DNA of 64,000 bases from Takakia lepidozioides (taxonomy: Eukaryota; Plantae; Bryophyta). The notes below the pieces were generated by a model. The model did no database searches and had not been told where the DNA came from. It saw only the letters and a list, made by a program, of their open reading frames with translations. Made by a program: the position numbers and the translations under genes. Location: the NCBI GenBank assembly GCA_030704615.1, contig CM060732.1, positions 30,628,001 through 30,692,000 of the forward strand, given 5' to 3'. Positions 1 through 64,000 of the stretch are shown here, in pieces (within the stretch, counting starts at the first letter, position 1; each line of letters begins with the position of its first letter).

Positions 1-1790
1 CATGGGGGAGATAACATGAAACTCTGTTGACGAGCAATGGCCTCCGCATAGTCGGGTAGGATGTATGAACATAGAGGGCTGCACCACAAGTCACTATGAA
101 TAAAAGAGACGTCGACCAAAGGAATAGCTTCCAATATCTTGCCATCCAAAGAACCACAATTGCATTAGCCACCATTAATGGGAAAGGGGGGGCCATTTTT
201 CGCGGGAGAAATCGGATGCTTACAGAAAACAACTTACTCACATGCGAAATCGTCGTCCAAGACTTTGTCGTCCCCTTCGTTGATTTCCACATGCACTATA
301 CCCTCCTGTTGTTGGGCGGCAGACGCCGGCGCTGGCGCTTCCAAGTTATGGAGGAGGTCATTGAAAATGTCCGCATCCCCTTCCATACCAAACAAATGCC
401 TGCCCGCTGCCTTGCAAGCATGGTACGAAGCTCCTGCAAGACAGAGTACTCTTAGGACACATACTAACAAATTTTGCACCAAGAAGAAAACACTGCAGCA
501 GGTTTGGGGTGAAACCTGTGCCAAGAGTGAGGTCCACTATACACGCCCCCGGATGGGAACAAGTCTCCACAATTGTTTGAATAAATGTTGGGCTCTTCTC
601 CTTGGCCCCTCTCCATGGTGTGGAGTTGGACTTTCGCAAGCACACATTGGAATCCACGTAATTGTAGTGCATGTCGTCCACCCCTGGACCGAACTTATCG
701 TTGATGAAAGAACCTCCCCCATGAAGCCTGAACTCCTTCACTGCTGTGGGAGTTGAAGTAGGGTGCACTCTGACGAGGCAAACGGCCTAAAAAAGGCAGG
801 TCTACACACAAGACAACATGAAGCACATATTAGTGAATCCAAAAAAATCCATCTGGAAAGAACAGTGCTTGAAACCTCCGAAAATGAGTGCGTTGACGCA
901 CTCATTTCTGCAGGGGTGAAATGGAACTTCAAATGAAGCAGGTAAGAGAAAGTTGATTACCATTTGTCCGGGACAGTCGCCATTTGTCAAGTACAGGCTG
1001 TTCACACCATTCCACGTTTTGATGATTTTCATCTCCGAGGCCTTGAGGTAGCTTGCAAGCTCCCGGTGACATTTCGTATTGACTGACTGGATCATTACAA
1101 GAACCCCTGCATCCGATAAAAAAAAATTGCAAAATGAAAATACCCACCGCCAGTACCTCTCATCAAATGCATTCCATGTTGGGCAAGTGCCTGTGGGTAA
1201 AATGTCCGGTACTGGCAGCCCATCCGGAATGTCCTCCACCACAGCAAAACCATCATCTTCAACTGCGGCACTGAAAGGACAAGGTTCTTCAGTATACTGA
1301 AACTCGGCGAAGGCCACGTCATTAGGAGAAGCCATGTGGTGAAGATACGATGGTGAGTACCAATACAACTGTGCGACATGGACAGTTAAAAACCTTTCGG
1401 AGGCGATTGCAAAACCCCAAAAGTGTTTTGCTAAGGCAAGAGGCAGTTGTACAATTGGCCCCACACATCAAACCAATAACGGTCAAGGGTATTGAACTAC
1501 ACCGCCAGGGCAGTTGCCAAATTGATGGAGAAGGGAACAAAACTGTTTATTTTGTCAGTGTCACACCAACGGGAAAAGCGACGCGCCGTCTTGGATATGG
1601 CAATCCAATGTGTGTTGTACGGCGTTCCACAACGTGAAACCGGACAGTGCATTGAGTGCCGAACCCGGGCAATATCCGCGTTCTTGACGTTATGTATGTT
1701 TCTTTCGGAAGAAGGCAAAATCCGTGTTCGATAGGGCGATGATATGTCTCATGTGCGCAATATTTCATCCAAATCACCAAACATCCACAT
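1..1790 (-). pseudogene. Beta-class amino (N6-adenine/N4-cytosine) DNA methyltransferase-like gene, copy 1 (short form); spliced, with nonsense mutations; runs off the window start
   Basis: Exon ending at 961: VVEDIPDG...WNAFDERYWRWVFSFCNFFLSDAGVLVMI (motif IV-VI-like). Exon ~801-518: EKSPTFIQTIVETCSHPGACIVDLTLGT (KP..LI..S.PG..VLDPF.GSG-like). Exon ~434-237: GASYHACKAAGRHLFGMEGD (GTT..A...GR..IG.E-like). GT-AG introns; in-frame TAG near 789 where copy 2 has GAG. Exon at 1-190 (SPLCSYILPDYA) matches 5724-5950. Confidence 0.75.
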
Positions 1791-2058
1791 TTGAAGAAAA
1801 CGGCCTTATTGATGGGCAATAGGGGCCGCACACTAAAACCGCATCAGTGAGAGCGATCAATTTGGGGGGTTAGAAGGTAGACACGCACGTCCTTAACCAC
1901 ATGCATAACTGACGGCTTAAGAGGGTTTCTTACTTTCTCTATTGTTGTTAGTCAAGCTGGAGAGCTGCGGGAGTGAAAGAGAAGACATAGGAAGAAGACG
2001 TAGAAGGCAGTCCCTTTACTTCACAAGTGCGAGAGAGAGGAAAAACGCACAAGTCAGA

Positions 2059-2305
2059 ATGAAAAAGTTGCGCAATCTGCCTGATGAGCAGGTTGCACAG
2101 AATACGTCCATCCAGGAGTCACCACAGATGACAGAGGAGGTCCAGCCTCAAATGGAGGGAAGAAAGGAAGGGCAGGGATGTGCCCCGGAGACCATTGTGC
2201 ATGACATGGACATCGACACCCCGTCGGTGAGAAAGAAACGCACCAAAGGAGGCGGTGAGGACGCAGCAAGAAGAGGCCATCGGGAAGTGGTGTCATGAAA
2301 CCCAA
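2059..2305 (+). pseudogene. Probable first exon of the ParB-like/MTase gene, separated from the rest by an inversion
   Basis: Charged low-complexity ORF MKKLRNLPDEQ...VRKKRTKGG with a possible donor AAG|GTGATC at 2306. Acceptor TGTAG at ~3819 is followed by a short coding stub ending at the inversion breakpoint ~3862. The link to the gene is inferred. Confidence 0.4.
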
Positions 2306-2380
2306 GGTGATCCTTCTCCCAATCTGCATGAATCTCGCTTGACTGTCGTACCAAGTAGACAGGATATGAGAGATCCCTTG

Positions 2381-3811
2381 AAAATTGGGTGCGGCAGCGC
2401 ACTCAGTTTTGAGGGGAGCTCTATCACTTCCATTGTGGGCCGAGGTGAATACGTAAGTCTTAGAGGCACCAGGATCTGCAATGGAAGCCTGAGAGGGACA
2501 CGAGGAAACTGAGTGTGGTGGCGCACTCATTTTCACATGGATGCTAGGAGATCGCTTGGGCATTAGGGAAAGAGGAAGGTGATGTTCGCAGTTTAGGTCC
2601 GAGAGACAGTGGAGTGGTCACCCAGAACTGAGTGCGGCCACCGCACTCAATTTTGAGCACCATGGAAATCATTGAGTTGCTATTGAATGAGGTGAACGGT
2701 AGATAGAAAGTGTGTTTATTCCATAGTGAGATCTCTTATGAGTTCTAAGAATCACATTAAGTCTAACCTGGAAACTGAGAGCTGGGCACACATAGTTCTC
2801 ACGTGTGATTGACATCTTTTTGACAGACGTGAAGACCCCATGAACTCAAACAGAAGTAAGTAGGCAGACAAATGAAGGGCTCCCAGAACTGAGTGGCGCC
2901 ACCGCACTTAGTTCGGAGCACCATAGAATGGTCAGTTTGCTTATGAGAGAGGTGAACTACGATAGTTAGAAAGTGGGTTTCATTCAAAGTGAGATCTCTT
3001 TTGAGTTTTCAGATAGACAGAAACGATAACCTGAAACTGAGTGCGTCGGTGGCGCACTCAGTTCTGAGGTGAGGTCAACCATGGACATGGACAGAGGTAA
3101 AGACCCTGGTGTGCTCGCACCAGATTGAGGAGACAAAGTGGAGGGCTCCCAGAAATGAGTCTGCCAACGCACTCAGTTCTCCCCTGAGGTTAACCATGTA
3201 CGTGAACAGAGGTAAAGACCCTGGTGTGCCGCAACAGAAAGCAGGCAGACAAAGTGGAGGGCTCCCAGGAAGATGAGTGCGCCGGCGCACGCAGTTTTTT
3301 GAGCACCTGTAAGATGGTTGATTTGATGATGTCTGAGTGAACTATAAGGTGCAAATGAGTGGAAATTGGAAAGCATTCTTTTTTCGTATGGGAAAAAAAT
3401 CAGAACACCCTGGACATGAGTGTGGTGGCGCACTCAGTTTTAACAGGTGGACCTCCAGCAGAATATTGAAGACCGTAGATAGGTCGAGTTGATTTTGGAA
3501 TCCGGTTTTTAGCTGAATATACATTGTATTGTTTTGCGGTGGTGGCGCACTCAGTTTCGCCTCTAGAATGAAGCACACAATGTGGAAGAAGAAGGACAAA
3601 GGAGCCATTGACTGTGTGAGATGGAGTTGTTGCCTGCAATGAACATGATGTTCATAGATTGTCATGGAAGGTGTCAAAAAATGAGTGCCCCACCGCACTC
3701 AATTCCGGTTGACAGGAAATGAGGGTTTATTATGTGGTTTGGAGAACTGGATGTTTGTCTGTTCGATCCTTTGTCAGTGCTCGAAAGTGAGTGCCGCCAC
3801 CGCACTCAATT
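2381..3811. repeat. Array of ~12 palindromes AAC/ATGAGTGCG-N(4-8)-CGCACTCAGTT spaced ~107-148 bp apart
   Basis: Copies start at ~2381, 2505, 2624, 2771 (degenerate), 2885, 3033, 3151, 3271, 3414, 3534 (half), 3677 and 3784. Further intronic copies lie at 882-907 (perfect 12-bp arms), ~6232, ~7919 and ~8059. Confidence 0.9.
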
Positions 3812-3862
3812 CTTGTAGGTGCCAGATCAGGAAAATGGAGCTGTGGAATGAAGGAAAGGCTT

Positions 3863-4290
3863 TGTGCATATCCTGCGATCATCCACGACACCACATTTCA
3901 ATCAGCCACATTGTCAAATACTCCCTTTGCATCCTCAATGCGACCACACATTTCGCATCCATACTGTTCACCAGGGCAGTGTCCAGAATGACATTTGGTA
4001 CAATTCCAGCTTTGATGATGTCACCATGCACCCTTTGCCCTTTTCCAGGGCTGCCAGGCTTGCACAAGCATTGCAAACGCACAGAAAACGTGATGTGGTT
4101 GTACTTTCACCCGTTCCCATCATTTGCTCATAGGTCTCAAGTGCCTCCCTTTTCCCCAGGCCTCCATCCCGCGTCCCTGTTGTGCATATCCTGCAAGCAT
4201 GACGTTCCATGACACCAAATCTTGATTAGCCATATTGTTGAACACTCCCTCCACATCCTCAATGCTCCCACATTTGGCATACTTCTAACA
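3863..4290 (-). pseudogene. PLS-class PPR fragment (5' part of the broken paralog whose 3' part starts at ~9950)
   Basis: Reverse complement is near-identical to the PLS repeats at 14.5-15.75 kb ([39 protein letters not shown], ends at AGYAQ); contains indels. Confidence 0.9.
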
Positions 4291-4291
4291 G

Positions 4292-4994
4292 ACACACATA
4301 ACATGAAGGCCACCACATTCCCTATTCCCCCCTCCCAACCCATTAATCTTCGCCTCTACCCTCGCTTAAACTCATCCCAACATGGGCTAGCATGCTCGCC
4401 CGCCCACCCGCCCCCCCTACCATACCTGTTCACACCGACCTCCGATATCCCAGACGGATCTCCCTCTCAGATACCCACCTGTCCACTCCCACTACACCGA
4501 CGGATCCCTCATCGCAGGTCCCAGGGCTGGGTATGGTATCTATCACGCCGCTACCAACCAAGGCACCTCCCTACATCTCCCTGGCCTGGCTACCATCCTC
4601 CGTGCCGAGCTCATGGCCATACATGATGCCCTCACCCAGCTCTCATCATTCCCCCCACCCCACTATATTTTTACCGATAGTCTCACATCACTCTTTCTCA
4701 TTCGTAATCACCTCCATCGGCCCTCATCTCACCACTACCACTCCTCGACCGGAACCGCTGCCATCGTTCATATAGCTATCTCCATAAACCAACCCATCCA
4801 TTTCCTTAAAGTTCGATCCACACCGGCATAAATGGCAACGAAATGGCTGACTTATTCGCCCAGCGAGGGGCCACCCAGCCCGAGGTGGACCCTACGTTGG
4901 ATCCTATCCATGTTGCCCACACCCACCCATTCTGGTTCATCCACCCCGTTCCAGGCCCTACGGAACCTCGCCCCATCCGCAACCTCTCAACCAC
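4292..4994 (+). mobile_element. Non-LTR retrotransposon (LINE) fragment with RNase H domain
   Basis: Frameshifted RNase H motifs: DGS (~4452), RAEL.AI, YIFTDSLTSL, FLKVRSHTGINGNEMADLFA. Confidence 0.8.
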
Positions 4995-5579
4995 CCTTAC
5001 TTGCGAAGCGGGGATGCTAGAGTGTGAGCCTAGCCACGTGAGCCCAGGACACGTGGCATGATTTTGGGAAAGATGCGGCGTCTATTTCCGTGGAAGAGGA
5101 TCCATTACCGCAGAAACACGTCTTCATCCATATTAACCCTGCAACCCCAAACATAAACCCTAACCCTTGTCAGCCTTAGGGACCCACCTCAACCCCGACA
5201 GTGAACCTCGTCATCCTGCCCCTGTGCATGATACTGCGCACTGACATCATCCATGGGACCATCCATGCATGCAACATTCATCCACAGTGTACATCCAATC
5301 GGGTTCATCATCCATCCAAAACATTCATCCTCCATCCATCCAACCAAATATTGCTGTGATGGCATATGTCGAATGACTGTCTACTGGACTATGCATATTC
5401 ATCTGTTGAAAAACTTTTATTGAATGCACACGGTTGAATTGGAGAGCAATGTTTAGAAGGAAAACACTTTCAAATTTGCAGGACGCGGGGGAGAGAATGT
5501 TTCAATTCAGGGATGTGAATTTCATTGTAGTCCGTACTCATTACAACGGATGGTGGGAAGAGAAATGGTGGTGCAACGG

Positions 5580-8500
5580 AAAACGGAGAGTGTGTCCCCT
5601 CATGTTCCATAAATGAATACCATCAAGTACATCCGTAGGTGGTGTCAACACTACTACTGCTACCTCATGAATCTGCTGAACTGCTAGAAGTACTGCTACC
5701 ACCTGAAACTGTTGCACTATCATCTATGAAGACCTTTGCGCGGAGGTGCCTGAGCGTCTTCCTGGAACTCCAACGCAAGGGTGGGGGAGAAAGCACAGCT
5801 GCTTGCACACGAGCAATGCCTTCCGCGCATAGTCGGGAAGGACATAATTAGGAGGTGGGCTCCAGCACAAGTCCCTCAAGTATATGGAAGACAGGGGCCA
5901 CGGGAGTGCGTTCACATTCCTGCAATCAGAAATGCACCATTTGGGTAACAATCAGACAACAGAAGGGGACGTGACAGAGCATATACATAGGGATCAAATA
6001 GACAGAAAATGAACTTACTCACATGAAAAGTCATTGTCCAGGTCCTTATCGTCTCCGTCGAGGATATCAATTTGCGCAGTGACATCCTTGACATTGGAGG
6101 TAGATGCGCCCCCTTGCAACTCGGCGAGGAGGCCAGTGAAAATAGCTGCGTTTCCTTCAATACCAAACAAGTGCCTACCACCTGCCTTGCAAGCATGGTA
6201 AGAAGTGCCAGAAAGAGACAGAATGAAGGAATTATTGAGTGCTTCAGCGCACTCAGTTATGGCGGTGACTTTGAACCCGTTCCATCCGGAATGGGTCTGC
6301 ATTCCCACCCAGATGTGCTATGAAACATTCCTCACTAATTATTGTCCTCTTCATCGCAGACCCGTCTATTTGAGGTCGTCTGTCTCGTGAGGGTACATCC
6401 ACTATCGACTCCCACCACAGTGGTGGAGTTCGAGCTTCATGGGGGAGGATGTTTCATAAACGAGAGGTTCAATCCTGTCGTCGACGACATGCACTACAAC
6501 TATGTCGACTCCAACGTATGTTTGCGAAAGCCAAATGGAACGCCTTGGAGAGGGGCCCGTGAAAAAAGCCCGGCTTTTATCCAAACGATCATTGAGAGTT
6601 GTTCTCGGCCAGGAGCCCGCATCATAGATCTCACTCTCGGCACATGTTTCTCTTCTTGCCTTTGTCATCGATTTCTTTTCTTCTGCACCTTCTTTACTCA
6701 ATATTCTAAAATTCAGGCAGTGCGAACAACATGACTTCATAACAGTCAGTACAGTGGAACTTCAACAGATAAGGCATAAAAACAAAGTATTTGAAACCAC
6801 CTTCTGCCCTGGGCAATCCCCCTTCGTCAGATATAGGCTGTTGACACAGTTCCAGGTCTTGATAATCCGCATCCCCGAGGCTTTCAAGTAGCTTGCCAGC
6901 TCCCGGCGACATCTCATCGTGACAGATTGTATGATAACAAGAACCCCTGCATCAGAAAGGATAAACTTGCAAAAGGAAAACATCCAACTCCAATACCTCT
7001 CGTCAAATTTGTTCCATGTTGGGCAGGTGTCACTGGGCAGAATATCCACAATAACCATCTCCGAAGCAAACGGTTTCTGTGCATCATTCACCCAAGATTC
7101 CTTCCTCCTCCATGCCTGCAAGCAATATAGCGTGTAAGAAGGGGAGGATGTTTTATAAGCGACATGTCTGATCCGAGTACAAAGAAAACAAAGAAAACAA
7201 AACTCAAACACATGCATGACAATTGCTTACCGATTGGAGAAAAGCACATAGCTTGTCCCACGTTTTGGATGGATCACCACTGTAACTTGACTTCCGTGTC
7301 TCCATCATGGCGAGGAACCCGTCGTTTACCAGCTCGCACATGCCCGGAAAAATGATTCTGGATGTGTGCTCCATTGCATCGTAGGGCTCTTTTAGACCCT
7401 TCTTCTTTCGGTCAGGCTTTTTGGCTGGGGGTGGGGTCTGCACTGGCCCCGGTTGCACCACAGACTCCTTCTCATTGTCATTTGGATTGTTTTTCTGCCC
7501 CTTTACCTTCCCTTTCCCCTTGTCCTTTCTACGCTTCACTGGCGTATTCTGTGCAAGAGGCTCTTTCTCAGCCAATATCCTCAAGTTTCTCTCGTGCAAC
7601 TCCTTCTCCATCAGAGGGGCCGAGGCCTCTGCATTCTCGTTTTGATTTCAGGTCACAAGCTCAGACCAAGGGCATCCAGACCATGGGATATCCATATACC
7701 AGCAGCAGTCTCGAAGATGCGAGGTCCCGTAATCCTTCAAAATCCTTGCAGTGTACATTGTCTGAGCGTTGGATGGGTCACACCATAGGTCAATAAAGTG
7801 CAGGTGTCGACTCAGGTTCTTGTCTGGAATGAGAACGTTCTTGATGTACCTACACAATCAAAACAAAGGGAATGTTAGTGAGTAGGGAAAGCGTGAGATA
7901 ACGGTTTAAGGACCCCTTGACTGTGTGCGCCAGCGCACTCAATTTTTGGTCTGTCCACCCAGGCCCTACTTACAAGCCAGGGCAGGTGTGATTCAGTAGA
8001 GGATCGGATGTTCGTATGTTGAATGAAAGCTTGGGAGACACAGAAGTGGCCACCCTTTTACTGAGTACGTCAGCACACACAGTTTTGGGACTATTTATTC
8101 AACAGAGCAGGGCTACAACGACATCGAAACTTCGTGAGACAGGAACGAAGGGTGGAAAAAGATTGTCAAGATGAACCTGTATAGAACCCTCTTCATGGCC
8201 TATTCTGATCCATGCTGCTGCTCGAAGTCGTTAGTGCGCGAGATGCCTCCCTCTTTGGCGAACTCCCTGAAGAAGCAAGTGCCGAAGCAAGCTGCTTTTC
8301 ACTGGCGGACGTAGTCTTCTAGAGTATCCGTTGGTGGAGTCATTGTTATCTTGTAATCGTTCAGCTGCTTCTCCAGCACCAGTTGTGCCCGAGCCTCTAT
8401 CTGCGCAAGAACAGTTTTACAATTCAGAGAAAAGATTTTTAAGAATAGTAAGTGACTTTTCCCGGTGCAATGCAGATTTACAGTGGAAATGGAAAGGGGA

Positions 8501-9954
8501 GAGGAAAAAACCTGTGCCCAGTACGTGGCTTTGTGCAGCCACATATCGAGAACATGGTCACTGAATTGCTTTATGACTCCTGTTTCCTTGTTCTTCTCAC
8601 TCTTCGGAAAGCAGTGGTTATCTTTCACTGTCGGGTCGGCGTTCCAAATCTCAAGCCATTTCACTTTCACCTCTAGCTCCACTACGGCAGTGGACAGGCG
8701 ATGAAGCTTCTCCTGCATCATTTCGGGCTTGGTGTTCACGTTCCAGTGGATCCTGACCTGATTCAAGAACTCTGGGCCAAAAGCAGGGTCGGCTATTCTG
8801 AGTTGTTTTACGAACGCGCTCATGTAGTACCTCTTCGCCACCTCCATCTCCTTGTTCATAGATTCTTCCATTCATTTTGAGGATCGCTCCCATGGGTCTT
8901 TTTTGGCATAGTACTCTGTTTCCCTTTCTCTCCAGCCTCCGCAATCTCTTGCTGAACATTCCAGTATACAACTTATTAGTCAACTGGTTTTATGAATGAA
9001 CAAGTAGACAGAGCTAGGGAAGGAATACTTATAGCGTACATGTAGTCACAGAAAGCCTCCCTGGTCAACTTGTACCATGTGTCGGCGGATTTGGAGGTCT
9101 CGCACTTCTTGTAAGCCTCAGCACTGATAAGGTTTTCGAAGGTGACCAGTGGCATTTGGCCCACCTTCTTTATCCTGAATAGAGTGTGGACCAAATTCGT
9201 CGTCACGTGTGCACTTTCGGTTCCCCTGCAATCCCACACAAACACTATAACTTCCTCCTTCACCAGGAAATACAAAACAGACAGAACAAATCGGAGAGTT
9301 CTGATGGCATGAAGGGTGAGCATTATACTTACTTGATGATGTCATGCATAGCCGTCAGAAGTGCTGTGACGTTTCCTTTCGGATCTAGCACCATAGACGC
9401 AACAAGGTAGTGCCAGTCCTCGTCTGTGCTGTGATATTTGTTTATGACGTTCATCCAGGCCATGAAGCGGTGATTGCCATCCCAGATATGAAACATTTTC
9501 CCGGAGAACACCTGTGTAGATAGTCTCCTCGAAATCTGGGCTTCGAACTCCTCGTTTATTTCTCGCCATATTGATCCCAACTTTTCACAATTGACTTGTC
9601 CACCAAGACCTCGTTTCCATTGGCATCGCACAAGGACACGTAAAACACGGGAGACCCCTCTATGTATCCGTGACTAAAATCTTGCTCCAACTTGGACACA
9701 TCCCCGGTCAGGGCAGGACGAACGATTGGCATTGATATTAGGCGGCAGAGAGGGATCATAATCTTGCCTCCAGGTACCTGCATAGACTTGATCACCTGCG
9801 CGGAATTGACCTTCTGGTACACGAGGACCTTTGCCGCTCGCTCTTCGTAGAAATGATCGTCTTCTTCAACAGGCTTCACAGTCACTGCCTCCTCCTGCTG
9901 CTGCTGCTTCTCAGGCTGCAATCCTTTTCTTTTCTTCCCCTGCACCTGCCACAA
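5580..9954 (-). pseudogene. ParB/sulfiredoxin-like domain plus beta-class amino DNA methyltransferase-like fusion gene, copy 2 (long form, multi-exon, decayed, one exon inverted)
   Basis: 9954-9330: IPLCRLISMPIVRP...VSKLEQDF..GY...FHIWDGNHRFMAW (ParB/Srx DGxHR signature). Helical exons at 9230-9030, 8965-8515, 8400-8180 and 7850-7230. MTase exons at ~7117-6801, 6360-6645 (now on + strand) and ~6210-6018, all paralogous to copy 1. Contains stops and frameshifts. Confidence 0.75.
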
Positions 9955-10668
9955 TTATCACCCGCATATGTGTTCTCTCTGCATATAGCCACACTGGCCT
10001 ACTGAATGAAGGAAGACGCTACTCCCCCCTGAGTCAAGATCATGGTGTTACCCTGCCAGTAAAGCACTTTGGATGCATGGTGGACCTTCTGGACGAGCAG
10101 GACAAGTACATGAGGCAGTGGACCTGATTAATATGCCAATCAATCCAGATGTAGTGGTGTGGAAGGCCTTGCTTGGTGCCTGTAGAATCCATGGCAATGT
10201 CGAGATGGCTGAATGTGTGGCAACATCTATCCTCAAGTGGGATGGGCAGGATGCCGCGACTTATGTGTTGCTATATCAAACATCTATGCTACAGCTGGCA
10301 GGTGGGATGATACTGCAAAGGTGAGAAGATGATGAAGGTCAGAGGGGTTAGAAAGGAGCCAGATGACAAGATGCATCCCAAAATTAAGGAAATCCATGCT
10401 GAGCTGAGAAGATTGTCTGGCCAGATGAAGGATGCGGGGTATGTGTCGGGCACACGTTTTTTATTGCATGATGTGGAGGAAAGGAATTTTCTCTTTGCCA
10501 CCAAGGCCATTGGTTTTGGGCTGATCAGCACGACTCGTCAAGAATCTTCGAGTGTGTGGAGACTGCCACACCTCCACCAAATTCAAAGATTGTTGGCCGA
10601 GCAATTGTTGTATGGGACACTTTCCACCACTTTGAAACTAGGATTTGTTCTTGTGGTGATTACTGGTG
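9950..10668 (+). pseudogene. PPR L2-S2-E1-E2-DYW pseudogene (3' half of paralog); 3' flank also duplicated to ~11250
   Basis: Colinear with 15815-17175, with deletions (PG box, HSE region) and frameshifts; ends TGTTCTTGTGGTGATTACTGGTGA (CSCGDYW*). Confidence 0.9.
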
Positions 10669-11469
10669 AAAGGATGTTTTCTTGGAAAGATGCTAAAGTC
10701 TTGCTTCATTCATTGATCCGTGTACCCTACTCAGACCATCCACCATTTCCTGAGAGTACTGACCATCATGTACTGTTGAGTGCAAGATGCAAGTGTCTCG
10801 CTTCATTCATTGATCTATGTAGCTACTCTGACCATCCACCATTTCCTGATAGTGGGGTCTACCCGGCATAGGTGGGAAATCAGCCCACAATTGCACTTGA
10901 CTGAAGGGGTGATTTTTGACTGATTCCGGCGACAGTGGATGGAAATCAGAGTGCTGTCCTAATTCTGGGTTTGGGTGGTGGAGCTTCTCCAAAGCTTGAA
11001 GATGGAAGTGAATACGAATTTTAAAGAGCTTGATGAGAGGGGCAACCCTATGCACAAGTTTGCTCAACATCTTGAATTTAGACATGTTTGTTTGTTTCTC
11101 GTGGTGTGGCTTTGGATGGAGCCCTTGACGAACTTGCATGAATATTGTCAAAAGCTAGCCTTAACCCACCAAGATCCAATCCCATGGTGGATGCTTGAAA
11201 CTTCATACAGTGAATGTAAGGGTATTTGGGTATGTTGTTATTGGTTGATGTGGCTTGTGAAAATTGAACATTGAAATGCAAATCCGCCATTTTTCTTCCA
11301 GAAAAAAACAAAACACAGGATCTCTGCATGTAACACCGTGGGGATGACCCACCCTTTTTTTGTGAAAAATTGAACGTAGTTCTCAGAATTCGTGGCTAGT
11401 AGTGCGGAGCAACGCCAAGCCCTAGTTCCAGTATGTAATCCAAGTCGTTCAAAAAATAAAATTAGCCAA

Positions 11470-11649
11470 GACGACCTGCGTGTAGCCCAATGGTAATGGG
11501 CACATACCATGTTGGATGTGGTTGTGGGTTCACGGTCTGGTGTGTCATGAAGGTGTCCACCTTCCTAGCGGAAGGCAGTAGCCCTTGGGGGTGAAGTGAC
11601 TCCATAAGGTAGGCTTCCTTCAGGAGGCGTCATACTTTTCTTTTTTTTT
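11470..11649 (+). mobile_element. tRNA-derived SINE-like element (~180 bp) with poly-T tail and 11-bp TSD
   Basis: A-box-like TAGCCCAATGG (~11483), degenerate B-box GGTTCACGGTC (~11528), T-rich end. AAATTAGCCAA is duplicated at 11459-11469 and 11650-11660. Confidence 0.7.
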
Positions 11650-11934
11650 AAATTAGCCAAAGGCGATGTCACATCGCTATCCGAAAGGAGGTGGCTAAGT
11701 TATTGCATGCCTTGGGAAAGTGGCAATTGCATGTGGGGCCCATTTGGCGGCTGCATGCAAGTGCTAACCGCTAGGAGCCATCAGAACGGCACGACGACGA
11801 ACCGGTGGTCGACGTAGGGCCCCAACCCCTGCCACCTTGGAAGTGCACAGTAATATCCTTGTTGAAAGTTCGGTAAAAGCACACGTTTCTTGAGCAGAGT
11901 TTGGAGTTCGTCGTTCCTCATCGTGTAGAGCCCA

Positions 11935-14900
11935 ATGGAGCCCAAAACAACTTGCATGAATGTTGTTGAAAGCTCACTAGCACCCCTCAGTAAAGGACCA
12001 TGTCAACATGTTGATGCTGTCGGATTTTCGATCACAAACCTCTACCTTGGAGCACGGAGCAGAGCTGGCATGAGTTTTTTGAAGATCCTTCACGAGGGTG
12101 GGAGAACCGCAATCGCAAGGTGTGTCTTTTTCTCAATGTACGATGTGAAGAATTTTGTCCATTCTGCAAATGTGGGCTCTTGGCTCCTGTTAGTACCATG
12201 ATTTGGTATTCTTCCTGATGTTTACAAGGTTCTTGGGAGAGTCAGCGTGGTCTTAGCAGGCCGTGTTTCTCATCTGCACCGTGGTGGTTCTCACAGACCA
12301 ATCCGAGATTACCTCACTACAGACACAAGTAGCACACACAAGAGGTCCTTTTGGGTTGATGGTGGGTCAAATCCTCCATGGGTCATGACACAAGGTCAAG
12401 GACAATGTGGTGAGGGCGCCTTCTTCTTCGACCTATTTCAGCCTGTTTTGCGCTCTCATCACACTCGGCCCTGAATTTGCATATTGAATAGGGTGTCTGC
12501 ATCCAAGTTGTAGCCTTTCATTTGCCATATGTTGCAGTGGATCTGTGGTGGTTTGGAATGAATTTGACAAGTTAGTGCCGATGTGGCAGCAGGAAAGTAT
12601 CCAAAAACAGATAACAGAGACGAGGAGAAGCTTTGGAATGAACACTTCTCGGACGTCAGTCAATGGTGGGACAATGGAGACAAAAAGGTGAATGCTGTTG
12701 GAAGCAGATGCAAGTCAGCATAGAAACTAGTGTGATAAGTATGGTTGGGGTGTTTGCTGGAAGAATTCTAGGCTGTCATTGTCTGTTGCTAGCAGCAAGG
12801 CAAGGATGTATGCATGATTTGTGCAGAGGCATGGATAGCTGAAGGATCAGGGATGGAGTGTGGGTCCAGATTCATCCAAGAGGGCCAGATTTCAAGCACA
12901 AGATTACCTATGATTCCCTGTGGATCAATAGCTACAAGAAACCTGCATGGGTAGATGGTGAACTGGAAGCCTCAGCAGCAGCGGCACAATTGATAAAATC
13001 AGGCACTGCTAATGCAGGCACCTTCTTCAACACATTTCACCCTATTTTTCCCTCTTATCAGAACCGGCCCTAAATTTTCATGTTGAATTCTGCAAGTTAG
13101 CTGGTTGAGTAACCTTTGATAGTTTGGAGGTGACTTTGACATGATACTGCCAATGTGACACAGGAAAGTATCCAGAAACAGGTAACGGAGACGAGGAGAA
13201 GCTGTGGAAAGAATACGTTTCTGACCCCAGTCAATGGTGGGACAATCGAGGCAAAAAGGTGGATGCCTATTGGATTACAGAGAGTAGCAGACGCAATGAG
13301 CATAGGAACTAGTGTGATAAGTATGGTTGGGGTGTTTGCTGGAAGAATTCTAGGCTGTCATTGTCTGCAAATCAAGGATGTATGCATGATTTGCAGAGGC
13401 ATGGATAGCTGAAGGAGCAGGGATGGAGTGTGGGTCCAGATTCATCCAAGAGGGCCAGATTTCAAGCACAAGATTAGCTATGATTCCCTGTGGATCATTA
13501 GCTACAAGAAACCTGCATGGGTAGATGGTGAACTGGAAGCCTCAGCAGCAGCGGCACAATTGATAAAATCAGGCACTGCTAATGAAGGCATCTTCTTCAA
13601 CACATCTCACCCTGTTTTTCCCTTTTATCAGAACCGGCCCTAAATTTTCATGTTGAATTCTGCAAGTTAGCTGGTTGAGTGAACCTTTGATAGTTTGGAG
13701 TGACTTTGACATGATACTGCCAATGTGACAACAGGAAAGTATCCAGAAACAGGTAACAGAGACGAGGAGAAGCTGTGGAAAGATTACTTTTCTGACCCCA
13801 GTCAATGGTGGGACAATCGAGGCAAACAGGTGGATGCCTGTTGGATTACAGAGAGTAGCAGACGCAATGAGCATAGGAACTAGATAAGTATGGTTGGGGT
13901 GTTTGCTGGAAGAATTCTTGGCTGTCATTGTCTGCTGCTAGCAGCAAGGCAAGGATGTATGCATGATTTGCAGAGGCATGGATAGCTGAAGGAGCAGGGA
14001 TGGAGTGTGGGTCCAGATTCATCGAAGAGGGCCAGATTTCAAGCACAAGGTTACCTATGATTCCCTGTGGATCAATAGCTACAAGAAACCTGCATGGGTA
14101 GATGGTCAATTAAAGGCAGCAGCTGCAGCGGCACAGCTGATAAAATCAGGCACCTCAACCATGACCACAGCTTCTGGAAGAGGATCAAGAGAGGGAGTCC
14201 ACAATTCCTCTTCTGCCACTTCTGGGCATGTGAAGATGCTTTGTGAGGCAGGCAGACTGAAAGAGGCTCTACAGACTTTAAACCAAGGAGGCATTTCAGC
14301 AGATTCAGGAACGTATGTCTGTCTCTTGTATAATTGCATCAAGGTGAAAGACCTGGAAGCTGGAAAGCAGGTGCACAGTCACATTATCCAAAGTGGATTC
14401 ACGCCAAATGTTTTTCTCCTCAGCACCCTTGTCAACATGTATGTTAAGTGCGGGAGCATCATGGATGCCCACCATGTGTTCAACAGAATGCCTCAACGAT
14501 CTTTGATCTTGTGGAATATAATGTTGGCAGGATTTACCAAGCATGGGTGTGGTAGGAATGCTTTGGAGACCTATGAGCAAATGATGGGGGAAGGGGTGAA
14601 GCCCGACCGCATCACATTTGTGTGCGTTTGCAGTGCATGTGCAAGCCTGGCAGCCCTGGAAAAGGGCAAAGAGGTGCATGGCGACATCATCAGAGCTGGA
14701 ATCGTACCAGATGTGATCCTGAACACTGCCCTGGTGGACATGTATGCCAAATGTGGGAGCATCGAGCATGCAAAGGGGGTGTTCGACAATATGGCTGAAC
14801 GAAATGTGGTGTCGTGGAGTGCGATGCTCGCAGGGTATGCACAGCAGGGGCGAGGGATGGAGGCTTTGGAGATGTATGAGCAAATGATGTGCGAAGGGGT

Positions 14901-16636
14901 GAAGCCCAACCAGATCACGTTTGTGTGCGTTTGCAGTGCGTGTGCAAGCCTGGCAGCCCTGGAAAAGGGCAAAGAGGTGCATGGCGACATCGTCAAAGCT
15001 GGAATCGTACCAAATGTCATCCTGAACACTACCCTGGTGGACATGTATGCCAAATGTGGGAGCATCGAGCACGCAAAGGGAGTGTTCGACAGTATGGCTG
15101 AACGAGATGTGGTGTCGTGGAACGCGATGCTCACAGGATATGCACAGCAGGGGCGCGGGATGGAGGCTTTGGAGACGTATGAGCAAATGATGGGGGAAAG
15201 GGTGAAGCCCAACCACATCACATTTGTGTGCGTTTGCAGTGCGTGTGCAAGCCTGCAGCCCCTGGAAAAAGGGCAAAGAGGTGCATGGCGACATCGTCAG
15301 AGCTGGAATCGTACCAGATGTGATCCTGAACAATACCCTGGTGGACATGTATGCCAAATGTGGGAGCATCGAGGATTCAAAGGGAGTGTTCGACAATATG
15401 GCTGAACGCAATGTGGTGTCGTGGAACGCGATGCTCGCAGGATATGCACAGCAGAGGCGCGGGATGGAGGCTTTGGAGACGTATGAGCAAATGATGTGCG
15501 AGGGGTGAAGCCTGACCACATCACGTTTTGTGCGTTTGCAATGCGTGTGCAAGCCTGGCAGCCCTGGAAAAGGGCAAAGAGGTGCATGGCGACATCGTCA
15601 GAGCTGGAATCGTACCAGATGTGATCCTGAACAATACCCTGGTGGACATGTATGCCAAATGTGGGAGCATCGAGCATGCAAAGGGGGTGTTTGACAATAT
15701 GACTGAACGAAATGTGGTGTCGTGGAGTGCTATGATCGCAGGATATGCACAGCATGGTTGTCATAGGGAGGTCGTGCAACTATTTGAAGGAATGCAAAAG
15801 AACGGCTTGAAGCCGGACAGTATCACCTTTATATGTTCTCTCTGCATGCAGCCACGCTGGCCTACTGAATGAAGGAGGAAGACGCTACTTTGATTCCCTG
15901 AGTCAAGATCATGGTGTCACTCCGACAGTAAAGCACTTTGGCTGTATGGTGGACCTTCTTGGACGTGCGGGACGACTGGATGAGGCAGTGGACCTGATTA
16001 CTAAAATGCCCATCAATCCAGATGCTGTGGTGTGGAAGGCCTTGCTTGGTGCCTGCAGAATCCATGGCAATGTGGAGATGGCTGAACGTGCAGCAACATC
16101 TATCCTCATGTGGGATGAACAGGATGCCGCGACTTATGTGTTGCTCTCAAACATCTATGCTGCAGCTGGCAGGTGGGATGATACTGCAAAGGAGAAGAAT
16201 GATGAAGGTCAAAGGGGTTAGAAAGGAGCCAGGTCGCTGCTGCATTGAGGTTGGCAACAGGGTGCACACCTTCGTCGTAGCTGACAAGTCGCATCCCAGA
16301 ATTAAGGAAATCCTTGCTGAGCTGATAAGATTGTCTGGGCAGATGAAGAAGGCGGGGTATGTGCCTGACACGCGCTTTGTATTGCATGATGTGGGGGAGG
16401 AGGAAAAGGAATTCTCTCTTTGCCACCACAGTGAGAAGCTGGCCATTGGTTTTGGGCTGATCAGCACGACCCCCAGGACACCTCTCCGTCTCATCAAGAA
16501 TCTTCGAGTGTGTGGTGACTGCCACACCTCGACCAAATTCATCTCAAAGATTGTTGGCCGAGCAATTGTTGTACGGGACGCTAACCGCTTTCACCACTTT
16601 GAAGATGGGATTTGTTCTTTGGGGGATTACTGGTGA
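11935..16636 (+). CDS. PDF-motif (OSB-type ssDNA-binding) x3-4 fused to a PLS-class PPR-E1-E2-DYW (PG-type) organellar RNA-editing factor; frameshifts in this assembly; start uncertain
   Basis: Inferred exons: ..12119, 12297-12409, 12593-12687, 12870-13002, 13164-13258, 13440-13572, 13735-13829, 14017-16636. Spliced motif [20 protein letters not shown]|[28 protein letters not shown]. The last PDF half runs in-frame into PPR (ORF 14005-15405). DYW has KEPG, SHP, HSEKLA, CGDCH, RFHHF and DYW. Frameshifts near 15260, 15500-15530, 15830-15880 and 16190. Confidence 0.85.
12580..14150 (+). repeat. Three tandem ~570-bp units, each a two-exon PDF module
   Basis: Near-identical exon and intron sequence at ~12580-13150, 13150-13720 and 13720-14150; ORFs [15 protein letters not shown] start at 12858, 13428 and 14005. 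Confidence 0.95.
14560..15755 (+). repeat. Four near-identical 303-bp (101-aa) P-L-S PPR triplets
   Basis: AAAGGGCAAAGAGGTGCATGG recurs at ~14661, 14964, 15268 and 15569. Confidence 0.95.
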
Positions 16637-17889
16637 AAGGATGTTTTCTTGGAAAGATGCGAGTGTCTTGCTTCATTCAGTGATCTGTGTAGCTACTCAG
16701 ATCATCCACCATTTCCTGGGAGTATTGACCATGATGTACTGTTGAGTGCATTTCCTGTGGCATATCCACGGGAAATGATAGTGGGGTCTACCCGGCATAG
16801 GTGGGAAGTCAGCCCATAATTGCACTTGACTGAAGGGGTGATATTGGGCTGACTTTGGTGACAGTAGATGGAAATCAGAGTGCTGTCCTAATTCTGGTTT
16901 GGGTGGTGGAGCTTCTCCAAAGCTTGAAGATGGAAGTGAATACGAATTTTGATGAGCTTGTTTAGAGGGGCTGCCCTATGCACAAGTTTGTTCAGCATCT
17001 TAAATTTGCAGATGTTTGTTTGTTTCTTGTGGTGTGGCTTTGGATGGAGCCCGTGACGAACTTGCATGAATATTGTCAAAAGCTATCCTTAACTCACCAA
17101 GATCCAATCCCATGGTGGCTGCTTGAAAGTTTTATATAGTGATCGGAAGGGTATTTGGGAATGTTGTTATTGATTGATGCCGCTTGACTCCCTCACAAGA
17201 AGTGATACTGCCAGTGTCGGTCCACCGACGCAGGTCTCTATCACTGGTGTGACTCCCAGTGTTCTCAGTAACTACTTGAGCTGCCAATCTCAAACAAGCC
17301 CAAGAAACCCTCCTGAATTCCCCTTCATGAAAAGTGAGGTCTTTTTCTCTTCCAGTAACCATCCAACATCCCAAAACCGAAGCTTTTGGTCCGTCATGTT
17401 GGTTGAATTAATATCAATTAAATTACACCCAACCAAGGGATATTCATGTGAATAATGAGAGGAAGATATGGTTACTGCTCCTCCTTTGGCTGTGAGTTTC
17501 AGAAGGATTTGTAGCTAGTTGTGGTGCGATGCTCAATTGTTGCGCAAAGGGTTGGGAGTTTTGTTTCAAGTTTTTGGGATAAAGTAAGCATATAGGAATA
17601 ATGCCACTAAAGTTTGCGGGGGCCCTATCCATTAGAGGATGGTCTAGGACCTAAAAGGGGGGATATATGTATCCCAGCCGCATGAAAAATAAAATCGACT
17701 AAAAGGGAGTTGACATCTGCGAGTTTGTTTGAAACTTATGAAGCCAGTGGTAAGTGACATTGGCCCCACGTGGCTGTTTGATGTGGGGGAGAACGTTGTA
17801 GAGTAGAGAACGTTCTAAGAGAGCCGGGAAAGTGTTTCGGTAGTCGCACCAGAACTCTACCAGTGTAAGAGGAGCGTAGTGGACAGTAC

Positions 17890-19239
17890 GAGAGACTGCA
17901 GATATCTAGATCCTGTGAATCAAAACTAATAGCGTTGAACCTGAGAGACAGAAAGCTAGAAAAGAAGTGATGTTGAGATGTTCTAAGGTGCAGCTAAAAA
18001 GATATGCAAATTGGCAAACAGACAGAACGACTTAGATGCTAATCTAATATGCAACACTAGAGAAGGAGTTTAATGCAATAGAGACAAAACAACCAAATGC
18101 AATGGAACTAGAGCAATAGATGATAGCAAACCTAAAGCTCAACAGCACAGAGCCAGAGACATTAACCCTCAAATGCAGAATAGTAGCAAATCTCTATAAA
18201 GTCCCATACTAGTTTCGCTGAACAATTGAGCTCATCAGTGGGAGAGAAATGGAATGAGGTACACAGAGCCTCACCCCCAGCTTATATGTTGCTGTAAGGG
18301 GTTGTCTCAAATAGGCACAAGCCTAGAATAGGTAAAAGAAAGTAATTTTTGTGTCTAAAAGATAACTTTATGCCTAAATAGAAAAAGATAACTTTTAAAG
18401 CCTAAAAATGGCTTGATGACGATAGTCAATAATCTCTCTCAAATATATAGGTAACTCATTGTAAACTTAACACAAATTAGATAAGAATATAAATCTCGAG
18501 TCTTTGTTCAAACTAAAAGCTTGTCAAAAGAAGCTAACTATAGAACTTTAGCAAAGCACTAACGAAGTTTAGGGTTTAGGACGTCCCTAAGATTTAGAAT
18601 AGAGTCAACTATGATTAGATTGAAAAGTCAACGGTGTAGAATGTTGTGCAAAGTCACAAGGGCTCACATACTCCAAGATAGAAAAAACTCGCGAGAGCCT
18701 CAAGCATGCAGATGAACATAGAACAATTGCTTGATCTAGGTGAAGCCTGCAACCGTGTTTCTTCTTGAAAATGAGCTTTAAAAGAATGGAGACAAATGTA
18801 GGAGTGCAACAAGATGCGGACCGCGAATGCACCGGGTGCGATAAGAACACAATCCGAACCAAAAGTTTTTAGGGAGGCCGGGTATGGGCGCCTTGAAAAC
18901 ACTTGTAGATATCTAGATCCTGAAAATCAAAACTAATAACGTTGATCTTGAGAGACAGAAAGCTAGAAAAAAAAGTGATGTTGAGATGTTCTACTCGATG
19001 CAACTGCATAGATATGCAAAGAGGCAAATATATGTGATTGAAACTCTTTCACTGGGATGACATGAGAATAGTACCATATCTCTTTTGCAAGAGAATAGAC
19101 ATAATAGAGAACGACTTAGATGCCATCTAACACGCAACACTCGAGAAGAAATTTAAAGCATGCAATAGATGATAGCAAACCTAAGGCTCGTTAAGAGAAT
19201 GGAGACAAATGTATCAGTAATGAAGTTTAGGGTTTATGA
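17890..19239. repeat. Host tandem repeat (units up to ~1.3 kb ending GAAGTTTAGGGTTTAG); left portion
   Basis: 17890-18582 and 18583-19239 are homologous to 30888-32168 (GATATCTAGATCCTG...GAGAGACAGAAAGCTAG; GGAGACAAATGTAG...). Confidence 0.8.
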
Positions 19240-19324
19240 TGTCGTGCGCATACGTATCGCTACACAACTACATCGCTGTCCAAACTACACCACACATATA
19301 TGCACAATAAAGTAGTCTACCACA
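19240..19324 (-). repeat. Extra terminal copy B2 of the first ~85 bp of the LTR, joined after the 3' LTR
   Basis: Matches 19679-19761. The element-strand junction CTTATCA-T-TGTGGTAG is an LTR-end/LTR-start fusion. Confidence 0.88.
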
Positions 19325-19325
19325 A

Positions 19326-19761
19326 TGATAAGAAAACTAAGAACACAGTGTTGACACAAGAAACATGAAAACCAACACCATCACTCTTTAAAATAGTAGT
19401 CGAGCCAGGACACCCCAAGCTATGGGGACTCCACCCCACAACAACCTATCCTCCCTTCATAAGCATACTCAGCTTCTAAAGCATGAAGGAGCTCGGTCGC
19501 GCAGGCTAAACTCGAGAGAGATGAGCTGCGCGACTGACGCTCTCGTGAAGATAAGATGGTTCAGGTGTCAAGCTCAAACTTGACACCTGACTTAACACTT
19601 GAACTAAATCCAAGTGTTAAATACAAATAACTAGTTTTATTCTAGTTAGTTTCACACTGTGTTTATTTAACTTGACAGCGTCGTGCGCATAGTATCGCTA
19701 CCAACTACATCGCTGTCCAAACTACACCACGCATATATGCACAATAAAGTAGTCTACCACA
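19326..19761 (-). repeat. Complete 3' LTR (TGTGGTAG...CTTATCA, 436 bp) = B1 (19761-19679) + A2 (19677-19326)
   Basis: Starts 2 nt after the PPT with TG and ends CA. The A part matches 30531-30883 (about 8-9 differences by eye); the B part matches 19240-19324. Confidence 0.88.
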
Positions 19762-20019
19762 ATCGCCCCCCCTAGCTGGTGGATAGGTCCCTCTAACTCC
19801 AGATAGCTACAAGATGTAATAGCCACAGCCGTACTAAGTCCCCTATCACTGTCCCTGTTGTACTCAAACTCTGTAGACCAAGAGGCCGGGTACAAGAGTA
19901 ACCCCATCGTTAGTCGTCGTCTTGCAATCTGTGAACTTGAGCCAGGATATCGTGTGTTCAAGGTCTCCTAGTAGCTTGGCCTTGCGTTTCTTGTTAGCCT
20001 TCCATTGTATCCAGTCCCA

Positions 20020-21300
20020 CTATCCAATGCAATGTGGACATAACCAATCCCCATCCGGAACCATCTCAAGAGGTGGAGTCAAGCATCCCATATGCCAACC
20101 TCTAGAGCATCGATCACACACCAGCATGGTGGCTGCCCCTCTAGCAGACCCACACAACATGCACCTCAAACTTGCAGATACCACTGCCAGGTTTGGGTCA
20201 ATCCTGCCATCGACATTCAGAATGTGACATGACGCACAATTACGCACATGGTCCTTCCAAGTTATGCCATCCCGACCCTCCAAGACCAAGATGCCTGAGG
20301 GTAAGACCTCTCGAACCCTCAAAATAACACGTCCTGCAGTCTCATCCAAGGTCGTAGGAGCAGTTTGCTGCAGATAGACGTAGTCACCAGGGTTGAATCT
20401 CCGAACCCCAGGACGATAGCCCCCACCACGTATGGTAGCATACCTCAACGTATCACGGTGTTGTGCAATGACAAGGTTCTCGAAAGCCATGGGCATGACT
20501 TTCTTGAACAACTCTGCACGCTGCTCACATGCACGTGCCCCACATCCGGATCGTCAAGATTAAGAAACTGTAGCAGCTTCTCTGCGAATGGATGTAGGCA
20601 AATCTGGCTCTCGGCCAAAAGAAGAAGAAAAATATGGTGAGAAGGAGGCAAGTGATGCTTGCTTGCTGAACCTGTAGCCCATGGCTAACCAGGGTAACTG
20701 AAGGTCCCAATCTCCTAGGTGTCCCTTCTGCAAGCCATACTTGCGCAAACCCCTCTTTACTGTCTGAACAACTCTCTCTGCCAAGCCATCGGCCTCAGGA
20801 TGATCCCGAGAAGTGGTGCAGTGGTCTATCAAGGCCTTGTCACACAAAGCCTGAAACTCCCCCAAGAACTCTCTCCCTTGGTCCGTGAATACCTCAGCTG
20901 GAGCACCGAATAGGCTAAGCACACAATCCAAGAATGCATACGCAGCTCCCTCACTAGCCTTATCAGGCAATGGAATCAACTCAATCCACTTGGATAGGGC
21001 TCCACCATCACCAACACATACTTGGGTGGCGCATGGTCAGTGGCAACAACCTGCGAAGTCAAGACTCCTGTAGCCCAATCCCATGATCGGAAGAGGGGTG
21101 CAATTGTGGAGTATGGGCGTTGAATGAAGCACGCACCCTGTCACACACCATGCACCTAGCCACAAATTGTTGCACCTCTGTGTGCATACCACGCCACCAA
21201 TACTGCCCCTGCAGTAGACTATGAGTGCGTCGCACCCCAAATGCCCCAACTCCTCATGGGCATGCGCACTAACCGTGCCCGTTGTGTTGGGTGAGGCACA
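20020..21300 (-). CDS. Integrase (HHCC, DDE core) with C-terminal PHD finger; frameshifted
   Basis: HEELGH..CMVC; SLDFAG; VFTDQGREF; HPEADGLAERVVQTVK; PHD CMLC..MLVCDRCSRGWHMGCLTPPLEMVPDGDWLCPHC at ~20165-20030. Confidence 0.9.
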
Positions 21301-21649
21301 ATCCTCACTCGACCATCCTCCCACACTCGGAGCAGATGTGTCTCCTCCCACTTGAACCTCTTGGCTCGTTGTAGGATCCGATCCCTTTCCTTGGCAGTCA
21401 CAGTGGCTGCAGTGTCTCCAGTGCGGAGGTAGTCCAACAACTGAATCCTCATGTATATCTTTGGCGTCACCTTGCTCATTGCTGGCCTCAGGGTCCTCAG
21501 ACACTTGATCTACAGTCCTCCCTGTTGCAGGTCCAACCTGGCCTTCCGCTGCCAAGATACACAGAAATGCAGATGCATGCCATCCGGGCACCATCCCCTC
21601 GTCCGTCTCACCATGCCACCGAGCTCCAGTGTCATCCTGTTGGCTCATG

Positions 21650-22930
21650 CATGGATTGCGACTCAACCCATCTGCATTGCGATTGACCAACCGGTCGATG
21701 CACCACCTGAAAGTCATACTCTTGAAGGATGAGTGCCCACCGTGCAAGCTTCCCTGTAAGCTTTCTGACTCCATCAATCTTGAGTGGTTGGTGATCCGTG
21801 ATAAGGGTGAAGAGATTGCCGTATAGATAGCACTGAAGTGTGCCACGGCCCACACTGCAGCTAAGCATCTCCTCATATGAGCTATACTTAGACTCTGCAA
21901 CGTTGTTCGAGCGGCTAGCATAAGCCATACGAACTCTCTTCCCTATCATCCCATGTGTGAGCACCGCTCCAAGCCCCAGCATGCTCCAATCTGTATGCAG
22001 CTGAAAATGACGCCCCTGATAGGTCGTCTCAAGATGGGCGCCGAGGTCAACCTCGCCTTGAGCTCTTGAAAAGCTTGTTCTTGCTCATCTTCCCACTGCC
22101 ACTCCTGGTCCACCTTGGTCAGCTTGGTTAGAGCCTTTGCAATGGCACTAAAACCCATAACAAAAACGTCTATAATAGTTTGCTAACCCCATGAAAGCTC
22201 GAACTCGGCTCACATCCGTGGGGCGTGGAACTGTGCAATGGACTCTACCTTAGGTCTGCTGTACCCCCAATCCTCCAGGATATATCATGTAACCCAGATA
22301 CTCAATCTGGTTGTGAAAAAAACTTGCACTTTCCCGGATTGTAACTTCAATCCATGCGCCGCTCAAGCACTCAATACCCCTGAAGGTGTCTCTCATGCTC
22401 CCTCCACCGTAGCACTAAAGATGATGATGTCATCTATGTAGCACCGAGCAAACTCCAACCCCTGCTAGAATCCTGTCCATGACTCTCTGAAACTCTGCCG
22501 AAGCGTTCTTAAGCCCAAATGGTAAGAACCGCCACTGGTATAGGCAATCCTTCCCGTGCTCATTGATCCCCCAGAATGTCCGTCTTTTGCTTCCGCCTCC
22601 TTGATCGGCAACTGGTGATATCCGGATCGTAAATCCAACGTGCTAAAGACCTTGGCATGCCCAATGGCATCAAAGATCTCCTCTGGTGTTGGCATGGCAT
22701 ACCTATCGGACTTGGTCTGACGATTTACAGGCCGGTAATCACCGCACATACGTCTCTCCGTCCAATTGCCAAAGACATCCTTCTTGGCTGGCATCACTGT
22801 GGCTGAAGCATACTCTCCCCCAGATAGCTCCACCAAACCAGCCTCCCAAAGGTCCTGAGTTCTCATCTGAATCAAGGACCTCTCCATGTCACTGTATCTA
22901 TAGGGTCTCCGAAAGATTGACGTGTCAGTA
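21650..22930 (-). CDS. Reverse transcriptase and RNase H (gypsy type); frameshifted
   Basis: RPYRYS, RMCGDYRPVN, STLDLRSGYHQ, LPFGLKNA, CYIDDIIIFS (~22441-22415); RNase H TDWS..GLGAVL, AYASR, ITDHQPL, NADGLSR. Confidence 0.93.
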
Positions 22931-23439
22931 GCCAATTCAATGCGAATCTCTTGACCCTTCAGTGCTCCTAAGTCTTCAAACTGAAGGCAAAGCAGTTCCT
23001 GTAAGCCCTCAAGAACCGCCGTATACGTCGTCTCTCTCCTTCCGGTGACTATAGGTCCAACATCAGGCTCCCAGTTGTCCTTCCGTACTGCAACCTTGAG
23101 TCCAGCAGGCTTAGAGGTAGAAGACACGTCCCGTGGTTGCTATGCTGCAACCTCTTGAGCAGTGACCACTGCCTCCTCTGTCAGTGACAATGTCTCATCC
23201 TGCCCCATCATCCCATCCTTGAGGACCTCCTCAATCCGAGAAAAATCCCCAACCTGATCCATCACCGCCGCCTTGGCTGCCAACTCCTTCTAAACCTCGA
23301 GCACCTCCCACGTGTGCCATGGATGCGGCCTGCACCTCGTGGTCCTCACCTGCTCGCCCCCACTCGCTGCCTGTACCGTCTCGGTAGGCAGGGAGACCAT
23401 GAAGGGAAGTGTACTCCGTACTCTGCGCTGCTCGGCCAT

Positions 23440-24400
23440 AGCCAAGCTGATAATCCAGGTCAAGCAATTGAGATCCATTGCTTGCCCCAACACCTGACGA
23501 CGTGATGCCTCAGAAAGAGATGGCACCGCCGTGGTACCAGTGGTAAAACCCATCCCGCTAGCTCGCGCTCGTCAGCATTGGGCTCACTAATTGTTGCAAC
23601 TGGCTATCCCACAAGAGGCCAGGTCCACCATCCCGAAAAGCATGGGATCCTGGGAAGCTGAGCAGTGTAGGTAATGCTGCTCGTGGTTGACCCACCCTAT
23701 TGACCACTGCCAAAGGCGAACGGTCATCGTGTCTCACACGTTGAGACTGCCTCCCTGTGTCCAAAATGCTATCCACTGTGAGGTGTGCTGGCCACTGCAC
23801 CCCATCAAATGCACGCTTGAGCAGTGCGGGTGGCATCAAGTTAGTCCACCATAGCCGTGGATGATGAGCCCATGACCCCACTGCAGCTGCATCCAGCAAC
23901 ACTGCTGACCCAAGCCACGACCGGACTTGATGCACACTGGCCATCACCCTGGCCCGAGAATCACCCATCAGTGGCACATTCTCCAAGATGTATGCTGGAG
24001 ATGCTTGATGAAGCTGCAAGTGGTGCAAAATCCGCACCATCTCCCAAAACAGACCCGTCCTCGAGTCTCGCAATCCATTGCCATGCCCGGCTGATGAATG
24101 CCCTTGGAAGGGCCAACCTGCCACTACCAGATCAATGGAGCCAACCCGCTCCAAATCCTGCGCCCCAGCAACGAAATGTCTGCTGGCAAGGCTTGTTGGT
24201 ATCCACGAACTGCAGACACTGGCAACAAATCAGGGTACTGCTGTACCAACTGAGCAACATGGCGTAGTGAGACGCGTCGTGCAGTCTCATCCCTCTCTAC
24301 ATACATGTAACATCGAACTTGTACACCTGCCTGCAGCACTGCAGCCAATCCAGTGCTGATCCCGCCAAACAAGTCCAGAAGGCATATGCCTTCATCCGGG
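23440..24400 (-). CDS. C5-cytosine DNA methyltransferase domain embedded in pol; catalytic Cys reads Phe in this copy
   Basis: Motif I LLDLFGGISTG; II YVERD; IV IDLVVAGWP(F)QG; DSRTGLF; VI YILENV; VIII HHPRLWWTN; IX-X MGF..GTT...RRQVLGQAMD. Confidence 0.9.
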
Positions 24401-24759
24401 CACTGCCACACAAGAGGTGTGGTGTCCAATGGCGACAACTGAGGTGGTCATAGTGCAATCACCGCACTCTCCTCTTCCCCTGACGGTACAAAGGCCTCTA
24501 CCCAGGCTTGTTGCACCGTCCATCAGCAGCCTGCTGCAAATCTTTGCCGTACCCCAAATGGAGTGTGAGCAACCATGGCAAGCAACTCCGCCATACCATG
24601 CATGTCATCTTGCTCTGCGGGAGGTGGCACATCCTCTGCATGGGCATTGCCCTCCAGCAACTCTCCAGGCCAACTAACAGCAGCTGTAAAGGCGGCTAGT
24701 GTTGGCATCCTCCCCCGCTGGGCAGCCGCAATACCTCCAATGAATGTCACAGGGAGCTG

Positions 24760-25130
24760 TATACGACGACCCTCCCCTGACTGCCATCCAGGCCTATAGA
24801 AAGCTGACTCCTCCCAAAAATCCAGGGTGAAGCCCATGGGGTACAACACTGCCCCACCAACCAGGACATCGCACGAGACCGCGTCTGTCACAATGGTCTT
24901 GGCTCGCATCACTGAGCCATCTGTAGGGTGATCCGGTTGTAGTCCAATGGCCAACTCACGCCGTGTCATGCCCCGAGCCTGCTCTGATCCTCCCAGAGAT
25001 GTCTGTATCTGGAAAGGACAAGGCTCCATATCCGCCTCTATGAGGCCCAAACCTGCAATAGCAGCTCTGCCCAACATCAGTGGCTGAGCTCCTGAGTCCA
25101 ACAAGACCCGCAGTGGCCGGTACTTCTTGC
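24760..25130 (-). CDS. Retroviral-type aspartic protease
   Basis: RVLLDSGAQPLML ... DVLVGGAVLYPMG within ORF 24523-25443. Confidence 0.85.
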
Positions 25131-25499
25131 CTGCCGGTCCACTCAAAGTGAAAATGCCATCCTGGTTGTCTAACAAGACAACTCCAGGTGTCACCATGGC
25201 GCGCTCAAAGGCTGGCCTAGCTGGCAACTCCGTCAACCTGATAGCTGCAGCTTGCCATGGCGCAGCCGTGGCAGTCTTGATCCTCAAATCCGAGGATCCC
25301 TCTGCCACTACACCTTCCACTAACTCCGTAGAAGATGAAGTGATCTCCCCTCTCTCACAGAGTGTTGCTGCTAGTCTGAACACTACAGCTGGTCTACCCC
25401 CGACGTCGCAATCATGGTTGCCGAGAACAGTGGGGCTTGACACACAAAGGTGGCTGCCCCCAACAACACACCGACTGCACTAGCCTTGGTAGCAGGTGT

Positions 25500-27290
25500 C
25501 AGTGCTGCACGTGTAGCTCTCCCCCAATGGCATAGTAACCTCCGAGGTTTCCCAACCCAACTTCCATGGAGCTTACAGGGACCTCAGGTGCAGAGGCCCA
25601 TGGCATCTTTGCAGGCCAACAGCAACCAGGGGATATATTGGACTGTGGAGGACCCCATGTCTAAGAGATTGCCCAGAGAGTGGCAGAAGCCGACACAGCA
25701 CAACCTGCACAGTTGCAGTGTGGGCATTGTGGCAAGTATGGGCATGGAGATGCCCATGACTTGCCCTAGTTGCGCCCCAGCCAGTTCCAAGGAACCATGG
25801 TGGCCGGGGGCCGGTGGACCAGCCCAGAGAGGACTGTGGTCGGGCACGAGGTGCAGGCCAGGGCAAGCTCAACATGGCCAAGGACGCCGGAGGTCCGGGT
25901 ATTGACCAAGGCATGGCCAACCGCTTCAGTAGCTAGAGCAGAGGCTCGCCTGCCATGGCTACAGCTCAGGCGCCGCCCCCCGGCCCCATGTTCCACCTCC
26001 TGCGCCTGGGAGAATGGGAGGCATGGGATTCATACGGAGCAGCACTACCACAGTGCAGGTGGAATCTGTGCAGCCGTGACTCGAGGCAGCACGAGTTCCT
26101 CCACGAGGTGCAGAGGTGGAATTGGATCACAGCGTGGGGAGGCAAGCCGTCAGGCCTTCCTCAGTCATTCACATTGGCGGAGACTGTGTCGACGCCACCA
26201 TGGCACCTAGTTCTAGCCCGACTGTTACGGCCCCCCTGACCACGCTGTTGGGCAGTCCCTTGTGCCTGTGGGCTGGCAGCTGCGCCTCGTGCAGGTATGT
26301 CCTTGCCAAATCCAATGATACAACTCGCTCCTCCACCATGTTGAGCTTAATCCGCTCAGCCAGCAGAAACACATCTGTTAATGTGGGTTGGGCTGCTTGT
26401 AACAGGGTTGCATCCCGCACCCTTCTCCTGAGCTCCTTGTCCAAATTCCATACCAGAACTGGATTGCTTGAGCTTCAGTAACCCTTGGGTCACACTTATC
26501 AAGCGCCTCATACGAGTGTAGGCCCTCTCGCAAGCGTTCTCACTGGGTTTGCGCTGGAAGTCTTGCAAACTTCGCAGCTTCTCTGTCCGTACACCTTGGT
26601 AGTTCCTCCGCAACTCCTGGAAGAACTCCACCACCGGGTTGAATCTAGGCACATGTGTTGTAGTCGTGGCAGGAGGAGTAGTAGCACCTTTTGAACTGGT
26701 ACCACCTGCAGAAGTACCGCACTACTTGTTCCACTACTAGTGCTGGCAGTGGGAGATATTGGTACTGATGCAGCTACTGTCGCGTCGTGCCTCGAGTAAT
26801 GAGACGTAGTCAGATGACCAATACATCCTCCACTCCTCAATCTCTGCTTCATGTCCTCGCCTGAACTCGTGGTAATTGTCCATAGCGGGCCTTCCAAATG
26901 CTGGAATAGTCCCTTCCACGCCATGAATGGGGTGAACAGTTGTGGATTGCGCATCTGCTGCAAATCACACCAGCTGTCGAACTCCTGGATAAAGTCATCC
27001 AGCTCAATTGTGCCCACAGCTCCAGAGTACCTACGAGGCCCCTTGGTAGCTCCATACATCTCCTCCATATCGTCCCACAACAATGCGAATGAAACTGCAC
27101 ACCTGTTGAAGAAGCCTCCGAGTCTGTGTCTGACTCTGCACTAGTTGAGGGTGGAGGTGAAGTGGTCTGAACCGAATACCTCGTCTTGTGAACCCACTCT
27201 CACTGTTACGGCCTGTAGCCGTACTCCCCTCAAACCCTTGGGTAACTCCATGATGACACTCACAATGTGCACCTCCCCCACGTGACACTA
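25500..27290 (-). CDS. gag (frameshifted)
   Basis: RYSGAVGTIELDDFIQEFDSWC, FFQELRRNYQG..LQDFQRKPSE, LDKELRRRVR; located upstream of the protease. Confidence 0.75.
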
Positions 27291-28029
27291 TAAGGCTCTA
27301 CTACTAATTCTAATAGTGACATGGGTGGGCACCCGTTGCAGTTTAAGGGTCATATCCCAGTGGCTTAGGGCACCTGCACCTGCATCCACTGCAAGAACTC
27401 CTATGGTGTGCTGGTCATCAACCTAGTCTCACCATAGAAGAAACACTGGTGGTCTTGCTGGTTATCACTCCAGCCTCACCACCGACAGCATACTCTAGGA
27501 TTGACCGGTGATCAAATCCGGCCTAATCCCTATGACAACAAGCGCCCACACAAACCAACATGGCGCACAGTCAAGCATGCAGGTGTTGGGGGGGATCCAA
27601 ACACAAGAAATGAAACATCAACAACACCCCCACCCCAAAATCCATCTGCAATGCTGATCCTGCAGAATATCCCAGCCCAAAACCCCGGACTGACTGGCCT
27701 CCACCAAGATAGGCTTTGGCAACTACAAGTACAAAGTAGTGGAAATAATAACAAGAGGGAGGGGAAGAATAGAGGCCCGACCAAGCAAGATCTAATCATG
27801 ATCTATGCTATCAACTGCCACACTTCTCTCAAAGTGTCTCGCTCTACATGATGGTAAGGTGTAGGAGGTATATTTATGTCCAGAAACCTGCCACTAACCT
27901 TGTCTCAAGCTACAGTAGCTCACTCTAACCAACCCTCCTCCTCTTTCTGCCAGGTAGAGACAAAGCAGTACTCCCCTATCTCTCGCTCACTGAACACTAA
28001 AGAAAATAAAGGTAGGGTCTGACAGTCTC

Positions 28030-28552
28030 TCAACTCGAAAGCTTTGAGACGGTTGCGGGTGTCCTCATTGCGAATGACTGCATCTCCTTTAAGTAGCACA
28101 AACTTTTCATTGCTAATGAACCCCCGCTCGTGGTTGCCTCGTGTAGAGCGTGTCCGGCTGCAACCATGTCTGATTGCACAAACTTGTGTAGCTCCTGCTC
28201 CTCTGCTCTAGTACACCACGGCCTTGTGGCTGAACACCTTGGTCCCCGGGGCTGTCTTTGGCTGTGTTCCAAGCCTAGCTTCCACCCACTTTGGTATTTC
28301 ACCTACAGTTGCAGAACTGTTTGCTCCAACAGAGTTCTGACTGTCCAAAGCAATATTGAGGCCCTCAACGCCAACTACAGCAGTGTGTTGTCTATTGCTA
28401 ATGCCTGACTCCCAGTATGCAATCAACCCGTCCAACTGCTCTCCACTCAAGTCAGTCTGAGCCCCTTGAGAAACATAAATCTTGTCCCCTTGTGTGCACA
28501 GGCTAAGAGAAGAGACCTGCCCTTCAATTACGTCCTCATTTCCCCCAGCCAT
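28030..28552 (-). CDS. Accessory ORF of unknown function inside the retrotransposon (one frameshift)
   Basis: ATG-initiated ORF 28552-28208 continues in the overlapping ORF to 28030; no family recognised. Confidence 0.35.
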
Positions 28553-29049
28553 ACAAGGAGTACATCCCCAAATTTATCTCTTATGTAGACCACAACAGAT
28601 TCTAGAAACAGAATTGTGGATCTTTCATAGCACACTCACACTCAAAAAAATTCATAGATTTTTAGCAGAGTCCAAAAATAGGTAGGTCTAGATATGTAGA
28701 TTTCCCCTTTCTGCAGCTATCCCCTCAAAAACTGAGTCAAACGGAGTCCATTTGACAAAGATATGACCAATTAGGCTCTAAATCATTTGAATTAGATCAA
28801 AAAGGCCTTTTTTTTTTTTTTTTTTTTTTAACACCAAAACGTTCTCGCCATTAAAAACTGCTCCCAAGTCACCTACGAGTTCCCAACACGTCCAGGTAGT
28901 TCGTCCAGGTAGGGGCGATTTCAAGAGCAGGTCAAGAGATGCACTGCGCAGCACCTTCATGGCTTATGGATAGGCGGCATGCAATCGAAAGATTCGTGGA
29001 TGGTTGCTGGACTTGCACAACACATCTGCCACATCGGAACCACAGCTTC

Positions 29050-30400
29050 ACTTCACCAACATTCAGCACAACAGGAGCAGAGCAGAGCATACAAGAGCTT
29101 GGCCGTTGATTGCGACACCTGCTGTGTGTGAAGTTTGAGAATTGAGCTGCTTTTTGATGTCTGTGGTTCTACTGTGGTGTTGTACGTGTGCTCCTTGGAC
29201 CTGTTGGACCTCCCGCAGACGTGATAACTTTCTTTTCTTCTTATCCCTGAACCCTCCTGAGGCCCTATACATTCTTGATTTTGGCCATTTTGGAAGGAGG
29301 CCATTGGCCTTTCTTCCTTAACTTGCGCTTGCGCACCAGCCTCTTCCTTCGAAGCTCCAATCGTTTAGCCTTCTTCTTTAACAATTCTGCTTCTGACTTG
29401 AGGGAAACTATGGCTGGGATGGTGACCTCAGGAACAATCTCGACCTCTGACTCTGGGGCATCTCCAGCAGCCCTGGCTACCACATTCCTCTCCGTTGTGG
29501 CCTTCCACGTCAAGGACGCACCGGCTGCGACCTGCCCACTGTAATCTCCAAGTTCTTTTCTATACTTCAAACCCACTCTAAATCCAGAAAACAGCCCGCA
29601 AGCAGGTCTCCACTATGAGCTTGCCGAGGCAGCAGATGGTGAGAGAGACAAGGACACATTGGAGAAGGTCGGCACGAGGGCCTGGGAAAGAAGGAATGCC
29701 AAAGGTTGCAGAGTTCTCTGGTACGCCAAAGCCAAGTTCTGAAGGCGGGATTCCCCCTGTTGCCCAGGCTGGGCACAAGCTGGGCATTTACGGAAACCCC
29801 TCCGAGAAGCAGATGAGGCTCTCGGCAGATTGCCCGACAGGTTTTGCTTGTAAATCAGTCTTGTTAGCCAGCGATTGCAAGGCCTGCACCTGAAGCTCCG
29901 GGAACATCAATTAATCAACGATCTCCTCCAGCAAAATGGGAGTGTCATAGGTTGTCTTCCATCAACATTCACTACTTCATGTGCTTGGCTATTTGGGCCT
30001 GCTTTTTCCCGCCCTAACTTGCTTAAACGCTCCTGTGTGTGCTCTTGTACCCGAGCCCTTCTTAGCTCGCAGTGTCCTTCACAGAGCCGTCCTCATCGAC
30101 AACTGTCCATATTGCTTTAACAAGGTATGGATGTGTCACCATTGAACTGACCAGGTACAGCAAGGCTGCAGAACAATCTGCCTCTCGCAGTGCTCCTGTA
30201 CAGTTGCAGTTATAGCGACGCACCGAGTGCCCAACTTGCAGTAGTAATGCAACCGCAAGCGCTTGTTCCCCTGTCACAACCACACTCTTGCATGCACGCT
30301 GCACACAGGCTTCCACCTCCGGAAAAGAAGTCCAGGGACAAAGTTACGGTTGTCAGCAGCTACCAACAGACACAGTCTTCCTTACATTTGCGCATCATCC
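29050..30400 (-). CDS. Decayed accessory ORF of unknown function after the PBS, with a basic K/R-rich segment
   Basis: Chain of overlapping same-strand frames (30316-30062, 29576-29265, 29272-29063), including LLKKKAKRLELRRKRLVRKRKLRKK. Confidence 0.35.
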
Positions 30401-30517
30401 TGCTGCTCCACCAGCCTTGTCACAAACATAATCTACCATAATTTTCTTCTCTCACTTTCAAAACACAAAACCACAAGTGCTAAACTAAACTCACCTCTGG
30501 CACTCACAGATGCAAGC

Positions 30518-30530
30518 CATCTCTCTCGAG
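30518..30530 (-). promoter_or_regulatory. Primer-binding site complementary to the element's own LTR (self-priming type)
   Basis: CTCGAGAGAGATG follows the 5' LTR directly, with no TGG tRNA-type start. 30518-30531 is the exact reverse complement of 30716-30729. Confidence 0.7.
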
Positions 30531-30883
30531 TGATAAGAAAAGTAAGAACACAGTGTTGACACAAGAAACATGAAAACCAACTCCATCACTCTTTAAAATA
30601 GTAGTCGAGCCAGGGGCACCCCAAGCTATGGGGACTCCACCCCACAACAACCTATCCTCCCTTCATAAGCATACTCAGCTTCTAAAGCATGAAGGAGCTC
30701 GGTCGCGCAGGCTCAACTCGAGAGAGATGAGCTGCACGACTGACGCTCTCGTGAAGATAAGATGGTTCAGGTGTCAAGCTCAAACTTGACACCTGACTTA
30801 ACACTTGAACTAAACCCAAGTGTTAAATACAAATAACGAGTTTTATTCTAGTTAGTTTCACACTGTGTTTATTTATCTTGACA
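30531..30883 (-). repeat. 5' LTR portion A1 (lacks the first ~85 bp, which sit at the other end of the element)
   Basis: Direct repeat of 19326-19677; begins TGTCAAG and ends CTTATCA next to the PBS. Confidence 0.9.
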
Positions 30884-30887
30884 ATGA

Positions 30888-32168
30888 CATTCCTAAGTCT
30901 TAGAATAGAACACACGTGAATGTTCAAGCTTAAGAATCAGAGGGGTACACTTGTCGGTCAACTTATGAGTAAATTGAATTTTTTTGAAAAGTCAGCGTGG
31001 TGTAGCATGTTGTGCAAAGTCACCAGGACTCAGATATTCCAAGATAGAAGAAACTCGCGAGAGCCTGAAGTACGCAGACGAACATAGAACAATTGCTTGA
31101 TTTTGTGAAGCCTACAACCGTGCTTCTTCTTGAAAATGAACCGCCATGGTCTTTATCTTCCGATCTTCAAGATGAACATAAGATAAAGTACTCGGTCTTC
31201 GTCTTGTCGCCTCATCGGATGAATGGAAAGCTTCATGATCAAAAGAATGGAGACGGTGTTGCAGCTAACATTATAAAAATGCTTAGGATCTGTAAAAGAA
31301 TGGAGACAAATGTAGCAGTGCAACAGGATGCGGACCACGAATGCACCGGGTGCAATAAGAACACAAACCAAACCAAAACGTTTTTAGGGGGGCCGGGTAT
31401 GGGCGCATTGAAAAACTTGTAGATATCTAGATCCTGGGAATCCAAACTAATAGCGTTGATCCTGAGAGACAGAAAGCTAGAAAAAAAGTGATGTTGAGAT
31501 GTTCTACTTGATGCAACTGCATAGATATGCAAAGAGGCAAATATATGTGATTGAAACTATTTCACTGAGATGACATGAACATTACAACAACCCTTTTGCA
31601 AGAGAATAGACATAGTAGAGAACGACTTAGATGCTCATCTAACACGCAACACTCGAGAAGGAGTTTAAAGCATGCAATAGATGATAGCAAACCTAAGGCT
31701 CAACAACATAGAAGAAACATTGACACAATAACCCTTAGATGCAGAATAGTAGTCAATCTCTATAAAGTCCTAAACTAGTTTCACTCAACAAGTGAGCTCA
31801 TCACTGGGAGAGAAATGGAATGAGGTACACAGAGCCTCACCCCCAGCTTATATACTGTTGTAAGGGGTTGTTTCAATTAAGCATAAGACCAAAATAGGTA
31901 AAAGAAAATTATTTCTATGTCTAGAATAGAAAAAAAATATTTTTTGTGTCTAAAAAATAACTTTATGCCTAAGTAGAAAAAAAAAAACCCTAAAAGTGGC
32001 TTGATAATAGTCAATAATATCTCTCAAGTATAATTGACTCTATTGTAACTTAACAGAAACTAGATATGAATAAAAATCCCCGAAGTTTTTTTTCAAACTA
32101 AAAGCTTGTAGAAAGAAGCTAACTGCAAAACATTAGCAAAGCACCAATGAAGTTTAGGGTTTAGGATG
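30888..32168. repeat. Host tandem repeat, right unit
   Basis: Homologous to 17890-19239; ends AATGAAGTTTAGGGTTTAGGA. Confidence 0.8.
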
Positions 32169-32864
32169 GTCAACAAAGGCTTGCAAAGGTAATTAAAAGT
32201 AGAAAGAATACTAAAAAAAGACAGTAAATTGCAAGGGGGGCTGGTTCGGACCCAAATACAAATGCAATGGAATTCAAGACAAATGCGTACAAAGTGCGCC
32301 TATCGTGCCTAAAGGGATGCTATAAGACTATTATGTGTTATGCAAGGACTCCCGCCCTCATGAGATAAGGTTCTCTAATTGAAAAGTGAGGCACTTTCGC
32401 ACCAACCGTAAGTTTTTTTTATGTTTGCCGCTCCTTGTTTAGCAACAAATATCTTGCTCACTATGGGCAAGCATGCGCTCAAGGCATTCATAAACATAGG
32501 GTCAAGTCTCAACCCCTAGTTGGAAAACTTATATTATGCCCCATCTTCAAAAAGAGGTTCGTACCTCTAAGGAAGAATGGGAGGGATTACCGCATAAGGT
32601 CATCGACGAGAAGGTTAGGTCGGCAGAGGCTTGCGCATGCACATAGTACTCTGATCGCTCGAGATGAACTCGAGGGACGATCAACCAAGTCCCTTCTCTC
32701 CGACCATTGGGCGCACACAGGGGGAACTGTGTAGTCTTAGCCGACACGATTACCATATAACCCCAGCAGCTTTCCCTATTGTACGCGGTGGCTAAGATGA
32801 CGTCAAAACGGAAGGCTCTATACGCCCGTGCTTCGGAAAGAAAAATCATCTCGAGTTCATCTTG

Positions 32865-33871
32865 AAAACTGCCAAATATCTGTATCGAGGTCGTGACTGG
32901 CCTATGAAGACCCAGACTGTCTATCCCCTGTTTTGAGGGAGGATGTATGTGAGTTGGGAATGGATGTGGGGATGGAGCTTGCCTCCAACTGGGACACCAG
33001 GGCACCAAGTGCAGCACCCCTCCGTCTTTCCTCTTGAAGCTTGGCATTCTGAAAAGTGAGTTCCTGAGCCTTGACCAGTTCATTTTGAAGTTTTGAATTA
33101 TGAAATGAGAGCTTGGTGACTTCTTCGGCTAGATTCTTCAGCTCAACAGCAGCTTGTGAAGGCGGTTCCTTCGCATATGCCGACTCCTCTGCAAGTTTCT
33201 TAGTTTGGATCTGTAGACCCTCATTCTCCTCTAACAACCGTGCTCTCTCCTGCTTGAGTTTTTCCATCTCTGCTGCTTGTAACAATTTAAGTTTCAAGAC
33301 TGTAAACACACTACGGATGCACATATCACATAACTGTCCCATAGCTTGCCCTTTTGATCATGCCAAGAACATCAGGCTAAAGAAAGATGATATGAAAAGC
33401 TCATAAGCTAGGCCTTTCCCTAGAGCCACCTACGAACTCAACCAGGGTGTACCACAAAAGCTAACAAATGCAAATATCCTGAGTGTACATCAATAGATTA
33501 CTTGTTACAAAGTCCAGTAGCCACGGAACCAAACCTGAAGAAGGACTTGCGATTGTAAGAGAGTATCAACCTCCTCGGTATCCTTGGAGGTTGCATGTGA
33601 GTTGCAATCATGCACATCACTTTCAGATCCATTTTGTTCCACATATCGAAGCTCACCAGATAAACCTCCCGTACTCAACCAGCCTCCTATCTCCTCTGTA
33701 TCATCAACCAAGCTATTGCTTGGCCTGTGGTGATTAATCTTCGTCTCCATTGAAGCCATCTGCAGTTGCTGTTGAAGGGATTCAATAGTCTCCCGCAACT
33801 CATTGATTTCCTCAACCTGGGAGACATGCAATAACAAGCTCAGTTTAACGAGGAAATACCTGATCACTTGA
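32865..33871 (-). pseudogene. Partial duplicate of the kinesin-7 3' region with internal deletions
   Basis: Matches 38167-38337, 39240-39520 and 39913-40450 ([15 protein letters not shown]..., EEINELRET...). Confidence 0.93.
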
Positions 33872-33872
33872 T

Positions 33873-35520
33873 CACAGTGATGACATCGAAGGAATACCTT
33901 CAGACATGCAAACTCGACGCATGGTTCTTTTTATAACTCATTTCCAAAAACGGTCGGTTAGTAAGTAGGCGGTAAGTAAGGACACATTTGGTTTATGGTC
34001 CATGGACATGTTTTGTTCCAAGAAATACAGTTAAAAACAAATGTATGGAATGGATGATGCAAGCCCTACCCCATTGTAATTAAGTTATGAATACGTTGGA
34101 GAAATCTGGAAGATCACACAATGTTGGAACATTCCTGGAACATTCCCTGACCGGATTTGCCAGTTTTTGGGAACTATTATCTTGTGAAGTTTGTGCATTT
34201 GTCTAGCCTTGTTACCCAATGAAGTTATCATGTTTACATATTTCATCCATCTATAAATATGGATGAAATGTTCCAGCTTGAACTAATTCAAAACGTAATT
34301 GGTGCTGAGAATCAAAACCCTCTATGTAAGTGATAGGAAGGTAGGGCCAATAAATTTTGGTACTTGTGAATGGATTGGGGAAACGAGAAAATAAACCTCT
34401 AAAACAACTGCTATCTGTGGTCAGCACGAGCATATGGATGAAACCTGGAAAATTCAACAAAACATTCAGCCAATATCTGTCAATCATTGAATGGGCTTTG
34501 TGAAAATGACTCCTGAACAAATACAGGTAATTAACAACATTCATCCCAAGGATACAACTCAGCCATTTGTAAGGGCTACTTTAGACTACGGCCCAAGACC
34601 AAGAACAAATTGGTTCAAATATTAGTCCCTAGATGCATATTAAAATATTAATATCCTAGGGACCAAAGTGGGAATGTGTAAAGACCTTGGGACCAAGACC
34701 AAGAAACTTAAAAATGAGGTGTATTATCTTCCATCACGTTTATTTTTCCCACTTGACATTCAAGCTTGATTCGGATGGTCATTTGACAAAATTATAGTTT
34801 AATGTTATTGGTACTCTTCCTTTCTTGGTCCCTACAACAATCACCCGCCAACTTGGACCCCTTGTCATTCCTAACATTGTTGGTCTTGGTCCCTAGTGTA
34901 AAGCCAATATGACCAAGAAATGCCCTTGACCAATAGAAGCCTTGCATTTTGTATAGGGTAATGCCCTGAGTGGGGCATTACCTTGCATAAGGAAATAGGA
35001 TGATTTCTTTGCTTTTCATCATTCCTTTATGATTTCTCCCCGCTAGTAGCTTCTTGTCAGAATAGATCTTGGAGGTAAAGATAAAGAAATGTCGTATGGT
35101 GTGCATTACACACCGTGCATTACATGAGTGTGTAATGCACCGGTACTCATGTGGCTGGCTGTTACGGAGTATAACACGCAGAAATTTACAGCGAGAAATC
35201 AACCCTAGTTCTTTACGAGTTGGTCTTGGTCTTGGACCGTAGTCTAAAGTGGCCCTAAAGTATCTATGCAACCCCCGGTTAAGGCCTTGGCACAAGGAAA
35301 TTCGTGTTTGGGGGGGGGGGCACTTCTTTTTCTTGGACCCCTAGGGTGTTGGTCTCTTTTGACAACAATTTTGGGCCAAATCAGAGAGGAGGTCTTGGTC
35401 TGTTAAATCCGGACACGCAAATTGCAGCTCTCCTTGCAAAATGGGATTCCAGGGCACAATTATACCTTCACTGTACAACAAATAATTTCCTTAAAGTGAA
35501 AAAATTAATTCCATTTGTTT
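33873..35520 (+). repeat. Interspersed non-coding repeat (probable non-autonomous DNA transposon); inverted copy of 53405-54864
   Basis: Begins CACAGTGATGAC. Reverse complement of 53405-54864 apart from a ~270-bp insert at ~34950-35215. Confidence 0.85.
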
Positions 35521-38134
35521 TTCTTGGGTAATTTACAGTGTTGGGCAGGTATATTGATTACCCAGATATACCCGCCGGGTATATTGATATATATATATAT
35601 ATTCACCGGTGTGGCAAGTTTAGGTACTTGGATGCATACCCTTATATTAGGGTATAATTTTATGATATACCCTTATCCTTATATTTACCTGCATCAGACG
35701 TCCAATATACCCTATTTTTTTGAAGGTGTATATGTTAAAATGAAGGGTATATCTAATCAGGGTATATAATGGTTGAGGTTGTAAAATACTAGCCATTAGC
35801 AATTTTTTAACACAACGGTAGCATTCGAGGCGAGAGCTTCACCTTGGCATTTGGCGTGGAGGTACTTTTAGGGGATCTCACCCATTTAGCAAAATCGAGT
35901 AGTTTTTTTCTATACGTAATAAGGTAGGGATTTTCTTGGGGCATAAGCTAGGCTCATTGAAAGATAATAACGTCTTCAATGCGGGCACGTGTGGCTGCGG
36001 TGGGGCCCGCGTGTAGCACAAGGTTGCATAGAGTGGGGCGCCCCCTACCGGGGCAAGCGAGTCTGCTGGGCCCACAAAACACATGAAATGCAGATAAAAT
36101 GTTAAATATTTCGAGGGATTTGCAGAAAGCAGTGTGGGTAGTGTGGTAGCTAAGAGCAATAGATAATAAGCATGAGGTTTGGTGTTCCACTCCTGTTAGG
36201 TGATATTGCGGCAATAATGTGTATTAATAGTAAATATATATTTTGTCTGAGGAAGGTCTGCCGGCCCGCTTCAAGGTTGGAGTGAGTCAGCTCGCCAGTT
36301 GAGTCAGTCCGCTCGATGGTCACCAGTCGCTAGTCGTTTGATGGTCGTCAGTCCGCTCGAAGGTCGCTAGTCCGTTCACTAGTTGGAGTCAGTATGCTCG
36401 CCAATCCTTTGTTCGTCAGTCCGCTCAAAGGTTGCAGTCAGTTTGCTGGAGGGCATGAGGCCGAAGAAGAACAAGGACTTAAGAAAATTCAGAATCCGGA
36501 CTTGGTGAATGGGCAGTGGGTTTATGAGCTCACCCCATAGGAAGTACTGGCGGGGCCCATAGCGCATTGAAGACGCTATTATCTTATAAATCAGAGCCAT
36601 ATTTTGACATATATACCCTTACCCAGGGGGTTATATAGAAATCCGGAGGTTTAATAAATTCATTTTGATTTTATTTTATTTTTCCATACCCCAAGGGTAA
36701 ATGATTTGATAAAGATAATTTACCTATGCCCTAATTTTTTAAGAAAAAGTAGGGAAACACCTGGCAGCGACAGTTCACAAATCAGGCCCCTTAATTATAG
36801 TGAGAGGAAAAAAAACCTCTTTCATAAGAGGGATGGGGCAGATGGACAGGGGCCCGTCAGAGGCGCCTCCGCCTGAATCCTGCTAAAACTACCTATCAGA
36901 CACGTTCGTGCATTGAGTTCTTGAATTAGTCCTATGGTTCTATCAGCGGTTCCTGTCATCATATTTCAATATCTGGAAGTCTGGTACATGGGCCCGGTTA
37001 ATTTGCCCATCAGATATCCCTGCGATTGCGAATGGTTCAAATCGTAGTGACAAACTATGAAAATCTACACAAGAGATGACACCATGAAATGGCCACAAGT
37101 CGGGCGTAGGACAAAAGGGGAACAGGCTGATTAGCAAGGAGGACGGTCTCTAGGACTATCCTGTTTTTTAAGGAAGCCGGTTTGCTTTGGTCTGATCATG
37201 TAAAGAACACTGGAGCCAAAGCTAATGGATTGTAAGTTGTACTCAAAAAGGTAATGGCCTGATCATTCAAGCTAGAATCTCTAATACGCATATGGGCCAC
37301 CGTGTTTCCCCAAAACATAAATAGACAGAACCTTGCTTTATGAGAGCACCATCATCATTCTGCAAGAGAATGGTCATCCTCCTCATAGGAACAATTGAAA
37401 ACTTTGGGAGTGGAGCTCTCCCAAGCAAACGAGGGACTACTAAACAGCCATTTGACACCATCACATCTCTACCTAGCAGGGCAGAGCAAATAAGATGCAT
37501 TCAAACTTTTGGAGAAAACCCGAACACCGATAGTTTGATGGGTGACATGGACCCACATACTTTTTGGTTTGTGTCTTGCATACAAATGCCCAGCTTGGAG
37601 ACCTCATCACTGAGCTTGTCTATTTCACCAGCTCCAGATTCGTGGAAGTCTCTGCAATGACCTTCTGTGCGTATGTCCACCAGTATGTCTGTCTGCACTG
37701 AGACATTCCTGTGAAATCTCTCCTTGTCACTTTCTAGTGTCCAGCAGGGTGGGTCAAAAGTTCAAATCTAAGGCTTGTTGACTGAGGAAGTAGCAAATGG
37801 CAGGGTATCTGCCCCCCGTAGCGCAACAGGCTACCACTATATGGAGCCTCCGGTAATTTAACGTGGAGAGCACGGGAGCTCCTTGGACGACCAAAAGAAT
37901 GGCTTCAAGCACGTCATATATGTGCAGTTGAAGAATTGCCTTGAAAAATGGTCAGACATCTACCCAAAAATGGTACAGTACGGTACACATATAAACAGTC
38001 CCCCAAAGACACCCTAAAAGACAGGCTCCATCTGTCCACTTGGTCTGAGGGCTATCTCTCATCATTAGTTAGAGACTAATATCGTGTCACTTACCTCAGT
38101 ATCTATCTCTCTGCTCCCTTGCTCTCCCTGGGAC

Positions 38135-41100
38135 TCATTGCGACTTGTAATAAGAGCTGTTTTCAGAAAACTGCCAGATATCTGTATCGAGGTCGTGACT
38201 GGCCTGTGAAGACCCAGACTGCCTATCCCCTGTTTTGAGGGAGGATGCATGTGAGTTGGGAATGGATGTGGGGATGGAGCTTGCCTTCAACTGGGACACC
38301 AGGGCACCAAGTTCAGCACCCCTCCGTCTTTCCTCTTCCATAAAACTCTTCAATTCTTCAAGCGAACGCCCCCGCTCACCATCAGCTCCCCCTTTCATTT
38401 TTGAGCCATTAATTTCATGTCTCTCTATCCTTGTGGAGCATTTGGTGGAGGTACTTTTAATCTCACACTCACCTGGTGGACCATCACCAGAGCCAAAACT
38501 GGCTGACTGATCCACCGACAGAAAAGTACTGTCGTGCAAACCTGTGTAGAGTTCCTCTTCATCTAAGGCACCTGGGGACCCGCCAGCAAATCCCCCACCA
38601 TTGCTCCAAAACTCATCCCCATTAGACTCCTGTTCAGCCCTTACAAATTGGTCTGGTACTGTCCCCGAGTCCTTGAGTTTTATAGGCTTGCTGGAACCTT
38701 GCAGTGTGCTCTCTGGAGCACCCAAGATTCCATCATCCCCCCCATTGCTTCGAAACTCCTCCTGATAGGAGTCTTGGAACTCCACCCTGGGTAACTGGTC
38801 TGTGGCAGCATCCTTGTCCTTCTTCATTTTTGCCACAAGAACCCACATGCCTGCTAAGTCATTCTCCAGGTCCATCTCCCGCTGTTTGGCGTCGTCCAAT
38901 TTCTTCTGTAGGATCGCCTCCCCCTCTTCCCTCTCTGCCATAGTTGCCTCTAAGGTGGCCTCCTTCTCTTTAGCTATTTCAAGCTCTCTCTTCAATTCAT
39001 GTATAGCCGTTTCAGAATCAAGCTGCCACATATCAATGTCATCAAAGAAGTTACCACTGCTGTGGACTTTACCACTCTTGCTGCTCCCATTCCCACTACC
39101 ATTGCTCAAACTAGTACCCCCTCGGTTGAAAGTGTTCCCACCCCCATTCACCCGAGGTGAAGGTAGCTTAGTTGTTGTGCGAAGTAAAGCAATCTCCTGG
39201 GACTTGGCTAAATCAATTTGCAGCTTTGCCATGTCATTTTGAAGCTTGGCATTCTGAAAAGCGAGTTCCTGAGCCTTGACCAGTTCATTTTGAAGTTTTG
39301 AATTATGAAATGAGAGCTTGGTGACTTCTTCGGCTAGATTCTTCAGCTCAACAGCAGCTTGTGAAGCCAGTTCCTTCGCATATGCTGACTCCTCTGCAAG
39401 TTTCTCAGTTTGGATCTGTAGACCCTCCTTCTCCTCTACCAACCGTGCTCTCTCCTGCTTGAGTTTTTCCATCTCTGCTGCCTGTAACAATTTAAGTTTC
39501 AAGATTGTAAAACACACTACGACTGTGCCACCGTGGCTGCTACCATGCATATGTACCCGATCACCATGCTCATGCCCTGCATACTCCTTGTACAAGGCCT
39601 ACCCATTAACACACTACCCCCCACCTCACCATCCCCACAATTCACCATTCATTTCATTGAATTCACATTTTGCCACCATCGTTACCCCAATGACTCGATT
39701 TTAGAAAAACGTCAAAAATATGCCCCGCTTATCCTTGCAATCCGACGGTATGGTTGGAAACTGGCCCATTAACCATCATCACCGCCGGTACTCGAGGCGG
39801 CATTTATAACGCCAGTATCAATGACATACATGATAACTTCAAAATTCCCACTCTTCCCATCCACAAATGCTTCAAAGCAATTCACCTCACGGCACTCCGT
39901 TCACTCACAGCTATATCACATAACTGTCCCATAGCTTGCCCTTTTGATCATGCCAAGAACATCACGCTAAAGAAAGATGATATGAAAAGCTCAGAAGCTA
40001 GGCCTTTCCCTAGAGCCACCTACGAACTCAACCAGGGTGTACCAACAAAAGCTAACAAGTGCAAATATCCTAAGTGTAATAGATTACAAAGTCCAGTAGT
40101 CACGGAACCAAACCTGAAGAAGGACTTGCGATTGTAAGAGAGTATCAGCCTCCTCGATATCCTTGGAGGTTGCATGCGAGTTGCGATCATGCACATCACT
40201 CTCAGATCCATTTTGTTCCACATATCGGAGCTCACCAGATAAACCTCCCGTACTCAACCAGCCTCCTATCTCCTCTGTATTATCAACCAAGCTATTGCTT
40301 GGCCTGTGGTGATTAATCTTCGTCTCCATTGAAGCCATCTGCAGTTGCTGTTGAAGGGATTCAACAGTCTCCCGCAACTCATTGATTTCCTCAGTCTGGG
40401 AGACATGCAATAACAAGCTCAGTTTAACGAGAAAATACCTGATCACTTGACTTCCTGTAGACAGCTCATTATAACTTTGTTGATAACTTTGCCACCTGTA
40501 GATGAAGATCTATGAGTTTAAAAAGGTTCTGACCACCAACCTTGGCTTGCAACTGTTCTTGCAGAATGCGGTTGTCCGCACTCTTAATCTGCAACAACCA
40601 GCACACCCAATTCAGCTGCTACCTACAGAGAGAGAGTAGAGATGTGCTAAGCAATGAAAAGAAAGAAATCATGGTCCATACAAATACTACATCCATTTCC
40701 ACCTCCCTCTTAAAGTGCTTGCTGCTCAAACAACTTCTTGAGAAACAAGCGCAACCATTCAACAGAAGAGTAGGGATGAGGGTGCGGTGCCACTCGGTTA
40801 AGGGCATTCAGAGAATCTCAGACTTTACCTCGAGGTCGAAAGCTTTCTCATTCAACTGAGTCATTAGCTTCGAGATTTGCTGTATACGAAACCCACAGCT
40901 GAATAAGAAGGCAGTTGGACTAATGTATATCACATCAAGAAATGAATCTCACACTAAAAAATGAGTCAAACTACAACCCATGCTTTGTGTTCTGCAGTCA
41001 GGAAAGGGGCTCACCAGCATTTGAGTGACTTCTTACCTGTGACATTTCAAAGGGAGAATTCAGCTGGGGTGCGTCTGAAGATTTGATGCGTTGCTCGAGC

Positions 41101-44100
41101 AGTCGCATGTGGCGCCTCTTCTCCTGAATTTCCTCCCTTGTTTTTTATATTTGGACCTTCACACGCACAAACAACTCATATCTCTCGTTGGAACTCTGGT
41201 GGCAATTGTTCTCAAACTTCATTGCAGACATTTTACAGTATCACAATTGTAACTTAAACCTGTACTTGATCCCACCTTCTCAACAAAGGACTACAGCACA
41301 TTACAACAGGTGCAATATCATGTGCACTTCAACAGGGTTAGAATCACAACAGTTGCTTGAATCAGGAGACCCATTCCCATATGCTAGCCCACCTGCCGCT
41401 TTTCTTTGTTGATCAGTGCCACTTGGCCTTTGGAATCCGTAGAGCAAAGGAAAGTAAGCTCACCTGCAACTGGGGGTCATCTGGGCTGTTGGTTGCTTGT
41501 TCAGACAATCGTTTCAAAGAGCTGGTACAAAAGGCCACCTCGCCTGCAAGCATTTTGACCTGCTCCCTCAACAGATCTATCTGGTCTGCCATTGTTGTGC
41601 CTGTCTGAAACCCAATTCCTCATCAACAGCCTATTTGGCCTTAGCATGAGGCATATAATCAGCGATAATGCTTATAAGCTGTACAATGATCTTCACAAAA
41701 AAGTCAAAATCAAGTCTGCTACCATGTCCTGCCTGAAAATTAGTTCACCTCTGCACCGATCCAGAATCATACACAGTATCACCATTGGGTGGTTAGTTAA
41801 GAATCCCCCTATCAGTTGGTTGAAACTTCGGCTATCCATGTTCCAAACTGCACACATCAAGAGGTTACAAAAGCGTGACTCACTGGGGGTGGCCTTCGCC
41901 CTCGAACAGTAGCACTGAACAGTTCTCCTGCTTGAGTGGGCTCTGGGAAAGAATCAACAGTTGACAGCTCGTCCACTCTGCGACTGAAAGACTTTCGGCG
42001 GGGACCTTTCAAGTCTAGGCCTGGTTCAAAGTGGACCATTGCACCTGGTGATCCGTTTGGGGAGTTCTCTGTATCGAAGCTCCCAGAGGGACTGGAATGC
42101 AGGCTATCACTTTTCTGCATTGAGTCAGGCATGGTGAAGGGTAGCATAATTAGAACTTAAGGAAAAGTATCATGAACAGTTTGGCAACCATACAATGTTT
42201 AGCGATATAAGGATATGTTCCAAAGAAAAGGATACTAGTTCTTGTTGACTTCCGAAACAGCATCTATCAATTAAGGATGTAAACAATTAAGATAGCTGCC
42301 CCCATCCAGTCATGCCTTCTACACATAAAAGATGATTATGAATCAATATGCCAGTTGTTCATTGAGTGGAAAACAACGAGAGATATGCTATATCAGGAAG
42401 AGATATGGGACTGAACCAGAGAAATGGGTACAGGATGCAGCAGCACAAGAATTAATCAGTATGTGTTTTGTGTTCATGTGGGGATGTGTTGTTGAAGAGA
42501 AACACACACATAGAGCAGACAGAGTGCAGACAGATGGATCGAAAGACCTGAGATGGGGACAGAGAAACCAACCCGTATCTTGAACCAAGCCAGCATACCA
42601 CGCTTTTTGTTGGATTTCTTCTCTTCCCGGGTCCCGTCATCCATTCCACTACTATCAGCCCTACCTTCCCCAGTCATCTCTGAGTCAGGCCCACCCTGAC
42701 TTCCCTCGTCGTCGTCTTCCAATGTCAAGTCGCGCCTCTTGTCAGGTAAATAGGCCAACTGATCACAAATCCAATGACAATCAGGAACAACCCTGCTCCA
42801 AGTTTCTAAGCATACGGTAATATACCTCCACATCACAAACTGCATACCATAGAAAGCACACGCAAACAACCCACAACATTCCTTCAAAGTGCTGGATGGT
42901 GCCCGAATTGGCATCCAACAAGTATGACTACAGTCTTGAGAGTGAGGATACCCTTACATACCTCCTCCTCCCCAAAGGAGTGCCGCCGTCGGTGAGTGGG
43001 CACTTCAGGGACAGAGACAGGAGGGATAGTTTTTTTGGTGGAGACAAGAATGAGCTTAGTAAGCCGCTGGATTCTGCCCATAAGAGCTGCCTTGGCTTGT
43101 TCTTCTTCCTCCAATCGTGACTGCAACTTAACTTGGCCAGCCTCCAGCTGTTACCCCCAAAACCAAAAGGCCCTTTGAGTTCCTTAACGCACTCCACTGT
43201 TATAGAATATCAACCTCTAAAGCGTATGTTGCAATCACGCAAACAAAAGAATTACCTGTTTACTTATGTGCCATGAAACTGAAGGTTGGTCATTCAAGGT
43301 GACATATGATGCTAAAACAGGCAAGCTGATGAACATGAGTGACATGCTATGATTAGAAAAGCTGCAAAACACTGCTTAGCCTATCTTCCCTTTAAATCTA
43401 CCTATAGTGAGCCTGCTGTCTTCTGATTGGGAAGACTTCCATTAACAATGCCCGGCTAGACACATTTTGTCACACTCGTTACACTTAGTGGGAGAAGTGA
43501 ACTGGGAGGGTAGCGAGCAGACACACACCTGCTGACGCAGATGGACAAGGTCTTCATGGCTAGCATTTACAAGATAGGGTTGTTCAAGTATGCCACGCTT
43601 GAGTTGCTCCAGCTCGGACTTCAAGCTGCTAATTTCCTTCTGGTACTTTTTGATCAATGATTTTTCATCCAAGATCTGCACTCACAACAGTCACTCTTCA
43701 CAACCTAGCAGGAACTTACCTTGAGAGTGAAAACCTTACATTCCACACAAAGTACTCGTCACATCTGCCCACATCCTTTGTTCTTTGTCTTAAACAAGTA
43801 GCACACATTGAAGAACAGAGCCCCAAACGTGGGAGCACACTGTTTATACACCTTAGGTCAACACAATGCATTTTGGATGGCTAACAATGGCTCAGCAGGT
43901 CATGCCCAAGATCCTTCCATGAGAGGCTATCCACTGGATACTGACCACCCTAACTACCACAAACACAAACAAACATACACACATTTTAGATTGGGAAACT
44001 CAGAGCTGAAGAGATGAAGTACCCGATTGGAAGCTGCGTGGATCTCAATCCGTTTTGCTCGGTGGGCAAATTTGAGGGTGTTGTGTGTCTCTTCATTGTT

Positions 44101-47100
44101 GCTGGATGCTGGTGTGATTGTGCATATTAACTGCAGTCAAAGCAATACAAAGATTCTGCAATGAGAACAGCAGACTAACAACTAAAGTTGCATGTCTTCA
44201 TTGTTCAACTCACTTCAATCCATAATCACAGACCAATTGGCAGAGGGATACATGCCAAGCTCACAGATAAAGATGTAAAGCATTGGTTGACCAACCAGAG
44301 AAATGCAGTCCTACATAAAACGAGGTGAATGAAGAGGATGTGTACCGAGATCCGCCCATGGCCACTTAAAGAAGACTGCAAGAGTCGAGTGAGCTTAGAG
44401 TCTCGATAGGGAATGTGCGATGCTTTGCCATCACTAAGTTTAGCTATGACCTGCACTCACACACATCATGACTTTCATTTCCAAGGGTAAGAGTACTCGT
44501 TTGGTTGTGATAACATCTCTTTGGTTCAAGATAACTAAACCAATCCTGAGCAGTTTCTGGGTGTTCTCACAGAATTTTCTGAGGCAAAGGCAGTCCCGGC
44601 TTACAGTGCCAAGAGTTAATAAACTCTTATTAATGTAGGAGCCCTCTTTCCGACGCAGGCCTGTGGTCTCCGTCTTTGAGCTCTCTGACCCTGCAAGATC
44701 GATCAAATTCTGCGGGCATCACACAAGCCCTGGTCAGCGGATGCTGCAACCACAAGCAGGTCACTGAAGCTCCAGCTTAGCAGGAAACCATATAATTGCA
44801 AGGAAGGGGACCTCCCTTGGTATAACTCCCAGACATTTACTCACCAAAGGCATTACCCTTCCAGGGCCAGATGAGAGCCTACAATTGGATTATCCAAACA
44901 TCAGTCTCAGGTTCACAACTGACCATCACTACATCTTCAAGCAATTTAGCATACTGCCGGTGAATGTAATTCTTAACTAAGGAGAAACCAGCTTACAAGT
45001 TGAGAAAGAGTGACATCCTCGTCTGTGTAGCCTTCACCTCGTGGGCTGCTTTCTACAGTCTGCAATAGCATCTCCAGAGACAAGTATTAGACCAAATCCT
45101 TTAAATCACAATAGTTAATGTGTTTAAGCTTCACTCCTGGTGTGCTAGAGCTTGGGTTGGCTGAACACAGGGAAGATGTATTTCACATACTTCACCAGAA
45201 GATTGATTCTTGAAAATCCCTCCTAATGATACAAACTGGGAGCAAGTTATGTCCTGGTCACCTATGTTGATAGTACCTCACATCTGCATATACCAGCAAA
45301 TCTACGGATAACATTCCAATTTGTTTTGATACTAGTGTAGACAGAAGTGAAATTCACATAGACAAACTGTATTAGACTCTAAAGACAACATGCTTATTAT
45401 ACTGATTTGGCACATAATTACAGACCAGAGTGAAGATGGTATGACTCCGACTGCTGAGTAGGTTGAAGTTGTTGGAGCCCACATGCCGGTGTTCTGCAAA
45501 TCACCATGCAACTTGTCAGGGACAAGCGTGAGAAACTGCTTTCAAATGGCTGGAAGTGATATTTCTCAAGCACTAGTAAACTGGGGCTATGTAACAACCA
45601 ATGGTTGGTACAGTCTTTCCAATTTATGGTTAAACATAACAAAATACCACAATTCTATGTCACCCCTGATAAAGGATCCATAATTGCTTTTGATAGGAAA
45701 GATTACCTTCACCGGCAGCAATGAGGGAGAGAGCATGCGCTGGCGACAACACCACTTCTTCTTTTATCCCTTCTACATATGTGCCCTGCTATAATCATAC
45801 ACCATGTGTCGAGATTGTCAGGGTACTCGGGGAACCTCTCTCCAGGTATCTGCCTACTTGTCCACACATGCTTAGGAATTTGCAATCTGACCAAGGACAT
45901 GCTTTTAGAGGGATCCACAGCAATTGCTCACTGATTTCAAGCAAATTTGAAAACATTGCATAGCGAAGCTACAAAAGCCATAGACAGCCGAATACCTGGG
46001 TATCCTCACGCACACGTAGGTTTTGCCCAATAGGATCTAGTAGATCATTTATCACCTGGGAGCAGATTACAGCCACCCAACTCAAGAAGAGGAAAAAAGT
46101 CACTATTCGACAGACTATGATTTCCACATTGTGACCAAGAACCCCTCTAGAAGAGAGGGGAAGGGTAAAAGATGAAGGAAAATATTCAATCCCAGTTGCC
46201 TCCTTGAAAAAGAGGTGTGAAGTACCAAGTTAAACGGTATTGCGTCCATTCTCCCGATTGAAAAGGTCCTCATTACTGAGAAGGTAAAGTATGTACTAGC
46301 AGTGATGGAACAAAGGAAAACAGGATGAAAGAAAAACATCGCGTGGGGTCAAAAAGAGGTGGGGGGAAAACATTATGGAAAAGAAGCAATGGCTAAAAAG
46401 GTACGTGGAACTGCTTCCACCACAGGATTTCATCTATTGCCATAATATTGTGTAGAAAAATTACCTCATTGTAGATCTCAAGATAAGAAACACGTAATAG
46501 AAACTCCCGACTTGGTGTCTGCAACAAGGCCAATAAACACTGTTAGTCTCCAACGCAAGCTACTTGCTTGGCGGGCACCCTCAACTACTTCATCCTTAAC
46601 TATATCATTGCTACTAAGGAAAGCAACACTTCAACATTGACTGGATTGCTCTTCATCCCTTAGTCAGCATCACTGCTTTCATTTCAGATTTTACGACACC
46701 AGCCACAGATGCGTAGAGTAGACATGGATGTCAAAGATGAGACAGTCGAAGGCAGCATGGAATCATGAAAGGCGAGGGAATGTACTTCTTGTATAATGCT
46801 GAAGACATCCTTAACAGCCAGTGGAATGATCCCTGGTGACTTTTGATCACCCTGCACAATCCATATTCAGAGACTCAACTGAAGTTAGTAGGCGGGATAG
46901 CCTGGTCTACAACAATGATGTTAAGCATGCCAAAGTCAACTAATATGCTTGTACAAATTCCAAATAACTCCATGCAGAACCCAAATTGAGAACCAACCTG
47001 ATAGAGAATGCATAGGGCAGAGACAGAAACACTAACAAAATCATATGGTCTAAGTGAGACACACAAATACAAATATGCTTACATGCATTGTGTGAGTCTT

Positions 47101-48719
47101 GCCACTGCTTGTGACACCATAAGCAAAAACAGTTCCTGTAGTTCCCCACAAGACTGCCTTCCGTAAGCGCTAAATCTCTTCAGTGTCAGATAGGCACAGA
47201 TTTCTAAGGGAAAAAAAAACCCTCGCAGATGCACTCTGGGCCTCCAGTGGACATGTAAAATTCCCTTCCACTTCTCGTCGTTTGTCTTCTCTCCAATTGT
47301 ATTTCCGTCAAAAAATGTGATTTAAGAGACTACTATACGTGCGAGCACTGGTAGGTTGAGAACAGTGGAGACCTACCATTGACCCCCTCCATAGCTCCAC
47401 TCACCACATGCTGGGCTGCAACATCGTAGACCCCTCTGGTGGTAGTTGCAGGCCCAAACACTCTGTCTGTCCTTATCACCATCACACAACCACAGTTGTC
47501 ACTGCCTCTGTGTCTAACAGCTTAATCACTGCTCTCTGTGTGCCTCCTCCCTCTTTCCAGCTCAATTTTCAACTCCGTCCCAAATAGACCTCTCCTCACA
47601 CATAAAACTATGGTAATAGGGAGATGGGTGCGTACCAAAGGCATAGACAGTTGATGGGTTCAATTCACTGCGTACAGTGGTGTCTCCATCAGCATACCAG
47701 GCCACTTCATCACCTCGTTGGATCTCCCTTTGACTGCACCACAGAGACAGGTTGTTTTGTATCTGCTTGAAGTGAGGCTGGAGGCTTAGTGAGGCTTAGT
47801 TCAAGGTTCCTTTCTGATACATATAAACATACAAAGGCTGCAGGCCAAGCTCCTTGCTTAGGCACTCTTCCAGTACCACTCCAGTGGCTTTCCAACATGC
47901 ATATTCGAAAGCAATTTCTAGCAAAGACTAGTGATCCGCGTAGTGCTTGTGTGCCTCTAGTAGACTACTGACTGGACACAGCCTGACAATCAGCCCCACA
48001 GACACTAGCCCTTGCTTACTGGCTCATGCCATACATAGGTCGGGCTGGCATGATCAATGTGCTGCGATACATGCCTGTGCACCCTACTATTTGCTCGATT
48101 GGAGGGTATTTGATTCCAAAGTAGGGCACATTGCCTTCCATCTGTAGCCAAGATTGAGCAACCATCACCATGGCAACATGTGGCCAGTCTGAGCAAGATT
48201 AGGGCTTTGTGCTTGTAGTTTCCAGAATGCACACATCTGACTGCCACACTCAACCTTGCCGTCAACACAGAGCTTCACAAAATCAAACGTTTTTCCCTTG
48301 CAAGCAGCCTTCCTCATCTGACTTTTCTTACTTTACGCAAGGGAAGGTTTCCAGGTCTTGTACCTGAGCGGCCGAAATCGAACAGTAACCGAGACATTCT
48401 CTTTTGCTCGACTAAGAAAATCATCTCTCATTGACGTTGGTGTCCGCGGGCTTCCAGCAGAGACTGAAGAAGCCGAACTGAGGCGGAATTTCTGAGGAGT
48501 GATGCTTGGTGTGATGCTCGGAGGTTGCGGAATATTACTTCTGCTCCTGTTGGGAGTCAAAGATCTTGCAACAAATGCTATTGACTTCGATGTGGAGGTG
48601 GGTGTTAGAGAGCCAGAAGAGGAAGGAGAGGGAATCAATGACTTGCTTTGATTAATAGATGAAGTCTTTCTGAAACGGAAAGGAGAGCTTGTTCGCGGTT
48701 TTGAAGAAGATGAAGACAT
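38135..48719 (-). CDS. KIN7: Kinesin-7 (CENP-E-like, plant KIN7C/D/E-type) motor protein, more than 20 exons; the 3' end may extend to ~37357
   Basis: ATG at 48719. Exons encode [35 protein letters not shown] (P-loop), [17 protein letters not shown] (switch I), LIDLAGSE (switch II), [24 protein letters not shown], and coiled coil [28 protein letters not shown]; GT-AG borders. Confidence 0.95.
39520..39912 (+). mobile_element. LINE 3'-region fragment (restriction-like endonuclease domain) in a kinesin intron
   Basis: ILLVQG...IHFIEFTFC...[18 protein letters not shown]...[10 protein letters not shown]. Absent from the duplicate at 33305-33325. Confidence 0.6.
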
Positions 48720-49786
48720 GGCTTTGTGAAAAATGGGGGAATGTAAGATGGAAAATTTGGGAAATGGATGGAGGGGAGGAGGCCACTTATCGGCCTCTCT
48801 AACAAATTTCACACCGATGAAAGATCCGGATCCAGGTAAAGCCCCAATCCACTAGCAGAGCTGGCAACCATGGAGTTACAGACTGTGAGGTCCGAATGAA
48901 TAAAACCAAGGAGAGGCTGTAAAGAAGATAGGATGCAGAGGCATGCCATGTAGCTGGACACCAAGTGAATCATAATATGAAGAATGAGGAATTGCAACAC
49001 TAGAAGGAGATGAAAACATTCTGGTTGGATTGACCTGCCCCCCAGACTGTACAGATCCTTCAAAGAGACGACAATGCTGGTCCCAGTGTCGCTTGTACGG
49101 AGGAAGACAAGCTACTTAGCTCATTTTGGAAGCAGACCATGAAGGGAGGAGCTGCTCATGGTGCTGGGGAATAAGGAAAAAGAGATTGCAAAGTGCAGAC
49201 CGAAAATGTGATAAAGACACCACTTCAGTATCGTAAGAAATGCCAGAACTTCGATACTTGATCCAAAAAATGGGAAAGATGGGAGGAAGATCACACAGGA
49301 GCTCACATATGTCCTGTGATCTTAGAAAGAGCCCGCACAGACAAAGACACGGAGAGAAGCGGGGAGGGATAGCGGCCTCTGCATTGAGCTATCTGATTTA
49401 CAGGACAAACACTCGCTCCCTCCGAAGCGAGGCCGCAGCGGAGCGAGCGAGCAGGGCAGTCTTGAGACCATTGCAGCGCACGGATGAATGATCGGTCATC
49501 CATTTCCTTCTATTTTACGTCCAACCGATGAACCACAAACGTCGGTCGTGCAGACTGACCGCTGGACAGAGCCCACGCGCGACGCACGGACCGTAGGTCA
49601 CAGCACGTGCCAGCGCCAGACCTGACATACGGACCGATGTGTAGCTCTGAAATCTGTTGGATAATACACATTCCCTGCGGTTTTGGATCGCCGTGTGGCA
49701 CATCCAGCTGGCGACGTAGGTTCCCCTTACACCTGTATAACGACTCGTGTTTTTGTTTTAAAAATTAAAATAAAAGGGGACGGAGA

Positions 49787-50150
49787 CTCGTGTTTTTTTT
49801 CTGAAATTTGGAAAAAAAAAAGAAAAAAAGAAAAAAAAAGGAGTGGCTACTAAGTTTTACAGGAAATAACCATATTTTCTGTTCATCCACTGAAATTTGG
49901 ATAGAATCATCCTCCTCTGTACTTTCATCCATGTATATAATCCATATTAGGCGAATTCATCCAAGATTTATATTTTATTTGGAGAAGTTTGGCGATTTCA
50001 TCCATCAGAAAACAGGGAATTTACTATAATAAAGTATTCCAGGGCCTCTCTCCCCTGTCCATTAAAAAAAGAAAAAAAGAAATTACCACAGAATATTCCA
50101 TTCTATTTTTTAGGTCGAAAAAGTGCGAAATTTCGCCAGAAATAAAAACT
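49787..50150 (+). mobile_element. Degenerate copy of the hAT-like MITE at 54905
   Basis: Shares GAGTGGCTA..TTTTACA.GAAATA..CTGTTCATCCA..ATTTGGATAGAATCATCCTCCT with 54905-55189. Confidence 0.6.
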
Positions 50151-51349
50151 CGTTATTAACGAAGGTGCTATTTGGTAGGTTTCTGCGTTTATCTGTTTTT
50201 TTTAATAATATTAAATAATAATAATATAAATAATGCCTGGTAACGTTTCATTTTTTAACTACTCGGCCAAGCTGGGGTTACTCCTTGGCCTCGGACCTTC
50301 CTATTCCTAGCTCTAAATGGGCTGCTAAATGGGTTCATGGCATGCCCTTCCCGGTAAATTGGGAACCAATGAGGAAAGGCTGAATCCGAGGAAATGCACA
50401 CATATTCCGCGGTAATACGCAACCGTACTTTCTGGGTGAGGATATTTGCCCAGACTACCTTCATTCAACAAAAATGGGCATAAAAATCAAGGGTTGAAGA
50501 CATTTTATGCGATAGACACCTTTATTCGCCGAAAATGGGCATAAAAATCCAAAATATAGCTGTGTGGAGATTATTTTAATCTGCCGAAGGTGGGCATAGA
50601 GATCAGTAGGTCTAAGTCAATTTTTGGGCATACCACATTAATGCCTTATTTATCATGGACGCCACCTCTGGTGAACGAATGTACATTCCTGGTGATACAA
50701 ATAGACACATGGTGAGAGTTCCAACATTCTGTCAATGAAGGTGATTTTTCTTCTTCCTTGTACCTTCGTCGGTCGAAGGTAATTTTTCTTCGGTAGGCTC
50801 GTTGGGTAGCTTCAAGTATTCCTGGTGACCTTCGTTCACCTTCGTCACTGATGGATTTGTGCTCATATTTGATAGAATAAGAGCTCTCTGCTTGATGCAG
50901 GCCGGGGTAGTTACATGGTATTATCTCACTACATTTTATATATGTATATATTATTTAATTGGTAATGCCACGGGTCCGGGGTACCCGGGGTCAAAACCCG
51001 GACCCGCATTAAACTGATCGGAACCCAATCTATCCTTATCTTACCCAGGATCAAAGACCTAGTATGTCAACAGCTATCCCCAAACAATCCATCTTCCCCC
51101 TCTTCCGCCTTTTTCATAACCATACACTTCTCTTCATCTTCTATTGCATACTCATTCCGCTCTGTTCGGGCATTCTTATGGCAGGCATTGGCTTCATGCA
51201 ACACAATGGAACGAATGGAGGCTCGGACTTGTAGAGGAGGTGCATCATAGAGGAGAAGGTGTGGTTCAGTACCCTCCAGTACCCTCTCTACCTCATCCTT
51301 CATGCTCATGTCAACAGAATATCAGCGATTATCAGCCGATATCATGCTC

Positions 51350-53000
51350 TCTATCAACGGAATTGCATCCTCGACAGAAAATACGGCATGACAGAGAGGT
51401 ACAACAGACAACAGTTCCGCACGGAACTGTCATCTTGCCACAGAATTGTCCGCGACAATATCAGAAAATGTGATATCAAAATTACAACAATTTCGCATTC
51501 CGCGCGGAATTAAATCCTCAACAGACACTATGGCATGACAGAGAGGTGTTGCAGACGACAATTCCGCATGGAACTGTTGTCTTGCCACAAAATTTTCCGT
51601 GACAACATTGAAAAATGTGACACCAAAATTTCTCCAATTTCGCAATTTTGCGCGGAATTCAATCCTCAACAAACAATATGGTATGACAAATATATGAAGC
51701 ATACGACAGTTCCGCGCAGAACTGTCGATTTGCTACAGAAATATTCAACATACAGCCCAAACACTCAATGCCAAAAAGATTTTTTTTATATTCGAATATT
51801 CATGATATATTCATGGTATTCTTGGTATATTCGAATAATCTTTGGAATATTCCCTAACAAATATTCCTGATATATTCTTTGTATATTCAAAATATTCTTT
51901 GAAATATTCTCTAGTTCCATGCCCGATTGAGAGCGTTCATGGAACAGCCACATGCATTTCAACGCAGAAACTAGTCAAATTACGGCTGTTTGTGTACATG
52001 GTTGGTGCACGACAACTGCAGTTCCGTGCAGAACTATCATCCACCGTGAACAACACCTTGGAAACATCACCTTGGAAACATCTTGCCGGGACGTTGTATC
52101 ATGGGCCTATGTGGCTCGATTGTTGGGGTTTCATTTGTGGGTTGTTCACACGTTTGAAAGTCTGAGAACTGGCCGTTCCGTGCGAATTACGAAGAACCCG
52201 AATTGGCAATTCCGCGCGGAGTTACGAACTGACAGTATGAATTGTTGGCATGCATATCATCCATACAAGTTGTCAATTGGATAGTTCGGATTCATTACAT
52301 TGAATGGTAAATGTCGTGGGTAATAATTTCATTGATTTTGTGTGTGGTGGCCGCTGATACTATGGTCTGCAACTTAACGGTATACACAATGAAGTATACA
52401 GCATATCGTTGCCCTTTCATCTCTATAGAATGTTATACATCATAGCGAGATACAGTTTATCATATGTTCTGGAGACTCAGAAATGGCAGTTCCGCGCGGA
52501 ATTATGAATTGTCAGTAAGAATCGGATGCATGGATATTATCCATGCAAGTTGTCAGTTGGCTAGATCGCAATCATTACATGGAATTGTAAATGTCGTCGA
52601 AGGGAGTGTTCCACATTTCACGCAGTGGACCCATCGACTCGTTGCCAATGCATGGCCATTCGTCGTGATACTAAACTGCTTTGCAAGAAGGAGATCCAAA
52701 GGCCAGGGGACAAATATGGTACTCCAGCACCTTGTTTCCTTGGTAGATTTTATCCTTCTGCACTTGTTAAATCGAAGGTTCAAGTCATCTAGTTCTGTGC
52801 ATCCGACATTTTCTAGTGCGTGCATGGCAACATGCCGACCTCTGTGAATGACCGCCCGACCCACCGGTTGTGTGGCTAGTGAAAGAGGGCACAGATCTGA
52901 ACCATGAAGAGGGGGACGATATAACCAAGGCAGGTTTTCGCCTCGTCCAAACAGAGGAGTTGACGAGTGCTCCTGTGCCTGGGAGCAGTTCCGCTCGCAA
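51350..53000. repeat. Array of ~10 palindromes CAGTTCCGCGCGGAACTG in a decayed element, partly in ~150-bp tandem units
   Basis: ACAGTTCCGCACGGAACTGT at 51411-51430; variants near 51497, 51559, 51645, 51707, 52019, 52173, 52207, 52487 and 52986. Confidence 0.8.
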
Positions 53001-53404
53001 CCCCGCATCCGAGTCCAGCTATGGAGCTATATCGAGGTTCCCTTCACCTGTCCTTGCACAAGTGCCCTATGAAGGCATAGTAAGCCTATAGCATATAAGG
53101 AATTCGGAATTCCCTGTGGAATTTCCAATTCCTCTTCTGATTTCCTTTGTCGTCGCACTGATGGGCGACGTGATGTTGGTAACGTGACTCTTTTTCCACT
53201 TACCGCGGCTTCAGGGTGTTATGCCATGTTCATTCTACATATTTGTCTTTATCAGTATCTTACCTACCCCGAACATGTTCCGAGCCTGAGCGGGAATATT
53301 CCTCAGCTTACCCAAGCTTGACTCGGACCAGCTGCTCATCGCTCAGGCTCGCGACATATCTGCTCCCGTGCCACATCATCGTCATTTAAAAAAAAAAAAC
53401 TCCC

Positions 53405-53496
53405 CAAATTACAAACAAATGGAATTTTTATTTTCACTTTAAGAAAATTATTTGTTTTATAGCAAAGGTACAACCGGGCCGTGGAATCTCCTTTTT

Positions 53497-53527
<31 letters not shown>

Positions 53528-54864
53528 AGGGGAAGAGGGGAATCCCATTTTGGAAGGAGAGCTTCAATTTGCGTGTCCGGATTTAAGAGACCAAGACCTC
53601 CTTTGGCTGGCAAAACTGTTGTCAAAAGAGACCAACGCCCTAGGGGTCCAAGAAAAAGCATTGGACCCCCCAACACAAAATTCATTGTGCCAAGGCCTTA
53701 ACCGGGGGTTGCATAGATACTTGAGGGCCACTTAGACTACGGTCCAAGACCAAGACCAACTCAAAATGCAAGGATTCTATTGGTCTGCAAGGATTCTATT
53801 GGTGTGCAAGGGCACTTCTTGGTCATATTGGCTTTACACTAGGGACCAAGACCAACAATGTTACGAAATGACATGGGGTCTAAGTTGGTTGATTATGGCG
53901 GGTGATTGTTGTAGAAGAAAGGAACCCATGTAGTTTGGAGTACCAATAACATTAAACTATAATTTTGTCAAATGATCCTCACCATCCATTGGAATCAGGC
54001 TTGAATGTCGAGTGGGAAGGATAAACGTGATGGAAGTTGATACACCTCATTTTAAGTTTCTTTGGTCTCGGTCCCAACGCCTTCACACATTCCACTTTGG
54101 TCCCTAGGATATTGAAAATTTTAATATGAACCAATTTGTCCAGCAAGGTCTTGGGCCATAGTCTAAAGTGGCCCTTACAAATGGTCGAGTTGTATCCTTG
54201 GGATGAATGTTGTTAATTAATTGTATTTGTTGAGGAGTCATTTTCACAGAGCCATTCAATGATTGACAGATATTGGCTGAAAGTTTTGGATGAATTTTCC
54301 CAGTTTTCATCCATATGCTCGTGCTCACCGCAGATGGCAGTTGTTTTAGAGGTTTATTTTCTCGTTTCCCCAATCCCTTCATAAATTTATTGACCCTACC
54401 TTCCTTTCGCCTACGCAGAGGGTTTTGATTCTTAGCACCAATTACGTTTTGAATTATTTCAAGCTGGAATATTTCATCCATATTTATAGATCTATGAAAT
54501 ATGTAAACATGATAACTTCATTGGGTAACTAGGCTAGACAAATGCACAAACTTCACAGGATAATAGTTCCCAAAAACTGGCAGATCAGGTGAGGGAATGT
54601 TCCAGGAATGTTCCAACATTGTGTGATCTTCCAGATTTCTACAACGTATTCATAACTTAATTACAATGGGGTATGGCTTGCATCATCTATTCCATACATT
54701 TGTTTTTAATTGTATTTCTTGAAACAAAAGATGTCCATGGACCATAAACAAAATGTGTCCTTACTTACCGCCTACTTACTAACCGACCGTTTTTGGAAAT
54801 GAGTTATAAAAAGAAGCATGCGTCGTGTTTGCATGTCTGAAGGTATTCCTTCGTCATCACTGTG
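53405..54864 (-). repeat. Interspersed repeat, inverted partner of 33873-35520
   Basis: Ends GTCATCACTGTG; high reverse-complement identity to 33873-35520. Confidence 0.85.
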
Positions 54865-54904
54865 TCCAAAGTGTCTCCAAAAATGGCTTTCAGACATCCC
54901 CAAA

Positions 54905-55189
54905 CAGTGATTGTTTTCTTAAATTTGAAAAATAGCACGAGTGGCTATTAACTTTTACAAGAAATAGCTATATATTCTGTTCATCCATTGCAATTTGGAT
55001 AGAATCATCCTCCTATGTATTTTCATCCATTTATATCATCCATATTTGACAAATTCATCCATTGTTATTTTATCTTTGTAAAAGTTTGCGATTTCATCCA
55101 TGACAAAATTGGGAATTTACAACAGAATATCCCATTTCAATTTTTTGAGGTCACCATTTGGCGATTTTTCGCCAAGAAAAAAAACACTG
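54905..55189. mobile_element. hAT-type MITE with 8-bp TSD
   Basis: TIRs CAGTGATTGTTTTCTT / AAGAAAAAAAACACTG; TCCCCAAA at 54897-54904 and 55190-55197. Confidence 0.85.
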
Positions 55190-55450
55190 TCCCCAAATAC
55201 CATTTCATGTAAAAACTCGGTGTAACAAGAAACGGGTACATAGTTGACATCGCACATAATCCGGCCTTAGGAGTCAATTAGGTACTATGGAATGGTCAGG
55301 GCCACGCCATTCTGCCCTCTGAGCTGCCTGGCCGTGAAATTTGGCGAGGCTGGGAGGCCGGGACAAAATTTCAGGCCGGGCAGCAAAGGGGGCAAAATGG
55401 CCCGGCCCTGACCGTTCCATCGGCGTTATGCTCAGAGGTTCGCCAAGTTG

Positions 55451-55911
55451 GGCTCAGAATTTTGTGTGGCCTCGTCGTTATGAGGCTGGTCAGACGACTG
55501 TCAGGCTGTCTCATTAATATAGGAGCAAACTACCTTCATGCGTCAAGGATTTTTTTTGGCATATATGAAATTTACAACTACCTCCATGCAGGTAGTTTTA
55601 GGATTTTCTACATGAAGGTAGTTGCAAAACCAAGCTGAATTACCTGCATGAGAGTAGTTGCATACCACCTCCATGGAGGTAGTTACAGTAAGCGAAGCGC
55701 CAACCACCGGAACTACGTTCAAGGAATGGAACCCGAAACCTGCATCGCCACATCACCATTGACCTACCACCAGACCAGCAGACCTTTTTTTCATATATAA
55801 GAGAAACAGGGGAATAGGGATCGTTTTAATGTAGCGGGGCCTCTGTCAGGTCCCCTGTCCCCTCTGCACCGTGCGGCCTCATTACGACGAGGCCACACAA
55901 AATTCTGAGGC
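55451..55911. mobile_element. Mutator-like MITE with 9-bp TSD
   Basis: ~36-bp TIRs GGCTCAGAATTTTGTGTGGCCTCGTCGTTATGAGGC; GCCAAGTTG at 55442-55450 and 55912-55920. Confidence 0.85.
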
Positions 55912-56147
55912 GCCAAGTTGCATGCAAGTAGAGGAAACGGTGAAGTAGATGAAACATAATACTTGCCTTGCAATAATTAAGTACCTGCCCGCTACAGAAA
56001 CTGCCCGAAACATGGAGGACCCGAGCATTCTGCGACCTGCTGGGGCATTCTGCTACCCACTTGAGCATTCTGCTACCTACTCGAATATTCTGCCATTTAA
56101 TGGAGGGGCAAAAATGGCAGAAAAACCACCTCCTGACCATAACGTTC

Positions 56148-56253
56148 TATGGAATGGGCCGCAACATGACATTGTGGCGGGTAAGGTGGTGGCGAGTCGG
56201 AGGGCGAGGTGCCGCCGAAACCACCATAATGGCATGTTGCAGCCCATTCCATA
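56148..56253. repeat. Small foldback element (~33-bp arms); related foldback at ~55286-55420
   Basis: TATGGAATGGGCCGCAACATGACATTGTGG...CCATAATGGCATGTTGCAGCCCATTCCATA; both foldbacks start TATGGAATGG. Confidence 0.65.
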
Positions 56254-58307
56254 ACGTAAAGGATTGCATATGCCGCCCTCTCATTGGCCTGCAAGTCCTA
56301 ATCAAACACATGATGTTTCATAATGGGCTAGTGCAAATGGCATAACTTAATGTGCAAGTGGCATTGGCGAATTCTGATACTAGGCAGGCAAAATCCTCCA
56401 AAATCCTCCTCCAAATACGCAATACTAAGGAGGCAAAATCCTTTACGTATTAGGTGAAGTCCTGCAACGAGGGCTTTACTTCCATAGCCCTAAGGACGGT
56501 AGCCCGAGGGCATGCAAAGCTTGATTTGCGGAAAGCCCCATTTACAGGACTTTACCTCATGTAAAAACTGAATGCGTATCCAGAATATCCAGAATTACAA
56601 GGTTACAAGGTCCAAAATTACTGGTCTTTTTATGCGTAACCTGAGATTACGGGCCCAAGCCCATGGGCTCAAAGGCGTAACAGGATAAGCGGGAAATTAT
56701 GTTTTTTAAAGCACCACAAAATACACTAGGATTTTCCAATGAGGTTTTTAATACCCGAGAACAGCGAGACGACTTTTGGCAGTTCAACGCAGACACAAAA
56801 CATTCCGAGTGGACGGCGGCCGGCCATCACTGTTAATTATCTCACTGTTATCCATCGCGCATTTTGTGAGCATCGCACGTCTCGCTGGGCGGGACGGTCG
56901 CGCAGAGCGTTGCTGCGCGTCGCTTGCCGGCGTGTGTGTGACTAAGTAAGCAAAGAATATAGTGAGTAACGAGTGTGTGCGAGGGCGCGCGCGGCCAGCT
57001 TTTTATTCGTGCGGGATATTGTGATGAAGCGCATCATCTCGCGGGTGAGCCAAAGTTGAGACCAGGGGGGTGTCGGGGAGGCAAAGAACAATTCACAAAA
57101 CAACAAGCGCACGCCAAGGAGCTCGACAAATGAAGGCGAAGCTGAATACAAGTGTTGCAGTTGCAGTGATGAGCGGCGGAAGGTTGACTTGTGAATTGCG
57201 GAAGAGGGGGGCTGACACATCGTCTTGTGGACCCCGGCCTGGCCTGTCGTTTCCTGCGGAAGACCGGCTGGAGTCCTTCAATGGTGGACCCACGCCCAAA
57301 CGGTTAAGCACCCCCTCCTCTGATCCCCACCCCAGCCGGCGTCCCCTCTCTCTTTGTCGGATTGTCCTTCAAATTTGGCAGAAACGTTAAAAGAGAGTGT
57401 AGCTTTTAGAACGTTTTTCCTGGTGGGCTGTTTCTAGTGCTGGTGCCTCGCTGGTGCCTGATATTCATCACTGAACCCCCTGGGAGTCTCTGGAGATTAA
57501 CTTCAGAGGGGGACGACCAGTTCGTCATGTACTCTGAGCTCATGTGAACAAGTGTGCGGTCCTGTGTGAATTTGCATCTGTCCTGCAAGGATCTTTTCCC
57601 TCCCAATAGCTTTGAGGCGGGGATTCGATAAAGGCCGAGCTTATCTCAGATGATCGTTACTTGTTATCGAGGGGGGTTGATGTGGGCCTTTCCACAAAAC
57701 AGACATCTGCATCTTAAGTGGGAACTGCTGCGGACTTGGATTCCGTACTTCGGTCATACACGAAATTCAGACGACGTATTATCTTTCCAGAAAGAGGAGG
57801 CTCGGACTGATCGCATCTGCCATCGGCAACAGCAGATGCAGAGGAGGTAGTTGAGAAAATCTTTTTCCTGTTTTGAGAAGCTGATTTCCAGCTAATGGAC
57901 ACCAACAGGGTGAGGCGTTGAAATAGAGAGTTAGGTGGGGATTCGAAGAGCTTGTTCAAATGGCGAGAAAACAAGTCTACAGGGATTGGAGATACTGAAC
58001 AAACGGACTCAGCGATTGACTTGAGCGGGGCCAAAGCAAATATTTGGCACACTAATCTGAATATTCCTGGCAGTGCCCGAATTTGCTCGTCACATCACTC
58101 TTCTGGAGGTAGCTTGTTTTGAGGAGGGCTAGTGGAGCTCAATTGATAGCATTTCAAGTGGAAAGGGAAGGGGCCTACGAAAAACTCCACTTGTACTGTC
58201 TTCTCCGGTCTCAAAACAGCTTGGTATGGACACAGTTGTACAGCCAATAATTGCGTAAGAGGAAGGGGGTCCGACTGGGACTTCAAGGTGAGAAGGGTGG
58301 GCCACAA

Positions 58308-61300
58308 ATGGGTGAGCCTGCAGTTGAGCTTGTTGAGCGAGATTTCAGCGACTGGGAACAATCTTACAGGCCGCTTCCGTATCTCTTCTTCTGGCTTATG
58401 ATTGTTTGGACAATTCTGGCCGTTGTTTGGACATTGAACACTTGGACGAAACGGAGATGGCAGGTGAGACCAGTACTCCAATTTTCCCCCTTTTCCGCTA
58501 TCATGTATTCCTAAGAGTCTTAAGCGTGCATACTCGGAGACGACCACCAAAATGTGTATGCATTCTAAAGTGAATCGTGGTTCTTCTCTGGGAAACAGAC
58601 GTGTAAATTGCAGTGGGTGTTGACGGCCGTCCCAGTCCTCAAGGCACTTGTGCTATGCCTCTCCTTCGAGTTTTGGTAAGCCACGGTGCTATAACTGGAT
58701 CCTGCGTGAGCGTTACCGCTCTTAATGATAGTTGAAGTTCTTATTACATAGTGCACTTGATAGCCTCGTGAGCGGCACATGACTGGACGGGGTCTGTTGA
58801 TGGAGATCTTCAACGTCAAGCTTATACGAGCAGGCTAAAATGCGGTTCAGGACTGATTTCTGTTATTCATAGGTCGATGATGAGATCCACTGCCAAACCG
58901 GGCCATTAATTTATTTTCCACCAGGCCCAAAGTGCCACAGTCCTTCCGTCCTCTCTTCTGAAAGAATCAGTATATCCAGTAAGAAGAGAGGAACACAAAG
59001 TGAGCGTGGGGAGGTTAAAGAGGAACAGGGTCTCCAGCAGAGAGATGGAACGGTAGAGCTGCTCAAAACTTCATGCGTGTTGGAATCATTGGCAACCATT
59101 GTGTCGCTGTCAGGGCTAGGTACTATAAGCCCCTGCAGAAAGCTTATGCTTTGGTCTGGGTTCCTGTGAGTCGGTTGAACACGTTGTAAGGACCTTTCAT
59201 CTTGTGGGTCGTAGGTACTCCTGCCTTAACCTCAGCACATGCTCGTTTTGGGTGGGATTTGGCGTATTCGTGTCGCGAATTTTCTTTGAGACGGCGTGCT
59301 TTGTGAGCTTCCTCCTCATTTCACATGGGTATTGCATCATGCACGAGCAGCTCTCAGTAAGGGAGCGCCGCAGCGTAGCCGGCCTTGCCTCTGTTTTGTA
59401 CTTGGCTCTCACCGGCTACAAGGCTGCTGTCCCTCGCTTCGTTGTGAGTAATTCATACTTCATACTTTTCCCTGCTCAAACCCCGACCAATCCCTACCCC
59501 CAGTCCTCCCAAACTGAGTGCAAGCTGCTCGGAAGTTTAAAACGGAATGCTCCGTATTGCAGGTGCTGGTGATGCTGACTTATGCGGTGTTGCTCTACGT
59601 CATAATGGCGCAAGTGCGGCGCAATTTGGCGTTGCTACGGGAGCAATTGCAACAAGTTCGGGACGAGGGCGCCCACACGATGCACACGGCTGTGTACACC
59701 AAATTCACGATGTTCAAGTACGTCCAGACGTCTCCTTGGGTTTGCCTTAAAAGTTATGGGTCGGGAAGAAGATTATTGTCAGTAGCTGACTCGATAGAAA
59801 CTTGTCCCTGCATGAATGCAGGAGGTTTCAAGGAGCCCTGCTGATGATGGTGGTTGCACAAATTTGGGTACGATGCACTCACAAGCTTATCGTCATCTCT
59901 CTACCTCCCCGCCCACCCTTTCCACATTACACTGTTGACTGCAGTGCAATCGCAGCAATGTGGGAGATCTGTATAAAGCGGTTTAGTGCGGCCGAGTTAG
60001 AACAGATCTGCCGTTTTAGACTTTGTCAAGAGAACTCTTCTGCAATGAACTAGCTATTTACCCCGCAATGTAGCCCTGAGGAGGTCCCCAGCTGGCGTCC
60101 TCCTTCTCTTGGCTTCTATTGCAACTGGTTTATGGTTCCTTGAAGACTGGGGGTGTCAATAGGAGTGTACTGAAGTACTGCTGTATTTCATTGAACAGAT
60201 TCACACCAGAGCAGAGGGTGTGGCCAGTGAGTACTGGATGCGCCTTCTAGTGGGAGAATCTGTGGAAATTATCATCTTCTTCTACATTGGGTGCGTCACC
60301 TCGCAACTTTGCCCTTCACCCATCTGTCTCCCCTTCCACACAGGGTACAAAATCCTGAGGAACCACTGCAATAGAATTGTCATACTTCTGCACCTCCATC
60401 TTGAAGAAAGATCTTAAACTGCTCCTTCTCCTACAAAGAGAAAGGAAGAGGCAAGAAACTTTACAGCGTCACATAGGTGCCACAAGGGCCCATGGGACAA
60501 GGTAAAACAAACCAAGAACTACTCCAGCATACAGGTAGACCGCCTGTCACTTCAGATCTCAAAGCTGACGGCATCCACTAAAGATGATGAAGTTCTGAAG
60601 ATAAGAAAGATATACAGGAAGATAAAGAAGAAGTAGCCTCGCATTTTCGCCTGAGGTGGTGCTCTGTTTTCACTCCTGCAATGTGCAGACTGGACAGGTT
60701 TTAGTCTCTCGCTTTGTCTCTAGAACATTTCCCTGTGTCACTCTGCAGCCTGTAAGAGTCAGAAGGTGCCCAGGGCCTGTGTGAGGGCCATAAAAAATTT
60801 ACCTGAGAGGTAGGAAGGATTTATCAAGATTAAAGCTAGGCAACTGGGGGCGGATTGCTGTGAGTTCAGCCTAGTGCCCAACATGGGAAGGCCAGAGAAA
60901 GAAACTTTACACAGAGAGAAGAGATGAAACAAAATTCTGATATCCAAGTGCAAGTGAATGTGAGATTTATTATGTCCACACAAGGCCCAAAGGACCAACC
61001 AAACCTCAGGCTGCGTGATGAAACAACCAAAGAACTACTCACATTTGGCCTTGTGAGTGTATCATGCTAGGAAGTCCAGGCCTGCATTTCAGACATCCAT
61101 AGCTTAAGGCCTCAGCCTGCATTGGAGCATCTGTAAAGAGATACCAACAGTCGTGCAATGTGGAGTGAGGAAGGAGGAAGAAAGAAAGCATATTTGGAGA
61201 GAAAGAGAGAGACTGACAGTGCACGGTTTTGCTATTGCAGGTGGATCTTCAGATCAAGAGAGCTGACTCCGTTTTTCACTGTCATTCCAACCCTACATTC

Positions 61301-62802
61301 GTCAGGGCAACACACATTGCCCCCCATTTTCAGTGTCGTAAGTTACTTCATGCTTTGAGAGACAAATACAGAAAGCAAAAGGACAGTAACTGATGCACAT
61401 TCTAACAAGCATGGGCAGCCAGGGCTGAATTATCAAACTAAGTGTGATAAACAGATAACATTTTCTAACCGGTAATCAGCCGAAAGACTGTAGCAAAGAA
61501 ACCAACCATGTACCAAGACAGAACTGTGCTGAGAGCTAGTTGTTTGTCTGTGCACCAGGAAATGAATGAGAAGGACTTCAACAATCTGGACTACAAAGAG
61601 TGGCACATTGGAGTGGTAAGTGTTGTTCAGAGGCTTCTTCACATTCCACTGATAGAAAACTCTCCCCCTACACCATTTTGGGAGCCTACTATTCTTCTCA
61701 TTCTCTGCATCCACAAGAATTAGAGTCTTATTTCACGAGACTCTGAAGCATGTTTTGGAAATGTCACGAGGATGTTTCTATTGGTGCCATAGACTTTCAT
61801 CCTAGGTGGAAGCAACAATTTTCTTATTCTACTTCGTTCACCTCTCTCTCTCTCTCTCCTTCCCATGCTTGCTAAACAGGGTAGGGCAGGATCTAGAAGA
61901 GCATCTCTTCTTTCATTGTCCTCTCCATGTGAATAAGGGGTCACTACAGCCACCTATTGACGCAAGGTTTCCACTACGAGGATGAGAAATGCCTTACTGT
62001 GGATCTCCAATTCAAATAATCACTCCACGTTGACTTGTGTGGTGGCAATGTGCCACACTATCTGCTTCCCATGAACATTCTAACGTTCCTACCTCTCTCT
62101 CTCTCAACAAACAACAATGCTTAATTCGAGTTTGATCTCAGGCATCAAATAGTGTCTCATACCGACTAACTGTGAGCTTTGGTGACCTGTTGGGTATTGC
62201 AGTCAACTTCTGTCGGACAAGAGGCAGGAGGCCAGTGGCCAGTGTTGGTGATTGTTCAGAACCCAGGAAAATCCAGCTTTGGCTTCAAGGATGACTTGCA
62301 TTCATCAGAAAATCTACAAACTGCATACAGCATTCCAGCAAGTCTGCAACAATCATCCGTTCTCTCATCGCCACCCCCAAGAACTCCCCAAGGGTCTGAC
62401 CCATCCTGTTCTCTGGTGGAAAACTTGGAGCTTCTCACTACTGCTCCACAACCATCCTGCAAAGGCTTCCAGCAACGCCCTCCTGGTCCTTTGCACGGTC
62501 CCTCCGTTTTCAACCGTTGTGACGTCGGCAGTGTAGGTGGACGTGCCACCCTGAAGGAGAGTGCCATTTCTGCTGCCAGGGATTGGGGTTGGAATATGGA
62601 AGGGGACCAAGATTTTGGCAGGGCGGAAGGTTACACTGCATTGAAGGTTGACGAGGTAGTGGTTGATGTCAGGGATTTTCAGGCCTCTGCTTCAGTTCCC
62701 TTGGGCATGAAGAACTGCGATCCTGCCTTTTCACAACATTCGTCCTTGCGTGGCTACTCTGCTACATCTAAAATCTTCTCGCAATCCCTTCTCCCTAAGT
62801 AG
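58308..62802 (+). CDS. Conserved plant multi-pass (about 7 TM) membrane protein, possibly GPR107/TMEM87-like; 9 coding exons
   Basis: Exons ~58308-58463, 58599-58675, 59215-59443, 59563-59717, 59822-59867, 60200-60290, 61242-61337, 61559-61615 and 62203-62802 splice into YRPLPYLFFWL..W..NTW, LQWVLTAVPVLKAL, FLLISHGYCI, LREQL, KFTMFKRFQ, YIGWIFRS, PPIFSVEM, EWHIGV. Confidence 0.85.
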
Positions 62803-64000
62803 CACTGTATGAACTCAGCAAGAGCATTCCGTACCGTAGCCGTTGGTGTCAGTCACGATACAAATTCTTTTCTGTAGTTCCTCTGTCCCTAAGCCCTTCT
62901 GCGGTCCCGTGGGGTGGCCATGGCCACGTAGATTGTTCATTTTTTACCACTCACACTGGGGACAATCTCCTGCTACACGCATCTGCCTGCTCCTCATTTA
63001 TAATCAAATGTACACTACGAAGACGTGCATACAAATCAAATCATCGCAAAACGATTTGCAGGAATTATCCATAACTCGCCTGAGAAGTGTTGAGCTCACG
63101 TGTGTGGCGTGGTGCATCGTGTTGGTGTCGTCCGAAAAAGATGCAGTGCAAATGAGTGCATGTTATGATGTGGGTTGGTTTGTTGGGTGGAGTGTAGGGT
63201 GGTGACGGTGAGATGGGGAGGAGGTCGGGATTTGTGTAGCTGGCTGGGCAGTGTGTTTTCCGGATTATCTTGGTATCTTGGTAGTTCGTAGTGAAACAAG
63301 TTCGTAGTCGTATGCAGGAGATGCATTCATGCAGTTATAGATCTGGAGACTACGACTACGTCCCAGAGCTGATATGGCAGAAAATCTAACCAAGGACATG
63401 GAGCTGGATTTGGACTTGCTGGGACTTCCAGCGCTGTGCATCTCCTTCGTCCGTTAATGCATGTTCATCAGTACCCGAGGGACGTTGGGGTCGCCGGCAG
63501 TTCTCGTCTCACCGACCCGGATGAGGGATTGACAGATGGTCAGGATGAACATTCCGTGATGATTTCTAATGGCCCTGTCGGAGATAAATTTGTGCCGACT
63601 CTCCGAAGAAGTCATTCATGTCCGCGGATTCGACCAAGTCAACGGCGCAATGCCAGATTCCGGCTATGGCCCTGGAGGACTCGACAAATGAAGTCAGGGT
63701 GAATAACCCACGAATTCTGGCAAGCGTCTCTCCGGAGTGTGAGGGCTGGAGAACTCGGATATTGCACAGGAGAAAGGTAACCAGACTCAATCTGATCAAA
63801 CACCCTCTCGTGATCTCACTGACGATTGAATTCTGGTCTTCTCAAGATGTTATAGATGAGATGGACAAATTGGTGCAGATCGACAACAATGTTTTTCATG
63901 GCAACCTTACCAAATGTACCATACAACTTTACCTCCCAGTTGCAGCGAGTGGAGCGGCTTTGATGCAGAATATTCAAGCTTCATCGAAGTAACTGTTGTT

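Follow-up and report, generated by a model that had tools for sequence, protein, structure and literature searches.

A Probable Decaying PPR-DYW Gene Copy with Upstream OSB-Type PDF Motifs in Takakia lepidozioides

Results

The window analyzed here, i.e., the whole 64 kb stretch of Takakia lepidozioides DNA, hosts on its forward strand four intron-split PDF units (12057-14100), followed by a PPR array and E, E+, and DYW regions reaching to position 16636. The PDF units were detected with an HMM trained only on PDF motifs of OSB-type proteins and run against the six-frame translation of the entire window, three of them scoring well and one being degenerate. First halves of the motif (profile positions 1-22) were matched at 12057-12122 (E 2.5e-4), 12625-12696 (2.5e-6), 13196-13261 (1.3e-7), and 13767-13826 (1.3e-7), second halves (profile positions 23-48) at 12873-12953 (E 4.3e-10), 13443-13523 (6.4e-9), and 14020-14100 (1.3e-8). 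Elsewhere in the 64 kb, no significant PDF match was found, all remaining matches of the OSB-only HMM having E values of at least 0.16. Inspection of the splice context revealed GT/AG sites bordering each half-motif, and a phase-0 intron interrupts the motif of all four units between profile positions 22 and 23.

Unit 1 retains a degenerate first half (12057-12119, GT donor at 12120), but its second half (12297-12387) is dead: PHYRHK stands in place of PDFKHK, a TAG follows at 12330-12332, and the remainder is frame-shifted, so that the HMM recovers only two fragments in different frames (12291-12329, E 3.7, and 12343-12387, E 0.16). The PDF signature itself, replaced by PHY in unit 1, is kept in all three units 2-4. 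Unit 2 comprises exon A (12593-12687, 95 nt), in which V replaces a near-invariant P and G replaces the invariant R of WWDNR, and exon B (12870-12957, 88 nt), whose sequence ends with ...KPAWVD at a candidate donor G|GTGAAC. Both exons together amount to 183 nt, and the pair therefore preserves the frame. In unit 3, the conserved residues of exon A (13164-13258) are intact and exon B occupies 13440-13527, while exon A of unit 4 lies at 13735-13829. Three clear motifs and a degenerate one had been predicted originally, which agrees with the three well-scoring units; however, unit 2 has lost an invariant arginine, and the stop codon and frame change in unit 1 go beyond divergence.

The affiliation of this motif was approached from both directions. 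A match to the OSB-only profile was obtained for both halves of units 2-4 (E 2.5e-6 to 4.3e-10). Conversely, a profile derived from PPR-attached PDF motifs retrieved 1142 representatives, among them proteins named OSB1 (Populus), OSB2 (Telopea), and OSB3 (Anthurium, Euphorbia) and proteins carrying the SSB domain PF00436. Because of these reciprocal matches, we identify the window motif as the PDF motif of OSB proteins, as had been suggested; the pattern of ~50 aa common to both reads W..FF.(D/N)P..WWDNR..K.....PDFKHK.....LW.....P.WV. Pfam, lacking a PDF model, assigned no family to the PDF exons taken singly, and a word-based protein search with the second PDF half alone (ORF residues 1-45) gave no matches, an uninformative outcome in view of the short region and the length window. 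A structure search with a PDF model (pLDDT 93.8) yielded no meaningful PDB match (best Foldseek E 2.2, best VIA Z 2.8).

The ssDNA binding of OSB proteins is reportedly conferred by their PDF motif, which is known for AtOSB1/2 only (PMC6963530, PMC4166229). The arrangement at the locus differs from that of OSB proteins, in which an SSB-like OB-fold is followed by one to three C-terminal PDFs and neither PPR nor DYW is present. In the present case, the PDFs precede a PPR array on its N-terminal side and no SSB-like OB-fold adjoins them, Pfam recognizing only PPR, E, and DYW families on the ORF. The exon structure differs as well, since both PDFs of Populus OSB1 are located in one exon, whereas the motif is split by the phase-0 intron at the locus and in L003 and L004, two plant contigs of environmental assemblies, there at the identical motif position and phase. 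This intron is absent in L001.

Directly downstream, the second PDF half of unit 4, a linker, and the start of the PLS-type PPR array share a single frame (14017-15254, window frame 1, within ORF 14005-15405; Pfam PPR down to 1e-50). This region is 45% identical over 428 aa to a Diphasiastrum protein (P0006), including the PDF half and linker of the latter, with a colinear alignment that runs through the second PDF half and on into the array. Part of the array (14560-15754) consists of 3.9 tandem copies of a 303-bp unit, corresponding to one P-L-S triplet, with 92% identity. The remaining PPR array and the E1/E2 motifs (15255-16218) are split over three frames, which were assigned by tblastn with four homologues, alignment of the 303-bp repeats, and comparison with an upstream paralogue fragment. 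E+ and the DYW deaminase follow at 16193-16636. In addition to PPR families, Pfam identified E_motif (3.3e-11), Eplus (2.5e-7), and DYW_deaminase (1.3e-42), and an alignment with seven homologues located HSE and CGDCH in the DYW domain, in line with the predicted PLS-E-DYW composition with HxE and CxxC. The locus thus shares its series of P-L-S repeats, E, E+, and DYW with HxE and CxxCH with the PLS-class C-to-U editing factors. It deviates from ordinary members by the added N-terminal PDF modules, the frame breaks, and a terminal CSL for CSC, the last residue being C in 7/7 homologues. Two further substitutions, W>C in the PG box and G>R in PGTP, were observed within this DYW region, which is 60-69% identical to homologues.

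Between ~15255 and 16199, homologues support a frame that switches four times (1>2>0>1>2). The underlying lesions were placed near 15255-15270 (net +1), at ~15502 and 15526-15531 (-1 each), at ~15836 (TG lost), and at ~16192-16199 (2 nt lost), partly coinciding with short homopolymers (C4 and A5 at 15259-15270), and some of them may be assembly errors. A start codon in frame with the PDF exons could not be identified upstream of them, a stop lying 14 codons before the first half-motif with no intervening ATG; ATG 11935 is out of frame with the first half-motif of unit 1. With four frame changes and no in-frame start, no single uninterrupted frame leads from a start codon to DYW. The last PDF motif had been described as sharing one open frame with the PLS array, which holds for its second half and the first PPR repeats, but the frame is broken from the array to DYW. 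The claim of an intact chimeric editor is not supported at this locus, given at least five frame-breaking lesions, the lack of an identifiable start, and the substitution of conserved DYW and PDF residues. Judging by its sequence, the locus is almost certainly dead, a broken copy of a gene type that genuinely exists in plants. Considering that the initial 1.25 kb of the long exon are intact and that repeats r2 and r3 of the 303-bp array differ synonymously in 7 codons and nonsynonymously in 12, the gene may have died only recently. Transcription of a pseudogene is possible in principle.

Comparison of units 3 and 4 revealed exon differences of 4.2-4.5% and an intron difference of 2.3%, all eight differing codons (8/8) being nonsynonymous. 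We regard units 2-4 as young tandem duplicates, their exons being conserved no better than their introns and purifying selection leaving no sign; unit 4 is probably the original PDF unit of the gene. A decayed 3' fragment of a neighboring paralogue, covering E to DYW with many deletions, and the shared 3' flank are found at 9957-11257 on the same strand, 5.87-5.93 kb upstream of their counterpart at 15830-17186. Transposon-like sequence flanks the locus at 1-9954, and a gypsy-like element is located at ~20-27 kb.

Extension of the analysis to other plants revealed the same combination of domains in annotated proteomes. All matches (34/34) of the PDF region of a Diphasiastrum protein (P0161) were PPR proteins from Diphasiastrum and six Sphagnum species, 18/34 of them with the DYW domain PF14432, and an Adiantum protein (P0008) shows the PDF-PPR architecture too. 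Such relatives carry one to three PDFs, with scores of 60-76 bits for each of them under the OSB-only HMM, and in a Logan contig (L002/P0040) three PDFs and the PPR array lie within one ORF. The part order of the unnamed proteins from Diphasiastrum complanatum (e.g., KAJ7558666.1), Sphagnum, and Adiantum capillus-veneris (PDF x1-3, linker, PLS array, E/DYW) matches that of the locus. These relatives are open reading frames, whereas the window copy is broken and its units 2-4 were amplified locally and recently. The combination of PDF with PPR-DYW is thus recognizable as a genuine architecture, unnamed in public proteomes, and the guess that homologues may reside unannotated in databases proved correct. 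No paper describing PDF-PPR fusions was found in the literature searched. Outside this architecture, we are aware of the PDF module in organellar ssDNA-binding proteins only.

Discussion

Based on the combined evidence, we consider the locus, with a probability of roughly 80%, to be a decaying, tandemly arranged member of the PLS-E-DYW family with OSB-type PDF module(s) before the PPR array, unable in its present state to encode a PDF-PPR-DYW protein. The ancestral gene would have consisted of upstream exon(s), exon A with the first PDF half, a ~180-nt intron in phase 0, and one long exon comprising the second PDF half, the linker, the PPR array, and E/E+/DYW. A 570-bp segment of exon A, intron, second PDF half, and ~24 linker codons would then have been duplicated in tandem twice, recently, and the 303-bp P-L-S triplet amplified as well. 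Frame-breaking indels and substitutions of conserved residues would have built up afterwards, and their accumulation would account for the loss of the PDF-PPR-DYW coding capacity.

We consider it improbable that the locus encodes a working chimeric editor that is expressed and contains three or four PDFs, its frame breaks being assembly errors. In favor of such a protein, units 2-4 have compatible splice sites and phases at 183 nt per exon pair, multi-PDF forms such as the three-PDF ORF of the Logan contig exist, HSE and CGDCH are intact, and two of the indels fall within homopolymer runs. However, this reading would have to explain no fewer than six separate indels, distributed over four sites; three of these indels (~15836, 16192-16199, and a G lost at 15255) lie outside mononucleotide runs, and the CSC>CSL, PG-box W>C, and PDF R>G substitutions cannot be indel artefacts. 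The missing in-frame start and an exon conservation among the PDF units no better than that of the intron argue against a functional gene as well.

Less likely still are two further readings. Two separate entities, the PDF exons of an OSB-like gene followed by an ordinary PPR-DYW gene with ATG 14161 as its start, would fit the in-frame position of this ATG and the intronless structure usual for ordinary PPR-DYW genes, but the PPR frame extends without interruption back into the second PDF half, no SSB/OB-fold coding sequence adjoins the PDF units in the window, and homologues hold both parts in one protein. Equally remote is a transposon-mediated joining of PDF exons and PPR array (capture of the Pack-CACTA or MULE type), which would make the junction an accident of this site and no property of a gene family. 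Transposon-like sequence does border the locus, but the direct repeat flanking it is the 3' end of the neighboring paralogue and no terminal repeat, the junction of PDF half, linker, and PPR is colinear with the Diphasiastrum protein, and architecture and intron position recur in other species. Capture was rejected on this conservation elsewhere and on a search of 9000-20000, in which no inverted repeats of at least 40 nt were found.

In land plants, organellar C-to-U RNA editing is carried out by PPR-DYW proteins, which are in development as programmable editors; in seed plants, separate helper proteins strengthen the RNA binding of editing factors. In intact relatives of the gene, the PDF would most likely act as an accessory single-stranded nucleic-acid binder on the 5' side of the PPR-bound RNA. 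A broader proposal, which we put forward only tentatively, is that N-terminal PDFs of seed-free plant PPR-DYW editors are built-in single-stranded nucleic-acid binders, either aiding RNA binding on the 5' side of the PPR footprint or tethering the editors to nucleoid ssDNA for co-transcriptional editing, with the present locus illustrating module multiplication via tandem duplication of the frame-preserving 183-nt exon pair. Nucleoid tethering and a built-in helper role had been raised originally, along with ssDNA deamination as a further possible function. The value of the locus itself is that of a record of PDF module and PLS triplet amplification via local tandem duplication. As a candidate part, the PDF module may be of use for engineered editors, and a widespread and old accessory module for which we found no description would provide a concrete lead on substrate binding by the editing factors of seed-free plants.

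Identity of the repeated motif

Pfam holds no model for the motif that the original prediction had assigned to the PDF motif of plant OSB proteins. Its complete form is found ahead of PPR repeats in public proteins of Sphagnum fallax, Diphasiastrum complanatum and Adiantum capillus-veneris. A profile of five PPR-attached motifs gave 1142 matches (E ≤ 0.001) among 1.84 billion representatives, many of them 250-530 aa long and bearing two to five C-terminal motif copies. Sampled matches comprised "protein OSB1, mitochondrial-like" of Populus, "organellar single-stranded DNA binding protein 3" of Euphorbia, "Protein OSB3" of Anthurium, "protein OSB2, chloroplastic-like" of Telopea, a protein of a streptophyte alga, and several proteins bearing the SSB domain (PF00436). 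OSB proteins combine an SSB-like domain with one to three 50-aa PDF motifs, which are responsible for their ssDNA binding, with ssDNA being preferred over dsDNA or RNA (PMC4166229, PMC6963530). The sampled matches share the architecture that these reviews give for OSB proteins, showing that the motif was identified correctly. The top match of the profile was an angiosperm protein of 1160 aa, Kingdonia uniflora KAF6142360.1, which contains 13 stretches of the PDF motif and matches SSB only weakly.

Congruently, an HMM built only from OSB-type sequences (26 PDF motifs from named OSB1/2/3 and SSB-domain proteins) and run against the six-frame translation of the whole 64 kb matched the locus on the + strand. 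Profile positions 1-22, the first half of the motif, are matched at 12057-12122, 12625-12696, 13196-13261 and 13767-13826, and positions 23-48, the second half, at 12873-12953, 13443-13523 and 14020-14100. E-values of these half-motifs range from 2.5e-4 in unit 1 to 4.3e-10, and elsewhere in the window no match to this HMM was better than E 0.16.

Architecture of the locus

The motif halves belong to four head-to-tail units of ~570 bp each (12020-14104). The first halves all terminate in AAG|GT or CAG|GT and the second halves all follow a CAG|, indicating that a phase-0 intron of 177-187 nt interrupts the PDF motif. Exon A (95 nt) and exon B (88 nt, up to a G|GTGAAC site) of units 2-4 add up to 183 nt, so that a spliced array would keep frame; the exons were analyzed one at a time, unjoined. 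The second half of unit 4 runs unbroken into an ORF at 14005-15405 representing the PPR array, followed downstream by E, E+ and DYW_deaminase (1.3e-42) domains, all defined by Pfam. A further Pfam match, Transpos_assoc (PF13963; 34.2 bits, cut-off 27.7), falls on a PPR repeat at 14296-14409 (residues 98-135 of ORF 14005-15250) and is probably a profile cross-hit rather than a transposase domain.

The Takakia copy is probably a pseudogene

The predicted combination of PDF motifs with a PPR-DYW editor is thus borne out in the motif units, the PPR-E-DYW order and the continuity of unit 4 with the PPR array, but the locus itself is a decayed copy with a broken frame. Alignment with four homologues by tblastn showed that the coding frame proceeds in the order 1, 2, 0, 1, 2, with successive frames closed by stops at 15403, 15506, 15870 and 16219. 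The first breaks were placed by aligning five 303-bp repeats: repeat 4 has lost a G at 15255 and carries an extra C within 15259-15262 and an extra A within 15266-15270, and further single-base losses lie near 15502 (an A) and near 15526-15531. Comparison with an upstream paralogue fragment located the loss of TG near 15836 and of two bases from a purine tract at 16192-16199.

Conserved residues are affected as well. Unit 1 reads PHY in place of PDF, is interrupted by a TAG (12330-12332) and changes frame; unit 2 carries Gly at an Arg position invariant in an alignment of 114 motifs and Val at a near-invariant Pro. In the DYW domain, compared with seven homologues, the PG-box Trp is replaced by Cys, the Gly of PGTP by Arg, and the terminal CSC by CSL. 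An in-frame stop lies 14 codons upstream of the unit 1 half-motif with no ATG between them, and the ATG at 11935 is in a different frame. Together, these observations contradict an intact chimeric editor at this position. Between units 3 and 4 the exons diverge by 4.2-4.5% and the intron by 2.3%, with nonsynonymous changes in all eight differing codons; between units 2 and 3, 11 codon changes are nonsynonymous and 2 are synonymous. Several of the lesions are substitutions, or deletions that lie outside mononucleotide runs, arguing against a simple homopolymer assembly error. From its sequence, we consider the locus a pseudogene with a probability of about 0.8.

Duplication history

Units 2-4 resemble one another in their introns and in ~24 linker codons as well, pointing to two recent duplications of a 570-bp segment; the starting gene may have contained one PDF or two. 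Unit 1 is older and has decayed. Amplification also raised the P-L-S triplet to about four copies of 92% identity, two of which (r2 and r3) differ by 7 synonymous and 12 nonsynonymous codon changes.

The upstream fragment (9957-11257) represents the decayed 3' part (E to DYW) of a PPR-DYW paralogue, in which deletions measure 5-48 nt. It forms a direct repeat of 15830-17186 (86-92% identity), 5.9 kb upstream of its counterpart, and includes ~600 bp of common 3' flank, with unrelated, transposon-like sequence in place of the 5' part. This suggests that the family forms a tandem cluster here, broken by transposon-like DNA.

Several other features were recorded in the window. A short PPR-repeat remnant lies on the - strand at 3862-4296 (tblastn with a Diphasiastrum PDF-PPR-DYW protein, P0161; 27-49% identity), with a very weak PDF-like match (E 4.6) just upstream at 5321-5292. 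ORF translations revealed retrotransposon-like integrase, reverse transcriptase and protease-like ORFs at 20020-27083 (- strand), one of which (ORF 23558-24154) has an ENVP motif that recalls C5 DNA methyltransferases. On the - strand, ORFs 32902-33342 and 38135-39595 are nearly identical over an N-terminal coiled-coil stretch ([21 protein letters not shown]...). The same C-terminal tail occurs again in ORF 32547-33083, apparently reflecting partial duplication of an exon of the neighboring large gene ~5 kb away.

The PDF-PPR fusion family

P0161, a 957-aa protein, contains PPR, E, E+ and DYW domains according to Pfam. Searching with its PDF region among candidates of 526-1675 aa returned 34 matches from Diphasiastrum and six Sphagnum species, all being PPR proteins and 18 carrying the DYW domain (PF14432). 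As the original prediction had suspected, such homologues sit in databases as "hypothetical", "unnamed" or plain PPR entries. The PPR homologues carry one to three PDFs scoring 60-76 bits with the OSB-only HMM, equal in strength to those of OSB proteins. In a Logan contig (run SRR4210093), one ORF of 1371 aa covers three PDFs together with a long PPR array. In two plant PDF-PPR contigs from environmental assemblies (L003, L004), a GT-AG intron interrupts the PDF with position and phase identical to those in the window (...EK|VNAKYPDFKHK compared with ...KK|[11 protein letters not shown]); a third PDF-PPR contig (L001) has no intron there. In Populus trichocarpa OSB1, by contrast, both PDFs reside in one exon. 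With Adiantum also bearing the fusion, the architecture is real and common to a moss genus, a lycophyte and a fern; its recurrence across plants shows that it is no local accident.

Full-text literature searches for the PDF motif or organellar ssDNA-binding together with PPR returned solely a replication review drawing no link between them, and those for OSB with DYW or for motif sequence strings nothing relevant. A 2026 kingdom-wide survey of editing-factor fusions (PPR, MORF, RRM, RanBP2) never mentions single-stranded-DNA proteins. A description of the fusion was thus not found in the full texts searched, most subscription journals being outside their scope, and its absence is unproven.

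Predicted fold and possible role in intact relatives

The AlphaFold2 model of the PDF motif (P0161 residues 78-135, 114-motif alignment; pLDDT 93.8) predicts with high confidence a small alpha-beta-alpha module with a helix at 4-13, short strands and a helix at 51-57, for which the PDB yielded no meaningful match (best VIA Z 2.8). Most conserved positions hold aromatic residues (four Trp and one Phe) or basic ones (Arg and Lys), compatible with base stacking and phosphate contacts to a single strand. Considering the reported ssDNA preference of OSB1/2, the PDF of intact relatives might alternatively tether the editor to nucleoid ssDNA; deamination of DNA is the least supported role. PPR arrays bind RNA with the N-terminus toward the RNA 5' end, and an N-terminal PDF would consequently lie upstream of the recognized sequence. 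In the most economical model, the PDF would provide intact members of the family with additional, sequence-independent single-strand binding.
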